DNA of 64,000 nucleotides, from IMG/VR virus record IMGVR_UViG_3300025326_000020; one strand, given 5' to 3'. The translations under genes and the position numbers were made by a program. The notes under the pieces were generated by a model. That model saw only the letters and a list, made by a program, of their open reading frames with translations. It ran no database searches and had not been told where the DNA came from. Positions within the stretch are counted from its first letter, which is position 1. Each line of letters begins with the position of its first letter. This stretch comes from a virus (lineage: Duplodnaviria; Heunggongvirae; Uroviricota; Caudoviricetes). Below, one piece after another: positions 1-64,000 of this stretch.

Positions 1-31
1 TCTACGTACCTGGTCGTTTGCTTTCCGCAAC

Positions 32-325
32 TTGGTTGGTACTCAAGCTATTATACCTGATGACCCGCTAGAGGACTTCCTAAGAACTGAACTTGATCTA
101 CCACCAGCAGATCCTAGCACAGCACGAGTTATTGCAATGCCACAAGCACCGGGAGATTCTAGCTCTGGTGAAGGTGATGGTAATCCCAGTTCTAGGAATA
201 GCAAAGTAGATGAGCTTGCTAGTAATGTAGGACCACCCAGAGTTGGGCTTCCCCGCCAGAAAGCCAGCCCACCTGTGGGTACTCCTCAGCGTAATTCCGG
301 AACTGATCGTTCTGGTGGTAAGTGA
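32..325 (+). CDS. C-terminal part of an upstream virion/head-associated protein; the frame is open to the window edge and a TTG is the first in-window start
   Basis: ORF track; the reading frame has no stop back to position 2; Pro/Ser/Gly-rich tail. Confidence 0.4.
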   Translation: MVGTQAIIPDDPLEDFLRTELDLPPADPSTARVIAMPQAPGDSSSGEGDGNPSSRNSKVDELASNVGPPRVGLPRQKASPPVGTPQRNSGTDRSGGK

Positions 326-340
326 AGAAAGGAGTAGTAG

Positions 341-598
341 ATGCGGCAGAACGGCATTGTGTCAGCACGCCAACAGCGGCTGGAACAGCTAAAACCATCG
401 ATTGAATCAGTGCGTCAGAAAGCTGTCATAAGTCTGTCGGAGCGCACCAAAATGATGATAAAAAAGACTGCTAAGAGGATTGCCAAGCGTGGGCGGATGA
501 CCTACGATGAAGCCGTAGTCAGTCTCGTCGACACTCATCGTAGATCATCTGAGGTGGCGCGACGTAGAAATCCTCGACCTGATGATGAAAGAGGATAA
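341..598 (+). CDS. hypothetical small basic protein
   Basis: ORF with AGGAG-like RBS; Lys/Arg-rich. Confidence 0.45.
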   Translation: MRQNGIVSARQQRLEQLKPSIESVRQKAVISLSERTKMMIKKTAKRIAKRGRMTYDEAVVSLVDTHRRSSEVARRRNPRPDDERG

Positions 599-609
599 GG
601 AGATAACAG

Positions 610-1737
610 ATGACGAGAGCTAGTTATCTCGTTGACGTCGCAGGCTTAGCCTTCGATGAGCAAAATGGCGTAAAGTCATCTTGGGTACATGCACTTCCTA
701 TTGGTAGCTTTAAGCATCAAGTCTACGGTACTATTGATGTTAACGCAGAGCGAGCCAAGCGGTTTGCTGACAATGTTAATAACAATGTTCGTGGAATTGA
801 CCCAAGTATCAACTTCGTACACAACAACGCGGATGTTGCTGCTGGTTGGGTTAAGAAGGGTGAAGCTCGATCAGACGGTGTATGGCTGTTTGTCGAGTGG
901 ACCAATGATGCTGCTACTGCTATTGCAGAAAAGAAGTGGCGCTACTTCTCATCTGAATTTGAGGATGAGTGGGAAGACAACCAGGGTGTCAAGCACAAGG
1001 ATGTAATGTTCGGTGGAGCACTGACTAACCGACCATTCATGAAGAACATGGTACCAGTCAACCTAAGTGAAACTACGGTTGATATTGCCTTTGATCTCGT
1101 CTCTGCCATTACTGGCAAAGAAGTTGACGCCTTGAAGGGAGGGAATGGTATGCCACTAAGCGAAGATGATCTTAAGAAGATTGTGGAAGGTGTTGCTACT
1201 AAGTTGGCAGAAGGAAAACCGACTCCAACTCCAACACCAGAGCCTACTCCTAGCCTTCGAGAGATTCCTGAGCTAAAGCAGCTTGCAGAAGAGAACCCAA
1301 TGGTTGAACTTTTGATCAAGCACGTTGAAGCTCAGAAGGTTGAAGCTGCCCAGAGTGCAGTAGCACTTAAGGAAGCTGATGTACAGCGTAAGCTTTCTGA
1401 TTTCGACCGTTCCAAGATTGTGCTTACGCCGGTTGCGCGTAAGATTGCGGCTGAACTTGCAATGGAAATGCCAACCGCACTTAGTGAGCGGTTCTGGACG
1501 CTAATGACTGAGATGAAGCGCGGTTCTTCGTTCCTAGTGGAACTAGGTGAACGTGCTGGCGCTACGGTTAACTATGGCAACCAGAAGTCTGCGGTTAAGC
1601 TGTTCGAAGAACTATCTACTAGAGTTCGGGAAGAGCGTAAGATTTCTGCTGCGGATGCTTATGAAGCCGTTGCTAATGACAATCCAGAACTATACCGTCG
1701 CTACCGTCACGAGTTAATGGAAGGAGTGGCTAGCTAA
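610..1737 (+). CDS. prohead protease/scaffolding protein (Mu gpI-like fusion)
   Basis: N-terminal WVHALPIGSF...YGTIDV motif typical of phage prohead protease; coiled-coil Ala/Glu/Lys-rich C-terminus; sits immediately upstream of the capsid gene. Confidence 0.65.
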   Translation: MTRASYLVDVAGLAFDEQNGVKSSWVHALPIGSFKHQVYGTIDVNAERAKRFADNVNNNVRGIDPSINFVHNNADVAAGWVKKGEARSDGVWLFVEWTNDAATAIAEKKWRYFSSEFEDEWEDNQGVKHKDVMFGGALTNRPFMKNMVPVNLSETTVDIAFDLVSAITGKEVDALKGGNGMPLSEDDLKKIVEGVATKLAEGKPTPTPTPEPTPSLREIPELKQLAEENPMVELLIKHVEAQKVEAAQSAVALKEADVQRKLSDFDRSKIVLTPVARKIAAELAMEMPTALSERFWTLMTEMKRGSSFLVELGERAGATVNYGNQKSAVKLFEELSTRVREERKISAADAYEAVANDNPELYRRYRHELMEGVAS

Positions 1738-2147
1738 TGGCTAATTACATCGGCCTGGACAAAGGCTATCTAGTTCTTTCCACCTATAACACTTCGGCGG
1801 CTGCTGGTGTTTTAAACTATCGGTTTGTCAAGACTGGTGGTTCTCAGGGCGTCATTGACCTTAATGTGCTGGCAACTACAATTGTGCTAGGTGTGGTTCA
1901 GGAAAACATTGATGCGGCGAAGGTGCTAACTGGTAAGGCTGTTGCCAACGTTCGCATGGGTGGCATTTCTAAGATGGTTGCTGGTGCTGCTGTTACAGTT
2001 TACACCGAAATCATGTCAGACACCACAGGACGCGCAATTACTGCTGTTACTGCTTCTAACCGTGTGCAGGGTCTAGCGCTACAGACTGCTGGTGCTGCTG
2101 GCGACATTATTGATGTCTTCCTTGGTATCAACGGACGTATCATCTAG
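1737..2147 (+). CDS. small head protein (decoration/DUF2190-like) between scaffold and capsid
   Basis: gene order and size; start overlaps the previous stop (ATGA-style overlap). Confidence 0.5.
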   Translation: MANYIGLDKGYLVLSTYNTSAAAGVLNYRFVKTGGSQGVIDLNVLATTIVLGVVQENIDAAKVLTGKAVANVRMGGISKMVAGAAVTVYTEIMSDTTGRAITAVTASNRVQGLALQTAGAAGDIIDVFLGINGRII

Positions 2148-2170
2148 TTTTTGAAGGGAGGGAAAGGTAA

Positions 2171-3151
2171 ATGCCAGCTTACAATCCTACCGGTTCTGGC
2201 AACGTACACATTGATCAGGTTCTTACCCAGATCAGTGTTGGTTGGCCGAATAACGGATTAGTCGGAGAACGTTTGCTACCGAGCGTTAAGGTAGTAAAGC
2301 AATCTGACAAGTATTACATCTTTGGCCGCGAAGGTTGGCTGCCGGAGCAGGATGAGCGTGCGCCAGGTTCAGTGGCAAACGAGATTTCTGGACTTGCGGT
2401 CTCGCTTGACACTTACTATGCACGTGAGCACTCTCTTCAGATTGCAGTTACGGACGAGGAGCGGGAGAATGTAGATTCTCCTCTTGCACCGGACCGCGAT
2501 GCTACTGAGATGGTTACGTCTAAGATCATGCTCGGCCGTGAGGTTGCTATTAAGAACCTAGTTACCACAACTGGTAACTATGCTTCTACTCTTAGCACAA
2601 CTCTTGCCGGTGCCGCACAGTGGAACTCTGCCAACTACGCAACATCTGATCCTATTTCGGATTTGCGTACTGGTAAGGCTGCTGTGCACGCGCGTATCTT
2701 CATGGAGCCTAACACCCTAGTGGTGCCTTACCAGGTTATGACCGCACTAGAAGACCACCCGGACTTCCTAGAGCGTATTAAGTACAGTGAGCGCGCCATC
2801 TTCAGCCCAGAGCTTCTAGCTGCTGTGCTTGGATTTAGCTCGGTTGTTGTTCCTGGTGTTGGTATCAACACAGCAAACCTTGGTGCAACTCCTACCCTTG
2901 GTTACCTATGGGGTAAAGATGTTGTAATGGCATGGGTGCCACCACGAGCAGGACTCAAGATTCCAGCATTTGGATATGAGTATACTTGGGGTACGCAGTA
3001 TGTCGACCGCTGGCGCGAGGAACCACGTAAGTCTGATCTTATTCGGGCTGCGCGTCGTTATGACCTAAAGCTGGTGGCGCAAGGTGATACTGGTTCTGCG
3101 GACGCTGGTAAGGCTATTGCTGGTTACCTAATCAAAGCGGCCATCGCCTAA
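2171..3151 (+). CDS. major capsid protein (lambda gpE-like family)
   Basis: 326 aa with GGAAAGG RBS; N-terminal sequence and size resemble Phage_cap_E family; position follows protease/scaffold. Confidence 0.7.
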   Translation: MPAYNPTGSGNVHIDQVLTQISVGWPNNGLVGERLLPSVKVVKQSDKYYIFGREGWLPEQDERAPGSVANEISGLAVSLDTYYAREHSLQIAVTDEERENVDSPLAPDRDATEMVTSKIMLGREVAIKNLVTTTGNYASTLSTTLAGAAQWNSANYATSDPISDLRTGKAAVHARIFMEPNTLVVPYQVMTALEDHPDFLERIKYSERAIFSPELLAAVLGFSSVVVPGVGINTANLGATPTLGYLWGKDVVMAWVPPRAGLKIPAFGYEYTWGTQYVDRWREEPRKSDLIRAARRYDLKLVAQGDTGSADAGKAIAGYLIKAAIA

Positions 3152-3170
3152 TTGAAAGGGAGAAGCAATT

Positions 3171-3500
3171 ATGCCAAAGAAGCTCTTTGCAGTAACTAAC
3201 ATTAAAGTCGGAAATGATGCTGGAGAATTCTTCGTTGCAGGTACTGAGATTGATGTCGCAAAGTTTTCTCGTGAGACTCTATTAGAGTTGCACGAAGCTG
3301 GAGCAGTAGAAGTTCGTACAGTTGATGCGGAACCAGAAGCAGCACCACATGAGGATTTTGAGGCTGCTGTTGGTACTACTGAGACAGTAACCGCTACTAC
3401 TGGCGTTAATGTTACTACACCAGTAGTTCCTGCGGCAACCGTTGCAGCGCCTGCTACTCCTGCCAAGTCGACAGAAACGTCAAAGCCTGCTGATAAGTAG
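3171..3500 (+). CDS. hypothetical head protein with Ala/Pro/Thr-rich C-terminus
   Basis: ORF with RBS GGGAGAAG; low-complexity tail. Confidence 0.5.
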   Translation: MPKKLFAVTNIKVGNDAGEFFVAGTEIDVAKFSRETLLELHEAGAVEVRTVDAEPEAAPHEDFEAAVGTTETVTATTGVNVTTPVVPAATVAAPATPAKSTETSKPADK

Positions 3501-3516
3501 TAGAAATTGAGGAGTA

Positions 3517-3972
3517 ATGAGTATGCTGATTACTCCCTCTGACGCTCAAGGGTGGGCAGAGTCAACAAAGTTGGCTGTGTCCACTCTTGATGCGTCATTA
3601 GTGGGTCAAATTACAGCCGAGGTACTAGCTCGGCTAGCAACAACATACGATGTAACTACCTGGCTTGATCCTGCAAGTACTCCACTTGTGGTCAAGGTCA
3701 TTATTGCAAAGAGCTACGTTGCTTGGCTTTACGATAGACAATACAGTGAAAACCAGCAGGACGGCAATGATTACGCTGCGTTACTGCGTATTAACGCTGA
3801 AATGTTGATCACAGGTCTAATTGATGGAACCATTGATATTCCAGGTGTCCCGCCATCTGGTGGTTCTGGTGTGCCGTCATTCTATCCTAATGATGCATCT
3901 TCGGCTCAGGAACCAACATTTGATGATCCATCATTAGGCCCAGCCAAGTTCTCTATGGGTAAAGTGTTTTAA
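3517..3972 (+). CDS. head-tail connector/adaptor protein
   Basis: position and size in the head-tail joining block. Confidence 0.5.
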   Translation: MSMLITPSDAQGWAESTKLAVSTLDASLVGQITAEVLARLATTYDVTTWLDPASTPLVVKVIIAKSYVAWLYDRQYSENQQDGNDYAALLRINAEMLITGLIDGTIDIPGVPPSGGSGVPSFYPNDASSAQEPTFDDPSLGPAKFSMGKVF

Positions 3973-4701
3973 ATGCCTAAAACACCTGGATTTCCTAGAC
4001 CTAATGTTAGTACTATAGCTGCGGCAATTTCTGGTACTGGTCCTGGTGGTGCGGGTATTGGTAGAGGTTTTCGGGCTACCGGCATTGGAATGATGCATTT
4101 TCTAATCGATGATCATGGTAAATTTTATGGTGGCGCAGGGTTAAATGCAACCAGAATAGATAAACTCGGAATGAGTTTTAAGAGTTTTCAACCGGCTTTG
4201 AAAGCATCGTTAGATGAAGTCATCATTCCATCAATAAAACAGAACTTCATTGAACAAGGTAGACCAAAATGGCAAAAACTTTCGTCTAGAACAATAAAAA
4301 ATCGTCTATATGAAGGCTACCCAAGAGGACCTATTCTTGACAAAACAGGAGTATTGAAAAAGGCAGCAGGTAGAAAAAACAACTGGGAAATTCAAACACA
4401 TATACTTAAATTTCGATCTATATATTTCTCACAAAAGGTTCCATATGCTGGTTACCATCAAAAGGGATCAGCAACTAGAATGACTGGAGTCGCTGGATTT
4501 CTTAATGCCAGTTCGGCATTCCCAGAAGGAATGTGGAGTCATGCTAGTCAACGACCCAAAGGTGTACAAAGAATGCCAGCGAGGCCATTCCTACGGTTAA
4601 CAGATTCAGAAGTGACAGAAATTCATGGTATCTTCATAGCTTTCATGCTGGTGAAGGTAGAAAAATACTGGGGATCTGGAAGTGATGGTTTAGGCATATG
4701 A
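3973..4701 (+). CDS. virion morphogenesis/head-tail joining protein (gpS/Mu gpG-like)
   Basis: sequence resembles the phage virion morphogenesis family; gene order. Confidence 0.5.
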   Translation: MPKTPGFPRPNVSTIAAAISGTGPGGAGIGRGFRATGIGMMHFLIDDHGKFYGGAGLNATRIDKLGMSFKSFQPALKASLDEVIIPSIKQNFIEQGRPKWQKLSSRTIKNRLYEGYPRGPILDKTGVLKKAAGRKNNWEIQTHILKFRSIYFSQKVPYAGYHQKGSATRMTGVAGFLNASSAFPEGMWSHASQRPKGVQRMPARPFLRLTDSEVTEIHGIFIAFMLVKVEKYWGSGSDGLGI

Positions 4702-5156
4702 CTGGTCCACACACTGATGACGACACTGTGGTAGCAGAAGCTATCTATAACTTAATTGTGTCTAACCAGGCTGATCTCCAACTTGATGATGTATTATACG
4801 GAAATCATAATGTAATTCCTCGTTCTAGTGCAGCGGTGGTAACTGCTGCTGGACATCGACGGGAATTAGCTGGTGTATCTGCTCCAGGTGGTAGAACTGA
4901 AAATGGGTTAATGGTTATAATAGAACTACACTGGAGCAAAGTTGGCGATGAAGCCACAGAACGTCGGGCTTGTGATGCCAGAGGTAAATTACTAGAAAAC
5001 CTAATTCACACTGATACTACCATTGGTGGCCTCATTATTCACGGTTTTGTTACTGATGTTGACCGAGGCGAAACCCAAATTGCGAACAATAGTATGTTCA
5101 GATCAGTGCGAATGTCGTTCTTAGGAAAGACCAAGACATATCTATCTCCTAGTTAA
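4698..5156 (+). CDS. tail completion/neck protein (hypothetical)
   Basis: start overlaps upstream stop by 4 nt; position. Confidence 0.5.
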   Translation: MTGPHTDDDTVVAEAIYNLIVSNQADLQLDDVLYGNHNVIPRSSAAVVTAAGHRRELAGVSAPGGRTENGLMVIIELHWSKVGDEATERRACDARGKLLENLIHTDTTIGGLIIHGFVTDVDRGETQIANNSMFRSVRMSFLGKTKTYLSPS

Positions 5157-5165
5157 GGAAGTAGC

Positions 5166-5369
5166 ATGCATTTCGTGCTTGAGTCCGACCGTGACGTGCT
5201 TGTAGACGGTATAGGACTATTACCGGCTGGGCAGCCAGTAGATGTCACGGCTGAAGCTCAGCACATGTTCAAAACAATACATAATGTGCCTAAACTTGGT
5301 GGGGCAAACTTTCCACCATTTGTGTCAGTAACTGCGGTTATCGACACTGAGTCGGAAGGAGGAAACTAG
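5166..5369 (+). CDS. hypothetical small virion protein
   Basis: ORF with GGAAG RBS. Confidence 0.4.
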   Translation: MHFVLESDRDVLVDGIGLLPAGQPVDVTAEAQHMFKTIHNVPKLGGANFPPFVSVTAVIDTESEGGN

Positions 5370-6643
5370 TGACCATTGGCATTGGTGCGGGTGGTATAGC
5401 TGGACTGGCAATTGAACAATTGCCACCACCAGTACAAGCCACTGCCACAACCTCGACGTCTGGTGGTACTCTACCGACTGCATCACTATATCGGTACTAT
5501 GTAACTGCGATTAATGATAATGGAGAAACCACAGTCAGCAATGAGCAATCAGTTACTACTGGTGCTGGTGCTACTAACTCCAATACTGTTAACTGGGCTG
5601 CTGTAACTGGCGCAACCGGATATCGTATTTACCGCACGGCCGCCGCTGGTGCCTCAGGATCTGAGCTATTCCTGGTGGCTGTGGGTGTTGTGGTAACATA
5701 CATAGATACTGGTTCGTTGTCACCTGCTGGTGCTTATCCACTAACTAATACTGCGGTAACACCTGGTACCTATGTAGCTCCAACTAAATTCTTCCCATTC
5801 CTTAGTGAGTCAGTTAACTCTACCAATGAAACTGTTTGGCGTCGACCTATTCGTCAGTCAGCAGATATAATTGGTGCAGTGGCTGGCAATTATCACCCAG
5901 AGGGTGATCTGAGTATGGAAGCCATGGAGGATGTACTAATTTACTTCCTCTGGGCTAATCGAACAACTATTGTCAAAACTGGATCGGCGCCGGACTTTAC
6001 TTATACTATTACTCCGACCTCGGCCGCGGTAGCCAATAAGACGATGTCGTTAACAATCGTACGTAATGGCATCGTGTTTGGTTACACCGGCATTTGTACT
6101 TCTAACTTCAACTTTACCATTGAAGAAGGATTACTCAACTTCGGTACATCGCTAATGGGTAGGGATGAAGCGGTACAAGCAGTACCAATACCAACTTGGC
6201 CTACTACAGTGCCGTTCGGAGCTGGGCAGTATACTATTGAAATTCCAACGGGTAGCACGGTGCTTGACACTGATACCTTTGAATTCTCAGTTGAAGACAA
6301 CGCAACTCCACAGTTCCGACTAAAGTCTACTGGACGTGGGGCTCAGTTCATTCAGTATGGTGAGCGGTCTTCGACGATGACAATGGATCGAGACTTTGAA
6401 TCACGTGTTGATTATGACAACTTCAAAAATGTAACTGCGCAAAGTGTAACTTTGACCGCTAGCAAGGGCGCGAATAACTCGGTGTCGATCGTGGCTCCGG
6501 TGGCAATTAAAGACACGTTCGAGGTGAACCTGAGCGGTCAGGGCGACCTGGTTCGTGCATCCATTGCCTACCAAAATGTCATTGATGGTACTGGTAAGTC
6601 TTGGCAGCTTGTTATAAAAACGCAAGAGGACATTATTCCATAA
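5369..6643 (+). CDS. major tail protein with inserted FN3/Ig-like domain
   Basis: LYRYYVTAINDNGET...TGYRIYRT is an FN3-like motif; gene precedes the chaperone pair and tape measure. Confidence 0.6.
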   Translation: MTIGIGAGGIAGLAIEQLPPPVQATATTSTSGGTLPTASLYRYYVTAINDNGETTVSNEQSVTTGAGATNSNTVNWAAVTGATGYRIYRTAAAGASGSELFLVAVGVVVTYIDTGSLSPAGAYPLTNTAVTPGTYVAPTKFFPFLSESVNSTNETVWRRPIRQSADIIGAVAGNYHPEGDLSMEAMEDVLIYFLWANRTTIVKTGSAPDFTYTITPTSAAVANKTMSLTIVRNGIVFGYTGICTSNFNFTIEEGLLNFGTSLMGRDEAVQAVPIPTWPTTVPFGAGQYTIEIPTGSTVLDTDTFEFSVEDNATPQFRLKSTGRGAQFIQYGERSSTMTMDRDFESRVDYDNFKNVTAQSVTLTASKGANNSVSIVAPVAIKDTFEVNLSGQGDLVRASIAYQNVIDGTGKSWQLVIKTQEDIIP

Positions 6644-6652
6644 GAAGGCAAT

Positions 6653-7156
6653 ATGTTCGAAAAGGAAAACGTACTGAGTTGGCAGAATATTATTCATGTT
6701 ATAGAAATCTTGATTGCCTATTATTTTGGTAAGTATGTAGGTCGTAAGTACGCAGTAAGAGGAGCAAGAAAAATGCCTATCGGTGTTATAGTTAATAATG
6801 TGTCTGACAAGTTGCCATTGTTGACACTTCCGCCAGATGGATATGTTATTGTACGTAGGATGAACTACGGTGAAACCCTACAACGTTCTGCGATGGCTAC
6901 TAAGTTTATTGTAGGTAGCGACGCTAACAATAGCAAGAACTTCAGCGGTGAGATGGACATTCAAACTGAGGAAGTTGCGTTTTGGGATTTTGCTAACCTA
7001 GTTGTTGAGCACAACGTACAAGATAAGGATGGTAGAGTTCTAAACTTTAAAGATCGTCGAGATGTAGCTAAACTTGATGCCCCTGTGGGTACTGAGATCG
7101 GTAAGGTCATCGATGACTTTAATGCAGCAGAGGAATCAGATGCAGTAAAAAACTAA
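6653..7156 (+). CDS. tail assembly chaperone (G-like)
   Basis: immediately upstream of tape measure; ends in the slippery A_AAA_AAC-TAA sequence. Confidence 0.65.
   Translation: MFEKENVLSWQNIIHVIEILIAYYFGKYVGRKYAVRGARKMPIGVIVNNVSDKLPLLTLPPDGYVIVRRMNYGETLQRSAMATKFIVGSDANNSKNFSGEMDIQTEEVAFWDFANLVVEHNVQDKDGRVLNFKDRRDVAKLDAPVGTEIGKVIDDFNAAEESDAVKN
7147..7153 (+). promoter_or_regulatory. -1 programmed ribosomal frameshift heptamer A_AAA_AAC
   Basis: canonical X_XXY_YYZ heptamer with zero-frame codons AAA AAC followed by TAA; the -1 frame continues into 7156..7395. Confidence 0.6.
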
Positions 7157-7395
7157 TGCAAGAGCTACGCAAAATTATCTTAGTACCTAGTGCTAAGAAG
7201 GTAGCTCAAGAAACTATTGCAATCCTAAACATGGTTCGTATGTGTGAAAAATTTAATACATTTCCTCGTGCTGGTGGATTATTTGATCAGGATGCATTAT
7301 TTGTAACCATACTAAACTATATTATGGTATGCGATTACGAGCATGATCGGATGGAAGAGGCAAAGACAAACGCACGGGCCAGAAGTGGTCGTTAG
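7156..7395 (+). CDS. tail assembly chaperone frameshift extension (T-like); probably expressed as a -1 fusion with 6653..7156
   Basis: in the -1 frame relative to the upstream ORF; starts at the slippery site. Confidence 0.55.
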   Translation: MQELRKIILVPSAKKVAQETIAILNMVRMCEKFNTFPRAGGLFDQDALFVTILNYIMVCDYEHDRMEEAKTNARARSGR

Positions 7396-7407
7396 AGGAG
7401 AATCTTC

Positions 7408-10050
7408 GTGCCATTTAGCGCTACCCGCGATTTATGGTTGGTACTCAAAGCACGGGATGAAGGTACCCGGGCTATGCGAAGCTTTTCCCGAGATGTTCGT
7501 CAAGTTGGAGATACTGTAAGACAAGCACATTTGATGGCTGCCAGATCAGCACTACAACAGCAAATGGCGGTAGATAGATTAGCTGGTGCGTCAAGATCAC
7601 ATTTGCTGGTACAACAGCGTCAGTTGCAAACGATGGATGGTCAGATCTCCAAAGAGAAAATGGCCCGAGCCACGATGGAAGAACATCGTGTTTCGGCACA
7701 AAGACTATCTAGCACGTTTGGTGGTTTAGCAGCCGCAGCAGCAGCTATGGGTACAACAATGACGGTTGCTGGTGTACTTGGCTTAGTTGGTATGCATGGT
7801 CTTATCGAATCTGCAATTGACTATCAAAAACAATCATCGCTAACCAGAACACAGGTTGATAAATTTGCAGTTTCACTACGCGACATTGAAGATATTGGTC
7901 TTAGAGTTGCTGCTGCTATTGGTGTGCCATTTGAACAAATTCAAACAGCGTTGTTCGATATTTTCTCCTCAATGGAAGTCAATGCCAAAGATGCTGAAAA
8001 ACTTCTTATGATTTTTGCTAAGGCTGCTGTTGCTGGTCAAACAGATATTCAATCTGCTTCTAGAGCCACCATTGGTATTCTAAACGCGTTCCATTTGCCA
8101 TTATCTAAAGTTAACCATCTTATGGACTTGCAATTCCAACTAGTGCAGGAGGGTGTTGGAACATACGAGGAATGGACCCAACGTATTGGTCTAGTTACTC
8201 CATCAGCGGCTCGTGCTGGTCAGTCAGTTGAAACAATGCTTGCAGCTTTGGCTGCTACTACTCGTATGGGTATTTCGGCTGCTCGTTCTGGTACTGCTGT
8301 GGCTCGTGCCTTTGATGCCATGTCCAACCCAAAGACGGTAAAACAGTTAAAGCTACTTGGTGTTAACGCGGTTGACGCAAAGGGTAATTTCAGACCATTA
8401 ATTGATGTTCTTGGCGAATTTAGAACTGCAATTATGAAGTTGCCTAAGGCAGATAGAATTGCTAAGATTCTTGAAGTCTTCAAGGGTGCTGGTGGAACTA
8501 TTGAAGCTAGACGGTTCCTACAGAACATGCTATTGACGCCAGGAAACCTTGAATTATTCAAAACTATTTTTGATGAAATGAGCAAAGAGACTGGTTCATT
8601 CGAAAAAGCCTATGCAATTATGGCAGATACCGCTGCAACTAAGTCTGAGTTGCTAAAGAACAAGTGGCAGACTGTAAAAATTGCTGCTGGTGAAGCATTA
8701 ATTCCGACTTTCCTGAAGATCATAGATTTTATTGGTAGAATGCTAGACAAGTTCAACAAGCTTAGTCCAGCTACTAAAGAGTTTATTGTAAAAGGTTTGG
8801 CAATATTCGCTATATTCTCGTTGGTTGTTGGTGTGCTACTACTAGTTGTTGGTGGTATTCTAGCTTTTGCTGCCGCTATTGCGGTGGTTGGTGCACCAAT
8901 ACTGATTGCCATTGCTGCCGTTGGAGCGCTCGGTGCGGGTCTTCTTATCCTGGGTGGTTATTTTGTAACCGCCTATAAAAAGAGTCAAGATTTCCGGGAT
9001 AGGGTTTCTGAGGTATTTAAGCGTCTAAAAGCTGTTTGGGATGAAGTTGTCAAGCCAACTTTTGAGGGCATTAAGAAAGCCTTTGATGAACATCTAAAGC
9101 CCGTACTAGAATCATTGCAAAAAGTTATTAGAGAAAAGGTAATTCCGGTACTAGATGCACTATCAAAAAAGATTTGGGAAGAGTGGCTACCGGCACTTAA
9201 GGAACTAGGTCGTGATATTCAACAATATGCAATGGAAATTTTCCGTGCTTTTGGTATGCTGATCAAGCAATTCCTTATTCCAATCATCGAAAAGTTGATT
9301 GATTGGTACCATGAACATAAAGAAACTGTTGACATGGTTGTTGCTGGTTTGCTTTGGTTTATAAAGTGGATAATGAAGATAATTCTACTATTTATAGCCC
9401 TAACCATATTGATTAGTGGTAGTGCACTAATAGGTGCCCTAGCCGCTCTTATTACAATTTTTGGTCTTATTGCTGCGGCTGTCATTTGGGTCGTCGATCG
9501 AGTTCGAGATGTCATTACCTGGTTTAGGCGTTTAGGTGATCAGTCTCATCTAGTAAAAGCAAAAGTCATTACTGCCTTTGATGCCTTGGTAGCATATATT
9601 AAGAATATTCCTGGTCGCATTGTAGCGGTATTTGGCAGCGCAGCTACTATGCTTTGGAATGCCGGTAAAAACATAATTAATGGTTTGGTTGGTGGAATGA
9701 AGGAGGCAATTGCCGGAGGTGCTATTGCAAAGGCTGCCGCAGCAGCGGCTCAGCAGGTTGCCGACCATTTACCACACTCACCAGCCAAAATGGGACCCCT
9801 ATCAGGTAAGGGTAGTCCATTCAGATCTGGTCAGAATATTAGTAGAATGCTTTCTAATGGTATGATAAGTAAACTTGGTCTAATCAATAGAGCTAACAAT
9901 GCGGTAGCTGGTATGGCCGGCTTTGGTGCTGGTGGCGCAATTGGTGCTGGCGGCAAAAATATTCACCAAGAAATTACAATCAATACTCAGGAAATAAGTC
10001 CACGTCGGCAAGCTGCTGAGCTAGGTTGGCTTTTCGCGGGGAGAATGTAA
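7408..10050 (+). CDS. tail tape measure protein
   Basis: 880 aa; helical Ala/Gln-rich N-terminus; multiple hydrophobic transmembrane-like segments in the middle; Gly-rich C-terminus; classical position. Confidence 0.8.
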   Translation: MPFSATRDLWLVLKARDEGTRAMRSFSRDVRQVGDTVRQAHLMAARSALQQQMAVDRLAGASRSHLLVQQRQLQTMDGQISKEKMARATMEEHRVSAQRLSSTFGGLAAAAAAMGTTMTVAGVLGLVGMHGLIESAIDYQKQSSLTRTQVDKFAVSLRDIEDIGLRVAAAIGVPFEQIQTALFDIFSSMEVNAKDAEKLLMIFAKAAVAGQTDIQSASRATIGILNAFHLPLSKVNHLMDLQFQLVQEGVGTYEEWTQRIGLVTPSAARAGQSVETMLAALAATTRMGISAARSGTAVARAFDAMSNPKTVKQLKLLGVNAVDAKGNFRPLIDVLGEFRTAIMKLPKADRIAKILEVFKGAGGTIEARRFLQNMLLTPGNLELFKTIFDEMSKETGSFEKAYAIMADTAATKSELLKNKWQTVKIAAGEALIPTFLKIIDFIGRMLDKFNKLSPATKEFIVKGLAIFAIFSLVVGVLLLVVGGILAFAAAIAVVGAPILIAIAAVGALGAGLLILGGYFVTAYKKSQDFRDRVSEVFKRLKAVWDEVVKPTFEGIKKAFDEHLKPVLESLQKVIREKVIPVLDALSKKIWEEWLPALKELGRDIQQYAMEIFRAFGMLIKQFLIPIIEKLIDWYHEHKETVDMVVAGLLWFIKWIMKIILLFIALTILISGSALIGALAALITIFGLIAAAVIWVVDRVRDVITWFRRLGDQSHLVKAKVITAFDALVAYIKNIPGRIVAVFGSAATMLWNAGKNIINGLVGGMKEAIAGGAIAKAAAAAAQQVADHLPHSPAKMGPLSGKGSPFRSGQNISRMLSNGMISKLGLINRANNAVAGMAGFGAGGAIGAGGKNIHQEITINTQEISPRRQAAELGWLFAGRM

Positions 10051-10901
10051 TGGTTGTTAACGAACTAGAGTTCATGCTCAGTGCTACCGGAGTTGTGCTC
10101 AATGCTGACTCAGTATTACCGTATGTAGACATTATTCATGTTAGTGGCCTCGATTCACCGGAATTTCGTGAAACTATTAGAGATCATGAGGGTGTCGATG
10201 GTGGATACATGGATGCTGAATTTGAAAAGGGCAGAGATATAATTCTCGAAGGTGTTGTTTACGCTGATTCTGCCACCGCAGAGGTTTATCTAGATGCGTT
10301 AAAAGCGAATTTTGCTCCATCTACTGTACCAATTCCATTTTACATCTACCCACCTGGTGTTGGTGAAAGAGTTATCTTCGTCAAACCAAGGGGTGTAAGA
10401 TATGATTGGGAACAGCTACGTCGACTTGGTATTACTCAAGCTCAGTTCTTGATGTATGCAGAAGATCCGAGGGTATATACCAATTTACTTCAGGCAGTTA
10501 CAATTGCATTTGGTGGTCCAGCCACTACTGGTTTTGGCTTTAATTTAGGTTTTAACCTAAGCTTCGGCGCAACTGTACCAGTTACGGGCGGTACTGTGGT
10601 GGTTGGTGGCAATAGGCCCGTACCAGCTATTATGACTATTTCTGGACCAGTTACTAACCCACGAATAATTAATGTTACCGATAGCAAGTCACTAGATTTT
10701 ATTATAGAACTTGGTGCACTCGATACATTGTCCATTGATTTAGCAAATAGAACTGTAACATTGAATGGAAACATTAATAGACGTAATGCACTTCAAGAAC
10801 CTAACTGGTGGTTGTTTAATTCTGGTAGCACATTTGTTGTTTTTGGTGGCGGTGCTGGTACTGGCACCGTACTGATTGAGTATAGAGATGCTTGGAGATA
10901 G
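10026..10901 (+). CDS. distal tail protein (Dit-like)
   Basis: directly follows tape measure with overlapping start. Confidence 0.5.
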   Translation: MAFRGENVMVVNELEFMLSATGVVLNADSVLPYVDIIHVSGLDSPEFRETIRDHEGVDGGYMDAEFEKGRDIILEGVVYADSATAEVYLDALKANFAPSTVPIPFYIYPPGVGERVIFVKPRGVRYDWEQLRRLGITQAQFLMYAEDPRVYTNLLQAVTIAFGGPATTGFGFNLGFNLSFGATVPVTGGTVVVGGNRPVPAIMTISGPVTNPRIINVTDSKSLDFIIELGALDTLSIDLANRTVTLNGNINRRNALQEPNWWLFNSGSTFVVFGGGAGTGTVLIEYRDAWR

Positions 10902-12091
10902 TGATGGCTGTCGTTAATCCGCCAGGCTGGTTGCAAAATGCGGGCGCCACCCATACTGCTTCTCAGATGAGAAGTTACTTAGGTGGGATGATGGGTCCAG
11001 CTAGGGCTGCTCTATCACTTGTGCCAGCAGGAGGTGTTAATCAGCATCTTGGTAACAAACTTCAAGTTACTCAGACTGGTTCACCAACAATGGCCATTAT
11101 TGTAAAGTCTGGCATTGCCTGGCTACCTGGTACTGAGAATGGTACTCAAGGTCCATACGGAGCAATGAATGATGCCGACTTGACAATATCGGTTACTGCT
11201 GCTCATGCCACCTTGCCTCGAATCGATATTGTAGTCTTTAAGGTAGAAGACTCACAGTATTCTGGCGCGGTCGATACGGCATCCCTAGTGGTAGTAGCTG
11301 GTACTCCTGCTGGTTCTCCAACTGCGCCAGCAGTACCTGCAAATGGGCTAAAACTGGCTGATATTGCGGTGGCGGCTGCTGCTGCTAGCATCACTAATGC
11401 CAATATAACTGATCAGCGAACCTATCTTGGAACCGCTTCTGGGATTATCCTACCAGATGTTCAAGTGTTTACTGCTGGTGGAAGTTGGAACAAGCCCACT
11501 GGAGCACGATTTGTTCATGTACAGGTTCAAGGTAGTGGCGGCGCTGGCGGTGGTGGCGCTGCTGCTAGTGCTGGTCAGCATTCCAAAGGTTGTGGTGGCG
11601 GCGGCGGTGGCTACGCGGAGAGTATTCTAGATGCTAGCGTTTTAGCAGCTACTGTAACGGTCACTGTCGGTGCTGGTGGTGCTGGTGTTTCCGGTGGTGC
11701 TGGTAATGCCGGTAATACCTCATCATTTGGTGCTAGTGTTGTAGCTGCCGGTGGGTCTGGCGGTGCTACTTCCACTGGATCAGCAGCTTCGTATGGTACT
11801 GCTGGTGCTGCTGGTGGTATAGGTACAACTGGTCAAATTTTAACCAGAGGTGGCGCTGGAGGCAATGCCTATGGCGATGTACAATTATCAACTGGAGGCC
11901 CTGGCGGATCATCGCATATGGGTGGTGGCGGTATTGGTACCGCTACCGTTTCTGCTGGTCAATCAATTGCGGGTGGCACTGGTGGAGTATATGGTGGCGG
12001 CGGTGGGGGTGGATCAGTTGCAGGCACTGGTGCTGCCGCTACAGGTGGTACCGGCGGCGGTGGATTAGTAATTGTTACAACTTACTTCTAG
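10892..12091 (+). CDS. glycine-rich minor tail protein
   Basis: C-terminal two-thirds dominated by GGxGG/GGAGG repeats, as in actinophage minor tail proteins. Confidence 0.6.
   Translation: MEIVMAVVNPPGWLQNAGATHTASQMRSYLGGMMGPARAALSLVPAGGVNQHLGNKLQVTQTGSPTMAIIVKSGIAWLPGTENGTQGPYGAMNDADLTISVTAAHATLPRIDIVVFKVEDSQYSGAVDTASLVVVAGTPAGSPTAPAVPANGLKLADIAVAAAAASITNANITDQRTYLGTASGIILPDVQVFTAGGSWNKPTGARFVHVQVQGSGGAGGGGAAASAGQHSKGCGGGGGGYAESILDASVLAATVTVTVGAGGAGVSGGAGNAGNTSSFGASVVAAGGSGGATSTGSAASYGTAGAAGGIGTTGQILTRGGAGGNAYGDVQLSTGGPGGSSHMGGGGIGTATVSAGQSIAGGTGGVYGGGGGGGSVAGTGAAATGGTGGGGLVIVTTYF
11500..12080 (+). repeat. low-complexity GGN-rich coding repeats (Gly-rich tail protein)
   Basis: ggtggcggcggtgg-type periodicity. 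Confidence 0.5.
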
Positions 12092-12099
12092 GAGTAGTT

Positions 12100-12369
12100 A
12101 TGTCTGAGAACGTACAAGCGCTATATACAGGATTGTGCAGATACGGTCCATACCACACTCTAAGAATGACTTCTAAATATGTTGCCGGTTTCTACTTGGT
12201 TAGGCTGTCAGATAGTTGGGTGTGGGTTTATGACTACAATCAGCAACGAAAGTTGTTTACTGCACAATCTAACGAAGGTAGATTAGCAAACGAAGGTGAG
12301 ATAGACGAAGTAACATCTGGGGGCATTTGGGATTATAAGGTGTTCGCAGAACCTCCTGTTGGAGGATAA
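12100..12369 (+). CDS. hypothetical protein
   Basis: ORF with GGAG RBS. Confidence 0.45.
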   Translation: MSENVQALYTGLCRYGPYHTLRMTSKYVAGFYLVRLSDSWVWVYDYNQQRKLFTAQSNEGRLANEGEIDEVTSGGIWDYKVFAEPPVGG

Positions 12370-12371
12370 CA

Positions 12372-13466
12372 ATGGCTCAGTACCGGTATTACTTTGGCTC
12401 ACTACGGACCGAGGAGGTTATCGCAGAAATTGATTTATTTGGCACCTTCCTTGATCTAGAACTTAATATCGGTGGACAGTTCAATGGTTCTTATAAGTTA
12501 GATCAAACTGGCAAACGAAATAGAGATTTGTTAGAAGCTACCATTCCAGGCCGTTCGTTTGTAATATGTGAACGAAACGGTGTAGCTATTTGGGGTGGCT
12601 TTATTTGGAGTCGTACCTATCAAAGTCAAGCTAAAAACATTCAGATGTTTGGGTTGAGTTTTGAGCATTATCCATATTATCGAGTGTTGGAAAACGATTT
12701 CGCTCTATTTGGAGATCAAATTGATGTTTTTCGCCAACTGTGGCTTGACATGCAAGATGATTCATTATATCCTGGTGGTAATCTAAATATAATTGTGCCA
12801 TCGAATACATTCACTTCCACAGACAAATTCATTAATGCTCTTGGCACAGATAAAAGAATATTTGGTGAGTTGATGTCTGAACTTGCCGATGCTGTGGATG
12901 GATTCGATTGGTACATATCATGCAGTCGGAGTGGATCTACTTATAGAAAAGATTTGGTAATAGGATATCCTACTATAGGATCACCACTAGGACCTAATTC
13001 ACTAATCTACCAATACCCAGGTTCAGTACTGAACTACTACCAAGTCGAAAGCATGTCCGAAGCCGGTACTCATGTACAAGTTGTTGGTTCTGGCGAAGGT
13101 AATACGATGGTAGTTGGATATTCTAGAAATGAAGAAATGATTGCTCAGGGTTGGCCAAGATGGGACAAAGTTGTATCACGTAAGGATATCACCTCATTCT
13201 CTACAATTGATAAAATAGCAACTCAAGAGGGTATAACTAGACGACCACCAATGACAATGTTAAAAATTAGTATGAAAGCTGATGAAACACCAGAGTTTGG
13301 TGATTTTGGTATTGGTGATACCGTTAGGGTTGTCATTCAAGACGCTAGAAATGAAGACGAATTAGATTTTCCTGGTCGAATTGTAAAGTGGGAATTGAAT
13401 CCACCAACTACTGAGAATTCGGAAGAATATAATTTAATCTTCCAAGGCGATAACGAAACGGAGTAA
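12372..13466 (+). CDS. minor tail/baseplate protein
   Basis: 364 aa ORF in the tail module. Confidence 0.5.
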   Translation: MAQYRYYFGSLRTEEVIAEIDLFGTFLDLELNIGGQFNGSYKLDQTGKRNRDLLEATIPGRSFVICERNGVAIWGGFIWSRTYQSQAKNIQMFGLSFEHYPYYRVLENDFALFGDQIDVFRQLWLDMQDDSLYPGGNLNIIVPSNTFTSTDKFINALGTDKRIFGELMSELADAVDGFDWYISCSRSGSTYRKDLVIGYPTIGSPLGPNSLIYQYPGSVLNYYQVESMSEAGTHVQVVGSGEGNTMVVGYSRNEEMIAQGWPRWDKVVSRKDITSFSTIDKIATQEGITRRPPMTMLKISMKADETPEFGDFGIGDTVRVVIQDARNEDELDFPGRIVKWELNPPTTENSEEYNLIFQGDNETE

Positions 13467-13468
13467 CC

Positions 13469-14314
13469 ATGCCTGGCAAGTATAGGACAAATGAACCAGA
13501 TCTAATGAAGATAATTGCGGACTTAAGAAGTAGGATCTCTAAATTAGAGAGAACTCCACAAATACCTAATACTGGTATTAGTACCGGTGGTATTGTTGTA
13601 AATGGTGGATCTATTATTTGGTTTCGTCCAGGTGTGTTTGAATCTTTAGCCACTAACACTGAAGGTGTAATCAATATTGGCTCGAATATATCTATTAATG
13701 GTGAAGAAGGAATGGCTATCGTAATTAGTAGATCAGAAACTGTGTCAACTGATTATTTGTATCCAGATGGATCGCCAATACTAGGTGCATCACTAATGCG
13801 CATGGGCACAGTTGATGGAAGTATAATTGATCCGGATTTCGCTTTTCCTAGTTTTGAGATTTATGATAAAAGTGGTGATATATTAATAGCTGATAGTCTA
13901 AACGCCCGTAGAGGCTTTAGCGCTCCAGATTTTTCTATACCATTTACCGACAAAGTATTAGCCACAACCACAAGTGGTACTTACTCGGATATTGCTGGAT
14001 TAGAGTGGTATCAATATCATCCACACCTAAGATTCAGACTTGTTTACTTCAATGATGCTTCAACTACTGGTGAAATTTCCATCATTGAGGAAGACACGAG
14101 TCGAGAAGTTGTGGAAGCTATAATCACACCAGCTGGTGGACCAGCATATGTTGATATAGTTATGCGACGATCTAGATTGACAAATGGTGCAAGTCCAAAT
14201 GGTAATCCAACACTCTTAAATGTTAGGCATCGACGCGCCACCGGTGCTGGTACAGTAAGAACTAGAGTAGCTAGTATAGTTGGGATAGATTTATCTTGGT
14301 TCGAGGGCTTTTAG
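13469..14314 (+). CDS. minor tail protein
   Basis: 281 aa ORF in the tail module. Confidence 0.5.
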   Translation: MPGKYRTNEPDLMKIIADLRSRISKLERTPQIPNTGISTGGIVVNGGSIIWFRPGVFESLATNTEGVINIGSNISINGEEGMAIVISRSETVSTDYLYPDGSPILGASLMRMGTVDGSIIDPDFAFPSFEIYDKSGDILIADSLNARRGFSAPDFSIPFTDKVLATTTSGTYSDIAGLEWYQYHPHLRFRLVYFNDASTTGEISIIEEDTSREVVEAIITPAGGPAYVDIVMRRSRLTNGASPNGNPTLLNVRHRRATGAGTVRTRVASIVGIDLSWFEGF

Positions 14315-14363
14315 TATCTGTAGAGGTGTCTACATCCCTACGTCTCGGAAGTAAGAGGAATGA

Positions 14364-14579
14364 GTGTACAGGTGGGTAAAGAATGCGGTGATGCTTACCG
14401 CACTATGTATTTGGGCAGTATATATGCTCACATATCTCGTCAGAGGTATTCTACCTGACCCTGCACTATGGGGTGTGCCAGGTGCTATTTGGTTGGCCTT
14501 GAATCCGCCATTCATCAGTAACTTGGTGAGGAAGTCGAAGCAGACAACACCGTCGGAACCGCAGGAGTCAGAACAATGA
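14364..14579 (+). CDS. small two-transmembrane protein
   Basis: two hydrophobic helices with a charged C-terminus. Confidence 0.4.
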   Translation: MYRWVKNAVMLTALCIWAVYMLTYLVRGILPDPALWGVPGAIWLALNPPFISNLVRKSKQTTPSEPQESEQ

Positions 14580-14684
14580 CATATTTGTATCAAGCCATAT
14601 TATATACGATCATATTTGGTGTAGTTGGGGCAGGGGTAGGCGTAGGCGTAGCAAGTTGGTTCTTAGGAGGGAGACAAAAGAATA

Positions 14685-15053
14685 ATGGCCCTTGATACCA
14701 GAAAATGGCTTGGTAGTGATTCGGTAGAACTATTCCTCCGAATAATGGTTGCTGTTACAGTAATTATCTCTCTTATCCTTTTCATTCGACAAACTAGCTT
14801 TGCCGATTGTCAAACTAGATATAATCAGGCTCACGTTGAATATACATCCAACAATCAAGATATTGCTATATTAGACAATAAATTAGTTCATGATTTATTC
14901 AGATCTATCTATGATGCTGGTCAGCGACACAATGCACAAACAGCCAATGATATGAATGCAGCTTATATAAAGTACTTTACTACGGTGGATCTCATTGATA
15001 AGCAGCGATCAGCGAATCCACCCCCACCATTTCCAATAGACTATTGTGGGTGA
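14685..15053 (+). CDS. membrane-anchored hypothetical protein
   Basis: GGAGGGAG RBS; N-terminal transmembrane helix. Confidence 0.5.
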   Translation: MALDTRKWLGSDSVELFLRIMVAVTVIISLILFIRQTSFADCQTRYNQAHVEYTSNNQDIAILDNKLVHDLFRSIYDAGQRHNAQTANDMNAAYIKYFTTVDLIDKQRSANPPPPFPIDYCG

Positions 15054-15056
15054 AAT

Positions 15057-15425
15057 ATGACAATAACTACAGGTCTAGTAACAAAGCACGATATTGTTAT
15101 TAGACAGGGTTCTGTTTTCACTCTGAATATATCTGTGAAGAATAGCGACGGTACTATTATGGTGCTCACTGGTTATTCTGCTCAGATGCAGATAAGATCG
15201 ACAGTAGATTCTAGTATAGTTCTGCTGGAAGCATCAACAATTAATGGTATGATAACTATAAATGGACCTGCTGGAATAGTTATGATCAATGTCGATGCTG
15301 TTGTAACAGCAGCCTTGACCTGGAACACTGGTGTGTACGATCTAGAAGTATTTACTACCGCTGCCAATACTTTAAGAGTATTGGAAGGAGATGCGGCCTT
15401 GAGCCCGGAGGTAACAAGACCATGA
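15057..15425 (+). CDS. hypothetical virion protein
   Basis: ORF; beta-rich composition. Confidence 0.45.
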   Translation: MTITTGLVTKHDIVIRQGSVFTLNISVKNSDGTIMVLTGYSAQMQIRSTVDSSIVLLEASTINGMITINGPAGIVMINVDAVVTAALTWNTGVYDLEVFTTAANTLRVLEGDAALSPEVTRP

Positions 15426-16003
15426 TCGATGTAACCAAGATCCATGTTGTTGAACCAGATATGCGACGTTTGACTGATAATGGTGGGGATAGGGCTGAAC
15501 TCATTGATAACGTCCTCATCCAGTTGTTCGATAAGGAAGGCAAAATCAAGTATGAGCAGATGATTCACAATCTGATCACTGACGCTGGTGATCTATACTA
15601 CGCTGGTATGGCAATTGCTTTGGTCACGCCAGCAGCTCCTGCACAGCCGACAAAGATGACAGGTATGAAATTGGGTACGGGTGTCACTGCTGTTGCCAAG
15701 GCTGGCGCTGGCGCTGCTCTGGTTACGTATATTTCTGGATCGAACAATGCATTCGATGCGACATGGCCAGTAGTGCAAAACCTTGGTGCTGGTCTTGGTG
15801 TGAATGGTCAATATAAGACATCATGGCTCGCTGGCGATGTTACTAACGCAGCAATTACCGAAGCTGTCATCGTGAACGACGCTGGTACAGATGCCACCAC
15901 ATCGGCCGCAAACACAGCTCATCGAGTTGTATTCACTGCGATCAACAAGACAGCATCAGACTCGCTCGTGATCACGTGGAATGCTAAATTCCTTGGTGTG
16001 TAA
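15422..16003 (+). CDS. hypothetical structural protein
   Basis: ORF with overlapping start. Confidence 0.45.
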   Translation: MIDVTKIHVVEPDMRRLTDNGGDRAELIDNVLIQLFDKEGKIKYEQMIHNLITDAGDLYYAGMAIALVTPAAPAQPTKMTGMKLGTGVTAVAKAGAGAALVTYISGSNNAFDATWPVVQNLGAGLGVNGQYKTSWLAGDVTNAAITEAVIVNDAGTDATTSAANTAHRVVFTAINKTASDSLVITWNAKFLGV

Positions 16004-16026
16004 CAACTTAATGAGAGGACAGTTCC

Positions 16027-16293
16027 ATGGCATTACTGACGAACGATCAGGCCCAGATGGTCTACATGGATGGTGCATGTGGTCGTACCGCTTTGTACTC
16101 ACTGAAAAATGTCACTGCTGCTGATACAGTTGACGTCGCCGCCCATTTTAAAGTCGTCAAGAGAGCTGGAATTGTCAGTGATACTGGCACTACCATTGCT
16201 GCGATTGCTACAATTGTCGGAACGGTGATAACGATTCCGACTGGGCCTGCTGCTGATGGGGTGTGGCTGATTGTGGTGGGGGTGGCAACCTAG
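16027..16293 (+). CDS. hypothetical protein
   Basis: ORF with GAGAGGA RBS. Confidence 0.4.
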   Translation: MALLTNDQAQMVYMDGACGRTALYSLKNVTAADTVDVAAHFKVVKRAGIVSDTGTTIAAIATIVGTVITIPTGPAADGVWLIVVGVAT

Positions 16294-16724
16294 TGGCCCG
16301 TTTCGCGGTGGCCGGCCGCTCAACAGTGGCAGGGACAAACGTGCGCGCGTTAGCATCTATCTTTGCCACAACCGCTGTAACACCAATCATCTACGAGATT
16401 GGTGTATTCAATACGACCGCGACTGCTGTGGCTGTAGGTGTTGCGCGATTTACGAATGCGACTGGAGTTGGAGCTGGACTGACCGAAATAGCCCTGGGTG
16501 ACCCAGTTCATGTTGCCGTGGCTACTGGATTTGCTGGACATACTGCGGACGGGGCAATATCCGGCCTGGTCCGTGCAGCCGTTCTCGGTGCGGCAATTGG
16601 TTCAGGAGTTATCTGGACATTCGCTAATGGTCTAACAATTCCATCTGGCACTGCTAACGGCGTCGGAATCACCATTCCTACTGGAACCGGGCAGATTTGC
16701 GACTACTATATCGAGTGGGACTAA
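16263..16724 (+). CDS. hypothetical Gly/Ala/Thr-rich structural protein
   Basis: ORF. Confidence 0.4.
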   Translation: MADCGGGGNLVARFAVAGRSTVAGTNVRALASIFATTAVTPIIYEIGVFNTTATAVAVGVARFTNATGVGAGLTEIALGDPVHVAVATGFAGHTADGAISGLVRAAVLGAAIGSGVIWTFANGLTIPSGTANGVGITIPTGTGQICDYYIEWD

Positions 16725-16739
16725 GCCTGGAGGCAAGTC

Positions 16740-17492
16740 GTGTCGATCTCACACAGTGCATCATCTGGAATCGAGGCGGCCACTACTGCTAAAGGGTCAA
16801 CCTCGACAACGGTGGCGCATGTTGGCACGGCTGCTGGTCGACTGGCGATTCTAATGGTGACAGTCAAACCAGACACGGCCACGTGGGGAATTGACCCATC
16901 AGGTTGGCAGCAAGTGGTAAATACTACGGGTGGCACCGGCACTACTGGTGCTGATGTCGGGCTGACTCGTCTTGGCATATGGTGGAAGGTTCTCCTTGGT
17001 AACGAGGGCACCTCTAATGTAACCATCACCAACAGCGGTGGTAGCGCCACCGGCGGCGGGATGTCTGTCTATGCCGGCACTTTAGGTGCATGGGCCAATC
17101 CTATAGCTGTCACTGGAACAGATGCAGCTCATGGCACTGGTCGCACGTGTGTGTGCGGCGCGTGGGGATCTGCGCTCGCCGCTAGTGATTTGGTTGTAAT
17201 TGCTCACTCGTCCGACACCGACGCGGTTGGTGCAGTATCAGCATTCACAATTACCCAGACGTCGGCCACATTCGGAGCTACTGCAATTCGTAATCAACGG
17301 TTGTCTAGCAGTGGCAACGACTGCGGTTTGTACTCTGGTGATGCTGCTGTGACGGCTGGTAACGCTAATGCTCCTACCATCGGGTTTACCTACGCCACCA
17401 GCCAATGTGGGGCGGGGGCAACGGTTAGACTGCGTGAGCTCACACCTGGTGCAACTCCTAGTCTGGTCGCGGCAAGGTATGGCCGGCGGTGA
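16740..17492 (+). CDS. hypothetical structural protein (possible receptor-binding region)
   Basis: ORF. Confidence 0.45.
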   Translation: MSISHSASSGIEAATTAKGSTSTTVAHVGTAAGRLAILMVTVKPDTATWGIDPSGWQQVVNTTGGTGTTGADVGLTRLGIWWKVLLGNEGTSNVTITNSGGSATGGGMSVYAGTLGAWANPIAVTGTDAAHGTGRTCVCGAWGSALAASDLVVIAHSSDTDAVGAVSAFTITQTSATFGATAIRNQRLSSSGNDCGLYSGDAAVTAGNANAPTIGFTYATSQCGAGATVRLRELTPGATPSLVAARYGRR

Positions 17493-19246
17493 GTAATCTT
17501 CTACGAGTGCCCGTTGGTCGGGCTGCCCTACTTGTCAATGGTCCACCTCGGTTGATTGTACCACCGACTGAGTTGCCTGTTTACGATCCACCGACGTTTC
17601 CTGATGCTGTTGATTTAGCAGAAGCGGCAGGGACTAGGGCGTTTGGCTCGGTCACGACTGCTGCTGGTGACTATTTGGTCATAGAGATCATTGCCGAGCA
17701 GAATGGTGCTGGAGAGACATATCCACTCACTGGTGGAGGGCTAACCTATACTCAACAGACTGACAACGGAACTGGCAGCGGACACGTTCGTATTCTGCAA
17801 TCAACCGCTCCTGATGCTACAGGCGGCACCATAGTAGTCACCTGTACTCCATCCGATCCCAGCAGGTTGTGGCATGGTCGAGTTACCGTCGTACGAGGCT
17901 CTGCTGGTCCTAGTGGTGCTGCTGCTTCTTTGACCACGCAGACCGTGTCGATGGCTCGTACTGGTATTAACTCCGCCGTCTTTATGGCTGTTGGTGATTG
18001 GAACGTAGATGCTGTTGGAAGTCCTACGTGGATACCTGGTGGTGCGACCGTAGCTAGCCAGCAAGGTTCTGGAGCTACATACATTCTTGGTCGTTGGGAC
18101 AACGCGGGCGCTCCTGTCACTGAAGCACATGGTATCAGCTCACCGACATATACCACACCTTCATCAGCCGCACTAGAGATGCTAGGCATCTTGAATGAAG
18201 GTGACGGTACTACTTTTCCTGTTACTCAAACTGACTCCACAGGTCTCACTGACAATATACTAATTACACTAAACCTCGAACGTACCGATTCATCTGGCCT
18301 TACTGACAATCTAGCACTTACTCGCTCACTTGTTACCACAGACTCCGCAAACCTTGTTGACAGCGCACTCTTTACTCAAACACTTGAACGCACAGATTCT
18401 ATAGGACTTACAGACACATCAACACTAGAATTAGCCAAAACGGTTACGCAAACAGATTCTACAGGACTTACAGACAACGTACTGATTACTCAGAGTCTCA
18501 TACGAACTGACGATGTAGGGTTGACTGATACACCAATAGTACTACTAACTATTAATAGAACTTTTACAGATGATTCTGGACTGACAGATAATGTATCTGT
18601 TCAACTCGTTAAGCTTGTCACTCAGACTGATGACATTGGACCGACAGATAATATACTTTTCAGTGTTCAAAAGGTTATCACAGACGGTTCTGGATTAACT
18701 GATGTGGTTGTCTTCAATCAACAAAAATTAGTCACTGATAGTTCTGGTCTTACAGATACTGCTGCTATCCAGCTAGCTAAGCTCATTACACAAAGTGACA
18801 GTTCAGGTTTAACTGATAACGTTCTTCTCGGCATCCAAAAAGTTAATACAGATAGTAGTGGTCTCACTGATGTAACTACGACCTCATCAACATTCCCGAG
18901 AACCTTTACGGATTCCTCTGGATTAATTGATGATTTCGCAGCACTATTAACAAAAACTGTGACACAGACAGACAGTTCAGGTCTAACAGATACGTTCATA
19001 ACACAAATGGTAAAGATCATAACACAAACAGATAATGCTGGGCTTACCGATACGACGTTAATCGCACTAGTAAAATTAATCACGATCAATGATTCCGTCG
19101 GTCTGGTTGATACGTTTTCTGCTATAGGTCCACCAGTGGTGATAGACGTAATATCTAGAGTAGATAATAATACAGTTATAGTTACACTATCTTCTGATAT
19201 AAATGCAAGAATTCCAACAATAGATATAATTGCCACAATCAACTAG
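17489..19246 (+). CDS. tail fibre protein with ~17 tandem 19-residue repeats (TDSSGLTDN...)
   Basis: 585 aa; internal periodic repeat visible in both protein and DNA; last + strand gene before the terminator. Confidence 0.6.
   Translation: MSNLLRVPVGRAALLVNGPPRLIVPPTELPVYDPPTFPDAVDLAEAAGTRAFGSVTTAAGDYLVIEIIAEQNGAGETYPLTGGGLTYTQQTDNGTGSGHVRILQSTAPDATGGTIVVTCTPSDPSRLWHGRVTVVRGSAGPSGAAASLTTQTVSMARTGINSAVFMAVGDWNVDAVGSPTWIPGGATVASQQGSGATYILGRWDNAGAPVTEAHGISSPTYTTPSSAALEMLGILNEGDGTTFPVTQTDSTGLTDNILITLNLERTDSSGLTDNLALTRSLVTTDSANLVDSALFTQTLERTDSIGLTDTSTLELAKTVTQTDSTGLTDNVLITQSLIRTDDVGLTDTPIVLLTINRTFTDDSGLTDNVSVQLVKLVTQTDDIGPTDNILFSVQKVITDGSGLTDVVVFNQQKLVTDSSGLTDTAAIQLAKLITQSDSSGLTDNVLLGIQKVNTDSSGLTDVTTTSSTFPRTFTDSSGLIDDFAALLTKTVTQTDSSGLTDTFITQMVKIITQTDNAGLTDTTLIALVKLITINDSVGLVDTFSAIGPPVVIDVISRVDNNTVIVTLSSDINARIPTIDIIATIN
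18200..19140 (+). repeat. tandem ~57-nt coding repeats inside the tail fibre gene
   Basis: recurring gactc(c/t)(a/t)caggtct(c/t)actgacaa units. Confidence 0.6.
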
Positions 19247-19257
19247 TTTATAGATAA

Positions 19258-19300
19258 ATAGTGGGCTGGAACCTTTATGGTTCCAGCCCATTTCTGTGTC
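19258..19300. terminator. bidirectional intrinsic terminator between convergent modules
   Basis: 11-bp perfect stem gggctggaacc/ggttccagccc with loop ttta, flanked by T-rich tracts on both strands. Confidence 0.6.
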
Positions 19301-19753
19301 TCATCCTAGTTGCTCTTTTAGAACATAAAGTATTTCTTTGAACCATTTTTTATCATTCTTCATTCGATAGCTGAGTAATAATCTAGCTGCGTCCATGGCG
19401 TGAGGCTTACCAGGAACCCACAGGTGGAGCGACTTGATTTTTGTGTTGTCCCAAAACCCTTTACCATCACTAGGAGAAATCTCAAAAATTGGAATTTTCT
19501 TCTGTTGGGCATATAGTTTGAGGATGCCTATGTATTCAACGCCTGTAAATACTGCACCTGTTTGGCCTTGTCGGAATTGGAAAGCTTCATAGACAATGGC
19601 TTTAGGTTGTAATGAAACACATGACTCATAAAGCATATCATGCGGGCTTGGGTAATCATCAAATCTCATTTGGAAAGATCTGTATTTATCACCAGTTAGA
19701 GTAGTGATACCTGTGGTGACTCCAGGATCAAAGGCCGCAAGATCAACACTCAT
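19301..19753 (-). CDS. RuvC-like Holliday junction resolvase
   Basis: N-terminal DPGVTTGI motif similar to the RuvC/A22 resolvase start. Confidence 0.5.
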   Translation of the reverse strand: MSVDLAAFDPGVTTGITTLTGDKYRSFQMRFDDYPSPHDMLYESCVSLQPKAIVYEAFQFRQGQTGAVFTGVEYIGILKLYAQQKKIPIFEISPSDGKGFWDNTKIKSLHLWVPGKPHAMDAARLLLSYRMKNDKKWFKEILYVLKEQLG

Positions 19754-20088
19754 TGAATAGCATCCTGAAATAAATAGTTGAATGAGTCATCGTCAATAAT
19801 TGTTGCATCAACACCGTTTATGAGAACAATCCACTGACCTGGTTTGACCTTAGTATTTAAACCATTAACGTTAATAGTGAGCGTGATTTCACCAATGGTA
19901 GTTCCCTTTGGAGCAAAATCAATTTCAATCTTATTGAGCATTGATGAAATAGTTTCCATATAACTGTAACTAATTTCATTAACAGTTAACCATTCTAAAC
20001 ACTCAGTCTTGCGACTTTGATGCCATCTAAATGCTATTACGGAGCTTAATGGGTTGACGTCATAAACACCGGCATAACCATTGATCAT
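19750..20088 (-). CDS. hypothetical protein
   Basis: ORF. Confidence 0.4.
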   Translation of the reverse strand: MINGYAGVYDVNPLSSVIAFRWHQSRKTECLEWLTVNEISYSYMETISSMLNKIEIDFAPKGTTIGEITLTINVNGLNTKVKPGQWIVLINGVDATIIDDDSFNYLFQDAIQ

Positions 20089-20408
20089 TAAACCATATCC
20101 CTAGTCTTGGTGGAATAGAACACTCGACGGTTAACTATCCGCTGTGCATCACGTTCGTTATAGTCATTGACCTGTGCTTCACAGCTCCCACAACCACACA
20201 GTTCTGAAATGGGTTTAGTAACATGATCAGTCCAGCAGTGACCATCATTAGCTAGGCAGCACTTGCAGTTCTTGCACAAAGCCGTGAGAATTTCGCCATT
20301 CACAGTCTTAGTTACTTGCGGCTTCGGCTTTCTTGTCGACATTCTTATCCTCCTTCGTTGTGTCAACCCAACTAGGATCAGCACTGTTACCACCAAGCTG
20401 ACTACCAA
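20088..20408 (-). CDS. Cys-rich zinc-finger protein
   Basis: CKNCKCC...CGCGSC motifs. Confidence 0.4.
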   Translation of the reverse strand: MVVSLVVTVLILVGLTQRRRIRMSTRKPKPQVTKTVNGEILTALCKNCKCCLANDGHCWTDHVTKPISELCGCGSCEAQVNDYNERDAQRIVNRRVFYSTKTRDMV

Positions 20409-20850
20409 CTATGTTCTTAAGTAGAGAAGCTAAGGTAGTTGCTCCAACAGTGATGGCCTGAACCTTCCAATCCACATGGATGAACACACCACCAGTCAGC
20501 ACACCTAATACTGCCTGAGCAAAGGTTGATAGAACACGTTCTGCGGTGCGCTTCCAGAATGTCTTGGTGAATAGACCATTAACTGGTTCCATCTTGGCCT
20601 CCTTAATAATTGGACCGATGGCTTGAATCTTCTGAACATAACGTGCAAATTCTCCGGCCCCAGGATGTTCACGCCATGTTTCATAGAAAGCAAATCGGGC
20701 ATGGTCCTCGGTCAAACCCCACAGTTGGCTTGGTCTACTGACAAAGTGAATGGTATGATCGTTATGTGATACTTCATGTTGTCGACACCAAACACGGAAG
20801 TGATCATAATTCTTCGCAAAAACGTATGTGTGTTTAGTCATAGTACTCAA
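20308..20850 (-). CDS. hypothetical protein with hydrophobic C-terminal region
   Basis: ORF; overlaps 20088..20408 by 100 nt, so one start may be wrong. Confidence 0.4.
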   Translation of the reverse strand: MSTMTKHTYVFAKNYDHFRVWCRQHEVSHNDHTIHFVSRPSQLWGLTEDHARFAFYETWREHPGAGEFARYVQKIQAIGPIIKEAKMEPVNGLFTKTFWKRTAERVLSTFAQAVLGVLTGGVFIHVDWKVQAITVGATTLASLLKNIVGSQLGGNSADPSWVDTTKEDKNVDKKAEAASN

Positions 20851-21235
20851 CTACTCTTTCAATTATCAGATTAGCGTGTGGCAATCTTGGTCCACCGCCA
20901 TTACTCACTTTGTACCAGCCCTTACCATCTTCATCATAAAGATATGAGATGTGGTTATTGTAGTTGACTTCCACTGCTCGTACTAATTGCCCAACAAGAT
21001 ATCTGGCCCAGTATTGTGGAAACGCATTAGTATCCGCTACTTCTACCAGACATCGTTTTGCAATACAACGTTCGCCGTTCCACCTAGTAGTTGGAAACTC
21101 ACGTGGAATTGGTCGGGGCTGTGGGCACGGTGGAGTTGTGGATTCACCTAAGTGTACCCAACCAAACGCCTTTGTGCGATAGGCAGTTAGGTGACAATTG
21201 CGACATTCTGCTTCTTCATCATGTTCTACGCTCAC
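20834..21235 (-). CDS. hypothetical protein
   Basis: ORF. Confidence 0.4.
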   Translation of the reverse strand: MSVEHDEEAECRNCHLTAYRTKAFGWVHLGESTTPPCPQPRPIPREFPTTRWNGERCIAKRCLVEVADTNAFPQYWARYLVGQLVRAVEVNYNNHISYLYDEDGKGWYKVSNGGGPRLPHANLIIERVVEYYD

Positions 21236-21644
21236 GATTTACCACCAACTTCTCACCATTCCACATCATTCTGCATACCACTTTACTCAGTGATCTGGCA
21301 AGCTCAGCAGTCCAGCCAGAACCATTGGTTCTAGATTTGAAATGTTGAATGCATAGTAGATGAGTACAGGCGTTGGCAATAAGTATATTGCGTTGTCGAT
21401 AACCGTTAGGTTCCCACCGCTTGTTTGCAGGTAGTAATTCTTGCCAGCTGAATCCATGTTCCTTAGCAAGTTCAATGGCTAGCGTATCAATACCAATTGC
21501 ACCGCCAGAAATTACACAGTCAATTCTTTTGTCTGCTTTGATATAAAAATCATTAATGAATGTTCGTGCTACGTCAGTTGCAGTTTCGTCACCATCAAAT
21601 TTGGTGGCCCCCACTACAGCTAGAACAACTCTATTCGTCATCAC
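21219..21644 (-). CDS. SLOG/DprA-like Rossmann-fold protein (DUF2493-like)
   Basis: ISGGAIGIDTLA motif typical of the DprA/LOG/SLOG superfamily. Confidence 0.5.
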   Translation of the reverse strand: MMTNRVVLAVVGATKFDGDETATDVARTFINDFYIKADKRIDCVISGGAIGIDTLAIELAKEHGFSWQELLPANKRWEPNGYRQRNILIANACTHLLCIQHFKSRTNGSGWTAELARSLSKVVCRMMWNGEKLVVNRERRT

Positions 21645-21909
21645 CAGTCCTAGTGGTAATTTGATTATTTATTTGAAAATTGGCCATGTCTAGTAATCCT
21701 TGGATACGATACCAAGGAATGTCGCCATTTGGCATAAACATTGGGTAGCCAGTAGATACCGTGTCATTAGGACCGAGGCGTTCTACCGCAGTTACAATTA
21801 GATAATCACCGAGAATTGCGTTATCAATTCCATAAGCCTGCATACATTGTTGAATGGCATTGTAGATTGCATTGTCGGCTGCTACTTGTTTTTCAGTTCT
21901 ATTGTGCAT
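21631..21909 (-). CDS. hypothetical protein
   Basis: ORF. Confidence 0.4.
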   Translation of the reverse strand: MHNRTEKQVAADNAIYNAIQQCMQAYGIDNAILGDYLIVTAVERLGPNDTVSTGYPMFMPNGDIPWYRIQGLLDMANFQINNQITTRTGDDE

Positions 21910-22180
21910 TCTCTTCCTCGGTCCATGGTACTACATTCACCTTGTGATAGGTTACTAGACAATTAACCAACCAAGTATGAATGGTCTCATTTGGGCAAGT
22001 AGCTATTAATTCACGTCTACCCATCCAATCTTCGGTATAGATTTCTAAACCCTCAACTACTAGTTGCCGTATTGGCGTCATGAACATTTCCTCTCCTATA
22101 TTATAATAATCGGGTCTAGACTGAAGCTTAATAAAGTACTCATTACAGCTCCGACCATCTAGAACCAGTAGAAACATCAA
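21899..22180 (-). CDS. hypothetical protein
   Basis: ORF. Confidence 0.4.
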   Translation of the reverse strand: MMFLLVLDGRSCNEYFIKLQSRPDYYNIGEEMFMTPIRQLVVEGLEIYTEDWMGRRELIATCPNETIHTWLVNCLVTYHKVNVVPWTEEENAQ

Positions 22181-24464
22181 CTACGAATGGAACAAAATCT
22201 GTGAATATTAAACCAGCCGCAACCATTTCTTGCCGTGCAATCTCAATAACTTCTTCTTGATTGGCTCTATTGGTTTCGAAGATAAGAGCATCATGAATTG
22301 TTAGCCGGGTGGTAGCAAGGCTGTGTAGTCGCGGTTGCAGTTTAACAAGAGCGGAGACGCAGATATCACTAGCGATTGATTGTGGTAAAAAGCTGAGGGC
22401 TTCGTTGATAACTTCGGTTCGATTTTGGTCTGTAATAAGCCAGAAGGATCTTTTACGACCAAATGGAGTTGTAAGGTCTTGTCCGTCGAGTACTCTATGC
22501 TTGACAGCAGCTTGCCATGAGATGACGCTCGAAATGCGAGCGTTAAATTCCTGCATAAGAGTTCTAGTCTCTTCAAGCGTAATCTTTGAACCCTGCTGCT
22601 GTAGTTCCAAGGCAATTGCGGCCACTCCTCTACCATAAGCGTTACCATAGAAAATGGATTTCATACTAACACGATTCTCTTTAACCCATTGCCCGGCACC
22701 GTAGATGTCGTTACATAGTTCATCAAAGATATCGCGCTCTGGGTCTCGGAAGATGTTAGCTAAATACTCGTCGTGCGCCAGCGTTGTGATAACGCGACCT
22801 TCCGCTTGCTTGTAATCCAGTTGGATAAGTACATTATCTTCATGTTCAACGGTAAACTGATGCTTAATTCTCTTGTCCCGAACGATGTTTTGCATATTAG
22901 GATTCTTCGACGCAAGGCGACCAGAGGTAGTTCCATGTAGAGTATATGTCGTATAGACTTTCCCTTTGTGAAGTCTTTTTTGAAAGCCCTTGACGTAGGT
23001 ACCATTTAATTTAGTACGACGTCTATGAAGTAAAAGCTGATGGATGAATGTTTTGACTGTGCCATCAGGAATCCTAGCACTAAGAGTTTCAATAACATCG
23101 GCCTGGGTTGTTTTGAGATGTATACCCTGTTCGGTAAACCATCGTAAAATCTGCATGGGCGAACGAGGGTTGAGATCTCTACCAGTAGTTAGAGAAATCT
23201 CAGTCTCTAGTTTATCAAGTTCATCTTGAAGTAGTTGTTGTAATTCTAGACTATAATCAAGATCAAAGCTGATGCCTGCCATTTCCAAATTAACGATTGC
23301 GTTAGCTGCATTAACCAGGAATGCGTGCTGTTGGTGTTCACGTGCATTCATTCTCTTGTTGAACAAATCCCACAGGGTCCGAGTTACGTGCACGTCTTCG
23401 GCATTATATAAATACAATGCAGAACGTGGAGCGGTAGCATAGTTCTTGTGATCTTTCAATAATTTCTTAAATGCTTGCTTCCATGGTGGAGTACCAAGTA
23501 CTTCAATGCCCAACTTCTCTAGGGCATGCAAGCCTGGACGCTCATCCTGAGCATAAGATTGCAGCATGGTATCACCGGCTGCTCTTATGGCACCCATCAA
23601 TGGGAACAGTCCAGCGAGATCGGACTTAATATTATGTCCGACAACTTCCTTGGCAGCAAGTACTTGACCTAATGCTTTTATAACCGAGGCAAATTGTAAA
23701 GCATTATATCCAATGACAATGACCTTGCCAACAGCGTAGGATATACCTATACAAAGTAAGTCCTGTTGATCTGAGTGTTCGTACTCTTCGTCCTTATCGA
23801 ATCCAGTTTCGATGTCGATAACCAATGGACCATCGACTAACCACAAACGTCCGATAGCCTGTAGAGCATTGTCTTCACTATCGACTACTACATATTTTGC
23901 CGGCACCCAGGCGGAAACGTCGTACCTATTTCCGCGAAGCTTGCCAACGTCAGAAACGAACGATGGAAATGCATCCGGCGCGCGAAGACAGTAGGCAGGG
24001 TGCCAGGTTCCAACTACACTAACTTCAGAATTCTCAATGTACGGTTTGGGTGGTCCTATACGTAAGGACGAGATTTTCTTTTTCGGGTCGATTAGCACCG
24101 AGGCTGCGGTACCACCCACGGCTAAAATCTTCTCCACGCCGCTCTCAGCCAGCTCTGCGTCAAGCCTGGGCTTGCAGGCCACGATGGCTGCCTTAGGTGG
24201 ATCATCGTTATTTGCTGGTCTACATAAGCAAATGTTAGTTACCATCACATCTGCCCGACTGTAGCCATGGTGTGTAAGAACCTGGTCCAGCAGTCTACCA
24301 GATGGACCAGTGAACGGTATACCTTTAGCAGCTTCGTACGCGCCAGGTGCTTCACCACATACTGCTAGCTTCGCTCTTGGCTGTGGGTTCTGCGTAGGCA
24401 CGAACGGGGCTTTCTCGAATGGACAAGATTCACAGTTTGCCAATGGGGCTTTAGGTAATCCCAT
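22143..24464 (-). CDS. DNA polymerase I (family A) with N-terminal family-4 UDG-like domain and 3'-5' exonuclease
   Basis: N-terminal GEAPG...GIPFTGPSGRLL (UDG family 4 motifs); DIETG exo motif; DYKQAEGRV, FYGNAYG and IHDALIFE polymerase motifs. Confidence 0.8.
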   Translation of the reverse strand: MGLPKAPLANCESCPFEKAPFVPTQNPQPRAKLAVCGEAPGAYEAAKGIPFTGPSGRLLDQVLTHHGYSRADVMVTNICLCRPANNDDPPKAAIVACKPRLDAELAESGVEKILAVGGTAASVLIDPKKKISSLRIGPPKPYIENSEVSVVGTWHPAYCLRAPDAFPSFVSDVGKLRGNRYDVSAWVPAKYVVVDSEDNALQAIGRLWLVDGPLVIDIETGFDKDEEYEHSDQQDLLCIGISYAVGKVIVIGYNALQFASVIKALGQVLAAKEVVGHNIKSDLAGLFPLMGAIRAAGDTMLQSYAQDERPGLHALEKLGIEVLGTPPWKQAFKKLLKDHKNYATAPRSALYLYNAEDVHVTRTLWDLFNKRMNAREHQQHAFLVNAANAIVNLEMAGISFDLDYSLELQQLLQDELDKLETEISLTTGRDLNPRSPMQILRWFTEQGIHLKTTQADVIETLSARIPDGTVKTFIHQLLLHRRRTKLNGTYVKGFQKRLHKGKVYTTYTLHGTTSGRLASKNPNMQNIVRDKRIKHQFTVEHEDNVLIQLDYKQAEGRVITTLAHDEYLANIFRDPERDIFDELCNDIYGAGQWVKENRVSMKSIFYGNAYGRGVAAIALELQQQGSKITLEETRTLMQEFNARISSVISWQAAVKHRVLDGQDLTTPFGRKRSFWLITDQNRTEVINEALSFLPQSIASDICVSALVKLQPRLHSLATTRLTIHDALIFETNRANQEEVIEIARQEMVAAGLIFTDFVPFVVDVSTGSRWSEL

Positions 24465-24546
24465 TACTATCTCCTAGCATACTGTTCACCCACAGTTGGG
24501 AAATTTAGTGTTGCATATACACCAAATATTGTTAACTCAATTTCCT

Positions 24547-25089
24547 TCATCCACTTTCCCCGTGTTCGAATCTGGCGGATCGAGCTTTATTGTAAGCTAA
24601 TTGTATTACTGGTGACGCTTCTATGTCTTCTCTTAAGTTTAAATCATAATTATGTCCACATCCTAGATATGTTTTCCATCCGGCTCTAACAATATCTACT
24701 CTTCCGCATTCGATGCATGCATTCCATGCATCAAGTAAATCTATGTTGTCATGATTTCTTGGTATGTCTCCAGCAAATATAAAAGCCTTACTTCCGATAG
24801 TATGTTCCTTCACATATGCAAGTTTGTTGTACTCTTCCTGTGTTGGGAGTTCGCCCTTTATTTCTACCCAATATTGGTAGACTGAAAGCCAGAAATCTGG
24901 TAAGTAAAGTCCATATGGTGTTGCGAATCCCTGTGGCTCATATTGCCATTCAATGTGGAGAGTATCAAAAAATACTGCCCAACGTGCTTCTAGTCTTGAC
25001 CTAAATCTACAACCACCATAACTGGTTTCAATTGCCTTAATGGCCATTATTTGTCCAAACCAACAACGTGCATCCAATTCAAGAGCCAT
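24547..25089 (-). CDS. hypothetical protein
   Basis: ORF. Confidence 0.4.
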   Translation of the reverse strand: MALELDARCWFGQIMAIKAIETSYGGCRFRSRLEARWAVFFDTLHIEWQYEPQGFATPYGLYLPDFWLSVYQYWVEIKGELPTQEEYNKLAYVKEHTIGSKAFIFAGDIPRNHDNIDLLDAWNACIECGRVDIVRAGWKTYLGCGHNYDLNLREDIEASPVIQLAYNKARSARFEHGESG

Positions 25090-25171
25090 ATGGAGAAATG
25101 TGTACGGGCACTTCTGTTTCTCAGATTGAGACCAAAATTCACATATAGATTAAGCAAATCCATGGCACTCA

Positions 25172-25429
25172 TTATAGGTTCCAATGAAGTTGCCCTTCAT
25201 GTAGAATACAGTCACAACTTCCGTCAGAAAAGAATCTATGTCCAGTGCAATTATAATGAGGAAAATCACAAGTACAAGGCGGCCCAGGTGCAGGCCATGG
25301 TTCATTACATTCACTTGTTGGTTCGTGATGTTTGTATGATTGACGTACCCGTTTGGGTGCTAATCGTTCTCCACAGTTCTTACACAGACCATAGATCCAT
25401 TCTGTTTTGTTTCCCATAACCGTATCCAA
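25172..25429 (-). CDS. Cys-rich zinc-finger protein
   Basis: CKNCGERL...CTCDFPHYNCTGH. Confidence 0.4.
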   Translation of the reverse strand: MDTVMGNKTEWIYGLCKNCGERLAPKRVRQSYKHHEPTSECNEPWPAPGPPCTCDFPHYNCTGHRFFSDGSCDCILHEGQLHWNL

Positions 25430-25664
25430 AGATAGGATAGATCTTACCGAATAAGAATATCTTGATCATATCAACTACTGCACCTGCGTAGGCAATCGCG
25501 ATAGCTACTGGTGCTAGCAACATAATCAAAAGTTCAAAAACCTCGGCTTGGAAGTCTTGTTTAGATTTCGAATGCTTACTGGTGTGTAGATATCTTCTGT
25601 AATACCTGGTATCTAGATAATCTCCACCAGGCTTGTTAGCTATTGCATGAGTCATACTTGACAT
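25380..25664 (-). CDS. small membrane protein
   Basis: hydrophobic helix; overlaps the neighbouring ORF. Confidence 0.35.
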   Translation of the reverse strand: MSSMTHAIANKPGGDYLDTRYYRRYLHTSKHSKSKQDFQAEVFELLIMLLAPVAIAIAYAGAVVDMIKIFLFGKIYPIFGYGYGKQNRMDLWSV

Positions 25665-25975
25665 TCTTCATCTACCTTTGCTGCGCTAGCACTGTATATT
25701 GTTTCATTGTTGGAGTTAATTTCCACCTCCGCCCAGACCAACATGTTACCATCACAATAATGCTCTACGAGGTCATCTGCTAGCTTGTTGGCAGTGTCGA
25801 CCATATCGAAGGTGGAGTTGTATGTCCTCATTCTTTCCAAGACATACTTCTTCAAGAATGCCGGATCAGTGACAAAAGTATCTAATGGTCCGTGTAACTT
25901 GATCGTAATTAAATACTCTGCTTTAATCGTTTTATGCTTTACTCTAACACCTATATATGACATCTCAAGTCCCAA
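25652..25975 (-). CDS. hypothetical protein
   Basis: ORF. Confidence 0.4.
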   Translation of the reverse strand: MGLEMSYIGVRVKHKTIKAEYLITIKLHGPLDTFVTDPAFLKKYVLERMRTYNSTFDMVDTANKLADDLVEHYCDGNMLVWAEVEINSNNETIYSASAAKVDEECQV

Positions 25976-28178
25976 CGTATCTAGGTTGTCCGGCCAGTTG
26001 AATTACCATGACAAGCCTACGTTGTACGATAGTCGTAAGTAGGAGATCAGCACGTTTGGCATCCAACTTAAACTGTCTCATTATTGCTGATCGGTCAACT
26101 CCAATCTTGTCTGACTTAACTACCATATCAATAATAGCATCCATGGTACGCTCATCTGGACTCTTACCAACACCACTGACAATTTCACTAGCATAAGCGT
26201 GCCAGTGACGTCCGTAGTAAATTGCATGAATAACATCTTCTTCAGTTACAGTTATATTACCACCATCGCGAACTTGTGAGGCCGCGATCAGCATAGCTGC
26301 TTTCATAATAGATTTGGCTAGTCGGTCATATACTGGAGTAAGATGTGGGACACCCGTTTCAAGTGCAGCATTAGTTAATGAGCTTTCTAGTTTGTTATAT
26401 CTAGCCCATGCCTGTGGTGTCATTCGCGCATCAAAGTCTGGTTTGATGTGAGCTTGGGTTTTACCATCTGGCATTAGAATCAGACGCTCACGATTAAAGA
26501 AATCATAGATGTCGAATAGCTCATCTTTAATCTTTTGTTTGTCTTCTAGATTCACCACGGCCGGTGGACCTACAGGTCTAACTCTGGTTGGGTCAGCTAC
26601 GGCGGTAAGAAAGACAAACCGTGGAATGAATCCACTATTGATGTGCTCCTCGGTAAGCAGGTTTTGAGTCTTAGTTTTAATTCCACCAGCAAAGATAATA
26701 AAGACAGGATCATTTACTATGATCTCTTCTTTACGAAGAAGTCGCTTGATGGATTTACCATCATAAAGTTTGGTAAAATGCTCAGCCATACCTGCCATGT
26801 ACTCTTTGTGTGCAATGGCTTCTAGAAGTCCAGTAAACTCATCTCGTAAGTAGATAGATGGACGTCTAGCTCTACTCTTTAATGCTGTTAAAATACCTTC
26901 AGCCGAACCATCGTTTGCCATAATCGCATCTGGATTTATCTCGTAGAGCAAATCCATACCAATATCCATAGCGGTGGTCTTACGTGTCAAGGTGGTATCG
27001 GCAAGCAACATGAACCACATGTTAGGTCTTATGTTGCCGAATGAAGTTGGTAGTTGCACTGCACCAGCAACGATTGAACTAAGAATAATAAACGCGCCAG
27101 CTTGGTGATACTGTGGTGCAGCGTCTGTCAGTGAGGTTGCCCAGTTTATATAGCGTTCAACAAATGTTTCACGTCTTTGCACCATACGGATTTCTTCATC
27201 AGTGATAAAATCTGGAATGACTGTTGATGGTGTTGGTACCATATTGTGAGATTGCATGTGGAGCACAAAAGCTTTATTAACTTCAATCCACAGGGAGCTG
27301 TCTGGTCTGGAGTCGCGAGCATACTTGTTGCATTTTGCGTTCTTGACAATTGCAAAGACTTCGGCTGGAGTCATTCCAGCTTCGACGCAAATGTTAACAA
27401 GCTTCCATTGTTGTTTGCTCCAGTCCTCAACCATTTCTGGTTCTAGTGCATACAATCCGAATGCCTGTGGATTTAGCGTGGTGCGATATCTCTGTAGTAT
27501 TTCTGTTGGTTCTTCTTCTGGTGCATCGCCCAGGACGGGCATTGGGTTAGAAGCAAATTTTAAGGCATCATATTCTGGATAATCAACAAAGTCTTCAGGT
27601 CTATACAGCGCAGAGGTAGTAGTTAATACAACGACTATGGGTGCCGTCGTTAGATCGCCATACTTATAGTTAGGTGTGTATGGAACCCGAAGTAGCTGGG
27701 TTAAATCCCAACCACTACGATCGGCACCATGCTCGGCATGGTAATAAGCGATTCTTCTACTTAACGCTTCAGCCTCAATTGGCACCATGGTTTCTTGCAT
27801 GCGCCAAAGGGCTTGCCATCTTCCTGCGCTGGATTGAACCACAATAGAAGCGGGGACCTGCAACATTTGTGGATTACAGGTGTCTAGATCAGACCACAAT
27901 ACAGTGCACTTAGAAACGTTTTCCTTAATGCGTTTCTTGGTACTTAGTAATTGTGGACAGAAATAAACGTGTGTGAGAGTCTTGGAATTTGTGTCAATAT
28001 CCTCGCACATATCATCCAGTTGCTGTGGGTACTCAAAGTACTTCTCACGCATGGATCGGTCGAGGTGACTTTTATATGCTATGCAAACATAGCCCGTTTC
28101 ATTTCCAAAGACCAGTTTGAAAAAATCCTTGCGCCGCTCTGTTGTGTGTTCTACTGCATCCTGGAAGGTGGAGTACAT
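25965..28178 (-). CDS. DNA primase-polymerase (PrimPol) with C-terminal helicase-like domain
   Basis: N-terminal THVYF and LWSDLD (DxD) primpol motifs; long C-terminal DUF3987-like domain; adjacent to the polymerase. Confidence 0.6.
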   Translation of the reverse strand: MYSTFQDAVEHTTERRKDFFKLVFGNETGYVCIAYKSHLDRSMREKYFEYPQQLDDMCEDIDTNSKTLTHVYFCPQLLSTKKRIKENVSKCTVLWSDLDTCNPQMLQVPASIVVQSSAGRWQALWRMQETMVPIEAEALSRRIAYYHAEHGADRSGWDLTQLLRVPYTPNYKYGDLTTAPIVVVLTTTSALYRPEDFVDYPEYDALKFASNPMPVLGDAPEEEPTEILQRYRTTLNPQAFGLYALEPEMVEDWSKQQWKLVNICVEAGMTPAEVFAIVKNAKCNKYARDSRPDSSLWIEVNKAFVLHMQSHNMVPTPSTVIPDFITDEEIRMVQRRETFVERYINWATSLTDAAPQYHQAGAFIILSSIVAGAVQLPTSFGNIRPNMWFMLLADTTLTRKTTAMDIGMDLLYEINPDAIMANDGSAEGILTALKSRARRPSIYLRDEFTGLLEAIAHKEYMAGMAEHFTKLYDGKSIKRLLRKEEIIVNDPVFIIFAGGIKTKTQNLLTEEHINSGFIPRFVFLTAVADPTRVRPVGPPAVVNLEDKQKIKDELFDIYDFFNRERLILMPDGKTQAHIKPDFDARMTPQAWARYNKLESSLTNAALETGVPHLTPVYDRLAKSIMKAAMLIAASQVRDGGNITVTEEDVIHAIYYGRHWHAYASEIVSGVGKSPDERTMDAIIDMVVKSDKIGVDRSAIMRQFKLDAKRADLLLTTIVQRRLVMVIQLAGQPRYVGT

Positions 28179-28254
28179 AGGCTACCTACCTTTAGGATGG
28201 AATAGACAACGGCCCGTCGTTGACGAGCCGTTGTCTATTGTACTACATCACGGA

Positions 28255-28722
28255 CTATGGAAGAATGCTTGAGGTGGCAGCCTTAGCAGCACCTTGCTTA
28301 TTTGATGTCTTGTATCCCTTAATCTCAAAACGCTCAGGTAGATTAGTACCATCATCTAGCGTCGTTGGAGGGCGCTTAAAGCCCTTAACATTTACTGTCT
28401 TCCCAATGATGTCTTCTAGTGATGGAACCTCAAAGTCACCATCGTTTACGTCATAACCGAGGGCTCGCATCAACTGAGCAAAAGAGTAGAGTGCACCATC
28501 AAAGAGCATTACTGATGCATAGAAGCGCGAACCTGAGAACGCACCATCCTGTACGACTAGCTGTAGCTGCCAGAATGGACGGCCGACGTTCTTACGTCCG
28601 GGCTTTACAGACTTGATTTCGCCTTCAACAATGTTGACTACATACTCACCAGATGGTGGGACCTCACGTACAACGGAGGTAGCCTCTTCTGAGGTAAAAT
28701 TAACCTTCAACGGTGTTGTCAT
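28255..28722 (-). CDS. DUF669-family protein (Sak4 partner)
   Basis: size and position directly downstream of the Sak4-like ATPase. Confidence 0.5.
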   Translation of the reverse strand: MTTPLKVNFTSEEATSVVREVPPSGEYVVNIVEGEIKSVKPGRKNVGRPFWQLQLVVQDGAFSGSRFYASVMLFDGALYSFAQLMRALGYDVNDGDFEVPSLEDIIGKTVNVKGFKRPPTTLDDGTNLPERFEIKGYKTSNKQGAAKAATSSILP

Positions 28723-29461
28723 CGCTTGTCAATCCCCTGACTGCATTCCAGATACTTAACATTGTTGGGTCTTGTATAACCTGTGGTAGTTTGTCTGTGC
28801 GATCCTTGGCCACAATTCCTTCGGTAGCTCCACACAGTAGCATCCGCTTATTTTCGCCGTCAACCTCCTTGGTATACAGATAAGTCACGATATCAAGGAA
28901 GCCAGCAACTTCATCCGCTACTTTTCCTGATAGTGATGGTTTGCGTCGGGTGGCCCCTGTTCTTTTATCTTGGTCTGTTCTAGCTAGTGCCGTAAAGATA
29001 GTGTTTACAGGTAGATCACGGAATGCACGAACAAACTTCCTAGTCTGTTCAATGTTAATGTTCCATTCACGGATGCCGGGGACATCTGCATCACGTTCTT
29101 CATGCTGTTCTACAAGCCTTATCATTACTTGGTCCATCGACATTTTTTGTGTCTCAGTCAGACTGTCGATAACAATGGTGTTGTAGCCATGGCCACCAGC
29201 ATACAACTCATTGTATACTTCACTCATCTTGGCCCAAGTTTTTACACGTACAGATTCCACATTTGGGAATCTTGTCTTAAGCGAAAGAGTACCACCCTCA
29301 ACGTCAATGATTAACACACGACGCATCTCGGGGACCGCATCCGCTGATCCGGTTAATGTGGTTTTACCAGCCCCGGATTCACCATACACAAGCATGTTGA
29401 TGCTTATTGGTTGTTCCGCTACTTTGACAACTGGTAATCCTGCGATGGCAGCTAGAGACAT
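28700..29461 (-). CDS. Sak4-like RecA-fold ATPase (AAA_24)
   Basis: Walker A LVYGESGAGKTTL; Walker B VLIIDVEG. Confidence 0.7.
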   Translation of the reverse strand: MSLAAIAGLPVVKVAEQPISINMLVYGESGAGKTTLTGSADAVPEMRRVLIIDVEGGTLSLKTRFPNVESVRVKTWAKMSEVYNELYAGGHGYNTIVIDSLTETQKMSMDQVMIRLVEQHEERDADVPGIREWNINIEQTRKFVRAFRDLPVNTIFTALARTDQDKRTGATRRKPSLSGKVADEVAGFLDIVTYLYTKEVDGENKRMLLCGATEGIVAKDRTDKLPQVIQDPTMLSIWNAVRGLTSDDNTVEG

Positions 29462-29600
29462 CCAAAATCCTTAATAGGCGTTTTGTCCGAATTGCTACTT
29501 TAATCTTTCACTCTTAGTAGGTAGTCCAGTCTACCATCGCAGGATCTTGTGGCGCAAGAGTCAAGCAATTCAATTCTATCGATCGACCCAATGTCCGATT

Positions 29601-29891
29601 TTACTTAATTTCGTCGTCCGCATCTTCGTCATCATCTTCGTCATCATCTTCGTCTTCATCATAATCATCATCGTCTTCATCTTCAAGTTCAGTGGTAGGT
29701 TCTGTTCCCAAAACTACGTTTGGGTTTTCTTCGACCATTTTGTTGAAGATCTCTGGTTCTTCCATCTTGATATCCTCACCGATTTGATTTAATGGACCAC
29801 ACAGAAATGCATCTAAATCTTTTAGATCAATCTCGTTCTCTTTTAACAGGAGATCTTCCTGCACCTTGTCATCACTGAACAGGTTGCTCAT
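29601..29891 (-). CDS. hypothetical protein with poly-acidic C-terminal tail
   Basis: C-terminal EDEDDDDYDEDEDDDEDDDEDADDE. Confidence 0.5.
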   Translation of the reverse strand: MSNLFSDDKVQEDLLLKENEIDLKDLDAFLCGPLNQIGEDIKMEEPEIFNKMVEENPNVVLGTEPTTELEDEDDDDYDEDEDDDEDDDEDADDEIK

Positions 29892-30015
29892 CTATTGGTT
29901 CCTCTCGTTTGGTTACTTCGATTGGTAGTCTGTGAGCGCAATCGCACCACGTGCCACCACGACAGTTTTTTGGTTTACCATCATGAACAACACCAGTACA
30001 AGCCTTACACACCAT
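29872..30015 (-). CDS. small Cys-rich protein (start trimmed to internal Met to remove the overlap)
   Basis: MVCKACTG...CRGGTWCDCAH. Confidence 0.3.
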   Translation of the reverse strand: MVCKACTGVVHDGKPKNCRGGTWCDCAHRLPIEVTKREEPIDEQPVQ

Positions 30016-30034
30016 AACCGTGCTCCTTAGATTT

Positions 30035-30253
30035 TTATGGGGTTCGCATAACTGGTGGCTTTGTCCCAATTTTATCTCGTATGGATGTGACGTAGTAAGA
30101 CGTACCATCACCTTTTTGATTATCTGGAAGTTTACCAACTCCAATTGACAATTGATGGTGGTCGAAACTTGCTATATCTACACCGCTTGGCAGATTAGCC
30201 AATTTATCCAGTGCATCAGCAATGGAGCGTAGGTCATGAGGATATAGTTGCAC
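30035..30253 (-). CDS. hypothetical protein
   Basis: ORF. Confidence 0.35.
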   Translation of the reverse strand: MQLYPHDLRSIADALDKLANLPSGVDIASFDHHQLSIGVGKLPDNQKGDGTSYYVTSIRDKIGTKPPVMRTP

Positions 30254-30527
30254 TGGTGCCTCTTCTCTTTTTTAAATCATCACTCTGTGCTTTGCAACAT
30301 GTATGGCACCGACATGCATAGTTGTTGTATCCATTTAATCCATGCCTTTTATCGCCATCCTCCAATGTTGTTCGCATTCGATGGTAGAGTCTAAGATAGT
30401 ACTTAGCTGTAGCATGAGCCTCCTTACATCGTACACAACGACACTTGTGATTGTTGTAAGCATTATCGGTACCATGCCGCTCGTCACCATCACCGGGTTT
30501 GATCCGATTTACGACTACTCTTGGCAT
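30234..30527 (-). CDS. protein with two tandem HGxxNxYNNxxCRCxxC zinc motifs
   Basis: HGTDNAYNNHKCRCVRCK and HGLNGYNNYACRCHTCCK. Confidence 0.5.
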   Translation of the reverse strand: MPRVVVNRIKPGDGDERHGTDNAYNNHKCRCVRCKEAHATAKYYLRLYHRMRTTLEDGDKRHGLNGYNNYACRCHTCCKAQSDDLKKRRGTSATISS

Positions 30528-30732
30528 CCAATTGCGACCTTAACTTAGTTATCTCCTGACTCATATCAACAACAAGATTTGCCAGAGCATCTATGGGAGT
30601 TAGACCATCAGCAACATTATCTGATGCGCTTCGCGCTATCCAAAATGGTGTTGTATATCTTCCTGATGGCTCAGCATACTGTAGGGTGAAGTGTTCCCAT
30701 GATCTAAGTTCAGTCATTCGATGCTCACCCAT
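30490..30732 (-). CDS. hypothetical protein
   Basis: ORF. Confidence 0.4.
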   Translation of the reverse strand: MGEHRMTELRSWEHFTLQYAEPSGRYTTPFWIARSASDNVADGLTPIDALANLVVDMSQEITKLRSQLDAKSSRKSDQTR

Positions 30733-30859
30733 TGCTCCAACAAAGAAATTATAACTGACGATAGACTAAGCCCTTTAGATCTCGCCTTCACCTTTGCTCT
30801 ATCTATTATTTCGTGATGAACTTCTTTTATGTATAAGTTCAATGTTCTTGTTGGTTTGT

Positions 30860-32179
30860 TCATTCTGTACTCGCCGCTTTGATCTCCCAGTAGTATTGTG
30901 TCTCCTTGACGAACATAGTATCAAGTGTGTACTGATAATCTTCTCCCATATTCATTCCTAGACATGGTTGCTTAAAGAGGCACCAGTTACAGGAAAATCT
31001 ACCAGGTTGTGGGTAGATAGCAGGATCATTAATCATATCCAGAACTTCACGAGCAATAACTTCTCCAGCCATCTTAATCTCGTGTTCATTCTTATGGATC
31101 TGATGGCGCTGAGTAAACTTTGGACCTTCAAACTTGAGCCAGTCTAAGTAATCATCATACAAGCCCATTTGCCAGCCATCATGGTCATGGTGTTGGATTG
31201 ACTTGAGTGCAAGCTCTGGCGTAGTGAGGAATTGCTTATTTGTTGATACTATGCGTCCCTTGTATTTGCGTGACAGTACCTCTGGTGCCTGTGGGAAAGC
31301 CTTTTTAATCTCGACGTAGATGAAGCCCGCGCAGTGAATACCATACTGCTCAAGAGCCCACAGGTAGCCAGCAATTTGGTCATCTAATTGCAAGAAGGAT
31401 GCCTCCGCATCTTCATCTAACATCCTAGCTGTCGTTTTCCAGTCAGCCACCCAGTATCTTGCAAGCTCATCTTGGAACAACGCATCGAGTCTGCCGCCAT
31501 ATGTTACTGGAAGTCCATCCCATACAACCTCACGATATATTTTATCACTTAATCCTATTTCTCGTTCTTCCTCAGGTAGGCTTTCCTGCCACTTGTCGTG
31601 ATGTTCTATGCCATCCTTAGATTTCTTCCATCGCACCCAACATGGATTGCACTTGCACCACAATTGCTGTCCAGTATCAGGATGCTTGATTGGTACCTCA
31701 AAGGATACCTCGACCCGAATTGGAGTCCAGCGACGATCGTAGTGCGGTGACATGTTGTTGCAGTAATACCGAATCATGTTCAGACCCAATTCAAGACGTT
31801 CCTTGTATGAGTCTAGAACAGTTACATCAGGATCAGGGTTTAGCTTCATGTACTCTTTTAGCTGAGCACTACACTTACGTCGGAACGCGACCAAGGCTAG
31901 GTCAGTACGAATTTCTAGCGCTGAGCCCCACGTGCGTGGCTCGTAGAACACTTCCATTGCCTCATGGAAAGCAATACCAAACTCTAGCGGTGCTGCCTGC
32001 GTAACAGGCTGATACATGTCCCGATAAACCCAGGACCAACGACGTCGACAACTACGGAACGCACGCCGAGTAGAGTTGTGGGTCTGATGTGATAGATGTC
32101 TGTCTAGATACCATTGGATTTCTGGTTCAACTACTAATGTCATGTTCCATCCAAATCGTTGTGCCAAAAACCATCCCAT
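30860..32179 (-). CDS. PD-(D/E)XK exonuclease with C-terminal Cys cluster (Cas4/RecB-like)
   Basis: C-terminal CNWCLFKQPC (CxxCx5C) plus upstream CKCNPC; next to Sak4/DUF669. Confidence 0.55.
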   Translation of the reverse strand: MGWFLAQRFGWNMTLVVEPEIQWYLDRHLSHQTHNSTRRAFRSCRRRWSWVYRDMYQPVTQAAPLEFGIAFHEAMEVFYEPRTWGSALEIRTDLALVAFRRKCSAQLKEYMKLNPDPDVTVLDSYKERLELGLNMIRYYCNNMSPHYDRRWTPIRVEVSFEVPIKHPDTGQQLWCKCNPCWVRWKKSKDGIEHHDKWQESLPEEEREIGLSDKIYREVVWDGLPVTYGGRLDALFQDELARYWVADWKTTARMLDEDAEASFLQLDDQIAGYLWALEQYGIHCAGFIYVEIKKAFPQAPEVLSRKYKGRIVSTNKQFLTTPELALKSIQHHDHDGWQMGLYDDYLDWLKFEGPKFTQRHQIHKNEHEIKMAGEVIAREVLDMINDPAIYPQPGRFSCNWCLFKQPCLGMNMGEDYQYTLDTMFVKETQYYWEIKAASTE

Positions 32180-32733
32180 GATCTGCTGGCTGTTGGTCCC
32201 GATTGATCTTGATAGTGTGACCCTAATTCTTTATTTCCATATGAATTCCTAGCCCGTGAAGACAATTTTAGTACACACAATTGTCCAATTCTCATGTTTG
32301 GCCAGAGCATTATTGGAAGTCTAGATACATTTGATAATTCCAACGTAACGTTTCCCTTGAATCCGGGATCAATAAATCCAGCAGTCGAGTGTATCAATAG
32401 TCCAATTCTACCCAGACTGGATACCCCACCGATCATACCAGCAATACTTGTTCCCATCCTTATTGCTTCTAGCGTAGAAGCTAGTACGAATTCGCCCGGA
32501 TGTAGAATAAACGGCTTACCTATTACTATTATCTCAGAAGTCATGCCAGGTTGGGTTACAGATGGATCAATATGAGTATAGAAGTGGTTGTTGAAAACCA
32601 GAAACTTGTTACCAAGGCGCAAATCTATACTTGCAGGTTGCAACAGTCTGGGATTCCAGGGTTCTATTGACAATTCATCAGAATCCATGTGACCTAATAT
32701 CTCATTGTCAGAGAGTAACATCATCATAACCAA
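32140..32733 (-). CDS. dcd: dCTP deaminase/dUTPase-family protein
   Basis: beta-rich dUTPase fold signature GNVTLELSN...RIGQL. Confidence 0.6.
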   Translation of the reverse strand: MVMMMLLSDNEILGHMDSDELSIEPWNPRLLQPASIDLRLGNKFLVFNNHFYTHIDPSVTQPGMTSEIIVIGKPFILHPGEFVLASTLEAIRMGTSIAGMIGGVSSLGRIGLLIHSTAGFIDPGFKGNVTLELSNVSRLPIMLWPNMRIGQLCVLKLSSRARNSYGNKELGSHYQDQSGPTASRSWDGFWHNDLDGT

Positions 32734-33427
32734 ACGGCTTAGTAGGGAAATCTTGCATCATGTTTGGGACAAGTCTATTAAGCTCATTTAGTATGATTTC
32801 ACTAAACGCTAGGATTTCTAGATCGGCCGCTTCGTGCCAACGCTTCTTTAATAGATCGCGCCATGCTCGCACGTTAGCTGTTACTACAAATTTTGTCTCT
32901 GTCATGTTTGGTAACACCGCTCTGGCGGCCTCTCTGGCACGCTTTCTAGAAAGCCCAAGATCGGTGAGGGTTTTCACAATGTGTTTGTATGAAATCAAAA
33001 CTCTTTCGGCCACATCGCTTAGTGATAAGAGAGCTGATTGAGAAATGAGTTTAATACTTGGAGGTATAATTATTGATGCATCAGATTCATCTACGTAACG
33101 CTGTGACAGCACTGAGAGTGAGACATGTCGATGACGCTCTAATTCCGTTAACAACGATCGAGAGACGCCAGTTACATAGAACGTAGCTACTGCATGTTCT
33201 AGTACAGATTCATGTTGCTGCTTAAGAATCCTAGCGAGATAACCTTTGTTGGTTGCTGTAATAGGGTTTGGTTTTGACCACGATTGGTAGCAAGCTCGAC
33301 CAGCAAACTCTGCTAGTGCTTGCCCACCAGCAGCGTCTGTATTCCAACCAGTTAATTCATGCATAAGGTCGGAATCAATCTGTGTCCAGCCTATTAGGCG
33401 AACACTAAGATCAGCTACATTAGACAT
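32708..33427 (-). CDS. thyX: flavin-dependent thymidylate synthase
   Basis: ThyX signature RHRHVSLSVLSQRY (RHRxxSxxxxSxRY). Confidence 0.8.
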   Translation of the reverse strand: MSNVADLSVRLIGWTQIDSDLMHELTGWNTDAAGGQALAEFAGRACYQSWSKPNPITATNKGYLARILKQQHESVLEHAVATFYVTGVSRSLLTELERHRHVSLSVLSQRYVDESDASIIIPPSIKLISQSALLSLSDVAERVLISYKHIVKTLTDLGLSRKRAREAARAVLPNMTETKFVVTANVRAWRDLLKKRWHEAADLEILAFSEIILNELNRLVPNMMQDFPTKPFGYDDVTL

Positions 33428-33621
33428 GTTTCTCCCTAGTTAACAAAATTTTGAGTATGTACGTGCACATCTGTTCCAATGGGAACGTACATGCTCATGA
33501 TCTTGTCAGCAAGTGGCTTGATTGAGAAATGCACCGAATGTTACTAAAATCAGAGACATCGCATAAATGCATATCATGATAGTGATAACTATTGATAGCC
33601 AATCTTTTTCTTTCTTGTTAT

Positions 33622-33822
33622 CTATAAACTTAACCAGCTTTTAACCTTATTGCGTATGAACGATGTACTCCATAACAAGTACCATCCAAGTCCAAACCCA
33701 ATAAATAGTAAATACGCAGGAGCTTCATTATATGTAATTTTGGCCAGGACCCAGTTGGTCACCATTAATACAGTGAGCAGCCAACCAAGAAATCTCAGGA
33801 AGGCTATGTCTGTGTTGTTCAT
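33622..33822 (-). CDS. small membrane protein
   Basis: two hydrophobic helices. Confidence 0.4.
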   Translation of the reverse strand: MNNTDIAFLRFLGWLLTVLMVTNWVLAKITYNEAPAYLLFIGFGLGWYLLWSTSFIRNKVKSWLSL

Positions 33823-33922
33823 CTGCTCACTACTCCAATAATGTTTACTATCGCACTCACTATAAGTACTCCCATTGCCAATGCCAATACCGCTATAGCA
33901 ATCTTGAATATCAAATCATTCA

Positions 33923-34189
33923 TTAGTACAACTCACTATTATGACCCAGTGGTTCATCATCAAATACCGACACATCGTCTGCCTCACTGATTGGTACTTT
34001 GTGCTCAACGTAAGACTTGTATCCCTCACAAACGATTGGATCGGTAGCCCAAAAGTATTGACAATCGCAACCAGATTCGTTTCTCAGTGGGTTCCAGTTG
34101 CGAACTATATGTTCAAACCAATCATCCGACATGTTGTCGATCTTGAAGAATGATCGAATAAAGTCACGCCAAAGTTCCTGTGTTATCAT
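33923..34189 (-). CDS. hypothetical protein
   Basis: ORF. Confidence 0.4.
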   Translation of the reverse strand: MITQELWRDFIRSFFKIDNMSDDWFEHIVRNWNPLRNESGCDCQYFWATDPIVCEGYKSYVEHKVPISEADDVSVFDDEPLGHNSELY

Positions 34190-34508
34190 CTGGAGTTACC
34201 TCCTTCCAAACTATATTAGTTTCAGCCACATACAATCTAACATTCCTTATATATTCACCTGCTCTTACTAGGTCCATTAGTCCTCTGTATTGACTCATAC
34301 TGGCATGTTCACTAATTATTGTTTTCCAGTATTCATCGGGAATTTTATCTGGGTTATATGCTGGACTCTCACCATTATAGAATTGTGGATGGGAAACAGC
34401 GCTAACCATTTCCCACGTCACCTTTACACGTTGCTTTTCCATTGCTCTTGCTATTCCTTCATCGCAGACTTCGCAGGAAGAACGACCACAATGCTTAGGC
34501 AGCGACAT
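34164..34508 (-). CDS. hypothetical protein
   Basis: ORF. Confidence 0.4.
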   Translation of the reverse strand: MSLPKHCGRSSCEVCDEGIARAMEKQRVKVTWEMVSAVSHPQFYNGESPAYNPDKIPDEYWKTIISEHASMSQYRGLMDLVRAGEYIRNVRLYVAETNIVWKEVTPDDNTGTLA

Positions 34509-35910
34509 CTAAATCATCATCCATTTCCATTTGTGGATCAATATTTGTGTCACCAATTAGCCTTTTTATCCAGGCCCATTTGTTTTGAATTACCTTAATA
34601 CGACGAGCATCAATCGTGTCGTTGGCAATTATATCAATGACTTGTACCGCTGACTTTTGACCAATGCGATGTAGTCGATCCTCGGCCTGTAGATTGAGGG
34701 CGTTAGACCATGATCTATCAGTAAATATAATGGTACGCGCCGCCGTGAGCGTGATGCCAACCCCACCGGCGGCAATAGTTCCAGCAAATACTTGAATTCT
34801 ACCATCTTGAAACGACGATAATATTCTTGCGCGCTCATCAGTGGGGGTTGCTCCGATAAATTTTCCACAGGTGATGCCTTTCTTCTCCAGCCGTTTCGCC
34901 AGTAATTCAATTACCTGAGCAAATTGGCTGAACACGACTACCTGTTGCCCTGTGGATTCTATAACCTCCATGACTGCATCGAGCTTACTTGATGGTTCAG
35001 AGAGAATCATTTTTTCTTCTATACTACCATCACGCTTGGAATATTCAATTACCTCAGCGAACGCGGTAGCGAACTGTTGCAGCCTGGTGAGTTGCGCGAT
35101 AACGATTGGTGCCACCACAGGGGTGTGTTCGTTATCACCAATCCATGCGAGCATATTGTTTTTCATTGAGTTGTATGCTCGACGCTGCAATGGGTGAAGA
35201 TCAACGCGAATTTCGGTGTAATATTTTTCTGGCAGATCCAACAAAACATCCTCTTTACGACGGCGAACATAAAAACCCGCCATCTCTCTTTGGAGTTTCT
35301 CTGGATTGTTTACACCAATGACTGTCTTGTAGCCATTGTAGTTGTCAAAAATAATGTGGTCATTGTAGTACTTCCAATAGCTAGACCAATATCTGGGATA
35401 CAGCCAATGCAGAATACTCCACAGATCGTCCGGCTTGTCAAAGGCTGGCGTACCAGTAAGCGCACTCTTGTAACCAGCTTGCATTTCCTTGATAGCTACT
35501 GTTTGTTTTGACTTACGGTTCTGCATTGCATGTGCTTCATCAGCAATAACGTGAAACCATTTTACCTCAGCCAACTCAGGAATTCTACGAAGAATTGGCC
35601 AGTGACAGATGAACACATCATAGTTATCATCAGATAGCTCATCCACGAAGTGACTACGATCCTTGTTATTAATTGGTAGAATACGCAAGTCGGGTGCCCA
35701 CTGGAACCATGCCTTTGTCCAAGTAGATACCATAGACAGTGGGCACACGACTATTGTCTTTAAATGGTGATTCGGAAACTGCACTCTTCTTCTAACATCC
35801 AAGACGATTGCCTCTATAGTCTTCCCGAGGCCCATATCGTCTCCTATAAGTACTGCCTGTACTTTTTCCAGCTTATCAACACACTCAATTTGAAATGGAT
35901 AAAGCTGCAT
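34495..35910 (-). CDS. SNF2-family DEAD/H helicase
   Basis: LIGDDMGLGKT Walker A; DEAH box; helicase C-terminal motifs. Confidence 0.8.
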   Translation of the reverse strand: MQLYPFQIECVDKLEKVQAVLIGDDMGLGKTIEAIVLDVRRRVQFPNHHLKTIVVCPLSMVSTWTKAWFQWAPDLRILPINNKDRSHFVDELSDDNYDVFICHWPILRRIPELAEVKWFHVIADEAHAMQNRKSKQTVAIKEMQAGYKSALTGTPAFDKPDDLWSILHWLYPRYWSSYWKYYNDHIIFDNYNGYKTVIGVNNPEKLQREMAGFYVRRRKEDVLLDLPEKYYTEIRVDLHPLQRRAYNSMKNNMLAWIGDNEHTPVVAPIVIAQLTRLQQFATAFAEVIEYSKRDGSIEEKMILSEPSSKLDAVMEVIESTGQQVVVFSQFAQVIELLAKRLEKKGITCGKFIGATPTDERARILSSFQDGRIQVFAGTIAAGGVGITLTAARTIIFTDRSWSNALNLQAEDRLHRIGQKSAVQVIDIIANDTIDARRIKVIQNKWAWIKRLIGDTNIDPQMEMDDDLDVAA

Positions 35911-35923
35911 GATTCACCTCCCT

Positions 35924-36226
35924 TTAAGGTTCTTTGCAATCACATGGTGATAGTTTGTCCAAGTCGAAATTAACTTCCTTCAGATATATTCCAAAGTTAA
36001 GAATTTTTTCCATTACATCAGTCATTACAACGATTATGCGTTCTGTGTCTGTCCATTCTTCTGGTAGTTCTTTAGTAACCAGAGCCGTGGCTAACGCATC
36101 TTTGATTATTCCCTTAAATGCGTTAGCCACGGCTGGCTTGACGTGCGCTTGAATACGCTGTTGATTAAACCTTTGCCATAATTCAGATAATAGCAACCCT
36201 TCAGCTTCAATCGTAGTTTCATCCAC
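35924..36226 (-). CDS. hypothetical protein
   Basis: ORF. Confidence 0.4.
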   Translation of the reverse strand: MDETTIEAEGLLLSELWQRFNQQRIQAHVKPAVANAFKGIIKDALATALVTKELPEEWTDTERIIVVMTDVMEKILNFGIYLKEVNFDLDKLSPCDCKEP

Positions 36227-36527
36227 GACGTGTTTCGCCGCCTTTTAGTGTTTGCTCCAGTAGCCACTGATTATAGCTGTTAACAGCTTCGTCCGACCGT
36301 TCTGGTAGTGTTGGGAAGTTCTTTGGTCTACTGGTTACAGGTGGAGGAATGCTGCCATCTGCGTTTACTTGTACAACCCAAGTGGTAGCATTCCAACTGC
36401 ATCGATTATTTTCACACATGATGGTTCGAATAGAACTACCACGTGGACCTTTTACTGTACCAACTTCCTTACCAGGAAGTTCACATCTGGGGCAGCGTCT
36501 AGCTTCCTCAAAGGTAGTATCTGCCAC
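36219..36527 (-). CDS. zinc-ribbon protein
   Basis: CPRCE...CENNRCSW. Confidence 0.4.
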   Translation of the reverse strand: MADTTFEEARRCPRCELPGKEVGTVKGPRGSSIRTIMCENNRCSWNATTWVVQVNADGSIPPPVTSRPKNFPTLPERSDEAVNSYNQWLLEQTLKGGETRRG

Positions 36528-36535
36528 AATGTCTC

Positions 36536-37033
36536 CTACATTGATGAAGGTGGAAGATGCAAAGCAACTATAGATTCTAGTTTTGCAACTCTATCCTTTA
36601 GTTCAGCCAGTTCGTTCAATACCAACTGGGTCTTGCTTGGGGCAATTCGCTGACTAAGTTGACCAGATCTTTCTTTGAATTCTAGAAACTGTTCGTCGGT
36701 TGGTCGATATGATAGCAACACTATGCTAGGATGTTCTATCGCATTGTTGCGCCCGCCGCTGGCTTTAAGCATTGTTGCTGCTCGCATCGCATAAAGGATT
36801 GTACTAGCTTGCGTTGCGTTTGCTTTACTCAAACCAACTTCAGTGCCTGCTCTACTAATAAAACCTTTAAAAACTCGGATAGGTGTTTGATCTCCTTGTG
36901 GAAATCCCAAATCTAGTAGTTCCATTGGTGGGATTAATTTTGATTGCTCAAACATTCTATCATATAGAAGTAGAGCGTATCGAAGTGCCGCAGTATTAAG
37001 TCGTGGCACTCCATTTTCGTCATATTTTGGCAT
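36536..37033 (-). CDS. hypothetical protein
   Basis: ORF. Confidence 0.4.
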   Translation of the reverse strand: MPKYDENGVPRLNTAALRYALLLYDRMFEQSKLIPPMELLDLGFPQGDQTPIRVFKGFISRAGTEVGLSKANATQASTILYAMRAATMLKASGGRNNAIEHPSIVLLSYRPTDEQFLEFKERSGQLSQRIAPSKTQLVLNELAELKDRVAKLESIVALHLPPSSM

Positions 37034-37917
37034 TATTCAGAAACTTCCAATTCTGCTGCCTCAAGTGGCTTTGGGAAGATCTCCGTATTCCGCCAAGAAA
37101 TGCTAGAACGCCGTCGACCCAAGCAGAAATCATTCCAAGTCTTGATATATAGTGCCAAGTGCAGGTAAGCATCGCGACGGATGTTCTTAGCATTACGTGA
37201 TCTACCAAGATAGTTTCGTAGAATAAGTACAGGACTATCGGAAGCCAGTCCGGCACCCAATTCTAGAGCCTCAATGAAGTTTTCGTGCTCTCCACCAGGT
37301 AGAGCACGCTCACAAACAAAGTAGCCAGCGGCAGCAGCAGACCCGATAAAACCTATCGGAGTTAATTTGCTTACAGTAGGCATATATTCTTCTAGACGAT
37401 TGGATCGTACTGTATCTAAAACCTGACCGTTGGTGATTCCAGTCTTGCGCCAGTACTTATACTCGTAGTTATCGAATAGGTATACAAGTCGACCAACTGC
37501 TGCAAGCTTAAGTTGGTTCGAGTAACCAGCCATAGCCAATACTGTTGCACTGGTTCGGTTCTTACCTATGTCTAAGACTGGGAAGATGTCATCATCTAGA
37601 CCCCAAGTAACTTGCATCTTGATTGCGATTTTTGGTTGTGGTGGGATGATCTCATCACCATCAAAGGCACCCTCTTCTGATGCTTGTACAATAGCCAAAA
37701 GTCGGTGCTGTCCATCCTTAAGCTTACCATTGACCGAAAAAGCAATACCTTGGTGGGTTAGGCGCCAATTGCCTCTAAGCATTTCTTTGGCGTAGTTGTT
37801 GATCAAAGCCCTACTTAGTGGTCGGTTAAGATCCAATCCACCTTGTTCAAATGGTACATTGAGTTCAAGAAACTCACGTGCTTTCTTTGCGTTGATAACC
37901 GTTGTTTGGGTTTGCAT
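37033..37917 (-). CDS. ParB-like nuclease domain protein
   Basis: DGQHRLLA motif of the ParB/Srx N-terminal domain. Confidence 0.55.
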   Translation of the reverse strand: MQTQTTVINAKKAREFLELNVPFEQGGLDLNRPLSRALINNYAKEMLRGNWRLTHQGIAFSVNGKLKDGQHRLLAIVQASEEGAFDGDEIIPPQPKIAIKMQVTWGLDDDIFPVLDIGKNRTSATVLAMAGYSNQLKLAAVGRLVYLFDNYEYKYWRKTGITNGQVLDTVRSNRLEEYMPTVSKLTPIGFIGSAAAAGYFVCERALPGGEHENFIEALELGAGLASDSPVLILRNYLGRSRNAKNIRRDAYLHLALYIKTWNDFCLGRRRSSISWRNTEIFPKPLEAAELEVSE

Positions 37918-38113
37918 TCTTTGTACTCCAAGTTCTAATTAGCCAATAGATTGTGGTTCTATTAATTTTTGTAAGTTCTGCTAGCCGTGTTACTTGTTGA
38001 GTCTTAGCCGCAATTTCTAATAAGTCGGCAACTTCAGTTCTTGCTTCTTCAAATTCCTTTTCAGCTTTTCGTAATCTGTCAACAGCCTCCACAAGTGCGT
38101 GATTACTATACAT
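37874..38113 (-). CDS. hypothetical protein
   Basis: ORF. Confidence 0.35.
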   Translation of the reverse strand: MYSNHALVEAVDRLRKAEKEFEEARTEVADLLEIAAKTQQVTRLAELTKINRTTIYWLIRTWSTKNANPNNGYQRKEST

Positions 38114-38118
38114 TTCAA

Positions 38119-38886
38119 TCAGCTCCCATAAGCTTGCAGGAGATTTTGTACTGACTTCTTTACATCTTTTTCTGACATCGCCGCCACAGTAGCAAGGTAG
38201 CTAAACCTAAATGCATCTAGGTGATGTGATCCATTCATCCTCTGACGATCTGATAACATTCTTTGCCTGCGACCATGACGCATTTCCATATCAAGAGTTG
38301 TCACTTGATATGGAGCAATACCAAATTCGGTGAGATCAGCCATTGGATAATTATTCACTAGATAGTCATAGTCATTGTAATACTCTGCTGAATATACTGC
38401 TGCTGCATGACGCAGTCTTCTCTGTGTATCATATGAGTCGTATGTGTCCTGGTCACTAAACAAGAATGGAGCAAGGGCAATAATTCTAGCCTTTTCGGCT
38501 TTGAAACCTCTAGTGCCGAGAATTATCTTACCAGATGCTTCCACTACACCGGCCATTATGGTAGCTCCATACCAGCCTGGCACCGCATTGGGTGTATTCC
38601 CTATCAGATCTTCTAGATCTGATGGGTTGTATCTAGCGTGAATCCCACAGGTACAACCATGGACAGGAATCTGATCCTCCGGCCCATGTTCACCAACCGT
38701 ATCCCCGTTCCAGTTTATTCTAAGTGAACCAAGTATGCTGTTTAGACACTTGGCGACCATTTGATCATCTTTAGGCCAAATTGATTTTTGTACTAGGGCC
38801 TTAAGACCAGCACTGCTCAACTGCCACAAACGGAAACCACGCAGAGTGCTAGGCACCAGCGCTGGATCATGTACATTAGACGACAA
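38119..38886 (-). CDS. hypothetical protein
   Basis: ORF. Confidence 0.45.
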   Translation of the reverse strand: MSSNVHDPALVPSTLRGFRLWQLSSAGLKALVQKSIWPKDDQMVAKCLNSILGSLRINWNGDTVGEHGPEDQIPVHGCTCGIHARYNPSDLEDLIGNTPNAVPGWYGATIMAGVVEASGKIILGTRGFKAEKARIIALAPFLFSDQDTYDSYDTQRRLRHAAAVYSAEYYNDYDYLVNNYPMADLTEFGIAPYQVTTLDMEMRHGRRQRMLSDRQRMNGSHHLDAFRFSYLATVAAMSEKDVKKSVQNLLQAYGS

Positions 38887-39018
38887 CTGGTTCCTCCTGT
38901 AGGACTTCTTCCACTTCCTCTTCTACAACAAGAGGTTCAGTCTCGTCAATAGGTGCAAAGATTACTGTAGTAACTGTACTTCCGGTATCCATATTTTCTC
39001 CTTGTTGTAACAATAAAG

Positions 39019-39090
39019 TACCCCTGGTCAGAATCGAACTGACGACATTCTTATTAAGAGTAAGAAGCTCTACCACTGAGCTACAAGGGC
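39019..39090 (-). tRNA. tRNA-Lys (anticodon CTT)
   Basis: hand-folded cloverleaf: D-arm GCTCAGTGGTAGAGC, anticodon arm TCTTA-CTCTTAA-TAAGA, T-arm GTCAG-TTCGATT-CTGAC; 72 nt. Confidence 0.7.
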
Positions 39091-39308
39091 ATTTCGTTAG
39101 GAGCACAATACGATTGTGACAGATCTCCGTCACCGTGTCAAGCCCCCAACAATATTGATGTTTATCGATGGACACTAGCTAAGGACGAGACATAGTAGCA
39201 CAACCAACACAGTTAATACAATAGCTGTGACAGGAATTCGAACTACGTGTTCCTCACCTGTTTCTTTATTACGAAAACCAACTTCAATGTACTGCAATTT
39301 AGAACCAG

Positions 39309-39794
39309 TCACTTTACTTCTGGAAAATTAAGTTTAGCATGTTCCCCAAAAGCAATTATTGCTGCTCTATCATATGCCAATGCGGCCTCTTCTTCCAATA
39401 AATAATAACCTATATGCTGTCTTTTACCATTTACTTGCACTCTTACATACCACATCCTGTTTGTATTCGACCAAGTTACACCTTTGTACTTAGATAATCC
39501 TGGTCTACGTTTGATGCTATTGGCTCTATTCAACATATAGGTTGTTGGTCGAAGATTTATACGTCTGTTGTCAAGACCATCACCATTTTGGTGATCAGTC
39601 ATTTTAAATCCTGTAAGTAATATATGCATTTTTTGCATAGATTTTAAACCAGAAATTTTAGTTATACTTCTTAATGCATAAAAGATATTACCTTGTAGAT
39701 TACAATACCATTTATACTGTGATACCAGATCGTAGTCTTCATCGTCTACAAGAGCTGACTTATCACTCCTAAAGAGTTCAACTTGTTTTACCAT
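39309..39794 (-). CDS. HNH homing endonuclease with AP2 DNA-binding domain
   Basis: DHQNGDGLDNRRINLR HNH motif; C-terminal AP2-like YKGVTW...WYVRVQVNGKRQHIGYYLLEEEAALAYD. Confidence 0.75.
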   Translation of the reverse strand: MVKQVELFRSDKSALVDDEDYDLVSQYKWYCNLQGNIFYALRSITKISGLKSMQKMHILLTGFKMTDHQNGDGLDNRRINLRPTTYMLNRANSIKRRPGLSKYKGVTWSNTNRMWYVRVQVNGKRQHIGYYLLEEEAALAYDRAAIIAFGEHAKLNFPEVK

Positions 39795-39806
39795 AAGGAT
39801 TGCTCC

Positions 39807-40286
39807 TTAAAACCATGAGTAGTACGACCAACGGTCGTCATAGTGGATCAGTGTTGGTTCTATACCATTCTTAATTTCATGGCACCACATAAGCATTCGA
39901 CCAACCCTACCGTTACCGTCACGGAATGGATGAATGCGCTCGAATGATATGTGTGCCACTCTTGGACTAAGCTCTTGGCAATCCTCAATCCAATCCTTCA
40001 TTAGTTGTGGTACATATAGTGGGTTTGGACATGTGCGTCCACCAACTTCTACCCAACAATCGCGCCATTTACCAGGATCTTTCATCAGACTGCGCATAAC
40101 ATTCCAATGTAAATTCTTGATAGAAGTTTCAGTAACATCAAGATTTAACAATTCTTCAAACGCTTCCATTGAAGCTTGGTCTTGCGTTTTGTGATTTACA
40201 CCTTCAATAAGGTTTGATTGTCTAATATGTTCCATTGTAATTTCAGTCATTGTCATCCCAATCGAATCCATCGTCCGGGTCATCAT
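39807..40286 (-). CDS. Fic-domain protein (putative AMPylating/adenylyltransferase toxin-like)
   Basis: canonical Fic motif HPFRDGNGRVGR. Confidence 0.7.
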   Translation of the reverse strand: MMTRTMDSIGMTMTEITMEHIRQSNLIEGVNHKTQDQASMEAFEELLNLDVTETSIKNLHWNVMRSLMKDPGKWRDCWVEVGGRTCPNPLYVPQLMKDWIEDCQELSPRVAHISFERIHPFRDGNGRVGRMLMWCHEIKNGIEPTLIHYDDRWSYYSWF

Positions 40287-40548
40287 CGTCAGCCCAGTCT
40301 AATTCTTTACGTACCTCTTGCTTTGCTGCGTAATGTGCTTCGATCTCCACAATATCCTCTTCCTGCTTTGGCTGTGGGATTTGCGTAAGACCAAGCACGA
40401 GTCGATCATAGTTCATTTTACTAGGCTTGCGGCATCTAGTGCAAACCCACAGACCTGATGGTGGATCAAGTGAGAAACCATCTTGCTTTTGCCATTTACC
40501 AGTTGAGTGGCAGTTACACCACGGCTTAATGTTCATCTGAGTTATCAT
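40243..40548 (-). CDS. hypothetical protein with acidic C-terminus
   Basis: ORF. Confidence 0.4.
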   Translation of the reverse strand: MITQMNIKPWCNCHSTGKWQKQDGFSLDPPSGLWVCTRCRKPSKMNYDRLVLGLTQIPQPKQEEDIVEIEAHYAAKQEVRKELDWADDDDPDDGFDWDDND

Positions 40549-40579
40549 TGTTGTCCATTTCTAGTAATATTTGGAGGAG

Positions 40580-40652
40580 TACCCCTAGAGAGATTCGAAC
40601 TCCCAACCTACGCGGTAGAAACGCGCTGCTCTGTCCGTTGAGCTATAGGGGC
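40580..40652 (-). tRNA. tRNA-Arg (anticodon TCT)
   Basis: acceptor GCCCCTA/TAGGGGT; D-arm GCTCAACGGACAGAGC; anticodon arm GCGCG-TTTCTAC-CGCGT; T-loop TTCGAAT. Confidence 0.7.
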
Positions 40653-40655
40653 ATG

Positions 40656-40729
40656 TCTCATTGGAGAGATTCGAACTCTCAATCACCACACTTTGAATGT
40701 GGTCGCTTTGCCAGTTAGCGCACAATGAG
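40656..40729 (-). tRNA. class-I tRNA with leucine-type anticodon CAA (identity uncertain)
   Basis: perfect acceptor CTCATTG/CAATGAG; anticodon arm CCACA-TTCAAAG-TGTGG; 5-nt variable loop; T-arm GAGAG-TTCGAAT-CTCTC; discriminator A. Confidence 0.6.
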
Positions 40730-40736
40730 GATTCAA

Positions 40737-40991
40737 TTATGGGCATGTCCAACCATGGGGACCAGTTGGCATGCCCGCTTTTATGTAGCAACTATCACAG
40801 AGGAAGTGTCCATTATTTGGATTATAAGTACCTTCTTCTCTGATAACAGCTTTTATTCTCTTAGCTTGACGTTCCTCTTCCGTCGTTGCATTGTATGAAT
40901 CTTCATCTTCTGCCCATGTTCCATCATATGAAGTCATATCTCTTGCGTATCGTTCGCACATCGGATCGTATGGTTCAGGTATTTCATCCAA
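40737..40991 (-). CDS. hypothetical protein
   Basis: ORF. Confidence 0.4.
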   Translation of the reverse strand: MDEIPEPYDPMCERYARDMTSYDGTWAEDEDSYNATTEEERQAKRIKAVIREEGTYNPNNGHFLCDSCYIKAGMPTGPHGWTCP

Positions 40992-41172
40992 GGGTTTTTA
41001 TCAGCTCCTCAGTAGCCTTACAGTGTTCTAGTACAGCATCCATAGCTTCCTCTTGACTAGCAAGATCAAATCCTGATGTCTTATGAATTCGGCATAGCCA
41101 ACACCAACCACGATATTTCCATACTCGTAGCGGTCGGGCGACCTTATAGTTCTTCACACTGGTTTCATCCAT
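40984..41172 (-). CDS. hypothetical protein
   Basis: ORF. Confidence 0.35.
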   Translation of the reverse strand: MDETSVKNYKVARPLRVWKYRGWCWLCRIHKTSGFDLASQEEAMDAVLEHCKATEELIKTLG

Positions 41173-41378
41173 TGACCTGGTGTACTCTTTCCACAGTATA
41201 GACAGTAATCATGGTCTGGTATGCCACATTGGTCACGTTCTGGAAGATGTCCAGCGAATACGCAAAGTAGCTTTGGCAACCACGTTATGTGGTCATAAAT
41301 ATAATTAGTTAACCACTCTGGTTTACCATCCCAGATCCATAGCATTATTCTACGTCTTATTATGATATTCGCTCCCAC
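41154..41378 (-). CDS. hypothetical protein
   Basis: ORF. Confidence 0.35.
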   Translation of the reverse strand: MGANIIIRRRIMLWIWDGKPEWLTNYIYDHITWLPKLLCVFAGHLPERDQCGIPDHDYCLYCGKSTPGQWMKPV

Positions 41379-41541
41379 ATTACGCCGGAATCTTGGCCCA
41401 GATTAATAAATATCTTGTTCCAACGACCAGTGCAACGTCGACATCTATATAATGAGGTGCTACAAATCAATACTGGCTGTCTAGGTTCCATTATTCGTAT
41501 GCGAGCGTGTAGCCCAACCAGACAGAGAAGATTTGTCATAG

Positions 41542-41901
41542 TTATACCCGCTGAGGATCATATTCATCAGCAAACTTTTCCATCACACGGATAACTTCTT
41601 CCTTAGAAGAAGCCTTATGATCATTCCAGCCTGCAATACCGGAATCACTAATACCTGATGTTCTCATCCAGGTTTGAAATATTTGCATGGCTTGGTTTGC
41701 AAGACCAGTTCTAAAAAGATCACCATTGAAACCGTCTATATGTCCAGTAAGAGCAAACGCAATGACACCCATGGCACACATACCATCAGTAGGTGTACCT
41801 CGTGATCCTTTGATCCATTTTCTATCTGTTAGAACCTGAGCAGCCTTGCGGATAGCCCGACCAGCATTTTCCTCAATTGTTGGCTTCTTACGTCTAGTCA
41901 T
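41542..41901 (-). CDS. hypothetical protein
   Basis: ORF with RBS. Confidence 0.45.
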   Translation of the reverse strand: MTRRKKPTIEENAGRAIRKAAQVLTDRKWIKGSRGTPTDGMCAMGVIAFALTGHIDGFNGDLFRTGLANQAMQIFQTWMRTSGISDSGIAGWNDHKASSKEEVIRVMEKFADEYDPQRV

Positions 41902-42083
41902 TTTGTCTCCTAAGTTTTTAGATGGACACGGTGGGCGATGTCACTAAGTTGTGACGCAGACCATGATCGGTGCCCGTGAACTAATCATGCTGCCATTCCA
42001 TCCCATCCGTGCCCGTGATCTCTGGGTAGGGATTAGCCAACCGTTGACGTCATTGGTTTGGCCATCGTAGGGCGCCTCCCAGC

Positions 42084-42158
42084 GTTCTAGCGCAGAGGTT
42101 CGAACTCCAATTTCCAGATTCAGAATCTGGCGTCCTGCCAATTAGACGATGCTAGAAT
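42084..42158 (-). tRNA. tRNA-Gln-like (anticodon CTG); acceptor/D-arm registration is ambiguous
   Basis: anticodon arm CCAGA-TTCTGAA-TCTGG and T-loop TTCGAAC present; acceptor pairing TTCTAGC/GCTAGAA. Confidence 0.45.
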
Positions 42159-42164
42159 ATTTAG

Positions 42165-42389
42165 TTATTGTTCTCTCACATCTGGTAGTATTCCATGGTC
42201 CCTGTGGTTCTTTGCTACTTCAACCACAGCAACCAAATCATCTAGTTGCTCAGCATCTATAGTGATGTGCATGCCATGCGTAATTATCATATATGCGTTG
42301 CTAGCTAAATCATGAAATAGTCCGACTTCTTTCTTCCAAAAGAGACGAGTATAATTACGCATCGTAACACTTCTTTCCATCTTGTTCAA
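42165..42389 (-). CDS. hypothetical protein
   Basis: ORF. Confidence 0.35.
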   Translation of the reverse strand: MNKMERSVTMRNYTRLFWKKEVGLFHDLASNAYMIITHGMHITIDAEQLDDLVAVVEVAKNHRDHGILPDVREQ

Positions 42390-42600
42390 TGACGATAGTG
42401 TCTACCTGGCTTAGTCTATAAAATCCACTATCCTCATTGTATGGCATACCAGATGTTATATAATCTCTAGCTTCTTTTATGGTTTTGAACGATTTTATAG
42501 TTCGTCCACAACTTACTTGAAATGTTCTGAAATGCCACGGTTCTGGCGTTGTATATTTTGCATTGTGAGTCGTCACGAGCCAAGCGAGTGATTCGAACAC
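42355..42600 (-). CDS. hypothetical protein
   Basis: ORF; N-terminus overlaps tRNA-Thr by ~20 nt. Confidence 0.35.
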   Translation of the reverse strand: MFESLAWLVTTHNAKYTTPEPWHFRTFQVSCGRTIKSFKTIKEARDYITSGMPYNEDSGFYRLSQVDTIVIEQDGKKCYDA

Positions 42601-42649
42601 TCTACTCCTGTTTACAAGACAGGTGCTTTTCCCATTAAGCTAGCTTGGC
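42578..42649 (-). tRNA. tRNA-Thr (anticodon TGT)
   Basis: acceptor GCCAAGC/GCTTGGC; anticodon arm CCTGT-CTTGTAA-ACAGG; T-arm GAGTG-TTCGAAT-CACTC. Confidence 0.7.
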
Positions 42650-42657
42650 ATATTCAA

Positions 42658-43161
42658 TTATTCAAGCACCTTTTCGTATTGCTGTGGAAGTGTCCAACCT
42701 AGCAGTGATAGTCTACGCAGTGAGGTAGCAACCATACCACTACCTTGACCCGTAATTGGTGTATTGCCCATGACCTCTTCCATAATTCTTACGTAGTCAC
42801 GATCAATGATTAGGTATGGCAATAGGTTACTGACAATTACAACCATACCAGCACCAGTAACAGTCCATCGAGCTATTGCTGGAAGATAAAGATTTTCTAC
42901 TGGGACTTCACCTACGTGAGTGTGTGCATGTGGACAATGTTCTGAACATCCACGACGCATAAAATCTCTTACAGGTTGTGGTTTCTTTGCGTCAGCCTTT
43001 AAACCAGTTAGTACGCCAAGCTCTTGAATAACTGCAATCTCTTTACTTTCAACAGATAGTATAATTTGTGGAGTCGCTCGTTGCTTGTTGTGTTTACGCA
43101 GAAATCTTCCTTTTAAATCTATGACTCCTGCCATCCATCCTAGTTTAATATCTGGTATCAT
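42658..43161 (-). CDS. hypothetical protein with a degenerate LAGLIDADG-like motif
   Basis: GWMAGVIDLKGRF near the N-terminus; His/Cys cluster CSEHCPHAHTH. Confidence 0.4.
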   Translation of the reverse strand: MIPDIKLGWMAGVIDLKGRFLRKHNKQRATPQIILSVESKEIAVIQELGVLTGLKADAKKPQPVRDFMRRGCSEHCPHAHTHVGEVPVENLYLPAIARWTVTGAGMVVIVSNLLPYLIIDRDYVRIMEEVMGNTPITGQGSGMVATSLRRLSLLGWTLPQQYEKVLE

Positions 43162-43186
43162 CTTTATTCCTTTTTGTTGTCATGTG

Positions 43187-43261
43187 TACCGACGGTCAGA
43201 CTTGAACTGACAACCACTAACTTATAAGGTTAGCCGCACTGACCAATTGGCGTACGTCGGC
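43187..43261 (-). tRNA. tRNA-Ile (anticodon TAT)
   Basis: acceptor GCCGACG/CGTCGGT; anticodon arm CTAAC-CTTATAA-GTTAG; T-arm GTCAG-TTCAAGT-CTGAC. Confidence 0.6.
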
Positions 43262-43289
43262 TCGCCCCGAAGGGCTTTGTGCTTTTCTA

Positions 43290-43676
43290 TCAGGTGACTT
43301 CGACCCAGTACGACTCAACATCATCGTTGTGCCAGAATCCGAAGTTTGCAGACTGGTTTGGTGAAAGCGTCACAGAACCCTGACCAAACTGGTTCGAACA
43401 ACCAAGATTGTCGTGGAAGGTAATGTAGATTCCATTTCCGCCAGTCATCTTGTTAACAGCACTAGAGATAATGTTGCGCCATCCAGATGGAAGATTGGAA
43501 CATCCACCACCGCCAACGGAAATATCGTATCTACTGCCGTTACCACCAGAGTCAACATAAATGCAGGCCCGACCTGATGGGCAGGCAGAATATGATGCAC
43601 TAGCCGGTGACGCAATTACAATTACAAGTCCTAGTGAAACCAGGAGTGTTGCTAGAACTGCACGTACCTTGCGCAT
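43290..43676 (-). CDS. secreted small Cys-containing protein (beta/gamma-crystallin or I36 inhibitor-like)
   Basis: N-terminal signal peptide ...ASPASAS; paired Cys; Gly-rich beta strands. Confidence 0.5.
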   Translation of the reverse strand: MRKVRAVLATLLVSLGLVIVIASPASASYSACPSGRACIYVDSGGNGSRYDISVGGGGCSNLPSGWRNIISSAVNKMTGGNGIYITFHDNLGCSNQFGQGSVTLSPNQSANFGFWHNDDVESYWVEVT

Positions 43677-43740
43677 TTAAGCTCCTATTGTTATTATACG
43701 GATAACGGTGGTGTAATCCCACCCAAAGTTTACAGACTTC

Positions 43741-43953
43741 TCATATTAATTTTTCTAATTCTTCTCGAAAATATTCTGCTATTTCATCAATTGTTATTGT
43801 GCCTGCGTAGATAGCTTCTTCAATAGAACCCACAGGTAGCACAGTATCCTGTTTTCTGTCATCGTGTAACAAACTCCAGACTAACTGTGCTACCGTGCGC
43901 AATATTAATTCATGCTTTGTTCTACTCGCCCAGTTCTTTTTGTTCGAACTCAC
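43741..43953 (-). CDS. hypothetical protein
   Basis: ORF. Confidence 0.35.
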   Translation of the reverse strand: MSSNKKNWASRTKHELILRTVAQLVWSLLHDDRKQDTVLPVGSIEEAIYAGTITIDEIAEYFREELEKLI

Positions 43954-44122
43954 GCGAACCCATCACGAGTGTGTTGATTCTAGCTGCAAAATCTTGTGCC
44001 TCATGATCTCGCATTCTTAGAAATCCAGCATAAGCTCGGTGTTCCTCGTCAGGTCCGATATATACTCTAACCTCACGATGTTCACCTTGCAACTCAGTTA
44101 ACACTGCATGCATACTTGTCAT
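43922..44122 (-). CDS. hypothetical protein
   Basis: ORF. Confidence 0.35.
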   Translation of the reverse strand: MTSMHAVLTELQGEHREVRVYIGPDEEHRAYAGFLRMRDHEAQDFAARINTLVMGSREFEQKELGE

Positions 44123-44125
44123 GTG

Positions 44126-44413
44126 TTACTTCTTGCAGGTCGGATCATTTGGCACTACGGCAATGGCGCCATAGGGACTGTCACTATGGAAGAGTACATA
44201 CAAACGATTGCCATGATCACACTTAGTGGCCGCATTCGAGAATCCATCAGGCATGACAATAATATCGGCTGATTCAGTATTTTCAGTACCTGATCGTGGA
44301 GCATCGTTAAACGGTTCCTTTGCTTTGGCCCCACAACTAGTGGACAAGGCAACCGCAAGAATCCCAACAATTAGGCAAGCAAATAATGGTAGCAAAGACT
44401 TAATTTTAGTCAC
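44126..44413 (-). CDS. lipoprotein
   Basis: signal peptide with lipobox LSTSC. Confidence 0.55.
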   Translation of the reverse strand: MTKIKSLLPLFACLIVGILAVALSTSCGAKAKEPFNDAPRSGTENTESADIIVMPDGFSNAATKCDHGNRLYVLFHSDSPYGAIAVVPNDPTCKK

Positions 44414-45429
44414 TACTTGCCTCCGGCATTAGCACTAACAAGTACACCGCCACCAGCGGCCAAACATAGACCCGGCGGAACTCCCATCTTAACCGATTCC
44501 TCTATGCACTTGTTTTGTACATAAAGAGGTGTCAAAACCTGGGCTAGAAGGTCAGAAACGGCCTTTTCAGCCAGGGCGTTTGTCTTCTTCTGTGCTAGTA
44601 CTCTAGCCTGCGCGATAACATCCTGGAACTGCTGAATGTTCTTTTCAGTTTGTGCATCATGGTGTACTAGTGGAATGGATACAGTCTTGACATCTACCAG
44701 ACCGTCAAATGCCGTTACCAGCTTGTTCTTAACATCTGTTTGTAGCTGGGTACCATCAAACCCAACCTGACCAGTCTGTAGATTTACCTGAGACAGGGGG
44801 TTATAGGTTGCAAAAACGTCGTTAAGCGCGTTCTGAATAACTGTTTCATACAGATTGTTCTTAACATTATTGAAATCACCCTTGTAGTCAAGGAACAACT
44901 TAGGTGCACCAGTCTCAGTAACCTGTAGCTGGATCCTATTCTCTACACATGCAGTAGCAAGTGAGCCAATACGTACGGTAGTACAACCTTCCTTCCAATT
45001 ACCAAGATGGTTGATTGTGACTACAGACGCATCGAAGTCCTCAACACTCTGCCAAGGCCAAACGAAGTGCAAACCGCTACCTGTGGTGTCTCCAGTAGGA
45101 CGGTTGAACGTGCTAACAATACCAACATTCCGTACTGGCACAGTGTATGCACTAGCAAAGAACATTAATATAGCAGCTAACGAAGCTAGTGCAATTGTTA
45201 CTACCTTAGAGGAATTATGTTCAGCAGCAGCAGCAGATTCCATATCCTTCTTTGATGGGCGATCAACATAAGCTCGATAGTCGCTACTTGCGGTATCTGC
45301 TGCCACAGCCTTATCGTATTCACTTTTTGCCTCAATGAAATCTTTCTTTGCTGATTTCTTCCACAAAAAAGCAAGAACAGCAAGAACAGCAACAGTGATG
45401 CCTAGTACAAATTCCCAGCTCAATTTCAT
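44413..45429 (-). CDS. membrane-anchored SPFH/band-7 domain protein
   Basis: N-terminal transmembrane helix; VRNVGIVSTFNRP...GLHFVWPW resembles the SPFH core. Confidence 0.5.
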   Translation of the reverse strand: MKLSWEFVLGITVAVLAVLAFLWKKSAKKDFIEAKSEYDKAVAADTASSDYRAYVDRPSKKDMESAAAAEHNSSKVVTIALASLAAILMFFASAYTVPVRNVGIVSTFNRPTGDTTGSGLHFVWPWQSVEDFDASVVTINHLGNWKEGCTTVRIGSLATACVENRIQLQVTETGAPKLFLDYKGDFNNVKNNLYETVIQNALNDVFATYNPLSQVNLQTGQVGFDGTQLQTDVKNKLVTAFDGLVDVKTVSIPLVHHDAQTEKNIQQFQDVIAQARVLAQKKTNALAEKAVSDLLAQVLTPLYVQNKCIEESVKMGVPPGLCLAAGGGVLVSANAGGK

Positions 45430-45461
45430 TCCTTAAATAGTTGTCATTTTGACGTGTTACG

Positions 45462-45532
45462 TTCAAGCACCTAGATTCGAACTAAGACTACCATATCCAA
45501 AGTATGGTGGGCTACCCTTACCCCATGCTTGA
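45462..45532 (-). tRNA. tRNA-Gln (anticodon TTG)
   Basis: perfect acceptor TCAAGCA/TGCTTGA; anticodon arm CCATA-CTTTGGA-TATGG; T-arm CTTAG-TTCGAAT-CTAGG. Confidence 0.65.
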
Positions 45533-45710
45533 TTATATTGCAGAGTTAAATGCGGATATAACACGTGCTGGTTTACCATCTTCATTTGGGTCAGACACGC
45601 GTCTAATCGCTTCTGACAAAACACTGTCAGGATCTAACTTCCACAACTCATTGAGTGGAAGCTTAGTTATATCAACCAAACCATCAGGTTGATGTTCCAT
45701 ATGACACTCC

Positions 45711-46202
45711 TCACTTTATGTCGATGAGCTGATTTGTTATTGGTGACAGCACCTGTACTTCCAAGACACCATCACAACCAGAAACATATGCACGTAATCT
45801 ACCAAGAGTTATGTACCAAATGTCTTCTTTAATTTCCATTCTAGATATATCAGAAATCTCCGACCGTCGACTAAGAGCACGCTGAGTTAAATTGGCTGCT
45901 TCTCTAAGATTGACTATATGCTTAACTATCTCACCATTAAGATCGAATGCTCTGGCTCTGAATCTGTAGCCGAGTCCAATAGAATAACGTTTGATGTCGA
46001 CCATGAATAAATTATTGGGATCAGTGGTTTCTATTCTACCTATAGTGTACTTAGACACACCAATCTTAACCCCAAGTTCGGGCTGTGTTGGTATTTTTGG
46101 CGTTAGTGCCCGACGAAGTTCGCCGAGTAACATTTCTATCCTTTCACTAGGACCAAGAATTGGGCTGGTGATATGAAATTTCAAATTCCATAGTCTTGCC
46201 AT
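45711..46202 (-). CDS. helix-turn-helix DNA-binding protein
   Basis: HTH segment ELGVKIGVSKYTIGRIE. Confidence 0.45.
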   Translation of the reverse strand: MARLWNLKFHITSPILGPSERIEMLLGELRRALTPKIPTQPELGVKIGVSKYTIGRIETTDPNNLFMVDIKRYSIGLGYRFRARAFDLNGEIVKHIVNLREAANLTQRALSRRSEISDISRMEIKEDIWYITLGRLRAYVSGCDGVLEVQVLSPITNQLIDIK

Positions 46203-46329
46203 GGAACTGCGTGTTATATTCTATATCTTTAATATCAATACCGTCATTGTTTAACATAGCATGAAATATGGCTTCCGAAACAATCAACCATTCAGCAGCA
46301 CCGAATGGTTTTACGCTAAATACTTTCAC
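46147..46329 (-). CDS. hypothetical protein
   Basis: ORF. Confidence 0.3.
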   Translation of the reverse strand: MKVFSVKPFGAAEWLIVSEAIFHAMLNNDGIDIKDIEYNTQFHGKTMEFEISYHQPNSWS

Positions 46330-46330
46330 G

Positions 46331-46403
46331 TCCCCCCGACAGGACTCGAACCTGCGTCTATGCCTTAAAAGGGCACAGCTAATTCCATCTCAGCTACGGA
46401 GGG
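46331..46403 (-). tRNA. tRNA-Lys (anticodon TTT)
   Basis: acceptor CCCTCCG/CGGGGGG; anticodon arm GTGCC-CTTTTAA-GGCAT; T-arm GCAGG-TTCGAGT-CCTGT. Confidence 0.65.
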
Positions 46404-46411
46404 CTATTCAG

Positions 46412-46774
46412 TTATAATACTTCCCATAGTGCGCGGTGACGATGTCGAGGATTAATAGGTACCACGTCCTCGACATCGTCTTTGTCCATCTTGATTATAT
46501 CACGTGCCTGCATGCGCCAGGTATTACGTGCCTTACCGTTGTCTTCCTGAACATATGAATCAAGCCAACCGCCAGGACGACCATATAGTTTGCTGCCCAG
46601 AGTACTGTAGTAACCATATGCTGGTTTGTATCCACAGGTGATGTCACTGTAAAACTTGATGACCTGACCGTCGAAATCACAATCTTTGTTATGGTGATTG
46701 TGATGTTCAATACGGAGATTAGGATTCTTAGCAACCTGAATCTCCCAACGATCCGTCTTGTCTGTCATTGACAA
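46412..46774 (-). CDS. hypothetical protein
   Basis: ORF. Confidence 0.4.
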   Translation of the reverse strand: MSMTDKTDRWEIQVAKNPNLRIEHHNHHNKDCDFDGQVIKFYSDITCGYKPAYGYYSTLGSKLYGRPGGWLDSYVQEDNGKARNTWRMQARDIIKMDKDDVEDVVPINPRHRHRALWEVL

Positions 46775-46804
46775 GATTACCTTTCCACGTTGGACCTTCC
46801 AACG

Positions 46805-47188
46805 TTACCTTACAACATCATCGTCTCCTTTACCATCGAAGGCATCCTCTTGTAGGTGCCAGCAGTGTTCACAACCATCTTTCCAGCATGGTTCGTCTTT
46901 TTTAAAGATTGCCTTGGCAGCAACACATCCTGCTTCTACTGGTAGTACTAGCAATTCCTCTTGTTTTTTGCTCATCCAGTGAAATGTCTCTGTATATGAG
47001 CTATACCACCAAGATTGAAATTTTGTGTTCTCTTCTTTATTTCCAAGATGTTCGAATATCCACCCTGATACTCCACAGCAAGGACATATACGATCTGTTA
47101 GCCACTCATAGATATTAGACCACCATGGTGCTTCAACTATAGCAACGTGGTCGCCATCTTTGTGATACCAAACATGAACTCTTAACAT
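46805..47188 (-). CDS. Cys-rich hypothetical protein
   Basis: ORF. Confidence 0.4.
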   Translation of the reverse strand: MLRVHVWYHKDGDHVAIVEAPWWSNIYEWLTDRICPCCGVSGWIFEHLGNKEENTKFQSWWYSSYTETFHWMSKKQEELLVLPVEAGCVAAKAIFKKDEPCWKDGCEHCWHLQEDAFDGKGDDDVVR

Positions 47189-47225
47189 GTGTCCTCCTCG
47201 GACTTAGATACTGTCATTGTCCATG

Positions 47226-47432
47226 TTATATCACCACCTCACTACTGAAAGGATGACTTTCTCTAAGGTGAGCCTGCACAGCTTCCACAAGTCCTCTTAC
47301 ATAGTAACCACCAAGAACAGCAGGTAAGTCCTGTTCGAAATCTGGACATTCATCACAATATAAGAAGACCATTAATTCATCAAATTTACTTGACCATGGA
47401 ACTATTCGCATTGTATCTAAAATACTTGACAT
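47226..47432 (-). CDS. hypothetical protein
   Basis: ORF. Confidence 0.35.
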   Translation of the reverse strand: MSSILDTMRIVPWSSKFDELMVFLYCDECPDFEQDLPAVLGGYYVRGLVEAVQAHLRESHPFSSEVVI

Positions 47433-47433
47433 G

Positions 47434-47504
47434 CTCCCATACCTGGAATCGAACCAAGATCATGTGATTAACAGTCACAGGTTTTGCCATTAAACTATAC
47501 GGGA
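47434..47504 (-). tRNA. tRNA-Asn (anticodon GTT)
   Basis: acceptor TCCCGTA/TATGGGA; D-arm GTTTAATGGCAAAAC; anticodon arm TGTGA-CTGTTAA-TCACA; T-arm CTTGG-TTCGATT-CCAGG. Confidence 0.7.
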
Positions 47505-47533
47505 TTGACCACCACCGTAGTGATGGCTTGAAA

Positions 47534-48502
47534 TTATTCTGCGTGTAGTGAGGTGCTATTCAATGCAGCCTTACAAGCTGTAGTCACATCGTCAACAGTT
47601 AGACTGGTTGTTGGCAGCTTTGCGACGATAGCTGCCGCCAATGCTTCGATGTCTATTTCTATTGATTTTTCTGTGTTTAAATATGTACCATTCAACACAC
47701 CTAAAGTGGTCATTTCTGCTGGTATACCACGACCAGCATATTGCCACGGAATAGCCCGAAGTTGAGTTCTAATTATGTCATTGATTTCCTCTTTGCCAAT
47801 TAAGGCTCCAGCAAGAAACTTGTTGAACTCATCCTGTGTCATATTATCCTCCGAAGCGGCAATGAATTCCTGTAGTTGCACAAGCGTACCACGATATGCA
47901 TTGGCATCGCAAGTTGTTTGGTTGCCAATAGTTGTCATAGATCCATACTGTAGAATTTCTACCTTTTTACCTACAACAGGGTTCCAGCGCGAGGATGTGT
48001 CACCAGGGTAAGTCTTCTTATAGTGTGCTGTTGGGTTAGTTCCGTAGTTACTAGACCATAAAGGATACTTTAAATCTTTTAATTTATCGCCGTACAGCCA
48101 CGGGGGCGCGTACGCAAATATCGACGACGCAGGGCTGCCTGTACGGGCCTGCAAGGCCACTCCGAACGCGTTGACTTCCGCTATCGTCGGAGCGCGATCC
48201 ATGTACGGAAACTTCTCAGCATCAATTTGCCATATCCACGATACGTCTTTCCACCATGGTGTTTCAGCATTGACGATCTGTAAAAACCAATCTATCTGGT
48301 CAGTTACCGAGCCAGGATGATTAACATAGTAGGCACCAAGAACAGGAATACCAAGTCCTTTAGCTGCATTGAGTGCGGCTTTGTATTCGCTATCCTTGTA
48401 GCTGTGGTGACCCTCTGCACACTTGTGCGTGTAAAAGTCAATGCCATCTCTGACTGTTGGTGGTGCATCATAGTGACTAGTTTCGATCCCAGCCGTAAAC
48501 GG
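47534..48502 (-). CDS. endolysin, GH25 muramidase N-terminal domain + C-terminal domain; the annotated Met (48202) is internal and the catalytic region extends upstream without a canonical start in frame
   Basis: upstream in-frame translation ...GIETSHYDAPPTVRDGIDFYTHKCAEG...GLGIPVLGAYYV matches GH25 motifs; an ATG at 48504-48506 is in the +1 frame (MTVYGWDRN-stop). Confidence 0.55.
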   Translation of the reverse strand, partial: PFTAGIETSHYDAPPTVRDGIDFYTHKCAEGHHSYKDSEYKAALNAAKGLGIPVLGAYYVNHPGSVTDQIDWFLQIVNAETPWWKDVSWIWQIDAEKFPYMDRAPTIAEVNAFGVALQARTGSPASSIFAYAPPWLYGDKLKDLKYPLWSSNYGTNPTAHYKKTYPGDTSSRWNPVVGKKVEILQYGSMTTIGNQTTCDANAYRGTLVQLQEFIAASEDNMTQDEFNKFLAGALIGKEEINDIIRTQLRAIPWQYAGRGIPAEMTTLGVLNGTYLNTEKSIEIDIEALAAAIVAKLPTTSLTVDDVTTACKAALNSTSLHAE

Positions 48503-48522
48503 TCATGGTGGCATCACCTCTC

Positions 48523-48966
48523 TTAAGATAAGCCTCTGTGCTTATCACGTCTGATTTTAGCACACTTCTTACAAGTGCGCTTGTTCTTACTGTTCATCAG
48601 ATTGTCCTCGGTTAGAGGATGTCCACGCAGACAGAATTCTTTTTCAGAATTTATTTTACTGATACCATGTAAACCTTCGCGTGAAGCGTTGGCATTAATT
48701 GTTTTAGGTTCCATATGATATGGATTACAGCATATCGAGTTGTCGCACAGATGATCGATAACCAAACCATTTGGTATATCACCAATTAATAACTCATATG
48801 CAACACGATGAGCGTAGTAATGAAAACCTCTTAATCTAAAGTCGCCATACCCTTTACCTGCTGAGACTACACTCTTAGTCCAAGGCCAACAACCCTCTGG
48901 ACCAGTGAGATCTACCTTAGACCAAAAGGTAGAAATCTCAATGTACTCAATAGGAAAGGTCGTCAT
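48523..48966 (-). CDS. HNH endonuclease
   Basis: GLVIDHLCDNSICCNPYHMEP HNH core. Confidence 0.65.
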   Translation of the reverse strand: MTTFPIEYIEISTFWSKVDLTGPEGCWPWTKSVVSAGKGYGDFRLRGFHYYAHRVAYELLIGDIPNGLVIDHLCDNSICCNPYHMEPKTINANASREGLHGISKINSEKEFCLRGHPLTEDNLMNSKNKRTCKKCAKIRRDKHRGLS

Positions 48967-48967
48967 C

Positions 48968-49153
48968 CTACTCCTCGCTTGGCGCTGGAGTATGTCTGTT
49001 CCCGTCAGTCAGTACTTTGTGACAATTCACGCAGTCAAAGTAAGTTTCATCTGTTTCGTCTAAAGCTTCTTCTAATGTAATTGCTTTGTCGCCTTCAACT
49101 TCTTCGGTGCATAGAGCATGTAGCTTTGGTTCATCTAGTACATGAATTGTCAT
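48968..49153 (-). CDS. small zinc-ribbon protein
   Basis: CVNCHKV...C. Confidence 0.35.
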   Translation of the reverse strand: MTIHVLDEPKLHALCTEEVEGDKAITLEEALDETDETYFDCVNCHKVLTDGNRHTPAPSEE

Positions 49154-49159
49154 GTGTTA

Positions 49160-49235
49160 CCTCCTTGATTCAGTAGCAAGAATCGAACTTGCACATTGAC
49201 GCCGAGTAACCAGCCGCCTCTTCCATTTGGGCTAT
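49160..49235 (-). ncRNA. tRNA-like element or pseudogene with no foldable anticodon arm
   Basis: perfect acceptor TTCAGTA/TACTGAA and T-arm GCAAG-TTCGATT-CTTGC; 74 nt; central region fails to form a 5-bp/7-nt anticodon arm. Confidence 0.4.
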
Positions 49236-49368
49236 ACTGAACTTAGTAAGTTAAGGTTACTGCTAGCGACCTCCACAGCATACGTACGATACTGACGGAA
49301 CCCATTCGCCTGACCCGTATAGTCCTACTGCCATCGTGCCCGTCGACACTCCCTCACCTTAACTTACG

Positions 49369-49441
49369 CGCGATCGACCGGATTCGAACCGGCATACCCC
49401 ACCTTGACAGGGTGGTTCATTAACCATTATGATACAACCGC
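49369..49441 (-). tRNA. tRNA-Asp (anticodon GTC)
   Basis: acceptor GCGGTTG/CGATCGC (two G-U pairs); D-arm TCATAATGGTTAATGA; anticodon arm CCACC-CTGTCAA-GGTGG; T-arm GCCGG-TTCGAAT-CCGGT. Confidence 0.65.
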
Positions 49442-49557
49442 AAGTGAGTACTTCCGAATGATATGCCACAGTCAAACACATTCGGATTAGCATGACAATC
49501 GTACCTAGCTGTGGCCGGTATTCATGCCGTGACGGTACTCGCGCCAACTCTTAGGTG

Positions 49558-49854
49558 TTACTGGAATTTCTTGTGAAGCTTTATCTTAGCTAGTGTGTTA
49601 TTCCTGTTGACCATAGGCCCTGTGGTGCTTACGTGCAGGTCAGACAGAATCTCATCTATTACATCGTTGCGAATTTTATCCTCAACTCTGCTCCGATATG
49701 CTTTCATCACTGGTGTTAGTTTATCCAACATGTGATCACCTATACCAACAAAAAAGTCAGCTAGTGCATCAGCTTCTTCCGTTGTCATATCAGTATCACG
49801 GTGTGCATTTACCAGGAACTTGTTGCGTATCGCATCGGCTGTAACAGTTAACAT
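49558..49854 (-). CDS. hypothetical protein
   Basis: ORF. Confidence 0.4.
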   Translation of the reverse strand: MLTVTADAIRNKFLVNAHRDTDMTTEEADALADFFVGIGDHMLDKLTPVMKAYRSRVEDKIRNDVIDEILSDLHVSTTGPMVNRNNTLAKIKLHKKFQ

Positions 49855-50046
49855 TTATAACTCCACTAGTTCTATTCGTGTACTATAGTTGAATCATCAT
49901 ATTCAGTTGGCCCGTCCTTGTACAACTCACGGTACTGTTTGAGTCCAATTGAAAACTCGAACGCGCGGTCGCTATCACCTTTGATTTCCGCACGCTTTAT
50001 TTCAAGTAAGTATTCACGTTCAATAGTATCAAACTTCTTGCTCATG

Positions 50047-50119
50047 TGGACAGTATCGGATTCGAACCGATCGCCTTCGCATTGCAGGTGCGATGCTCTA
50101 CCTAATGAGCTAACCGCCC
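50047..50119 (-). tRNA. tRNA-Ala (anticodon TGC) with unusual C33
   Basis: D-arm GCTCATTAGGTAGAGC; anticodon arm TCGCA-CCTGCAA-TGCGA; T-arm ATCGG-TTCGAAT-CCGAT. Confidence 0.6.
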
Positions 50120-50216
50120 TAGTGAGTGCTGTTCTATGTAGTTAACACTACAGATCTCAAACTTTATGGAATACCTCGCGAGTACCCAATGGCTAGCACT
50201 CATAGCCAAGATTATA

Positions 50217-51218
50217 TCAGTTGATAAGCAGCAACTTAGTACCAGGAACCAACTTGCGGTTCACCGATGTTGATTGCACAAATACGTCGAACTTGTCATT
50301 ATCTTCTGGTGAAACTCGAACTTCTTCTGGACGCAAACCAAGCATATCACGAACCTGATCACCTGAGAAGACTCTGCCTGTGGATTTTTCTAGTACAGCA
50401 ATGTTCTTTTGTGGTTGAATAGATTCTCTCTTTGTAAGTTGGTAGTAAGCAATACCAAGGTAAAAGTTGTGTCCCTTGCCAATTACCCACTCACGAATAG
50501 GAGCAGCTTCATCAACATCAAGCATAGTGAATTTGGTTTTAGGCAGTGCCTTAAGCTTCGCTGCCTTGATGGTAGCCTTGTTTAGTGCAGTTGCATCCAT
50601 CTGGAATAAAGATCTGGAACCACGCACACCCGATGTTCGACTAACCATGAAATTTTCAGTTGCTTGTCTGATAGTCTTACCAACTTCAACAACACCTTGT
50701 GCACTGGTAGCATCCCAAATTGCGATGTTGTCTGCTGGGAAACCAAACTTCTTAGCTTCAAATTTGCACCGTTGATCAGGTACTAAGACAGCCACAGTCC
50801 AATGATCTGGTTGTGTTGCCAATCGGTTGAGTAGATCTGATGGACGTCGATGACTTGCATTTTCCTGTCCATCAGTAAGAACGTATGTTAGGAACGCGTG
50901 ATCTCCATAAAGTTCAGGAGTATGTCCTAGATCTTCTTGTGACTTTAGAGTTGCATCGATCAGTGCAGTCATTCCCGCCGTACGGTAGTGCTTTGCAATA
51001 GATGGCAGACGAAGAACATCCTTGTCGTATACCACGCACTGTACAGCATCGGAAAAGACATAAACACTAACTCTAGTTTCTTGATCCAATTCCTTAGATC
51101 GTTGTGCTAGGTATGCGGTTTGTGCATCTGCCACCTGAACAACTTCTCTTGACAAATCTCTCATGGAGTCAGATGCATCAAGAACAAGAGCAATGTGATT
51201 AATATAATTTGCTGACAT
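50217..51218 (-). CDS. von Willebrand factor A (vWA) domain protein
   Basis: N-terminal MIDAS-like LVLDASDSM...VYVFSD; 333 aa. Confidence 0.6.
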   Translation of the reverse strand: MSANYINHIALVLDASDSMRDLSREVVQVADAQTAYLAQRSKELDQETRVSVYVFSDAVQCVVYDKDVLRLPSIAKHYRTAGMTALIDATLKSQEDLGHTPELYGDHAFLTYVLTDGQENASHRRPSDLLNRLATQPDHWTVAVLVPDQRCKFEAKKFGFPADNIAIWDATSAQGVVEVGKTIRQATENFMVSRTSGVRGSRSLFQMDATALNKATIKAAKLKALPKTKFTMLDVDEAAPIREWVIGKGHNFYLGIAYYQLTKRESIQPQKNIAVLEKSTGRVFSGDQVRDMLGLRPEEVRVSPEDNDKFDVFVQSTSVNRKLVPGTKLLLIN

Positions 51219-51247
51219 GATATCCCTTTTGTTATAGTTTAATTGAG

Positions 51248-51319
51248 TAGTCCCATAGGGAATCGAACCCTATCCTACGCGGTGAAAGCGCGCAAAGCTA
51301 ACCAATACTCAATGGGACC
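51248..51319 (-). tRNA. tRNA-Glu (anticodon TTC)
   Basis: acceptor GGTCCCA/TGGGACT; anticodon arm GCGCG-CTTTCAC-CGCGT; T-arm TAGGG-TTCGATT-CCCTA. Confidence 0.65.
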
Positions 51320-51520
51320 GAATGCTCAGATGTACTTATTACCTACCATACCTTGTTGAGCTAGCTTACCTAACCGTCGCCAGGTAGAATGTACTTTCTG
51401 CAACTGATCTGGACGGTTAATTGTACTGGTAAACTTGTTCAGGAACTCACGTTCGATGGTACTATATGGCGTTTTAGTGCTGTATACCAGCGTGTTGTCT
51501 ACCATGAGCCCATTTCCTGT

Positions 51521-51709
51521 CTAGTCGAATACCTTGTTACAATTGGTACAAACCCATCGCCTCTTACCATTAATTGGTGGCAATGATTTTATATAGCTAA
51601 CAACCGGTATGGCATTGGGATCATGATGCCAACATCTTTGTTGAATTCTTTTTATAGTTGATATAGCAGTAATTGCGAATTTATACTTGAATACAACAAA
51701 TTCCATCAA
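51521..51709 (-). CDS. small zinc-ribbon protein
   Basis: C-terminal WVCTNCNKVF. Confidence 0.35.
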   Translation of the reverse strand: MMEFVVFKYKFAITAISTIKRIQQRCWHHDPNAIPVVSYIKSLPPINGKRRWVCTNCNKVFD

Positions 51710-52092
51710 GAACCAACCTGTTGACCGTCATTGTCCCAGTGAAACTCAACCACTGGTCGGTGCACACGACAGTTAACACAGTAAGTGGCACCGTAAAATT
51801 TTGGGTCACGAGCATAGGTTTCTGAAATCGATTGTGACATTGTTGTTACAACACCACAGTAATCGTGTACATAGCTGTTGCGGTAAGGTCTAACAAAACC
51901 CTTACCACGTTCCTCTTCGGACAGAACCAAATAAACCTCAGCCTGTGGTACTGGCGGCCCATCTAATGATTCTGCCCCACGTGTTAATCTAGGATCGCTA
52001 GGATCAGATGTTGTTCCTGTCATCGTATCTCCACTGGTGTCAGGTTGGCATGACCTCATCCCATACCAGCTTCTTAGTTCAGTGTTCCGCAC
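51706..52092 (-). CDS. hypothetical protein (YCVNCRVHRP motif)
   Basis: ORF. Confidence 0.4.
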   Translation of the reverse strand: MRNTELRSWYGMRSCQPDTSGDTMTGTTSDPSDPRLTRGAESLDGPPVPQAEVYLVLSEEERGKGFVRPYRNSYVHDYCGVVTTMSQSISETYARDPKFYGATYCVNCRVHRPVVEFHWDNDGQQVGS

Positions 52093-52175
52093 CTGAATAA
52101 TATAAGAAGCCGCTCTTTGAACCTCTAGTACTTATGCGGTCCGTACTGTGTTACGAGTCTAAGCTACACCTGACG

Positions 52176-52247
52176 TCGGGATAGAAGGAATTGAACCTTC
52201 TGCCTCTCGCTCCCAAAGCGAGCGTTCTTCCGATGAACTATATCCCG
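52176..52247 (-). tRNA. tRNA-Pro (anticodon TGG)
   Basis: perfect acceptor CGGGATA/TATCCCG; anticodon arm CTCGC-TTTGGGA-GCGAG; T-arm GAAGG-TTCAATT-CCTTC. Confidence 0.7.
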
Positions 52248-52387
52248 TATGTATTAGGAGGGGAATTAGTTTTGCTGGCGCTAGCAATTCCATGGATACC
52301 ATTGCACTCTTTGAGGAACCAGACAGCGATCAACTTGCTGGCGATGCATAGTCGTCAACTACATCCCCTGTCTAACACGACTACCTG

Positions 52388-52460
52388 TCGACTACTCAGG
52401 AGTTGAACCTGAATCTCCCATGTTATCAGCATGGTGCTTTACCTGTTAAGCTAATAGTCG
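52388..52460 (-). tRNA. tRNA-Ile (anticodon GAT)
   Basis: acceptor CGACTAT/GTAGTCG; D-arm GCTTAACAGGTAAAGC; anticodon arm CCATG-CTGATAA-CATGG; T-arm TCAGG-TTCAACT-CCTGA. Confidence 0.7.
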
Positions 52461-52631
52461 TTGGATGGTGATGAAAATTACCTCACATCCATGTTTCTAT
52501 CTAATCGGCCAGATCGTATAGCATGGATTCTTTTGGCTCTAATCAACGGAGTATGAACAGAACGGCTCACTTGTTAACATACTCTTTTACCATCTAGGTT
52601 TCCTATAGATCGTGCACTATCTACTGGTCCC

Positions 52632-52712
52632 GTGGGTCGGAAGGATTCGAACCTTCATCACCGGCATTGCTGCCCGCTCTACCATTTGAGCTACTAACCC
52701 TCGAACAGCGCA
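52632..52712 (-). ncRNA. tRNA-like element: canonical D-arm and T-arm, GNRA tetraloop hairpin (GGCA-GCAA-TGCC) in place of the anticodon arm, mismatched acceptor; 3' side ends in the CGACCCAC repeat
   Basis: D-arm GCTCAAATGGTAGAGC; T-arm GAAGG-TTCGAAT-CCTTC; no anticodon loop; 5'/3' acceptor strands not complementary. Confidence 0.45.
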
Positions 52713-52853
52713 ATCTTCGTCTTCCAGGACTAGGATACTATTGCTGCCGGTCCCCTGGAAAGGACTTGCACAGAACAGGATTATGAGTCCTGCCCAGTAC
52801 CTTTATCGTGGAGAGTGGTTAGCTCTCCACGCCCGGTTACCAGCCGGGAGCTA

Positions 52854-53087
52854 TTATGGCTTTACTACACCGTGCACAGTAATCTGCATTTGATCACTGT
52901 CTGTCGGTGTGTACTCTTTATGTTCCTGAACAGATACTCTACTTTCTGGAACCATGTTCTTACATTGTTCTACTAACCAACGTAGATCTTCTAGAGTTAT
53001 AGGTTCGTTTATAGATATATCAGTTTGTATTTTTCTACTCACGTGGGGAATCATGGATTTGAACCACTCGTTTGGATTCCGGCCCAA
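52854..53087 (-). CDS. hypothetical protein
   Basis: ORF; partly overlaps a degenerate tRNA-like element. Confidence 0.3.
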   Translation of the reverse strand: MGRNPNEWFKSMIPHVSRKIQTDISINEPITLEDLRWLVEQCKNMVPESRVSVQEHKEYTPTDSDQMQITVHGVVKP

Positions 53088-53122
53088 ACTTTACCGTGCG
53101 TGCACGTCTGCACATCCCCTAT
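53045..53122 (-). ncRNA. degenerate tRNA-like element (T-loop TTCAAAT, GGGG/CCCC ends)
   Basis: T-loop and partial acceptor only; no canonical D or anticodon arms. Confidence 0.3.
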
Positions 53123-53165
53123 GTCGTTGACATTCAGCCTAGCAAGCATGAGCAGCAATGTCAAG

Positions 53166-53381
53166 CTAGATTTCCTCTTGATCACTAGGCTGTCTATGTT
53201 GCTTACGCTTGTTCTTAATTGCGTAGAATGTCCTATTTAACCGTTTTGCTAGTTGCTGGATGCTTAGATCACCAGTGGCTATCAGTGCAATCTCCCAGTC
53301 TTCCCACGGTTGGTGGTTTCTGGTTGCATATGCTAACGATCTGGCTTGACGTGATTGCTCTATTGCTTTTCTTCTAGCCAT
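53166..53381 (-). CDS. small HTH DNA-binding protein (start moved to internal Met to clear the tRNA)
   Basis: LSIQQLAKRLNRTFYAIKNKR helix-turn-helix-like. Confidence 0.4.
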   Translation of the reverse strand: MARRKAIEQSRQARSLAYATRNHQPWEDWEIALIATGDLSIQQLAKRLNRTFYAIKNKRKQHRQPSDQEEI

Positions 53382-53411
53382 AATTTCCAAAGTTTCTACT
53401 ATTTTACGAAG

Positions 53412-53484
53412 TGCTCTCAGAGGGATTCGAACCCTCACTTATCAGGACTTAAATCTGATGCCTCTGCCGTTGGGCTATGAGAGC
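53412..53484 (-). tRNA. class-I tRNA with leucine-type anticodon TAA (identity uncertain)
   Basis: perfect acceptor GCTCTCA/TGAGAGC; anticodon arm TCAGA-TTTAAGT-CCTGA (one A.C mismatch); T-arm GAGGG-TTCGAAT-CCCTC; discriminator A. Confidence 0.55.
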
Positions 53485-53626
53485 TTGTGTTGGAATCATC
53501 GAACTTCTTAAAACATGCTTGACATTGTATAAACCTAGTATTATTTATTGCGACCCCTAAATAATACACCTCATCTTGACCACATTGCGGACAAGAGTAG
53601 GACATCTTCTTCATTTGAGTCTCCAA
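53435..53626 (-). CDS. small zinc-ribbon protein (C-terminal 16 codons run through the tRNA)
   Basis: CPQCG...CQAC. Confidence 0.35.
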   Translation of the reverse strand: METQMKKMSYSCPQCGQDEVYYLGVAINNTRFIQCQACFKKFDDSNTSSHSPTAEASDLSPDK

Positions 53627-53835
53627 TTCTTTTTACGTTGTGCTGCTCGTGCGCTCAGAATACCACCTACCGTAACTAGAACGTCATAGTTAGGTTCCTG
53701 CACTATGGCAACAATTAAGTTAGCTGCTTGTTGCTGATCCATACCATCTTCTATTAGCGCGATGAAACCAGCTATGACTTCATCAGTCATCCCCATCTGT
53801 CTGGCCTTAGCCACTATGTCATCAGTGCCTTGCAT
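53611..53835 (-). CDS. hypothetical protein
   Basis: ORF. Confidence 0.4.
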   Translation of the reverse strand: MQGTDDIVAKARQMGMTDEVIAGFIALIEDGMDQQQAANLIVAIVQEPNYDVLVTVGGILSARAAQRKKNWRLK

Positions 53836-53855
53836 GATTTCTCCTGATCATTGTC

Positions 53856-53936
53856 GGAACGGCGTAGGCCCCGGACTACATGCGGCTCTGGTGACTCGCC
53901 AGCAGCAAAGCTCCTGACACTTTCCTAGCCGTTCCT
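53856..53936 (-). ncRNA. candidate structured RNA: 8-bp terminal stem GGAACGGC/GCCGTTCC with bulged extension and internal hairpin
   Basis: inverted repeats enclosing ~65 nt in an ORF-free interval 3' of rsr. Confidence 0.3.
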
Positions 53937-54221
53937 TAGTTGACCTAACCCCTATCAACATGTTAGCCCTTTAACGTGGTGACCACTGGATCTATAAGCT
54001 AACTTCCCCACGGTGTTAAGGTGCTTGGCTCCATCGGTGAGTCAATATGCCAAGCCGCACGCTCATCGTGCCCGTCGTGATATAGCATCAGCAATCGTAG
54101 CTTTGCTGCCTCAGCCCCCAAGGCTACTATACCAGCCGTGTCAAACGCAGTTTTGAGTCTCCCTTCAAGGACCAACTCTAACTGGCTCACTAACCTATCC
54201 TATGTAACAAATAGGATAGAC

Positions 54222-54363
54222 TGCCTCGATCGCTGGACTTGAACCAACAACCTCCAACTTAGCATCCCAGATCACTGTGGCCACAGCTCCCCTTTGTCTA
54301 AAACATGTGTGTACACACATGTTTTAGTTTTGTCGGTGCTCTATCCAATTGAGCTAGATCGAG
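54222..54363 (-). ncRNA. candidate Y RNA (YrlA-like tRNA mimic): tRNA scaffold with ~75-nt insertion replacing the anticodon arm
   Basis: perfect 7-bp acceptor CTCGATC/GATCGAG; canonical D-arm TAGCTCAATTGGATAGAGC; T-arm GTTGG-TTCAAGT-CCAGC; insertion contains a 14-bp perfect hairpin CTAAAACATGTGTG/CACACATGTTTTAG and the 12-nt palindrome CTGTGGCCACAG; ~290 nt 3' of the Ro60 orthologue on the same strand. Confidence 0.5.
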
Positions 54364-54434
54364 TAGTGGCTCTCCTTTTTCTCACCAGTGGCGAGAGCCG
54401 TTCCACTAACCGGAATCAGTGCAGTCGCTGAACA

Positions 54435-54653
54435 CTAACCCGGGAGACTAGTTGTTATAGTACGTGAATACAATTCATCCAGCCTTGTATCAATAGGACG
54501 CTTGAAATAAAAACGAACACTACCAATGTGGGTTGCGAGTGGATGAGCTGATACCAATTCCCAACCCTGTAGACCTAAAGAATCTAAGATCTCTTGCTGG
54601 TTATCAGGGTGACGAGCAACTTCGGTTTTGTATTCCCACAACACGTGAATCAT
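54435..54653 (-). CDS. small DUF4177-like protein
   Basis: LGLQGWELVS motif; overlaps the rsr stop. Confidence 0.4.
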   Translation of the reverse strand: MIHVLWEYKTEVARHPDNQQEILDSLGLQGWELVSAHPLATHIGSVRFYFKRPIDTRLDELYSRTITTSLPG

Positions 54654-56281
54654 ATGTTACCAGCCGAGAATTGTGATACCAGTGCTGGTAGATTAGCGTC
54701 GCCACCAACTACGTCTAACATTCCACGATCGCTAGGATCTGCAATCGTAAAGTTGGTAGCAGATGCAGCCGCAACAATCAGCTTAGCATCAATACCTGTC
54801 TTCTGTCGGTACTGCTTTATTGCCTGGAATGGATGTACGTCACCAAACCAAGTCTCATTGTCAGTGTATATCATAAAGGTATCGACTGCAATGTTGTGCT
54901 TGGCAGCGTAAAGCATCGGCTGTGCACAATCCGTACGACCAAACGACATACTGTTAGTAATTCGCAGAACATCATCTAGACGCATTCCAGGAGAAATACC
55001 TAGATCCTTCATTACATCTGAGAAACCAAAGGCTAGATAGAATGGCTCAGTCTTAGCAACTGAAAGGACCATTGCCGCACCAAGTTCAGCAGCAGTCAGA
55101 TCTAGTCCTGATGCAGCCTGCTTCATTGAACCAGAAACGTCAAGACCAATGAAGAATCTCTTGTTCGATGGCTCAACATAACTAAAGGACTTGTAGAATG
55201 CATCGTTCAATGCATCCACAATTACTGGTGAAGTTGTCCAGTCCTTAGGCTTATAAGCTGCTGGACCACCGAAGCCCATAGGGTATTTATATCCACCCTG
55301 TGTCTCACGAGCAATTTGACCCTTAGTATGCACCATTAGTGCAAGCAAGAACTGAATAGGGTGTAGTCTGGTCTTCTGAATCATTGTCTCGTTAGTGAGC
55401 GCGGTTGCAATCTCACGAGCGAACACCATATCGTTGAACATACCCAATCTTGCAAAGCGAGTAATGTTACGAACAAGTGCCTGACCAGTGAGCTGTCCAT
55501 TGCGGTAAAGCTGATGCCAGACTCTCGGTTCCTTATGGTACTGAGTTGGCACAACTTCCCATGGTAGACCAGGAACAGCTTCTAGTACATTCAAAAGTTC
55601 TTCAACATTTGGTGCTGCCTGTGCAATCTTAAAACCTGCAACTAGTTGGTGTTCACCACTATCAAAGCCAGTCTTACCAAGGATGAACTCACCAATACCT
55701 GGTACAAAACTGCCCTTAACGTGTGATAGTCTAAACATATCACGATGAGTCCAACCGTCGCGCTGGCGATACTTAACCGCCTGGTAGGCTAGCTGGTCTG
55801 GCGTCTTGTGGGTGTACCAGTCAGCTACCGCACGGCGCTTGGTCTTGCCCCAACCACCACCACCGTAATAAGTTCCTAGGTACTTTGCGAACTCATACAG
55901 CATAGTAGATGTACGGCACACACGCTGCACCAAGCTAGATAGGTCACGCTTCTTACCATATTTACCAAGTGCCGCCACTACAAAGACAGCGTACTTGTTA
56001 CGGAAAGCACGACCAGATTCTGAAACTTCCAGAACTGTGTCAATAACTAGCTGCTCATCACGATCAATTAGATCAATTAGGAAGTTCACGTTTTCACGTG
56101 TAAGAGGCTTCTCATCCTGGTAGTAGGTACCTTTCTCAGTACCAACAATTAGGAATCTTTCAAGTCTAACCTTGTCTGATACAGCGAAGACAAACCCACC
56201 AGCATTGTTCTTAACCTGATCTAGTCGAGCCTGCTCACGCTGTGTTGATGCAGTAAGGCTGCGAGAAAATACGTCACTCAT
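54650..56281 (-). CDS. rsr: Ro60/Rsr orthologue (TROVE domain + C-terminal vWA domain)
   Basis: N-terminal VRLERFLIVGTEKGTYY aligns with the human Ro60 RLHRFLCFGSEGGTYY region; C-terminal vWA with MIDAS FFIGLDVSGSM; 543 aa, typical Ro60 size. Confidence 0.8.
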   Translation of the reverse strand: MSDVFSRSLTASTQREQARLDQVKNNAGGFVFAVSDKVRLERFLIVGTEKGTYYQDEKPLTRENVNFLIDLIDRDEQLVIDTVLEVSESGRAFRNKYAVFVVAALGKYGKKRDLSSLVQRVCRTSTMLYEFAKYLGTYYGGGGWGKTKRRAVADWYTHKTPDQLAYQAVKYRQRDGWTHRDMFRLSHVKGSFVPGIGEFILGKTGFDSGEHQLVAGFKIAQAAPNVEELLNVLEAVPGLPWEVVPTQYHKEPRVWHQLYRNGQLTGQALVRNITRFARLGMFNDMVFAREIATALTNETMIQKTRLHPIQFLLALMVHTKGQIARETQGGYKYPMGFGGPAAYKPKDWTTSPVIVDALNDAFYKSFSYVEPSNKRFFIGLDVSGSMKQAASGLDLTAAELGAAMVLSVAKTEPFYLAFGFSDVMKDLGISPGMRLDDVLRITNSMSFGRTDCAQPMLYAAKHNIAVDTFMIYTDNETWFGDVHPFQAIKQYRQKTGIDAKLIVAAASATNFTIADPSDRGMLDVVGGDANLPALVSQFSAGNI

Positions 56282-56329
56282 TCTCCGACCCCTTCCGGGA
56301 TATTTTAGTGTTAGTTTTGTTTGGTTAAG

Positions 56330-56422
56330 TGGAGGTATAAGGATTCGAACCTTATCTACACAGTTAGCTAAACTGCGCTCATTAGGTGGCTATCCTAATG
56401 GCCCGTGACCCCCAAGGTACGT
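56330..56422 (-). ncRNA. tRNA-like structured element 5' of rsr (T-arm plus two hairpins; acceptor not closable)
   Basis: T-arm TAAGG-TTCGAAT-CCTTA; hairpins CATTAGG-ATAGCCA-CCTAATG and CAGTT-TAGCT-AACTG. Confidence 0.35.
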
Positions 56423-56454
56423 TGGATATAATTTAAATATAGGCGTGCGCAGGA

Positions 56455-56560
56455 TCATGGGTTCCGATTTGAACGGAAGTTTCACATCTACGATGTGTGT
56501 CTTGCCACATTAGACGACCCTTGATAACCTATACTCGTCCGACCCAACGTAATGTTAGTA
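56455..56560 (-). ncRNA. tRNA-like member of the GTGGGTCGGA repeat family
   Basis: 5' GTTGGGTCGGA-CGAG-TATAGGTTATC; 3' T-arm-like TCCG-TTCAAAT-CGGA followed by ACCCA, which pairs with the 5' TGGGT. Confidence 0.35.
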
Positions 56561-56684
56561 TTCCCAACCACACCAACAATCTACTATTTCTTCTTTAGTC
56601 CATGGTGTGGTGTCATGCTTCAAAATCTTTTTTATCAGTTCAGTTTTACCTGAATTTGGATGGCCAATAACACCTATTGTTTGT

Positions 56685-57959
56685 TCAGAAGTTGAACGGA
56701 GTGGTTGTTCCGTTGGCGTTGAGGTAGGCATTTCCTGATTCCTCGTATCCTACGTTGCTTGGATACCATGAGTGCACTGGTCCTGAGTTACCACATCTAG
56801 CATGCCACAGCTTACCAAATCTGTTATCGAAATACCTTACATTCTTAGCGGTTGGACCACCAGTGTATGTGCAGTATTCGCCAGCAGCATTAAGCAAATT
56901 GTACCGGACTAGCACACCATCCATTGCACCTTCATCATACAGTGACAATGCTGACGAGCAGCCCTGTGGGCCTGGATCAGCAAATACCGCACGATAGCAG
57001 TTTAGGTTGTTGTGCCAAATCACAATGTTCTTGCCATAGTTCATCCCAACAGCCGCTTGGTGAGCACCTGTAGTGTAAACCATTCGCGTCACGTATGAGT
57101 CCGTGATACTTACGTTGTTTCCACCACCAATACCTGTTGAGGTATCATGTACGTAGCAACGTAGACAAGAGTAGTTATCACCATCAGCCACCGGCGCCGC
57201 ATTTGTAACGGCACTAGTGATCTCAACATCTATCAGCTTCAAACCACGATAGTTCTTGCTTGCTGACCAATGTGGTGAGATTGCACCAACAATAAGCGAA
57301 TTACGAATGGTGATGTTTCCTGCTACATCGTGCACCCGAAGAAATCCTTGACTACCTTGGAAAATGCAACCATCAAAAATCAGGTTGCCCTTTTCAAAGT
57401 GACCATCAAAGTTATCTGGGTTACTTGCCGGTGTGGCATCCTGCTCACTACAACGCTTAAGATCTGTCTTCGTCAATCCCGTATGCACATATCCAGTGCA
57501 ATTCTCATCCGGGAACGCTGGCCATGGAGCACAGAATAACACAGGACCAGGACCCGGAGGATCTGTTGGCGTAGGAGTTGGGGTCGTCGTTACTGTGGGT
57601 GTTGGTGTTGCTGTCGGGCTTGGTGTAATGGTAGGACCCACAGTAGGACTGGGTGTCGGAGTAGCAGTAACCGTAGGAGTTGGGGATGGTGTAGGTGTTA
57701 CCTCAGGCAGAGTAAATGCACTGACACAACGAACTAACCATTCTCGATCCGCTGCTGATAATGGTGCAGGATTATCAAGACGGTCCTGACAATCCTGACG
57801 GGCACTATCAGCAGTCGCTGCACTACTAGCACTAGCTCCGAACGACAGCGTGTTTGCGGTCGCTCCGACTACTAGAAACGCAGCGGCTACTGTTGTTACT
57901 AATTTTGCTTTTGTCAGCACTTGCTTGCCTCCTAATGTTGGCATCCCGTGACATGGCAA
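56685..57959 (-). CDS. secreted protein: signal peptide, Pro/Thr-rich linker, right-handed beta-helix (pectate-lyase-like) domain
   Basis: N-terminal hydrophobic signal; TPTPSPTPTVTATPTPSPTVGPTITPSPTATPTPTV linker; repetitive NxxIxN beta-helix-like C-terminal domain. Confidence 0.55.
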   Translation of the reverse strand: MPCHGMPTLGGKQVLTKAKLVTTVAAAFLVVGATANTLSFGASASSAATADSARQDCQDRLDNPAPLSAADREWLVRCVSAFTLPEVTPTPSPTPTVTATPTPSPTVGPTITPSPTATPTPTVTTTPTPTPTDPPGPGPVLFCAPWPAFPDENCTGYVHTGLTKTDLKRCSEQDATPASNPDNFDGHFEKGNLIFDGCIFQGSQGFLRVHDVAGNITIRNSLIVGAISPHWSASKNYRGLKLIDVEITSAVTNAAPVADGDNYSCLRCYVHDTSTGIGGGNNVSITDSYVTRMVYTTGAHQAAVGMNYGKNIVIWHNNLNCYRAVFADPGPQGCSSALSLYDEGAMDGVLVRYNLLNAAGEYCTYTGGPTAKNVRYFDNRFGKLWHARCGNSGPVHSWYPSNVGYEESGNAYLNANGTTTPFNF

Positions 57960-57969
57960 AATTGTTTAC

Positions 57970-58054
57970 GCGGTGAAGGTAGGATTTGAACCCACGGTGC
58001 TTTTACACACTTCCGCTTTCAAGGCGGATGCCTTAAGCCTCTCGGCCACTTCAC
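57970..58054 (-). tRNA. tRNA-Ser (anticodon TGA), type II
   Basis: perfect acceptor GGTGAAG/CTTCACC; anticodon arm TCCGC-CTTGAAA-GCGGA; long variable arm GTGTGTAAAAGCAC; T-loop TTCAAAT; 85 nt. Confidence 0.7.
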
Positions 58055-58105
58055 CAAACTTTATATATGTTTCCATGTTCTTCTAGCTATAAGTTCTCTT
58101 ATTAA

Positions 58106-58453
58106 TTACCAATCATGATCATCGGTTATCGGTGATAGATCATCAGGATCAGCACCAATGAGTTTACAAAGCTTAGTCCAAATTTTGAGCAAACAAATTT
58201 CACAATAATCACGACGGAACTGCTGGTGTACACATTGATCAGGATTGAGATAGATTGATAACTCAGACAGTTCAACATCACCGTCAGGTATTACTAAACC
58301 ACAACCATCGCATGTATAGTGTACAATCTGTATTGTCTGACTTACTTCTCTAGTTTCAACCCTTGTACTGTACCGTCTAGACATGATGCTCCTAGAGTGC
58401 TTTGGATATGTTATCGCAATCGTAAATGAGGCCCCACTTATACAACTATCCAC
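58106..58453 (-). CDS. hypothetical protein
   Basis: ORF. Confidence 0.4.
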   Translation of the reverse strand: MDSCISGASFTIAITYPKHSRSIMSRRYSTRVETREVSQTIQIVHYTCDGCGLVIPDGDVELSELSIYLNPDQCVHQQFRRDYCEICLLKIWTKLCKLIGADPDDLSPITDDHDW

Positions 58454-58578
58454 CGTGGTTAACGCTATCTTCCGTAGCTCCCACCAAATGATGCATAATC
58501 TAGTGTTAGAGTATGATCTCAGGGCTCTCTCGCGATGTAAGTTAAACGATTACTGCCGACCCAAAGCGAGTCTAGAAG

Positions 58579-59370
58579 CTAGCAGCTACGAATGGCAATA
58601 CCTCGTGCTCTAAGCCAAGGTGCTGGATTAATCTGATTCCATAGTCCCTTGTGCACTTCAAAGTGCAGATGTGGTCCGGTCGCATGACCAGTTGCACCAA
58701 CATAGCCTATGATTTGACCAGCCTTAACCCTTTGACCGTTGCTGACAATTTCACGGCTCATGTGTGCATAGTGAGTATATACGTTGCCACCATGATTAAC
58801 AAACACCGAGATACCATAGCCGGAATAAATCCAACCCGACTTATATATTGTACCGGCGGATACCGCACGTATCGGCGTACCTGTGGGCTTTGCCAGGTCT
58901 ACTCCCTGGTGCATACTACCCCATCGCATTCCGAAACATGAGGTAACGGCCGCACCCTTTAGTGGGTTGACCCATTTTGCTGAGCTAATCGTTGGTTTTG
59001 GCTTGGTTGCCGGTGCGACTGTCTTAACGGTAACACCTAATTTGGGAATCCACAACCGTTGGCCGTCCAAAATTATATTCGGATCGGCAACTCTACTCTT
59101 GTTTGCCTTGTAAATGGTGGGCCATAAACTAGCCTTACCATAGTAATGCTTAGCCATTCCAGACAAGGTACCATTAATAGACGGATAAGCTGTAACATTA
59201 GCCCAGAAGCCATCGGCTGATTGTGCTGCACTTATCTTTTCTACTGTGAATTCAACATTCGTTGGTTGTGCTGTGATCGATGCTGCGGTTGCGCTAGTTT
59301 CTGTTAGTAGGAGTGTGCCAATGGCGATTAAACCTGCAATAGTAATTGCGGCTAATCTGGTTCTCTTCAT
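58579..59370 (-). CDS. secreted LysM + M23 (LytM-type) peptidoglycan endopeptidase
   Basis: signal peptide; LysM-like HYYGKASLWPTIYKANKSRVADPNIILDGQRLWIP; M23 motifs HQGVDL and GPHLHFEV. Confidence 0.7.
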   Translation of the reverse strand: MKRTRLAAITIAGLIAIGTLLLTETSATAASITAQPTNVEFTVEKISAAQSADGFWANVTAYPSINGTLSGMAKHYYGKASLWPTIYKANKSRVADPNIILDGQRLWIPKLGVTVKTVAPATKPKPTISSAKWVNPLKGAAVTSCFGMRWGSMHQGVDLAKPTGTPIRAVSAGTIYKSGWIYSGYGISVFVNHGGNVYTHYAHMSREIVSNGQRVKAGQIIGYVGATGHATGPHLHFEVHKGLWNQINPAPWLRARGIAIRSC

Positions 59371-59736
59371 TAGATTCCTAACACTGTGCAGAAACAGACA
59401 GTAGTGCTAGGAATCGAATAAGAAGTCTGTTTCCGCTCCTATATGATTATTAAGTTGTAGCGAAACCTCTCAGCCCTTATGGTTTCATGGGAGCCCTCAA
59501 CAATTGTGCCGCTCCTACTACACACCATACCATTTCAGTGGCATCTGGTATGGCAGCCACCAACGTTAATACCTAACAAGTTCGGCGAAATCCTACGGGG
59601 GAGGAGCCGAACGATTCAGGTATTTCTACAGCCACCGTGACTCTAATAATAAGAACACATTAGTTGTTTCACACACTGATCCCTAAGGAGAGAGTTGTGT
59701 ACAGGTCTCCTGTACCACCATGACTAATGTGTTCAG

Positions 59737-59808
59737 TGCTTTCAACAGGACTCGAACCTGTGCACTCCCGGCTTCAACGGGATGCTCTACCAGCTAAGCT
59801 ATGAAAGC
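59737..59808 (-). tRNA. tRNA-Phe (anticodon GAA)
   Basis: perfect acceptor GCTTTCA/TGAAAGC; D-arm GCTTAGCTGGTAGAGC; anticodon arm TCCCG-TTGAAGC-CGGGA; T-arm ACAGG-TTCGAGT-CCTGT. Confidence 0.75.
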
Positions 59809-59950
59809 ATAACATTAGCTTCTCTTTTCAGAACTCTATGGAAGCTCTTGATGTCTCCAACATCTGTGATCGTATGTTTGACCACGTAGACACCAACGTT
59901 TGATACATAATCTTTTGTGTGGAAATTTTCTATTGAACCATGCTTTCACG

Positions 59951-60022
59951 AGACGCCAGTAGGATTCAAACCTACGTAGATTGGATTTGCAATCCAATGC
60001 CTAATCACTCGGCCATGACGTC
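59951..60022 (-). tRNA. tRNA-Cys (anticodon GCA)
   Basis: acceptor GACGTCA/TGGCGTC; anticodon arm TTGGA-TTGCAAA-TCCAA; T-arm GTAGG-TTTGAAT-CCTAC. Confidence 0.6.
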
Positions 60023-60029
60023 ATTCTTA

Positions 60030-60167
60030 CTAATCGTCAGTAAATGCAGTTGTTGCTAGTTCATCAAACTTCTCTACAATTTCTTTGCGCTTCTTAACTA
60101 CGACTAGAACTAGTGCAACTGCTGCTGCTGCTGTTGCCCCTGCTACTAGCCATACTACCTTAGGCAT
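60030..60167 (-). CDS. unannotated 45-aa single-transmembrane peptide (below the ORF-track size cutoff)
   Basis: ATG at 60167; hydrophobic WLVAGATAAAAVALVLVVV followed by KKRKE. Confidence 0.3.
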   Translation of the reverse strand: MPKVVWLVAGATAAAAVALVLVVVKKRKEIVEKFDELATTAFTDD

Positions 60168-60225
60168 AACTCTCCAATTGATTATAGCGTATGGATATGT
60201 TTATTGATATCGGATATCTTATGTC

Positions 60226-60251
60226 GTTAACCGATTTCATCCGACCCATAC
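60226..60251 (+). repeat. GTTAACCGA-N6-TCCGACCCA repeat copy
   Basis: matches 63892..63916. Confidence 0.5.
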
Positions 60252-60280
60252 GTGAGATACCATTCCCGTGGTTGATCTCG

Positions 60281-60352
60281 TGGTCATAGAAGGAGTCGAA
60301 CCTTCAGGGCTATTGCTTTACAGGCAACGCCAGACACCATATCAGTACGACC
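60281..60352 (-). tRNA. tRNA-Tyr-like (anticodon GTA) with short variable loop and atypical D-arm
   Basis: acceptor GGTCGTA/TATGACC; anticodon arm GTTGC-CTGTAAA-GCAAT; T-arm GAAGG-TTCGACT-CCTTC. Confidence 0.4.
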
Positions 60353-60531
60353 AATTTATTACGTAGTGTGAGGCCATATCATGTTCGGACAAGAACAAAG
60401 AATACACCGAAAAGGTGTCCCTGGATCAGTTGGATCAAGATTGAGTGTGTCATCTAGACGGTGATCATCGCTGCTATGTTCACAGCTTGTACAATTTTCA
60501 GGTTCCATAATCAACACTCACTTTCTTATAG

Positions 60532-60604
60532 GGTGTATGACGGGATTCGAACCCGCGAATGAATAGGATCACAACCTATTTCCTGATGCCCCCGGATCAT
60601 ACAC
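60532..60604 (-). tRNA. tRNA-His (anticodon GTG)
   Basis: acceptor GTGTATG/CATACAC; anticodon arm ATAGG-TTGTGAT-CCTAT; T-arm GCGGG-TTCGAAT-CCCGT. Confidence 0.55.
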
Positions 60605-60606
60605 AG

Positions 60607-60679
60607 TACCAACGGTGGGACTTGAACCCACACTTTACGGCACCTAAAGCCGTTCCCTCTGCCATTGGGGTACGTTGGC
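60607..60679 (-). tRNA. class-I tRNA with leucine-type anticodon TAG (identity uncertain)
   Basis: acceptor GCCAACG/CGTTGGT; anticodon arm ACGGC-TTTAGGT-GCCGT; 5-nt variable loop; T-arm GTGGG-TTCAAGT-CCCAC; discriminator A. Confidence 0.6.
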
Positions 60680-60968
60680 ATATGTACTGTCATCTGGCCT
60701 TCATCTTCCGATTAAGACTTCCACTATGTCACCAAGTGACAGTACACATCTAACACTTCGATTACAATGTACTTCCATGCCACGCATGGGACGAATCTCT
60801 GTGTCTACAACAACCTATGTTAGTTCAGTTGCGGTACAGGCCCTCGCCTATTGTAATCGACATTTATTGGTAACGAATACGTTGACAGTCAATACAAGCA
60901 AAACACCAAACACGCTTGTGCTGCCAACAAATACCTAAGTTACTTAGTCTACGGAAGAAGCGCATTTG

Positions 60969-61526
60969 TTAACTCCTCGTTGCAACGATTATAGTTATTA
61001 CTGTTGCAATGAAGCTTATTAAGCCTACGAGGTATCCCCAACCATCTTTCAGACCCGTGCCTCGTCCAGCGCGTGAAATGCTGTCATTCTTTAGTTCATC
61101 AATAGAAACCATTATACCTCTTACGTCTCTATCCATTCTTTCGGATAGAGATGTTGTTTCCCTGCCAATTCTTTCCGTCAATGAAGTAAGTCTTTGCTGA
61201 GCTTCTGATCTAGGCATTTGTTGTGAAATAACATCATTAACTAATTGACGGAACTCATTAACAGAATCAAAGCGCTTCTCAGCAGCAACTTCAGCTTTTG
61301 TTACAGCTTTTTCAGCAGCAGTTAAAGCTGTTTGCACCGCTTTTTCGGCAGCAAGAAGTGCAGCATCAAGAGCCTTAATTTGCGCATCATACCTTTGTTG
61401 ATAGCGCAAATCCATTTCACTCAGTAATGCCGTTATGTGCTTATCACGCTCGTCCAGTAATACTTTTACGTGGCTAAATACAGAAATTACATTACCAACT
61501 GTATCACTGGCGTCGGGAAACACCAT
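60969..61526 (-). CDS. coiled-coil protein with C-terminal transmembrane anchor (ElaB/DUF883-like architecture)
   Basis: start set at the internal Met preceded by GGAGAG; Ala/Glu/Lys-rich helical region; C-terminal GWGYLVGLISFIATVITIIV. Confidence 0.45.
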   Translation of the reverse strand: MVFPDASDTVGNVISVFSHVKVLLDERDKHITALLSEMDLRYQQRYDAQIKALDAALLAAEKAVQTALTAAEKAVTKAEVAAEKRFDSVNEFRQLVNDVISQQMPRSEAQQRLTSLTERIGRETTSLSERMDRDVRGIMVSIDELKNDSISRAGRGTGLKDGWGYLVGLISFIATVITIIVATRS

Positions 61527-61725
61527 TTTTAACTCTCCAATTAAGGGGAGCAAAAAGAAAAATGGTTCCGATTTGTTAACTAGAGTTTGGGAACCAAAAA
61601 CCATTTCTCCATCTACACTGAATTTTTACAGGCGCTTTAACGTCAGCCCAAAAATTATGTAGACTCAAACGTGGCGACGGTTAACCTTTACAAACCCGAA
61701 GGTTACAGTGTTAACAAACTGGACG

Positions 61726-61810
61726 CGAAAGATATAGGATTCGAACCTATGGAGGTTTTACCCTCAACGAGTTAGCAACTCGTCCCATTAAGCCACTCTG
61801 GCAATCTTTC
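61726..61810 (-). tRNA. tRNA-Ser (anticodon GCT), type II
   Basis: perfect acceptor GAAAGAT/ATCTTTC; anticodon arm ACGAG-TTGCTAA-CTCGT; variable arm GAGGGTAAAACCTC; T-arm ATAGG-TTCGAAT-CCTAT. Confidence 0.6.
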
Positions 61811-61896
61811 TCACTGGTATAGAATAATCTATACCAGCTAGTCACAAATGTTTGTCAGAATTTGTGACAACTCTATGCGCGGGTGCGAGCCTATCG

Positions 61897-61967
61897 AACG
61901 GCCTACCAGGATCGAACTGGCATACTCTGGGTGGAGGCCAGATTCCTTACCATTAGGATAAGGCCGC
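61897..61967 (-). tRNA. tRNA-Gly (anticodon TCC) with unusual C33
   Basis: acceptor GCGGCCT/AGGCCGT; D-arm TCCTAATGGTAAGGA; anticodon arm TCTGG-CCTCCAC-CCAGA; T-arm GCCAG-TTCGATC-CTGGT. Confidence 0.6.
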
Positions 61968-62149
61968 AAGTCCAAGGTAACACTGGCTCCAATGTTACCT
62001 TGGAGTAAAGTCCAGAGTAGTACAAGGGACGAGAAGTGTGGATGGGCAACCCGCCCAATACTACTCTGGAGTAAAGCCTAGCTAGTCCCAGAGGACAGCT
62101 AGGAGCTATGGAGTGTGGATATGTTATGAGATCGGGTTTGGACTAGGCG

Positions 62150-62223
62150 CCATGCCTTTTCGTCAGGAATCGAACCTGAATCGTCTGATTAATAGTCAGA
62201 TAACCAATACTCTTCCGACCCAC
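62150..62223 (-). ncRNA. tRNA-like member of the GTGGGTCGGA family (anticodon-like loop CTATTAA; no closable acceptor)
   Basis: 5' GTGGGTCGGA-AGAG-TATTGGTTATC; hairpin TCTGA-CTATTAA-TCAGA; T-arm TCAGG-TTCGATT-CCTGA. Confidence 0.4.
62199..62223 (+). repeat. GATAACCAATA-N4-TCCGACCCAC repeat copy
   Basis: matches 63577..63601 and 56523..56548. Confidence 0.5.
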
Positions 62224-62359
62224 ACTCTGAGTCACTAAATTGATAATGATGCATGACATTGGCTTATTAACGCATACTCCTCACATACTGCAAGGTATCT
62301 GTGTCCTGGGTCATGACTCCAGTTAGGCACCCCGGGCACCTATCATATACCAACATCAT

Positions 62360-62445
62360 CCGCAAAGGTGGAGAGATTCGAACTCTCATAATCGGTTTTG
62401 GAGACCAATCAGCACAACCTACGCTCACCGATAAGGTGGCCATCC
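62360..62445 (-). ncRNA. tRNA-like structured element (T-arm GAGAG-TTCGAAT-CTCTC plus long-range 8-bp helix TAATCGGT/ACCGATTA)
   Basis: no canonical cloverleaf. Confidence 0.3.
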
Positions 62446-62842
62446 ATTTGGTTAGCAAGGCGATGGCCTATTCCTTGTATTATAGCTTATCTACAGATCG
62501 CGTTTAGTTTTTTCAGTAGAGCTGACGTTTCATCATGGCTCAGCTAATTCCATGACTTCTATAGATAAACTGTTTTGAATAGTACAATCGAACGATCTGA
62601 CTAACCTTTAACAGGGCCAACTGTTTGCGTTCAGATAGTATGGTTACTCCGGCTAAGAGCCATAGCGTTTGATTGTACAATAGACTCGCCATTTCTGGCG
62701 TCGCAGTACAATCTTGTTTGCCAAGACTATACTACTAAAAGCTTTTCGTGGCCGGGGACGAGATCCCACGCTTCCACAACCATACACTGCAACTAATCGG
62801 CAAACTAGTGTTGCAAATGTACCAAGCCTCTTACTGGTTCCG

Positions 62843-62915
62843 TACCATTAGTAGGATTCGAACCTACAACCTCATGCTTCGGAAGCATTTGCTCTATCCA
62901 TTGAGCTATAACGGT
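62843..62915 (-). tRNA. tRNA-Arg (anticodon CCG)
   Basis: acceptor ACCGTTA/TAATGGT; D-arm GCTCAATGGATAGAGC; anticodon loop TTCCGAA on ATGC/GCAT stem; T-arm GTAGG-TTCGAAT-CCTAC. Confidence 0.6.
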
Positions 62916-63050
62916 GTACGCCCACCAACATTCTACAGCGTAAAGCTTGACAGGCTTCATATGCTTATGAATGGTAGGTAAAGGCAGGTCTCCATAAACC
63001 CTACGTTGCTCACTGCCTCTTTGCCCGTCACGGCATACCAACAGTGCATG

Positions 63051-63137
63051 TACCATCGGTAGGACTCGAACCTACATACCGTACAGCCGTCGCTGGCCTG
63101 CTAATACGCAGGTGCTCTGCCATTGAGCTACGATGGT
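63051..63137 (-). ncRNA. type-II tRNA-like gene with aberrant 6/8-nt anticodon loop (GTATTA)
   Basis: perfect acceptor ACCATCG/CGATGGT; D-arm GCTCAATGGCAGAGC; stem CCTGC/GCAGG; 21-nt variable region; T-arm GTAGG-TTCGAGT-CCTAC; 87 nt. Confidence 0.4.
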
Positions 63138-63195
63138 ATAAAAGCGGAGGCCAGAGGGAATATAAGCTAGACATCCGACTGGACCTCCGTTTAAG

Positions 63196-63267
63196 CACGC
63201 TTAGTAGGAATCGAACCTACATCCTTAGTTCCGTAGACTAAAGCTCTCTCCGTTGAGCTATAAGCGT
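63196..63267 (-). tRNA. tRNA-Arg (anticodon ACG)
   Basis: perfect acceptor ACGCTTA/TAAGCGT; D-arm GCTCAACGGAGAGAGC; anticodon arm TTAGT-CTACGGA-ACTAA; T-arm GTAGG-TTCGATT-CCTAC. Confidence 0.75.
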
Positions 63268-63394
63268 ATAGGCAGTGCAACATTCACAGTGCGGGATTGT
63301 TGCCCCGACTAGGTTCGTCAACCTCCCCTAGTTTATACGTTGCACTGGCTAGAAATCTTCCCTGCCAGGGAAGTTTGGTAGTTCGGATATATGT

Positions 63395-63530
63395 TTGTAA
63401 TCGAAAATGCCTTTCGGCAATGACAGTCGCTCTTCCACTGAGCTACAAGGAAGGATTCGAACCTCCGACATACTGTTTATCCGTTAATCGATTAGCTCCG
63501 ACCCGAACCAAAGCTAGATCCTGTGGATAT
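63395..63530 (-). ncRNA. composite tRNA-like region: D-arm GCTCAGTGGAAGAGC with GNRA hairpin TGCC-GAAA-GGCA, adjacent T-arm GGAGG-TTCGAAT-CCTTC
   Basis: tRNA modules present but not assembled into one canonical cloverleaf. Confidence 0.3.
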
Positions 63531-63576
63531 GTAACCTTCTATCAGAATTATTGTTGCCGCAAATTTTGTCGCGGTA

Positions 63577-63601
63577 AGATAACCAATAGAAGTCCGACCC
63601 A
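63577..63601 (+). repeat. GATAACCAATA-N4-TCCGACCCAC repeat copy
   Basis: matches 62199..62223. Confidence 0.5.
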
Positions 63602-63891
63602 CAGGGTACTTAACGATGTAATGACAGGCGACATCTACTGTTCGTTTAAGACTACCTTCTAAGGGAGAGGAATCCCTGTCATTACATCTTGTGGGTGGGA
63701 TTGGCTATTTCCCAACGATAATCGTCCAGACATGCCGGTGCTGGCCCACGTGGTTGTACTGTAAAAGCAATGGCGATGACCAATGCTTGTTAAATTTGTT
63801 CATAAGTGTTGTGGATATAAAGTAGACATCGGGTTATTGTGCTGACGTATCCGATAAATCAGATACGTTCAACATCATATCATCCCTATGA

Positions 63892-63916
63892 GTTAACCGA
63901 CGTCAATCCGACCCAC
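63892..63916 (+). repeat. GTTAACCGA-N6-TCCGACCCAC repeat copy
   Basis: matches 60226..60251. Confidence 0.5.
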
Positions 63917-64000
63917 AACTAATAAGTCCAGTGAACATGTTTGAGAATTGGAAATTTTTTACACCGACTACGTCGATGTTGTCACTCCCATGTGACTATT

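What the first reader, a model, noticed from the sequence alone, without database searches (positions are those of the whole stretch)
47534..48506. GH25 endolysin lacks an in-frame start: catalytic N-terminus is in a different frame from the only upstream ATG
The GH25 motifs (GIETSHYDA, DGIDFYTHKCAEG, GLGIPVLGAYYV) lie upstream of the annotated Met. That frame hits a stop at 48503-48505 without any ATG, GTG or TTG. An ATG at 48504-48506 opens a +1-frame peptide MTVYGWDRN-stop that also resembles a GH25 start. This suggests an authentic +1 frameshift near 48480-48490, an indel error, or a recently inactivated lysin.
Basis: seen in the sequence. Interest (0 to 1): 0.5.

Follow-up and report, generated by a model that had tools for sequence, protein, structure and literature searches.

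The report
Frame-split lysin start beside homing endonuclease
A phage gene for a cell-wall-cutting enzyme has its first seven codons in a different reading frame from the rest because of four extra bases. It sits next to a selfish endonuclease gene, and the same arrangement recurs in distant relatives, so the ribosome may have to skip bases to make the enzyme.

Summary
On the minus strand, ATG 48506 opens MTVYGWDRN-stop. The 322-codon GH25 frame (48502-47534) is +1 to it and has no ATG/GTG/TTG before 48202. In 92/92 homologues that matched the motif, the start reads M-T-[IV]-[FY]-G-W-D-x-S-H-Y-D. The window therefore carries 4 extra nt (CGAA, 48485-48482) after the catalytic Asp codon.

It is not an assembly error. 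Three assemblies give identical sequence, and no intact allele appeared among the homologues found.

- A second ATG (48514) lies in the GH25 frame but is closed by TGA 48505-48503 (MPP*).
- The same 15-nt GGTGATGCCACCATG + GGCTGGGAT + 4 nt cassette occurs in four other lysins. They share only 42-65% identity with the window and one another, and each has closer normal relatives.
- An HNH homing-endonuclease gene lies directly upstream. In relatives, the same HNH family has inserted into the lysin 5' end, duplicating its first nine codons.

Best reading (about 0.4): an endonuclease-linked coding gap that requires net +1 recoding. This could be a +1 shift or a 4-nt hop, GAU to GAA, resembling T4 gene 60/MobA.

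Main rivals: a dead, tolerated lysin (about 0.33), and a start at 48514 with UGA read-through (about 0.15).

The parts
48523..48966 (-). HNH homing-endonuclease gene (147 aa), ending 16 nt before the lysin ATG 48506
   Evidence: Pfam HNH_3 4.3e-11; phrog_826 3.5e-39. It is absent from the syntenic position in the related 183-kb contig L095 and in L215. It is 41% identical (6e-38) to the HNH that sits inside the lysin 5' end of L063.
48504..48518 (-). Conserved 15-mer GGTGATGCCACCATG: Shine-Dalgarno-like GGTGAT, 6-nt spacer GCCACC, and ATG of frame A. It also contains ATG 48514-48512 of frame B.
   Evidence: Invariant in the window, L215, L005 and L187 (alignment A3). Absent upstream of about 65 normal-form relatives. 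Unique in the window.
48503..48514 (-). Frame-B mini-ORF ATG CCA CCA TGA (MPP*). The TGA at 48505-48503 overlaps ATG 48506.
   Evidence: Relatives L005 and L187 and protein P0024 read MPPC... here (TGC/TGT in the two with DNA). L215 has the same TGA.
48477..48506 (-). Frame-A ORF ATG ACC GTT TAC GGC TGG GAT CGA AAC TAG = MTVYGWDRN*. It holds the family N-terminus and the catalytic Asp codon GAT 48488-48486.
   Evidence: family N-termini; GwDaSh aligns with GIDVSxW of solved GH25 enzymes.
48482..48485 (-). Four extra nucleotides (CGAA) between the Asp codon GAT and the x-Ser-His-Tyr-Asp codons (ACT AGT CAC TAT GAT). This is the candidate coding gap or shift site.
   Evidence: The D-x-S spacing is exactly one residue in 92/92 homologues. 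Equivalent inserts: TGAA in L005, TGAC in L187, TGTC in L215, and HGAY inferred for P0024. L094 compared with L005 shows the 4-nt difference directly.
47534..48502 (-). GH25 reading frame (frame B): 322 codons plus TAA, with no canonical start before 48202
   Evidence: structure.
47858..48502 (-). GH25 catalytic barrel (residues 1-215 of the frame-B product)
   Evidence: pLDDT 96-99. Foldseek top 17 hits are all GH25 (2X8R 5.9e-11, 1JFX 7.6e-11, 4KRU, Cpl-1).
48215..48223 (-). D-x-E catalytic motif (GAT GCT GAG; D94, E96 of IDAEKF)
   Evidence: Invariant columns D94 and E96 in the 97-sequence alignment A1. It lies upstream of ATG 48202.
47534..48202 (-). The 222-aa ORF that gene callers report. 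It lacks strands beta1-4, the N-terminal Asp and the DxE motif, so it cannot be an active muramidase.
   Evidence: secondary structure.
47537..47857 (-). C-terminal about 107 residues of unknown function (putative wall-binding or linker region), partly low confidence
   Evidence: pLDDT 44-61 for residues 220-280. The C-termini of homologues are not conserved.
48968..49153 (-). Conserved 61-aa upstream ORF. It serves as the synteny anchor showing that the HNH is an insertion between it and the lysin.
   Evidence: tblastx to L095 5647-5751 and L215 744-851.

Best explanation
The lysin's 5' end has been rebuilt by a homing-endonuclease cassette, and the enzyme can only be made by non-standard decoding.

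Shown:
- An HNH endonuclease gene sits between a conserved upstream ORF and the lysin.
- It is followed by a conserved 15-nt ribosome-binding and start module (GGTGATGCCACCATG), seven family-typical codons (MTVYGWD, including the catalytic Asp), and then 4 extra nt (CGAA). These put the remaining 315 codons in the +1 frame.
- The same module plus a 4-nt insert at the same position occurs in four other lysins. They share only 42-65% identity with the window and one another, and each has closer normal relatives.
- In relatives, HNH genes of the same family are inserted inside the lysin 5' end. They carry off its first nine codons and supply a re-coded duplicate.

Inferred:
- The 4-nt insert protects the carrier genome's own lysin sequence from the endonuclease, and perhaps from repeat-mediated loss of the cassette.
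- Ribosomes start at ATG 48506 (optimal SD spacing), read MTVYGWD, and at GAU-CGA make a net +1 move.
- The version that restores the exact family sequence is a 4-nt forward slide of peptidyl-tRNA-Asp from GAU (48488-48486) to GAA (48484-48482). Decoding then resumes at ACU, giving MTVYGWDTSHYDA...
- A plain +1 shift would give GWD-E-T-SHYD or GWD-R-N-SHYD, with one extra residue.
- Efficiency is probably low, so the arrangement would also throttle lysin output.
For: - Real sequence, fixed allele: identical in three assemblies and held by four source collections, with no intact allele among the homologues found.
- The insertion is 4 nt at the D|x junction. The D-x-S spacing is invariant in 92/92 homologues. 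Skipping CGAA gives WDTSHYD, as in P0001.
- Recurrence: L005, L187 (a Planosporangium thailandense isolate genome), L215 and P0024 share the cassette. GH25-domain identity among them is only 42-65%, while each has normal relatives at 61-90%.
- The 15-mer is present in 3/3 relatives that were found through a frame anomaly, and in 0 of about 65 normal relatives.
- The first 30 nt are 80-97% identical between these genes, against 30-80% for the rest of the gene.
- Frame B is closed by the same TGA in the window and L215. In L215 frame B would put Val at the catalytic Asp position, whereas frame A keeps GAT in all four with DNA.
- SD GGTGAT lies 6 nt from ATG(A) but 0-2 nt from ATG(B).
- In the high-GC copies, third-position GC follows frame A up to GAT and frame B afterwards. 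I read this directly from the sequences.
- All five interrupted genes keep intact downstream ORFs of about 320-400 codons.
- Endonuclease link: the window HNH is an insertion relative to L095 and L215. Among 70 family loci, its only homologue is in L063, directly upstream of another +1-disrupted lysin (TTT TGA C) and fused to a duplicate of the lysin's first nine codons. L251 shows the same fusion with an intact, re-coded lysin copy. P0024 has an Endonuclease_7 gene abutting it.
- A second +1 'shifty stop' type (UUU UGA C) recurs in L063 and L217.
- Precedent: in T4 gene 60/MobA, an insert blocks self-cleavage by the endonuclease and is bypassed by the ribosome. That system has a stop or hungry codon after take-off, matched take-off and landing codons, cassettes retained after endonuclease loss, and endonuclease swapping (PMC5009743).
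Against: - There is no experimental or expression evidence.
- No canonical slippery sequence exists at GAU CGA in the window. CGA is not rare in this phage (7.9 per 1000).
- In the window and L215 the frame-A stop is not adjacent to GAU, unlike the GAU UGA of L005 and L187.
- Landing codons match GAU only 2/3 in three of five cases.
- The predicted helix GAUGCCACC/GGCUGGGAUY has no covariation and is weak (-6.6 kcal/mol). Single-sequence folds are not better than shuffles.
- Three cassette copies (L005, L187, P0024) have frame B open from ATG(B) and regenerate the canonical G-I-[D/E]-x-S motif. They need no recoding, which suggests the cassette may be designed for frame-B translation, and the window copy then simply carries a nonsense codon.
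- Only part of the genome is visible, so a second lysin could make this gene dispensable.
- All copies of the window allele are identical, so selection on it cannot be measured.
Confidence: 0.4

Rival explanations
1. The lysin is non-functional. The 4-nt insertion, together with TGA in the other frame, is collateral damage or an immunity mutation left by the homing endonuclease. It is tolerated because the large phage has another lysin, or because lysin can be supplied in trans in mixed infections while the endonuclease drives its own spread.
For: - No canonical route to the full protein exists in either frame.
- No convincing slippery site, and CGA is not rare.
- Large relatives such as Gordonia phage Pupper carry the glycosidase domain as a separate lysin gene, so redundancy is plausible.
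- L215 has Val at the catalytic position in frame B, which could be decay.
- Manning and Atkins consider that MobA elements may be mildly deleterious parasites.
Against: - The 322-codon ORF has no further lesion. All catalytic motifs and a confident GH25 fold are retained.
- The same TGA-bearing module sits in two lysins only about 51% identical (window and L215), both otherwise intact. L215 has no adjacent endonuclease to drive a dead allele.
- The allele is the only one seen for this phage, in several datasets.
- No second lysin was found in the ORFs tested across the window.
Confidence: 0.33
2. Translation starts at the frame-B ATG 48514 (MPP...). The in-frame UGA 48505-48503 is read through, or hopped from CCA to CCG. 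The product is MPP(x)PFTAGIETSHYDA..., in which G-I-E replaces G-W-D.
For: - L005, L187 and P0024 have this frame open with Cys at the UGA position, and regenerate the canonical GH25 G-I-[D/E]-x-S motif.
- The ATG(B)-CCA-CC sequence is conserved in all copies.
- UGA followed by C is the leakiest bacterial stop context, and CCA UGA CCG has matched flanking Pro codons (established knowledge; stop-hopping is covered in PMC5009743).
- In L215 and P0024 the upstream gene's stop overlaps ATG(B) as TGATG, which suggests translational coupling.
Against: - SD GGTGAT abuts ATG(B) (0-2 nt) but is ideally spaced for ATG(A).
- In L215 this reading gives G-I-V, which lacks the catalytic acid.
- Glu in place of the near-invariant Asp is untested.
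- There is no opal-suppressor tRNA among the 27 tRNAs and no sign of TGA reassignment. TGA ends 9 of 24 long ORFs, and recoding any stop lengthens ORFs equally.
- High-GC copies show AT-rich third positions in frame B upstream of the insert.
Confidence: 0.15
3. A sequencing or assembly indel: the true genome has one continuous ORF from ATG 48506.
For: A single window sequence cannot exclude this on its own, and metagenomic assemblies do contain errors.
Against: - Contigs built by two different pipelines from at least three accessions are 100% identical over 4-6.7 kb.
- The insert is 4 nt and is not a homopolymer.
- The same architecture is present in an isolate genome and three other assemblies.
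Confidence: 0.02
4. The HNH gene lies in a self-splicing group I intron (or the code is reassigned), so the mature message is in frame.
For: Phage lysin genes interrupted by HNH-bearing group I introns are known in Streptococcus and Staphylococcus phages (my own knowledge). The HNH ORF begins MTTF, like some lysins of the family.
Against: - No intron family matched, even at E<=5, over 48250-49250, nor at gathering threshold over 38-64 kb.
- A complete second SD+ATG+MTVYGWD copy downstream is not an intron feature.
- L063 and L251 show duplication of exon sequence, not splicing boundaries.
- All three stop codons are used as stops.
Confidence: 0.02

Closest known systems
T4 gene 60 translational bypass cassette carried by the MobA homing-endonuclease element
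   Same: An endonuclease element repeatedly inserts at one place in a conserved phage gene. It brings a re-coded duplicate of the flanking coding sequence plus a non-coding insert that interrupts the frame. A stop or slow codon follows the take-off codon. Take-off and landing codons are similar (GAU, then GAA/GAC). Cassettes persist without the endonuclease (L005, L187, L215). Different endonuclease types accompany the same cassette (HNH_3 here, Endonuclease_7 at P0024).
   Different: The gap is 4 nt rather than 50 nt. It lies at codon 7-8 rather than 46-47, so no long nascent peptide signal is possible. No take-off stem-loop was found. The target is an endolysin rather than a topoisomerase, the hosts are actinobacteria, and nothing has been shown experimentally.
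prfB (RF2) programmed +1 frameshift, CUU UGA C ('shifty stop')
   Same: A net +1 move is needed at a codon followed by UGA in L005 and L187 (GAU UGA A/C), and at UUU UGA C in L063 and L217. The +1-frame codon after the shift is GAN, as in prfB (GAC).
   Different: The window has CGA, not UGA, after GAU. tRNA-Asp cannot re-pair at +1 (AUC). There is no internal Shine-Dalgarno element 3 nt upstream. The site lies seven codons from the start.
Free-standing HNH homing endonucleases of phages (intronless homing, e.g. T-even Mob/Seg, and MobE splitting nrdA)
   Same: A small HNH ORF is wedged next to or inside a conserved gene, is absent from syntenic relatives, and is flanked by polymorphic sequence.
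   Different: Here the endonuclease takes over the host gene's start and first codons (L063, L251), and the host gene's replacement 5' end is frame-interrupted in two of three junctions.
GH25 muramidase endolysins (Cpl-1, cellosyl 1JFX, phiSM101 Psm 4KRU, actinophage Lysin A glycosidase domain)
   Same: Same fold, same DxE motif, and same N-terminal G-x-D-x-S motif. Nearest annotated phages are Gordonia and Mycobacterium 'lysin A, glycosyl hydrolase domain' genes.
   Different: The N-terminal catalytic Asp and the rest of the barrel are in different frames. The C-terminal domain is unrelated to known wall-binding modules.
Phage lysin genes interrupted by group I introns carrying HNH ORFs
   Same: An HNH ORF interrupts or abuts the 5' part of a lysin gene.
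   Different: No intron RNA was detected. A duplicated start module is present instead of splice sites.

Membership tests
GH25 muramidase (Pfam PF01183) | Sequence match to the family model | tested here: met
   A direct Pfam scan of the 322-aa frame-B product gave no PF01183 hit at E<=0.01. However, many of the 120 listed homologues carry PF01183, and a profile of 97 family members hits GH25 structures 4KRU (3.6e-10), 1JFX (1.4e-9) and 2X8R (2.7e-8). phrog_3084 endolysin scored 1.8e-19.
GH25 muramidase (Pfam PF01183) | (beta/alpha)-barrel fold of GH25 | tested here: met
   AlphaFold model with pLDDT 96-99 over residues 1-210. The top 17 Foldseek PDB hits are all GH25 (2X8R 5.9e-11, 1JFX 7.6e-11, 4KRU, 4JZ5, LytC, Cpl-1).
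GH25 muramidase (Pfam PF01183) | Catalytic D-x-E motif | tested here: met
   IDAEKF; D94 and E96 are invariant in alignment A1; codons at 48223-48215.
GH25 muramidase (Pfam PF01183) | N-terminal catalytic Asp (G-[IW]-D-x-S) in the same polypeptide as the barrel, reached from a start codon | tested here: not met
   GAT (48488-48486) is in frame A, and the barrel is in frame B, which has Glu at that column and no usable start. This feature is met only if recoding occurs.
Programmed +1 ribosomal frameshift (prfB/antizyme type) | Slow or stop codon in the A site at the shift position | tested here: inconclusive
   UGA follows GAU in L005 and L187, and follows UUU in L063 and L217. The window has CGA, which is not rare (7.9 per 1000). 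L215 has UGU.
Programmed +1 ribosomal frameshift (prfB/antizyme type) | P-site tRNA able to re-pair in the +1 frame, or a stimulatory SD 3 nt upstream | tested here: not met
   GAU to AUC gives no pairing. No SD-like element lies at the prfB spacing (sequence). This feature is met for the UUU UGA C type in L063 and L217 only.
Programmed +1 ribosomal frameshift (prfB/antizyme type) | Conservation of the site across diverged sequences with both ORFs intact | tested here: met
   Five lineages with GGCTGGGAT + 4 nt and intact downstream ORFs.
Translational bypass/hop (T4 gene 60 type) | Matched take-off and landing codons flanking a non-coding gap | tested here: inconclusive
   Take-off is GAU in the four with DNA (inferred for P0024). 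Landing is GAA, GAA, GAC, GAY and GUC, giving 2/3 to 3/3 matches. Skipping exactly 4 nt restores the family's D-x-S in all five.
Translational bypass/hop (T4 gene 60 type) | Nascent-peptide signal and take-off stem-loop | tested here: not met
   Only seven residues are made before the site. No supported local hairpin: z-scores range from -2.1 to 0, and the consensus helix has no covariation.
Translational bypass/hop (T4 gene 60 type) | Demonstrated single polypeptide from two frames | not testable with these tools
   Needs a reporter assay or mass spectrometry.
Free-standing HNH homing endonuclease element | HNH/His-Me nuclease domain | tested here: met
   HNH_3 4.3e-11; phrog_826 3.5e-39.
Free-standing HNH homing endonuclease element | Presence/absence polymorphism at a fixed site between syntenic genomes | tested here: met
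   The conserved 61-aa ORF and the lysin flank the HNH in the window, but flank unrelated small ORFs in L095 and L215. The same HNH family lies at the lysin 5' end in L063 and L251 and nowhere else among 70 family loci.
Free-standing HNH homing endonuclease element | Cleavage of the endonuclease-free allele and immunity of the carrier allele | not testable with these tools
   Needs an in vitro cleavage assay on lysin 5' ends with and without the 4-nt insert.

The most novel reading that the evidence does not exclude
A mobile 'mini-bypass' cassette. A roughly 40-nt module (SD, GCCACC, ATG, codons 2-7, and a 4-nt gap) travels with, and outlives, homing endonucleases that target the conserved 5' end of actinophage GH25 lysin genes. 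The 4-nt gap blocks self-cleavage. It is crossed by peptidyl-tRNA-Asp sliding from GAU to the GAA/GAC four bases ahead, restoring the exact family protein. This would be a second natural family of endonuclease-linked translational bypassing after T4 gene 60. It would have the shortest known programmed hop, acting seven codons from the start and probably timing or limiting lysin synthesis.
Probability: 0.25. Interest if true: 0.85.

Novelty: new variant of a known kind. Interest (0 to 1): 0.62.

Why it matters
If recoding occurs, this would be an independent natural counterpart of the T4 gene 60/MobA system. It would link a selfish endonuclease, a protective coding gap and ribosome hopping or frameshifting in an essential lysis gene. 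It occurs in uncultured actinophages and in one cultured actinomycete genome. It would also offer a very small, easily tested recoding signal.

Even if the lysin is dead, three points stand:
- HNH genes repeatedly invade the first nine codons of GH25 lysins and rebuild the gene's start.
- A 40-nt start module moves between lysins that share only 42-65% protein identity with one another.
- Gene callers report such lysins as 222-aa catalytic-dead fragments, or with artificial MPPC N-termini. This affects lysin mining for enzybiotics.

Tried and rejected
- Near-identical DNA in cultured phages: none. The cassette is also absent from INPHARED at blastn sensitivity.
- Assembly error: rejected.
- General stop-codon reassignment: rejected. 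Recoding TGA, TAG or TAA lengthens ORFs equally, all three are used as stops, and there is no suppressor tRNA.
- Group I intron or other Rfam element around the HNH: none, even at E<=5.
- Hungry CGA codon: not supported.
- A stimulatory RNA structure. The consensus helix GAUGCCACC/GGCUGGGAUY exists, but both arms are invariant, so there is no covariation and the energies are unremarkable.
- A second lysin in the window: none among 20 ORFs tested.
- More cassette copies by pattern scans. IMG/VR gave none. The JGI metagenome scan gave 25 unrelated hits. The GTDB scan gave 112 hits, of which only L187 is a lysin; L137 shares the 15-mer by chance.
- A protein search with a short N-terminal alignment returned nothing and cost one search.
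- Truncated homologues P0063 and P0098 turned out to be ordinary genes with miscalled GTG/TTG starts. DNA for P0024 and P0096 was unavailable.
- Hidden HNH remnants upstream of L215, L005, L187 and L217: none.
- Literature searches found no report of recoding in a lysin gene.
Full report
**What is in the sequence.** The gene lies on the minus strand. From the HNH stop codon TAA (48525-48523) the DNA reads GAGAGGTGATGCCACC ATG ACC GTT TAC GGC TGG GAT CGA AAC TAG TCA CTA TGA.
- Frame A starts at ATG 48506 and gives MTVYGWDRN-stop, with TAG at 48479-48477.
- Frame B is +1 to frame A. It is closed by TGA 48505-48503, then stays open for 322 codons (PFTAGIETSHYDAPPTVRDGIDFYTHKCAEGHH...) to TAA 47536-47534.
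- The first ATG/GTG/TTG in frame B is ATG 48202.

One thing was missed: immediately upstream, frame B reads GTG ATG(48514-48512) CCA CCA TGA. Frame B thus has an ATG, followed by an in-frame stop at codon 4.

**It is a GH25 muramidase.** A direct Pfam scan did not reach PF01183, but other evidence is clear.
- PHROG endolysin families match (phrog_3084, 1.8e-19).
- Many of the 120 listed homologues carry PF01183.
- A profile of 97 family members hits solved GH25 enzymes (4KRU 3.6e-10, cellosyl 1JFX 1.4e-9). The family motif G-W-D-x-S-H aligns with their G-I-D-V-S-x-W.
- An AlphaFold model has pLDDT 96-99 over residues 1-210, and its top 17 PDB matches are all GH25.
- The DxE motif (D94, E96; 48223-48215) is invariant in the alignment.
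- The 222-aa ORF that gene callers report from ATG 48202 lacks strands 1-4, the N-terminal Asp and DxE. It cannot be an active enzyme.

**Nature of the lesion.** In 92 of 92 homologues that matched the motif, the protein starts M-T-[IVT]-[FY]-G-W-D-x-S-H-[YF]-D, with exactly one residue between D and S.
- The window has GAT, then seven nucleotides (CGAAACT), then AGT CAC TAT GAT. That is 4 extra nt.
- Removing CGAA (48485-48482) gives MTVYGWDTSHYDAPP, the same WDTSHYD as the closest homologue P0001.

**Not an error.**
- Contigs from Logan SRR3989430, ENA ERZ27254873 and ERZ27254844 are 100% identical to the window over 4.2-6.7 kb, including the site.
- The truncated ORF is held by JGI, Logan, ENA and MetaClust.
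- The best full-length homologue found in the 5.8-billion-protein collection is only 64% identical, so no intact allele of this lysin was seen.

**The same architecture recurs.** I found four further lysins with the same 5' end.

| Source | Frame A | Frame B |
|---|---|---|
| L005 (encodes P0069) | GGTGATGCCACC ATG CCG ATT TTC GGC TGG GAT TGA = MPIFGWD* | MPPCRFSAGIEASHFD, open |
| L187 (Planosporangium thailandense isolate genome) | ...ATG TCG ATC TTC GGC TGG GAT TGA = MSIFGWD* | MPPCRSSAGIDASDYD, open |
| L215 (encodes P0023) | 33 nt identical to the window, then GAT TGT CCA AAG TCA CTA TGA | MPP*PFTAGIVQSHYD |
| P0024 (protein only) | not available | MPPCPTLTSRSSAGIDASHYD |

- P0024's N-terminus is the +1-frame reading of the start of its 90%-identical relative P0025.
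- In all four with DNA, GGTGATGCCACCATG and GGCTGGGAT are invariant. Four extra nt follow GAT: CGAA, TGAA, TGAC and TGTC.
- These genes do not form a clade. GH25-domain identity among them is 42-65%, while each has normal-form relatives at 61-90%.
- None of about 65 normal relatives has the GCCACC spacer.
- The first 30 nt are 80-97% identical between these genes, against 30-80% elsewhere.

The 5' module therefore has its own history, separate from the gene bodies.

A second kind of +1 interruption, CAC/GAC TTT TGA CGC CCC (a UUU UGA C 'shifty stop' made by one extra T), occurs at codon 11-12 in L063 and L217.

**The endonuclease link.**
- The 147-aa ORF at 48523-48966 is an HNH endonuclease (HNH_3 4.3e-11; phrog_826 3.5e-39).
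- Synteny with the related 183-kb contig L095, and with L215, shows the same 61-aa ORF upstream and the lysin downstream. Different, unrelated small ORFs lie in between. The HNH is therefore an insertion.
- Among 70 family loci, the only homologue of this HNH (41% identity, 6e-38) is in L063. There it lies directly upstream of the other kind of interrupted lysin.
- The L063 HNH ORF begins GTG ACG ATC TTC GGC TGG GAC ATG TCC (VTIFGWDMS). This is a copy of the lysin's first nine codons. A second, synonymously altered copy with its own SD starts the lysin downstream.
- Searching IMG/VR for HNH relatives gave a third junction, L251. Its HNH begins MTIFGSDIS, the native lysin start. The downstream lysin copy is intact but heavily re-coded (ATT TTT GGT AAT GAT TGT), and the HNH stop overlaps its ATG.
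- P0024 has an Endonuclease_7 ORF abutting its start.

These endonucleases therefore invade the very conserved 5' end of the lysin ORF, take its start signals, and supply a replacement start whose DNA differs from the target.

**How it most likely works.** The closest precedent is the T4 gene 60/MobA element (Manning and Atkins preprint; Atkins et al. 2016).
- The element's insert blocks self-cleavage by the endonuclease and is bypassed by ribosomes.
- A stop or hungry codon follows the take-off codon, and the take-off and landing codons match.
- The cassette survives loss of the endonuclease, and different endonucleases can accompany it.

The parallels here are as follows.
- The take-off codon is GAU in every copy with DNA.
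- The next codon is UGA (L005, L187), CGA (window) or UGU (L215).
- The codon four bases ahead is GAA, GAA, GAC, GAY or GUC.
- Skipping exactly four bases restores the family's G-W-D-x-S-H in all five.
- Three cassette copies lack an adjacent endonuclease.
- HNH_3 accompanies the cassette in the window and Endonuclease_7 at P0024.

I therefore favour this route: initiation at ATG 48506, which has the ideal 6-nt spacing from GGTGAT, followed by a net +1 event at GAU-CGA. A 4-nt slide of peptidyl-tRNA-Asp is the sub-variant that yields a canonical enzyme. A simple +1 shift would add one residue between D and S, which no homologue tolerates.

Further support for frame A being read up to GAT:
- The window and L215 share a TGA that closes frame B.
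- L215 would have Val at the catalytic position in frame B.
- In the high-GC copies, GC-rich third positions follow frame A before the insert and frame B after it (read from the sequences).

All of this is inference. Nothing here measures translation.

**Rivals.**
1. A dead gene tolerated because of redundancy or endonuclease drive.
   - For: there is no clean slippery site, and CGA is common.
   - Against: five interrupted genes have no secondary lesions, and the TGA-bearing module is fixed in two very different lysins, one with no endonuclease nearby.
2. A start at ATG 48514 with UGA read-through, or a CCA-to-CCG stop-hop.
   - For: three relatives have this frame open and regenerate the canonical G-I-[D/E] motif.
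   - Against: the SD abuts this ATG, L215 would lose the catalytic acid, and there is no suppressor tRNA or code change.
3. Assembly error, intron splicing or code reassignment. All are rejected.

**Verdict.** The finding is real and more interesting than first described. It is a homing-endonuclease-remodelled, frame-split lysin start belonging to a recurrent, mobile 5' cassette. Whether ribosomes cross the 4-nt gap is unproven. I put net +1 recoding from ATG 48506 at about 0.4, a non-functional gene at about 0.33 and read-through from ATG 48514 at about 0.15. A small reporter experiment would settle it.

Noticed in passing
window 39018-63267 (minus strand): A dense array of 27 tRNA genes is interleaved with small ORFs and HNH genes. 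It includes tRNA-Asp(GTC) at 49368-49441 just upstream of the lysin region, and unusual anticodons Ser(ACT) at 49167-49241 and Ile(TAT) at 43186-43261.
   Followed up: partly
window 63050-63137 (-): A tRNA-like gene (Rfam 50 bits) has a 6-nt anticodon loop GTATTA and a long variable arm. ARAGORN cannot assign an anticodon. It could be a pseudogene or a non-standard decoder.
   Followed up: partly
window 62363-62421 (-) and 52633-52700 (-): Two further tRNA-like elements are seen only by Rfam. The first scores exactly the gathering threshold (29.0 bits), has a CUCCAAA loop (Trp anticodon CCA) on an 8-bp stem and has no D arm. The second has a degenerate anticodon arm.
   Followed up: partly
window 54650-56281 (-): A 543-aa protein matches phrog_850 'RNA-binding protein' (7e-80). 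The syntenic relative L095 carries TROVE/vWA_Ro60 domains, so this is a Ro60-like protein encoded by a tRNA-rich phage.
   Followed up: no
L063 1470-1510 and L217 940-990: Two unrelated lysins of the family carry an identical one-base interruption, TTT TGA CGC CCC (UUU UGA C), at codon 11-12. This is a textbook +1 shifty stop. L063 also has the HNH inserted in the lysin 5' end.
   Followed up: partly
L251 1924-2480: The HNH ORF starts with the lysin's own first nine codons (MTIFGSDIS). The downstream lysin copy is intact but re-coded at almost every codon, and its ATG overlaps the HNH stop (ATGA). This is a clean example of an endonuclease capturing a host gene's start.
   Followed up: yes
L187 5800-6040 (Planosporangium thailandense NZ_JAATVY010000008.1): The cassette-bearing GH25 gene sits in an isolate's chromosome between a GGDEF-type membrane protein and a transporter-like ORF. 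It is preceded by tandem CACACCACAGGGCC-like repeats, and frame B stays open far upstream.
   Followed up: no
window 44413-45670 (-): A Band_7/SPFH-like protein (phrog_200) and a 55-aa FxSxx-COOH ORF lie downstream of the lysin, syntenic with L095. They are possible lysis-associated membrane proteins.
   Followed up: no
window 42658-43161 (-): A second, weak HNH-like ORF (phrog_5046, 4e-5) lies within the tRNA array.
   Followed up: no

What the first reader, a model, noticed from the sequence alone, without database searches (positions are those of the whole stretch)
52632..63916. Family of at least 8 copies of a GTGGGTCGGA-containing tRNA-like module, one embedded in the rsr ribosome-binding site
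The 10-mer TCCGACCCAC (- strand RNA GUGGGUCGGA) recurs at 56538, 60240, 62214, 63592, 63907, in variant form at 63497 and 56284, and on the opposite strand at 52632. Copies share extended context: - strand GTGGGTCGGA-N4-TATWGGTTATC at 56523, 62199 and 63577; GGGTCGGATGAAATCGGTTAAC-like at 60226 and 63892. Several copies sit at the 5' end of degenerate tRNA-like folds with T-arms. The copy at 52632 supplies the complementary CGACCCAC as a 3' acceptor-like strand. The motif GGGTCGGA also overlaps the rsr Shine-Dalgarno (ggaaGGGGTCGGAgaATG). The 5' consensus GGGUCGGAAGAGUAUUGGUUAUCUG loosely resembles the conserved 5' Ro60-binding segment of metazoan Y RNAs (GGUCCGAAGGUAGUGAGUUAUCUC). This fits duplicated Y-RNA-like or Rsr-binding modules, possibly with an autoregulatory copy in the rsr leader.
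Basis: partly seen in the sequence, partly recalled or inferred. Interest (0 to 1): 0.75.

Follow-up and report, generated by a model that had tools for sequence, protein, structure and literature searches.

The report
Seven phage Y RNAs plus leader mimic
The repeated GUGGGUCGGA motif marks seven unannotated Y RNA genes (partner RNAs of the Ro60/Rsr protein) beside a phage rsr gene. An eighth, rearranged copy sits on the rsr ribosome-binding site and may let Rsr control its own synthesis.

Summary
The motif is about 40-fold over chance and strand-specific.

**What it marks.** It is the 5' half of a two-stranded core: 5' [stem1]GGGU|CGGA and 3' ACAU|AUCC[stem1']. This core closes seven RNAs of 65-169 nt on the minus strand, 0.1-7.5 kb upstream of a full-length rsr gene (54650-56281).

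**Structure.**
- Stem 1 and stem 2 covary: 13 of 17 pairs show compensatory changes across 17 sequences from four phages.
- The central "effector" domains are unrelated between paralogues.
- One copy is an acceptor-less YrlA, two more carry T arms, and four have no tRNA-like part.

**Relatives.** The same architecture occurs unannotated in Streptomyces phage Moab, in mycobacteriophage Catera and in uncultured relatives (up to ~8 per phage). These are therefore actinophage-type Y RNAs, a known kind in an unusually large set.

**The rsr leader copy.** It is a circular permutation, AU|AUCCC-GGAA-GGGGU|CGGA-GA-AUG. A hairpin followed by CG lies within 60 nt of the start in 47 of 86 phage rsr leaders (the stricter form is ~380-fold enriched there) and in a few bacterial leaders. 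Its stem covaries and its core tracks that phage's own Y RNA core. It probably acts as an Rsr-binding translational operator. This is inferred, not shown.

**The copy at 52632.** It is the 3' end of a separate tRNA-like gene, not a family member.

The parts
63808..63919 (-). Y1, a 112-nt Y RNA. Stem 1 is GUUGUGGGU/AUCCACAAC. The effector is a branched hairpin domain with no tRNA-like part.
   Evidence: Descriptor hit. The MFE fold gives stem 1 and stem 2, z = -4.4. CM R1 scores 48.8 bits.
63520..63605 (-). Y2, an 86-nt Y RNA. Stem 1 is CCUGUGGGU/AUCCACAGG. The effector is a single hairpin.
   Evidence: 47.5 bits; z = -5.0.
63379..63510 (-). Y3, a 132-nt YrlA-type Y RNA. It has a T arm (GGAGGUUCGAAUCCUUCC), a D arm (GCUCAGUGGAAGAGC) and an anticodon-stem-like helix, but no acceptor-like stem-loop.
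   Evidence: Rfam YrlA scores 32.2 bits against a gathering score of 69, E = 8e-4. Orthologues occur in 7 phages, and the RNAalifold consensus has 28 of 40 pairs with compensatory changes.
62111..62227 (-). Y4, a 117-nt Y RNA. It has an anticodon-arm-like hairpin with a 7-nt loop plus a T arm (CAGGUUCGAUUCCUG).
   Evidence: (44.4 bits). A partial Rfam tRNA match lies inside it (62162-62210, 24 bits). An orthologous effector domain occurs in L007.
60188..60252 (-). Y5, a minimal 65-nt Y RNA: stem 1, internal loop, stem 2 and a small loop only.
   Evidence: Best CM R1 hit, 57.3 bits, E = 7e-12. Fold.
58399..58567 (-). Y6, a 169-nt Y RNA with core GGGUCGGC and a large conserved effector domain.
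   Evidence: Effector orthologues occur in L002 7884-8041 and L003 8367-8524, scoring 73 and 67 against a shuffled maximum of 27.
56418..56551 (-). Y7, a 134-nt Y RNA with a T-arm-like hairpin (UUCCGUUCAAAUCGGAA). It ends 137 nt upstream of the rsr start.
   Evidence: z = -3.6.
56282..56306 (-). rsr leader element AAAAU|AUCCC-GGAA-GGGGU|CGGA-GA, immediately followed by the AUG. It is a circularly permuted Y core: the 3' loop strand, then stem 1 capped by a GNRA loop, then the 5' CGGA strand. It overlaps the ribosome-binding site.
   Evidence: Sequence and fold. Conserved in relatives. Its core co-varies with each phage's own Y RNA cores.
54650..56281 (-). rsr, a full-length Ro60 orthologue of 543 aa.
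   Evidence: Pfam TROVE (5e-35) and vWA_Ro60 (2e-58). PDB matches: 2NVO Rsr at 2e-91 and 1YVP Xenopus Ro60 at 1.5e-89.
52633..52700 (-). Free-standing tRNA-like gene. Its 3' end, UCCGACCCAC, is the reverse complement of the Y 5' motif. The anticodon loop is replaced by a GCAA tetraloop. It is not a Y module.
   Evidence: Rfam tRNA 35.3 bits. Fold. No 3' Y motif and no orthologue found.

Best explanation
The window comes from an uncultured phage related to the tRNA-rich Streptomyces BE-cluster phages. It encodes a Ro60/Rsr protein and a battery of seven Y RNAs, interleaved with tRNA genes on the same strand and probably cut out of long transcripts.

**Architecture (shown).** Each RNA is closed by the same docking module.
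- Stem 1 is 9-10 bp and ends in GGGU/AUCC.
- An internal loop follows, CGGA on the 5' side and (A)ACAU on the 3' side.
- Stem 2 is 7-10 bp and ends in ..GG, followed by UUAWC.
- Seven unrelated central domains hang on this module. One is an acceptor-less YrlA-type tRNA mimic, two carry T arms, and four are non-tRNA-like.

**Proposed function of the Y RNAs (inferred).** By analogy with characterised Y RNAs, the module binds Rsr. The variable domains would tether Rsr to different partners, or gate it differently.

**Proposed function of the leader copy (inferred).** An eighth copy of the core is permuted so that stem 1 is a capped hairpin, and it lies directly on the rsr ribosome-binding site. 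The most likely role is a translational operator. Free Rsr would bind it and block the ribosome, so that Rsr synthesis follows the amount of Y RNA available to soak up Rsr.

**Shown versus inferred.** Shown: the motif, the structure, the covariation, the conservation and the linkage to rsr. Inferred: Rsr binding, the roles of the effector domains and the repression.
For: **Family is real and structured.**
- The motif is enriched.
- The full descriptor gives 7 hits against 0.115 expected in shuffles. In 85 related phage loci it gives 40 hits on the rsr strand and 3 on the opposite strand.
- All seven MFE folds recover stem 1 and stem 2 independently.
- On 17 sequences from four phages, 97.9% of cells are paired and 13 of 17 pairs show double changes. 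Slid controls give 27-44% paired.
- A CM built from these sequences finds further copies in loci L002 and L003, which were not used to build it, plus extra copies in L001, L004 and L005. All are on the rsr strand, upstream of rsr.

**Link to known Y RNAs.**
- rsr is complete.
- Y3 gives a weak Rfam YrlA match.
- The YrlA-class alignment has 28 of 40 compensatory pairs.
- Mycobacteriophage Catera has three RNAs of the same architecture upstream of rsr. Mycobacteriophages are the phage group in which YrlA-type RNAs were first reported (PMC4201824).
- The 5' motif matches the published GNCGAA/CGAA Rsr-binding motif (PMC4201824, PMC12135203).

**Modularity.** Effector domains are unrelated between paralogues, but Y3, Y4 and Y6 have orthologous effectors in other phages.

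**Leader element.**
- It is present in all six close relatives, in otherwise unconserved leaders.
- 47 of 86 phage leaders have a hairpin followed by CG, against 9% of background windows.
- The strict form gives 28 hits in 3.4 kb of leader and 60 hits in 2.8 Mb elsewhere.
- The stem covaries, with 3-4 pair types at positions 1 and 5. The upstream AU is conserved although it was not required by the search.
- The hairpin lies 4-22 nt from the start codon.
- GGGUCGRA-type and GAGCCGRA-type leader cores follow the Y RNA cores of the same phage.
Against: - No expression, end-mapping or binding data exist for this phage.
- Rfam YrlA is not reached at its gathering score (32 against 69), and Rfam Y_RNA gives nothing.
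- Four of the seven copies lie more than 4 kb from rsr, outside the published distance criterion.
- The leader hairpin alone is thermodynamically unremarkable (z = +0.5). Within the closest clade it shows only one-sided changes.
- The hairpin is absent from Catera, Sixama, Farewell and most actinobacterial rsr leaders, so it cannot be a universal requirement.
- Hairpin detection required pairing, so the percentage paired in the leader set holds by construction.
- Any two adjacent Y RNAs create an AUCC...GGGU junction, so the leader could have arisen as a by-product.
Confidence: 0.75

Rival explanations
1. The leader hairpin is not an Rsr operator. It could be a 5' stabilising hairpin, an RNase processing signal for the rsr mRNA, or a neutral remnant of a junction between two tandem Y RNAs into which rsr was placed.
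For: - Tandem Y RNAs automatically create AUAUCC...GGGUCGGA junction hairpins, for example in L010-L012.
- The hairpin is weak (-7.8 kcal/mol including the flanking helix, z = +0.5).
- It is missing from several rsr-bearing phages and from most bacteria.
Against: - The loops are tight (3-5 nt) and the stems are extended by compensatory pairs.
- The single-stranded flanks AU and CGRA are conserved, which a simple stabiliser would not need.
- In L003 and L005 the element follows an ORF directly rather than a Y RNA.
- It always lies within 22 nt of the start codon.
- Its core changes together with the phage's own Y RNA cores.
Confidence: 0.3
2. The copies are degenerate tRNA genes or tRNA pseudogenes left over from duplications in the tRNA array, and the shared motif is an ancestral acceptor/D-region sequence.
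For: - Three copies carry T arms, and one has a partial Rfam tRNA match.
- The region holds 27 tRNA genes and several aberrant tRNA-like genes.
- The motif's reverse complement is the acceptor 3' strand of a tRNA-like gene at 52633-52700.
Against: - The conserved module (two stacked helices around a CGGA/ACAU loop, then UUAWC) is not part of any tRNA fold.
- Four copies have no tRNA-like element at all.
- The module is kept with compensatory changes across phages whose Rsr proteins are only 50-60% identical. Pseudogenes would not preserve it in this way.
Confidence: 0.04
3. The motif belongs to a generic dispersed repeat with no link to Rsr: a REP- or MITE-like element, a phage promoter or terminator, or a recombination site.
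For: The copies sit in intergenic positions within a dense same-strand gene array.
Against: - The copies are strictly on one strand and confined to the 7.6 kb upstream of rsr. Relatives show the same confinement.
- Promoter-like and terminator-like sites are not enriched.
- The central parts differ completely between copies, unlike mobile repeats.
- The architecture equals that of the Y RNAs upstream of rsr in mycobacteriophage Catera.
Confidence: 0.03

Closest known systems
YrlA/YrlB-type bacterial and mycobacteriophage Y RNAs (Chen et al. 2014, PMC4201824; Rfam RF02553)
   Same: - Encoded beside rsr on the same strand.
- The 5' and 3' ends pair.
- A GNCGAA-type motif lies on the 5' strand at an internal loop, followed by a second helix and a YUAY-like UUAWC.
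- At least one member (Y3) has tRNA-like T and D arms.
- Mycobacteriophage Catera shows the same core..GGC|CGAR..UCGGUUAYC...CCAU|GUCU...
   Different: - The motif is GUCGGA rather than GNCGAA.
- Both strands of the core are conserved, whereas the paper recognised only the 5' strand in YrlA RNAs.
- Y3 lacks the acceptor-like stem-loop.
- There are seven paralogues rather than one or two, and four have no tRNA-like domain.
- The Rfam gathering score is not reached.
Yrl1 and Yrl2 of Thermus phage phiLo (PMC12135203)
   Same: Phage-encoded Y-like RNAs upstream of a phage Ro60 gene. They have a 5'-3' stem flanking a bulge with a CGAA motif, and they were shown to bind the phage Ro60.
   Different: - An unrelated phage lineage with two RNAs only.
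- No conserved 3' ACAUAUCC strand was reported.
- That paper's main text holds no occurrence of 'UTR' or 'own mRNA'.
Metazoan Y RNAs (hY1, hY4)
   Same: The 5' strand is strikingly alike. Human: GGUCCGA-N9-GUUAUC (strings confirmed). Phage: GGUCGGA-N7-9-GUUAWC. Both have a stem, loop, stem layout with a variable loop domain.
   Different: - There is no bulged C and the 3' strand is different.
- Rfam Y_RNA gives no match at E <= 10.
- The phage RNAs are not Pol III transcripts.
- The likeness may reflect a shared Ro60 binding surface rather than descent.
Translational operators that mimic a protein's main RNA ligand, such as ribosomal-protein leaders, the E. coli thrS operator and the phage T4 regA/gene 32 operators (from general knowledge)
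   Same: A copy of the protein's preferred RNA site is placed on the ribosome-binding site of its own mRNA. It is conserved with covariation, which suggests competition between the ligand RNA and the mRNA.
   Different: - The mimic here is a circular permutation of the ligand's core.
- No such operator turned up for any Ro60 protein in three full-text searches.
- Binding and repression are untested.

Membership tests
Bacterial/phage Y RNA (YrlA class) | Encoded near the Ro60/rsr gene on the same strand (published criterion: within 4 kb) | tested here: met
   All seven are on the rsr strand. Y7, Y6 and Y5 lie 137, 2118 and 3907 nt upstream. Y4 to Y1 lie 5.8-7.5 kb upstream, beyond the 4 kb rule.
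Bacterial/phage Y RNA (YrlA class) | Terminal 5'/3' stem with an internal loop carrying GNCGAA(N0-1)G on the 5' strand | tested here: met
   The stem covaries. The motif is GUCGGA in the window (one A to G change) and GUCGAA in relatives such as L4_d, L5_b and L5_d.
Bacterial/phage Y RNA (YrlA class) | At least one Y RNA per genome with a tRNA-like domain (T arm, acceptor-like stem, D arm) | tested here: inconclusive
   Y3 has T and D arms and an anticodon-stem-like helix. The acceptor-like stem-loop is absent here and in L002, although it is present in the orthologues of six other phages.
Rfam RF02553 YrlA | Score at or above the gathering threshold (69 bits) | tested here: not met
   Y3 scores 32.2 bits, E = 8e-4, and the other copies give no match. 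The model also misses the YrlA-type RNAs of Moab and Catera, so the threshold is too strict for actinophage members.
Bacterial/phage Y RNA (YrlA class) | Bound by the cognate Ro60/Rsr protein | not testable with these tools
   Requires immunoprecipitation or a gel-shift assay.
Metazoan Y RNA (Rfam RF00019) | Match to the family model, and a bulged GGUCCGA helix with its conserved 3' partner | tested here: not met
   No match at E <= 10 in 52-64 kb. Only the 5' strand resembles it.
Autoregulatory operator mimicking the protein's RNA ligand | Lies in the protein's own mRNA, overlapping the ribosome-binding site | tested here: met
   The hairpin is at 56301-56288, CGGA at 56287-56284 and the AUG at 56281. 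In 29 non-redundant leaders the distance to the start codon is 4-22 nt.
Autoregulatory operator mimicking the protein's RNA ligand | Resembles the primary ligand in sequence and structure, and is conserved among orthologues | tested here: met
   Both loop strands (AU and CGRA) and stem 1 are kept. 47 of 86 phage leaders carry it, with ~380-fold enrichment. The stem covaries and the core tracks the phage's own Y RNA cores.
Autoregulatory operator mimicking the protein's RNA ligand | The protein binds the operator and represses translation | not testable with these tools
   Requires a gel-shift assay, toeprinting and reporter fusions.

The most novel reading that the evidence does not exclude
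Ro60/Rsr controls its own translation through a circularly permuted Y-RNA mimic on its ribosome-binding site. This would be an operator conserved in many phage rsr genes and some bacterial ones (for example Nocardia), so that Y RNA abundance sets Rsr synthesis by titration. It would be the first cis-regulatory mRNA target described for a Ro60 protein. The seven Y RNAs would form a natural library of effector modules that direct one Rsr ring to different tasks during infection.
Probability: 0.45. Interest if true: 0.8.

Novelty: new variant of a known kind. Interest (0 to 1): 0.62.

Why it matters
Y RNAs and Ro60 are conserved from bacteria to humans, and Ro60 is a major lupus and Sjogren autoantigen. 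Two questions remain open: what the variable Y RNA domains do, and how Ro60 and Y RNA levels are matched.

- **A comparison set for effector function.** This phage lineage carries seven or more Y RNAs that share one docking module and have unrelated effector domains, some of them conserved across phages. That gives a ready set for asking what effector modules recruit.
- **A testable feedback mechanism.** The conserved Y-core mimic on the rsr start site suggests a simple feedback loop that gel shifts and reporter fusions could test.
- **Missing annotation.** None of these RNAs is annotated in the deposited Streptomyces phage Moab and mycobacteriophage Catera records examined here, and Rfam's YrlA model misses them. 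The core defined here could be used to annotate them widely.
- **Context from other phages.** Phage Ro60 proteins have been linked to co-opting host PNPase (PMC12135203) and to countering a defence system (PMC11482910).

Tried and rejected
- **Close relatives.** Megablast of 52-64 kb against deposited phages gave no match. A single-protein scan of viral contigs also gave nothing. An alignment-based scan worked.
- **Rfam.** At gathering thresholds it finds only tRNAs. YrlA is sub-threshold, including in phages with canonical YrlA, so Rfam membership could not be used as a criterion.
- **MAFFT on full-length copies.** It misaligned the 3' strand of stem 2. I therefore aligned 'mini-Y' sequences with the central domain removed. 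That alignment is partly ascertained, because stem 1 flanks were required to pair.
- **CM search with filters off.** It lost the long-insert copies. Default filters found them.
- **MAFFT on leader hairpins.** It failed because loop lengths vary. Pair types were counted by script instead.
- **rsr embedded in a giant Y stem.** I looked for a 3' Y motif downstream of rsr. None is present.
- **A conserved helix enclosing the leader hairpin.** RNAalifold does not support one.
- **Orthologues of the tRNA-like gene at 52633-52700.** None were found. Whether its 10-nt complementarity to the Y 5' ends means anything is unresolved. One occurrence has a chance expectation of about 0.06 per strand.
- **Neighbouring proteins.** They gave no RNA-repair or PNPase-like functions. 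The 424-aa ORF is not RtcB.
- **Promoter and terminator scans.** Uninformative.
- **Supplementary tables of Chen et al. 2014.** These give phage Y RNA counts but are not held in the library.

Full report
**Setting**

The window has 40-55% G+C. It carries 27 tRNA genes, all on the minus strand between 39 and 63 kb. The ORF at 54650-56281 (minus strand, 543 aa) is a full-length Ro60/Rsr orthologue:
- Pfam TROVE and vWA_Ro60.
- D. radiodurans Rsr (2NVO) at E = 2e-91 and Xenopus Ro60 (1YVP) at E = 1.5e-89.

No deposited phage matches at the DNA level. The closest cultured Rsr proteins, at about 51% identity, belong to the 130-kb tRNA-rich Streptomyces BE-cluster phages such as Moab. Uncultured relatives reach 55-60% identity. 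A metagenomic contig that is 99.99% identical (L166) extends 2.3 kb beyond the window end.

**The observation**

TCCGACCCAC occurs four times exactly, against 0.10 expected. With up to one mismatch it occurs eight times, against 1.98 expected.

Each 5' GGGUCGGA is matched 50-150 nt downstream by ACAUAUCC. The 5-6 bases before the first motif are complementary to the bases after the second:

| 5' flank | 3' flank |
|---|---|
| GUUGU | ACAAC |
| CCUGU | ACAGG |
| GGUUC | GAAC.. |
| GAGUGU | ACACUC |
| CGUAU | AUACG |
| GCUUU | AAAGC |
| ACGUU | AACGU |

A descriptor combining both motifs and at least 5 flanking pairs gives seven hits, all on the minus strand, against 0.115 in shuffles. No further copy lies in the 2.3 kb beyond the window. 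None of the seven overlaps a called gene.

**Anatomy**

All seven minimum-energy folds give the same frame:
- Stem 1 of 9-10 bp, ending in GGGU/AUCC.
- An internal loop, CGGA on the 5' side and (A)ACAU on the 3' side.
- Stem 2 of 7-10 bp, ending in ..GG.
- UUAWC, followed by a variable domain.

I aligned the two conserved ends of 17 copies from the window, Moab and two uncultured phages, with the central domain removed. In that alignment 97.9% of cells pair and 13 of 17 pairs carry changes on both sides. Slid controls give 27-44% paired. The flanks of stem 1 were required to pair by the descriptor. Stem 2 was not, although its register was chosen within a short range.

A covariance model built from this alignment found further copies in L002 and L003, which were not used to build it, and extra copies in L001, L004 and L005. 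All are on the rsr strand, upstream of rsr.

**Central domains**

The seven central domains differ completely from one another.
- **Y3** has a T arm, a D arm and an anticodon-stem-like helix. It gives the only Rfam YrlA signal, 32 bits against a gathering score of 69. Its orthologues in seven other phages give an RNAalifold consensus with 28 of 40 pairs compensated. The acceptor-like stem-loop is present in six of those orthologues and deleted in the window and in L002.
- **Y4** has an anticodon-arm-like hairpin plus a T arm.
- **Y7** has a T-like arm.
- **Y1, Y2, Y5 and Y6** have no tRNA-like part.
- **Y6** has an effector domain conserved in two relatives, and **Y4** in one.

The shared unit is therefore a docking module, not a 'tRNA-like module'. 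The paralogues are not recent whole-element duplicates.

**What the copies are**

The same core occurs upstream of rsr in mycobacteriophage Catera (three RNAs..GGC|CGAR-..UCGGUUAYC...CCAU|GUCU..). It also occurs in Mycobacterium phage Farewell, Gordonia phage Sixama and Microbacterium phage A3Wally. Mycobacteriophages are the phage group in which YrlA-type Y RNAs were first reported (PMC4201824).

The published Rsr-recognition motif GNCGAA(N0-1)G corresponds to GUCGGA here and to GUCGAA in relatives. Thermus phage phiLo Yrl1 and Yrl2, with a CGAA bulge between two stems, have been shown to bind their phage Ro60 (PMC12135203). I therefore file the seven RNAs as actinophage-type Y RNAs.

Rfam's YrlA threshold is not met, but it is also not met by the Moab or Catera RNAs.

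Two features go beyond the published description:
- Both strands of the core are conserved. The 2014 paper recognised only the 5' strand in YrlA RNAs.
- The copy number is high. There are seven here and six to eight in the closest relatives, against three to five in BE-cluster phages and three in Catera. Published work describes one or two in the characterised bacteria.

Human Y1 and Y4 read GGUCCGA-N9-GUUAUC (strings confirmed). The phage RNAs read GGUCGGA-N7-9-GUUAWC. The 3' strand differs, and Rfam Y_RNA finds nothing.

**The copy on the rsr start site**

Immediately before the AUG the minus strand reads AAAAU-AUCCC-GGAA-GGGGU-CGGA-GA (56306->56282). This is the Y core in permuted order:
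1. The 3' loop strand (..AU).
2. Stem 1, closed by a GNRA loop.
3. The 5' loop strand (CGGA).

The likely Shine-Dalgarno purines lie in the loop and in the 3' arm.

All five nearest relatives, and Moab, carry the same element in otherwise unconserved leaders. Moab has compensatory changes: AU-GCCCA-AAA-UGGGC-CGAAAGGA.

Across 86 phage rsr loci:
- 47 have a hairpin followed by CG within 60 nt of the start, against 9% of background windows.
- The strict form (AU, hairpin, CGRA) occurs 28 times in 3.4 kb of leader and 60 times in the other 2.8 Mb, about 380-fold enrichment.

Among 29 non-redundant leaders:
- The outermost pair is G-C in 17, A-U in 8 and U-A in 4.
- The fifth pair has four types.
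- The U and A upstream of the stem are conserved (28 and 24 of 29), although the search did not require them.
- The hairpin ends 4-22 nt before the start codon.

The leader core follows the phage's own Y RNA cores. GGGUCGRA-type phages have GGGU or GGGC leaders. GAGCCGRA-type phages (L009, L048, L056, L062, A3Wally) have GAGC or GAAC leaders.

In L003 and L005 the element follows an ORF, not a Y RNA. It is therefore not merely the tail of an upstream Y RNA.

It is absent from Catera, Sixama and Farewell. Only about ten of 80 mostly actinobacterial rsr loci have it, notably several Nocardia.

Three full-text searches for Ro60/Rsr autoregulation or binding to its own mRNA returned no report of such an element.

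**Mechanism proposed**

*Shown:* a conserved, covarying two-stranded core shared by seven RNAs next to rsr, and a permuted copy on the rsr ribosome-binding site.

*Inferred from established Y RNA biology* (Rsr binds the 5'-strand motif at the stem, and variable domains tether partners such as PNPase):
- The seven RNAs dock on Rsr and give it different partners or gating.
- Free Rsr also binds its own leader and blocks initiation, so Y RNA abundance titrates Rsr synthesis.

I put the Y RNA identity at about 0.9 and the operator role at about 0.45-0.5.

*The main rival for the leader* is a stabilising or processing hairpin, or a junction relic. Tandem Y RNAs do generate such junctions. The conserved single-stranded flanks, the fixed distance to the start codon and the co-variation with the Y RNA cores argue against this rival.

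Generic repeats and tRNA pseudogenes are excluded as explanations for the family. The evidence is strand and locus confinement, the unrelated centres, the covariation, and the lack of any enrichment of promoter-like or terminator-like sites.

**The copy at 52632**

It is the last 10 nt (T-stem end, acceptor 3' strand and discriminator) of a free-standing tRNA-like gene at 52700->52633. Its anticodon loop is replaced by a GCAA tetraloop. It has no 3' Y motif, and no orthologue was found.

Its perfect complementarity to the 5' ends of Y1, Y2 and Y4 is unexplained and could be chance, at about 0.06 expected per strand. In two relatives (L003, L005) a Y stem encloses a nearly complete tRNA-like fold; the L005 fold has a similarly shortened anticodon loop.

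**Verdict**

The RNAs are new members of a known kind. Two aspects are new variants worth testing: the large modular Y RNA set, and the permuted Y-core element on the rsr start site.

Noticed in passing
window 52633-52700 (-): Free-standing tRNA-like gene with acceptor, D and T arms, but with a 4-bp stem and GCAA tetraloop in place of the anticodon arm. Its 3' end is the exact reverse complement of the 5' end of Y1, Y2 and Y4.
   Followed up: partly
window 53070-53089 (-): Minimal hairpin GUUUGG-gccggaau-CCAAAC, which looks like a Y core with everything between CGGA and AU deleted. It is intergenic, about 15 nt upstream of the start (53054) of a 66-aa ORF. It is the only such hairpin in the window, and the CM match is weak (11 bits).
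   Followed up: partly
window 56330-56414 (-): tRNA-like fold between Y7 and rsr. It has a 7-bp acceptor stem, no D arm, two long hairpins and a canonical T arm (AAGGUUCGAAUCCUU). Neither ARAGORN nor Rfam calls it.
   Followed up: partly
window 62363-62421 (-): D-arm-less tRNA-like gene with a 7-nt loop CUCCAAA (anticodon CCA, Trp), Rfam tRNA 29.0 bits. No standard tRNA-Trp was found in the window.
   Followed up: no
window 54224-54363 (-): 140-nt tRNA-like gene (Rfam tRNA 38.8 bits) with normal acceptor, D and T arms. It has an insertion of roughly 70 nt in the anticodon region that includes a perfect 13-bp hairpin. Fold z = -4.0.
   Followed up: no
window 63050-63137 (-): An 88-nt tRNA that ARAGORN cannot assign (a two-base 'anticodon'). 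Rfam tRNA scores 50 bits. The anticodon loop is odd and the variable arm is long.
   Followed up: no
window 56555-56731 and 56685-57959 (-): A 58-aa ORF with a P-loop GTPase motif overlaps the end of a 424-aa ORF of unknown function in another frame. This could be a frameshift or a split gene. The 424-aa protein is not RtcB.
   Followed up: no
L001 (Streptomyces phage Moab MT114162) 11622-11744, 11825-11964, 11975-12119, 13067-13137: Four Y RNAs of the same family lie unannotated between tRNA-Ile, tRNA-Ser and rsr in a deposited, cultured phage genome. One of them starts 1 nt after tRNA-Ile.
   Followed up: partly
L005 9538-9663; L003 8795-8919: Y stems that enclose an almost complete, non-permuted tRNA-like fold (Rfam tRNA 44 and 40 bits). 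The L005 fold has a very short anticodon loop. These are a Y-tRNA chimera class not seen in the window.
   Followed up: partly
L087-L165 (actinobacterial rsr loci), 25-50 nt upstream of rsr: A recurrent ACACGCCCG(Y)C motif that corresponds to the 3' core strand (AYAY|RYYC plus stem) of a Y RNA ending just upstream of rsr. It is often followed by CGAAAGGAGG at the ribosome-binding site.
   Followed up: no
window 31006-31045 (+): Weak match to the Y-core model (15 bits, E about 0.2-0.5): GUUGUGGGUAGAUAG...CAUAUCCAGAAC, on the opposite strand and far from rsr. Probably chance.
   Followed up: no

What the first reader, a model, noticed from the sequence alone, without database searches (positions are those of the whole stretch)
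52632..52712. tRNA-like elements whose anticodon arm is replaced by a GNRA tetraloop hairpin
Two loci (52632..52712 and 63395..63450) keep textbook D-arms (GCTCAAATGGTAGAGC; GCTCAGTGGAAGAGC). In the anticodon position each has a short GNRA hairpin (GGCA-GCAA-TGCC; TGCC-GAAA-GGCA) and no decoding loop. They look like non-decoding tRNA mimics rather than random decay. They may belong to the same Y-RNA-like family or to a tRNA-fragment/decoy system.
Basis: seen in the sequence. Interest (0 to 1): 0.6.

Follow-up and report, generated by a model that had tools for sequence, protein, structure and literature searches.

The report
Phage Y RNA plus orphan tRNA-like
One of the two elements is part of a Y RNA-like small RNA that partners a phage-encoded Ro60 protein (a known kind of tRNA mimic), and the other is a lone tRNA-shaped gene whose anticodon loop has shrunk to a four-base cap, so it cannot decode and is about as likely a dead tRNA as a working mimic.

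Summary
Both elements lie on the minus strand of a phage-like tRNA array (27 ARAGORN tRNAs) that surrounds a Ro60/Rsr gene (54650-56281). They are two different things.

It is a 128-nt Y RNA-like gene (63381-63508) of the YrlA type. It has a covarying terminal stem with a GUCGGA/AUAU Ro60-type site, and a T-arm upstream of the D-arm (a circularly permuted tRNA core). It keeps a 5-bp anticodon-stem equivalent. The GAAA hairpin sits in a junction and does not replace the anticodon arm. A model built from it finds 77 homologues in Rsr-encoding phage contigs, all on the rsr strand, with strong covariation. The hairpin covaries in close relatives. The window holds six such genes.

Locus 1 (52633-52700) really is a cloverleaf with a GGCA-GCAA-UGCC mini anticodon arm. 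It scores 35.3 bits against Rfam tRNA, and ARAGORN misses it. It is not inside a Y stem, and I found no homologue anywhere. Its D/T core matches the tRNA-Phe of related phages. My best reading is a lineage-specific, non-decoding tRNA derivative, probably a relic. A free-standing mimic is not excluded, and its 3' end is an 11-nt complement of the Y RNA Ro60 motif.

This is a known kind of system, of moderate interest.

The parts
52633..52700 (-). Locus 1: 68-nt tRNA-shaped element without a decoding loop
   Evidence: Rfam tRNA 35.3 bits, model positions 1-71. MFE cloverleaf. Not called by ARAGORN.
52694..52700 (-). Locus 1 acceptor 5' strand GGGUUAG. It pairs with CGACCC (52634-52639), with A6 bulged and a U5.G wobble. 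A at 52633 is the discriminator.
   Evidence: cmscan alignment shows one deleted position in the 3' strand. Coordinates.
52676..52691 (-). Locus 1 D-arm GCUC-AAAUGGUA-GAGC (A14, A15, G18, G19 and A21 present)
   Evidence: The stretch G7-G26 is 20/20 identical to tRNA-Phe(gaa) of relatives L147 and L001.
52663..52674 (-). Locus 1 mini anticodon arm GGCA-GCAA-UGCC (4 bp plus a GNRA tetraloop)
52640..52656 (-). Locus 1 T-arm GAAGG-UUCGAAU-CCUUC. It is preceded by a variable loop ending in U48, which can pair with A15.
52632..52642 (-). UUCCGACCCAC: a perfect 11-nt complement of the 5' motif GUGGGUCGGAA of the Y-like gene at 62113-62225
   Evidence: The other 29 tRNA or tRNA-like elements in the window reach only 4-7 nt.
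63381..63508 (-). Locus 2: complete Y RNA-like gene of the YrlA type (128 nt)
   Evidence: Rfam YrlA matches positions 1-114 at 32.2 bits, E 1.8e-5 in a local search. Stem scan. Model R1 142 bits.
63497..63508 (-). Terminal stem 5' strand GUUCGG plus the conserved GUCGGA motif. Partners are AUAU + CCGAAC at 63381-63390.
   Evidence: Helix 1 covaries at 6 of 6 pairs.
63488..63494 (-). Second stem UAAUCGA, pairing with UCGAUUA at 63398-63404
63472..63476 (-). Anticodon-stem equivalent ACAGU, pairing with ACUGU at 63423-63427
   Evidence: Helix 2 covaries at 5 of 5 pairs across 72 distinct homologues.
63450..63466 (-). Locus 2 T-arm GGAGG-UUCGAAU-CCUUC, upstream of the D-arm
63429..63443 (-). Locus 2 D-arm GCUC-AGUGGAA-GAGC. 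It is joined to the T-arm by only 6 nt, so there is no acceptor-like hairpin.
63408..63419 (-). Junction hairpin UGCC-GAAA-GGCA
   Evidence: Conserved in L001 and L002 and covarying in L003 (UGGC-GCAA-GCCA), L071 and L012. Other homologues carry an AAA(A) linker at this position.
54650..56281 (-). rsr: Ro60 orthologue, 543 aa
   Evidence: Pfam TROVE 5e-35 and vWA_Ro60 2e-58. 3519 homologues, including 'Ro-like RNA binding protein' of Streptomyces phages.
56420..56549 (-). Sibling Y RNA-like gene of the Yrn1 topology. Its tRNA-like module runs in the normal order D, mini anticodon hairpin, T.
   Evidence: Fold z-score -3.0.
63809..63918 (-). Sibling Y RNA-like gene
63521..63604 (-). Sibling Y RNA-like gene
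62113..62225 (-). Sibling Y RNA-like gene (T-arm only)
60189..60251 (-). Sibling minimal Y RNA-like gene (63 nt)

Best explanation
The finding joins two unrelated elements from a phage tRNA/Ro60 region.

(A) Locus 2 is the 3' two-thirds of a 128-nt Y RNA-like ncRNA (63508..63381, minus strand).
- Its 5' and 3' ends pair (GUUCGG/CCGAAC) around a conserved GUCGGA/AUAU internal loop. I infer that this loop is the binding site for the phage Ro60/Rsr encoded 7 kb downstream on the same strand.
- Its distal end is a circularly permuted tRNA core: anticodon-like stem, variable loop, T-arm, a 6-nt linker in place of the acceptor hairpin, then the D-arm.
- The T-loop/D-loop elbow (G15:C48, G18 G19, T54-A58 present) would mimic tRNA. 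I infer it recruits a tRNA-recognising partner to the Ro60 RNP, as proposed for YrlA.
- The GAAA hairpin is a clade-specific junction element. It presents the A-rich segment that is single-stranded in other family members.

(B) Locus 1 is a free-standing tRNA-gene derivative.
- Its D-arm, variable loop and T-arm are those of a functional tRNA and nearly identical to the tRNA-Phe of two related phages.
- Its anticodon region is 4 nt short and closes as a 4-bp stem with a GCAA tetraloop. Its acceptor 3' strand has lost one base.
- If it is transcribed with the array and trimmed by RNase P and 3' nucleases (inferred), it gives a stable L-shaped RNA that cannot read a codon.
- It lacks the anticodon-independent identity marks I checked (G3:U70, a long variable arm).
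- I take it to be most probably a lineage-specific relic of tRNA-array turnover rather than a selected mimic.
For: Locus 2:
- Rfam YrlA aligns end to end.
- rsr is present on the same strand.
- Six of the seven GGTCGGA motifs on that strand between 56 and 64 kb have a perfectly complementary 6-nt partner after AUAU.
- Model R1 finds 77 matches in 1.34 Mb of Rsr-phage loci. All are on the rsr strand and most lie just upstream of rsr.
- 95.2% of cells pair, against 65.2% in shuffles and at most 50% when partners are slid. 23 of 24 pairs show double changes.
- The hairpin covaries: UGCC/GGCA, UGGC/GCCA, CGGG/CCC.

Locus 1:
- Rfam tRNA scores above the gathering threshold, with a shortened anticodon arm. 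The MFE fold agrees.
- It has no Y stem and gets no R1 hit.
- The core matches L147 and L001 tRNA-Phe at 20/20 and about 22/24 positions.
- The slot between tRNA-Leu(taa) and tRNA-Ile(gat) holds ordinary tRNAs or nothing in relatives.
- I found no homologue in relatives, IMG/VR or JGI contigs.
- The same array has other single-lesion tRNA-like genes.
Against: Locus 2:
- The Rfam score (32.2) is far below the YrlA gathering score (69).
- The motif is GUCGGA, not GNCGAA.
- The gene lies 7.1 kb from rsr, not within 4 kb.
- Rsr binding is untested.
- The covariation alignment was fitted to the model.

Locus 1 as a relic:
- Every remaining helix is intact (19 of 20 possible pairs) and all tertiary-core nucleotides are present, including A15:U48.
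- The lesion yields a thermodynamically ideal GNRA-capped stem rather than a ragged loop.
- A sibling Y RNA (56420-56549), Y RNAs of relatives, and unrelated viral contigs carry tRNA-like modules with the same 'D, mini hairpin, T' design.
- Its 3' end is an 11-nt perfect complement of the Y RNA Ro60 motif.
Confidence: 0.6

Rival explanations
1. Locus 1 is a selected, free-standing non-decoding tRNA mimic. An intact elbow and acceptor let it be processed and bound like a tRNA, while the GNRA-sealed anticodon arm makes it inert in translation and uncleavable by anticodon nucleases. It could act as a decoy or competitor for a tRNA-binding factor. Alternatively it could act with the Ro60-Y RNA particles, for example by pairing its 3' 11 nt with the Ro60-binding strand of the Y RNAs.
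For: - All helices other than the anticodon loop and all tertiary nucleotides are intact.
- The same module design occurs in the sibling Y RNA 56420-56549 and in Y RNAs of L002 and L005.
- Stand-alone analogues with 4-bp stem plus tetraloop, or with no anticodon arm, occur in other Rsr phages (L076 near 3864, L002 near 9718).
- Analogues also occur in unrelated viral contigs with perfect, sometimes covarying, acceptor stems: L078 vs L080, L082 vs L115, L104, and L132 with GGC-GGAA-GCC.
- It lies 1.95 kb downstream of rsr on the same strand.
- It has an 11-nt complementarity to the Y motif that is unique among 30 tRNA-like elements.
Against: - No homologue exists, so there is no evidence of conservation or covariation.
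- The same-phage contigs are 99.99% identical and uninformative.
- The acceptor stem carries a bulge.
- It has no Ro60-type stem.
- The analogues elsewhere are not homologous and are heterogeneous.
- The complementarity has a rough chance probability of 0.004-0.02 and may be coincidence.
Confidence: 0.3
2. Locus 1 is a working tRNA with an unusual anticodon arm. ARAGORN's relaxed call is tRNA-Cys, anticodon GCA, loop CAGCAAU.
For: ARAGORN at 80% of its thresholds reports tRNA-Cys(gca) over the element.
Against: - That fold needs two G.G mismatches in a 5-bp stem and A at the universally U position 33.
- It takes two bases from the canonical D stem and starts two bases upstream, with an A.A mismatch in the acceptor.
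- RNAfold strongly prefers the GNRA fold.
- The array already has a normal tRNA-Cys(gca) at 59950-60022.
Confidence: 0.03
3. Locus 2 is not one RNA. On this view it is the T-arm of one decayed tRNA followed by the D-arm of the next, which is the 'dimeric tRNA' false positive known for YrlA searches.
For: Chen et al. 2014 warn of this artefact (PMC4201824). The element lies in a dense tRNA array.
Against: - No tRNA is called on either side.
- The two arms are enclosed by an anticodon-like stem and a terminal stem that covary across 72 distinct homologues.
- The same terminal-stem signature brackets five sibling genes without this arm order.
Confidence: 0.03
4. Locus 1 is read from the plus strand as a Y RNA-like gene, because the plus strand carries GUGGGUCGGAA at 52632-52642.
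For: The 11-mer equals the 5' motif of the Y-like gene at 62113-62225.
Against: - There is no AUAU-plus-complement partner within 260 nt on the plus strand.
- There is no GGUUAUC box.
- All 77 family members and all tRNAs lie on the rsr strand.
Confidence: 0.02

Closest known systems
YrlA (Y RNA-like, Rfam RF02553; Salmonella, Mycobacterium smegmatis, mycobacteriophages; Chen et al. 2014, PMC4201824)
   Same: - Encoded beside rsr on the same strand.
- The ends pair around a Ro60-type motif.
- T-arm then D-arm, with tRNA-invariant nucleotides and a Levitt-type 15:48 pair.
- Known in 22 phages.
- Locus 2 aligns to the model end to end.
   Different: - The score is below the gathering threshold.
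- The acceptor-like hairpin between the T-arm and D-arm is reduced to a 6-nt linker.
- The motif is GUCGGA, and its 3' partner strand (AUAUCC) is also conserved.
- There is an extra GNRA junction hairpin.
- The phage has six paralogous genes spread through a tRNA array, up to 7.6 kb from rsr.
Deinococcus radiodurans Yrn1 (Chen et al. 2014, as quoted)
   Same: It is modelled with a D-like region, then an 'anticodon arm' with a 5-bp stem and a short (6-nt) loop, then the T-arm. This is the arm order of locus 1 and of the sibling gene 56420-56549.
   Different: Yrn1 sits inside a Ro60-binding stem. Locus 1 has none, so it is not a Y RNA by that criterion.
Thermus phage phiLo Yrl1/Yrl2 with phage Ro60 (PMC12135203)
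   Same: A phage-encoded Ro60 with Y RNA-like genes upstream of it. The complexes assemble with host PNPase in vitro.
   Different: phiLo has two Yrl genes defined by a CGAA motif, with no tRNA array described around them. Sequence relatedness to the present family was not tested.
tRNA gene fragments and pseudogenes in prokaryotic and phage tRNA sets (e.g. PMC9897764)
   Same: Locus 1 is tRNA-derived, non-canonical, lineage-specific, and missed or mis-typed by tRNA finders.
   Different: It is full length with all four arms closed. It is not a 5' or 3' fragment and is not riddled with stem mismatches.
mascRNA-type tRNA-like small RNAs (from my own knowledge, not tested here)
   Same: A cloverleaf that is processed like a tRNA but has a reduced, non-decoding anticodon arm.
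   Different: It is eukaryotic, cut from the 3' end of a long ncRNA, and has no sequence relationship to locus 1.

Membership tests
YrlA-type Y RNA-like (locus 2) | Encoded on the same strand as, and close to, an rsr/Ro60 gene (Chen 2014 used 4 kb or less) | tested here: inconclusive
   The strand is the same and rsr is confirmed. The gene ends 7.1 kb upstream of the rsr start. Sibling genes fill the interval, the nearest 139 nt from rsr.
YrlA-type Y RNA-like (locus 2) | 5' motif GNCGAAN0-1G resembling GGUCCGA, near paired 5' and 3' ends | tested here: inconclusive
   The window has GGGUCGGA, which differs from GNCGAA at one position. Many homologues have GUCGAA. The terminal stem is present and covaries.
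YrlA-type Y RNA-like (locus 2) | Conserved T-arm-like then D-arm-like stem-loops with tRNA-invariant nucleotides | tested here: met
   Helices 3 and 4 pair in 99.4% and 97.1% of cells.
YrlA-type Y RNA-like (locus 2) | Acceptor-like stem-loop between the T-arm and the D-arm | tested here: not met
   There are 6 nt between the arms in the window and in L001. Most homologues have 16-26 nt.
YrlA-type Y RNA-like (locus 2) | Reaches the Rfam gathering score | tested here: not met
   32.2 bits against 69.
YrlA-type Y RNA-like (locus 2) | Bound by Rsr in vivo | not testable with these tools
   Needs immunoprecipitation or EMSA.
tRNA (locus 1) | D-arm and T-arm with invariant nucleotides, plus a paired acceptor stem | tested here: met
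   The acceptor has 6 pairs with one bulged A.
tRNA (locus 1) | 5-bp anticodon stem with a 7-nt loop carrying U33 and an anticodon | tested here: not met
   The arm is a 4-bp stem with a 4-nt GCAA loop. The only 7-nt-loop alternative is poor.
tRNA (locus 1) | Detected by standard tRNA finders or models | tested here: inconclusive
   Rfam 35.3 bits is above the gathering score of 29. ARAGORN at default settings does not call it. tRNAscan-SE was not available.
Y RNA (locus 1) | Ends paired around a Ro60-type GUCGGA/AUAU site | tested here: not met
   There is no such stem on either strand and no match to model R1.
tRNA relic / pseudogene (locus 1) | Clear descent from a tRNA gene, plus absence from relatives | tested here: met
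   The core is identical to the tRNA-Phe of L147 and L001. I found no orthologue in nine related loci or in the IMG/VR and JGI contig scans.
tRNA relic / pseudogene (locus 1) | No function or selection | not testable with these tools
   The only other copies are 99.99% identical.

The most novel reading that the evidence does not exclude
Locus 1 is a new kind of phage small RNA: a free-standing tRNA mimic whose anticodon loop is sealed by a GNRA tetraloop. On this reading it works with the phage Ro60-Y RNA particles. It might pair its 3' 11 nt with the Ro60-binding strand of the Y RNAs, or it might titrate a tRNA-binding host factor. It would belong to a wider, undescribed class of anticodon-less tRNA-shaped RNAs seen sporadically in viral contigs.
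Probability: 0.2. Interest if true: 0.7.

Novelty: new member of a known kind. Interest (0 to 1): 0.4.

Why it matters
Phage Ro60 and Y RNA-like RNAs are known, but their role in infection is not. This window shows a Ro60 gene embedded in a tRNA array together with six Y RNA-like genes of several architectures. These include YrlA-type, Yrn1-type, T-arm-only and minimal 63-nt forms. The family reaches at least 77 members across actinophage-like contigs, and both strands of the Ro60-type helix are conserved. GenBank records of related phages annotate none of these RNAs. The family therefore offers a rich comparative set for asking what the tRNA-like module is for. If the orphan locus 1 turned out to be functional, it would add a Ro60-independent tRNA mimic to that picture. 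If not, it is simply a decaying tRNA gene.

Tried and rejected
- Megablast of 50000-64000 against the phage collection: no match.
- Rsr peptide patterns from the single sequence in IMG/VR: nothing. The search worked only with an alignment.
- Exact 34-mer of locus 1 in IMG/VR: nothing.
- Degenerate pattern 'D-arm, 19 nt or less, T-arm' in IMG/VR: 64 non-homologous analogues but no relative of locus 1.
- The same idea with locus 1's own D-loop in JGI metagenomes: two unrelated hits.
- Same-phage contigs L006-L008: 99.99% identical, so no population signal.
- Four further Rsr relatives (P0004, P0014, P0017, P0010): no DNA was available for one, and the others had no locus 1 homologue.
- Decayed tRNA-Glu(ctc) or tRNA-Ala(ggc) orthologue of the syntenic slot: the Ala(ggc) of L002 is only the third-best match, and there is no flank similarity. 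Ancestry is left open; the core is Phe-like.
- Alanine identity for locus 1: rejected, because the pair is G3-C70, not G3.U70.
- Y stem around locus 1 on either strand: none.
- Promoter and terminator scan around locus 1: nothing above the shuffle expectation.
- Literature searches for anticodon-less phage tRNA-likes: no description found.

Full report
Context. The window is phage-like. ARAGORN finds 27 tRNA genes, all on the minus strand, between 39 and 63.3 kb, and Rfam confirms them. Inside the array, the 543-aa ORF at 54650-56281 (minus strand) is a Ro60/Rsr orthologue, with Pfam TROVE and vWA_Ro60 domains. It has thousands of homologues. The named ones are 'Ro-like RNA binding protein' of Streptomyces, Mycobacterium and Gordonia phages, at about 51% identity. 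The closest metagenomic relatives (56-60% identity: L001, L002, L003, L005, L010, L147) share the tRNA order around rsr. No near-identical phage is in the annotated collection.

Locus 1, the observation. On the minus strand, 52700..52633 reads GGGUUAG UA GCUC-AAAUGGUA-GAGC G GGCA-GCAA-UGCC GGUGAU GAAGG-UUCGAAU-CCUUC CGACCC A.
- Rfam's tRNA model matches end to end at 35.3 bits (gathering score 29). It has 14 nt where the anticodon arm needs 17, and one deleted base in the acceptor 3' strand.
- RNAfold returns the cloverleaf with the 4-bp/GCAA hairpin as the MFE structure, at ensemble frequency 0.61.
- ARAGORN does not call it. At 80% of its thresholds it proposes a 'tRNA-Cys(gca)' that needs two G.G mismatches, A33 and bases borrowed from the D stem.
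- U8, A14, G18 G19, A21, T54-A58 and an A15:U48 pair are all present, as the sequence shows.

Locus 2, the observation.
- Rfam's YrlA model aligns over its whole length to 63494..63395 (32.2 bits, gathering score 69, E 1.8e-5 in the local search). The order is outer stem, T-arm, D-arm, outer stem.
- Searching the short motif GGTCGGA gave 15 hits in the window against 3.4 expected. Seven of them lie on the minus strand between 56 and 64 kb.
- Six of those seven are preceded by 6 nt whose perfect complement follows an AUAU 60-130 nt downstream.
- This defines six genes: 63918-63809, 63604-63521, 63508-63381 (locus 2), 62225-62113, 60251-60189 and 56549-56420. The terminal stems differ in sequence but always pair: UUGUGG/CCACAA, CUGUGG/CCACAG, GUUCGG/CCGAAC, GUGUGG/CCACAC, GUAUGG/CCAUAC, CGUUGG/CCAACG.
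- In locus 2 the layout runs from 5' to 3' as follows: terminal stem plus GUCGGA; second stem UAAUCGA/UCGAUUA; anticodon-like stem ACAGU/ACUGU; variable loop AUGUC; T-arm; 6-nt linker; D-arm; G; the 3' strand of the anticodon-like stem; the UGCC-GAAA-GGCA hairpin; then the 3' strands.
- So the hairpin is a junction element. The anticodon stem is kept, and the acceptor hairpin is what is missing.

Locus 2, the family. I built a covariance model from the window, L001 and L002 copies, using the five helices just described.
- The model finds 77 matches at E <= 0.01 in 1.34 Mb of Rsr-encoding phage loci.
- Every match is on the rsr strand. Nearly all are full length, and most lie within a few kb upstream of rsr.
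- On the resulting alignment 95.2% of cells form standard pairs, against 65.2% in shuffles and 35-50% with slid partners. 23 of 24 pairs show changes on both sides. The caveat is that the alignment was fitted to the model.
- The junction hairpin is present in about 20 of 72 distinct members. It covaries among the closest ones: UGCC-GAAA-GGCA (window, L001), UGGC-GCAA-GCCA (L003), GCC-GAAA-GGC (L071), CGGG-GAAA-CCC (L012). Elsewhere the position holds a single-stranded AAA(A).
- The literature already reports YrlA-type RNAs next to Ro60 in more than 250 bacteria and 22 phages, a GNCGAAN0-1G motif related to the GGUCCGA contacted by Ro60, and a differently oriented tRNA-like module in Deinococcus Yrn1 (PMC4201824).
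- A phage Ro60 with two Y-like RNAs has been characterised structurally (PMC12135203).
- Locus 2 is therefore a new member of a known kind. The mechanism (Rsr binds the GUCGGA/AUAU helix, and the tRNA elbow recruits a partner) is inferred by analogy and is not shown here.

Locus 1, what it is. It is not enclosed by a Y stem on either strand, and the family model does not hit it.
- It has no detectable homologue. I looked in nine related loci, in IMG/VR by exact and degenerate patterns and in JGI metagenome contigs.
- The three other contigs of the same phage are 99.99% identical.
- Among 992 distinct tRNAs from all loci, the best matches to its non-anticodon parts are the tRNA-Phe(gaa) of L147 and L001. 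G7-G26 is identical at 20 of 20 positions, and the variable loop plus T-arm is nearly identical. The acceptor and anticodon arms are unrelated.
- The slot it occupies, between tRNA-Leu(taa) and tRNA-Ile(gat), holds tRNA-Glu(ctc), Glu(ttc), Ala(ggc), a duplicated Ile, or nothing in relatives. The slot therefore turns over quickly.
- The array also contains other tRNA-like genes with a single clean lesion. One is a tRNA-Trp(cca)-like gene at the syntenic Trp slot that lacks a D-arm. Another is a tRNA-like gene with a 73-nt insertion carrying a 13-bp palindrome in the anticodon loop. A third has a 6-nt loop.
- All this fits a relic of tRNA-array turnover.

Locus 1, what argues for function.
- Every other helix and every tertiary-core nucleotide is intact, and the lesion produces an ideal GNRA-capped stem.
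- The sibling Y RNA 56549-56420 carries a tRNA-like module of the same design: D-arm, 6-bp hairpin with a 3-nt loop, T-arm (z-score -3.0). So do Y RNAs in L002 and L005.
- Stand-alone analogues occur in other Rsr phages (L076, 4 bp plus UAAC; L002, no anticodon arm at all).
- Analogues also occur in unrelated viral contigs, with perfect and in two cases covarying acceptor stems.
- The 3' end, UUCCGACCCAC, is a perfect 11-nt complement of the GUGGGUCGGAA motif of a sibling Y RNA. No other tRNA-like element in the window exceeds 7 nt.
- I estimate the chance probability of that complementarity at roughly 0.004-0.02 and leave it unexplained.

Weighing these, I put about 0.5-0.55 on relic, 0.3 on functional mimic, and the rest on minor alternatives.

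Verdict. It is right for locus 1. For locus 2 the strings are right but the anatomy is wrong. 'Y-RNA-like tRNA mimic' is correct for locus 2. It is unproven for locus 1, which is not the same kind of element. The system is a known kind (phage Ro60 with Y RNA-like RNAs). The extension worth recording is the multi-gene, multi-architecture Y RNA family interleaved with a tRNA array, which is unannotated in GenBank relatives.

Noticed in passing
window 56420-56549, 60189-60251, 62113-62225, 63381-63508, 63521-63604, 63809-63918 (all minus strand): There are six Y RNA-like genes with the consensus N4GG-GUCGGA...(G)GUUAUC...ACAUAU-CCN4 and covarying terminal stems, all upstream of rsr. Only one of them gets any Rfam hit. 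Architectures differ: YrlA-type, Yrn1-type, T-arm only, and a 63-nt minimal form. From memory, the 5' strand also resembles human Y1 (GGUCCGA...GUUAUC); I did not test that.
   Followed up: partly
window 56330-56413 (minus strand); L005 about 9670-9765; L001 about 6810-6900: A conserved ~85-nt RNA lies immediately upstream of rsr. It has a T-arm and an acceptor stem whose third pair is G.U in all three phages, which is the alanine identity pair. Two internal hairpins take the place of the D and anticodon arms, and it ends in ..CCAC. Eight of 27 predicted pairs covary. It might be chargeable by AlaRS.
   Followed up: partly
window 54224-54363 (minus strand): A tRNA-like gene (Rfam 38.8 bits) lies just downstream of rsr, with 73 nt inserted in the anticodon loop. 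The insert includes a perfect 13-bp palindrome, CUAAAACAUGUGUG/CACACAUGUUUUAG. Fold z-score is -4.0.
   Followed up: partly
window 62363-62421 (minus strand): A tRNA-Trp(CCA)-like element sits at the slot where relatives have tRNA-Trp. The anticodon and T arms are intact, but the D-arm is replaced by a few bases. ARAGORN calls it only at a 90% threshold.
   Followed up: partly
window 63050-63137 (minus strand): ARAGORN 'tRNA-???': perfect acceptor, D and T arms, a long variable arm, and a 6-nt anticodon loop GUAUUA.
   Followed up: no
window 52632-52642 versus 62215-62225 (minus strand): The 3' end of locus 1 is an exact 11-nt complement of the Ro60-type motif of a sibling Y RNA, and a 10-nt complement of two others.
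   Followed up: partly
window 56284-56290 (minus strand): A seventh GGUCGGA motif lies 3 nt upstream of the rsr start codon, with no 3' partner. It could be chance, part of the ribosome-binding region, or an Rsr site on its own mRNA.
   Followed up: no
L002 about 9640-9760 and L147 about 9620-9720: These are stand-alone RNAs about 300 nt upstream of rsr, with an 8-bp acceptor stem that covaries between the two phages (UCCGCGA/UCGCGGA versus UCCACGA/UCGUGGA) and a T-arm. In L002 the interior is a D-arm plus a 12-nt linker, with no anticodon arm.
   Followed up: no
viral contigs L078/L080 group, L082/L115, L104, L132, L099 (IMG/VR): These are tRNA-shaped genes with perfect acceptor, D and T arms but 3-5-bp mini anticodon hairpins, some with GNRA loops. 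They occur in phages without an obvious link to Rsr, and two pairs of diverged copies keep the design.
   Followed up: partly
window 49167-49241 (minus strand): ARAGORN tRNA-Ser(act) of only 75 nt. It lacks the long variable arm expected of a bacterial tRNA-Ser.
   Followed up: no
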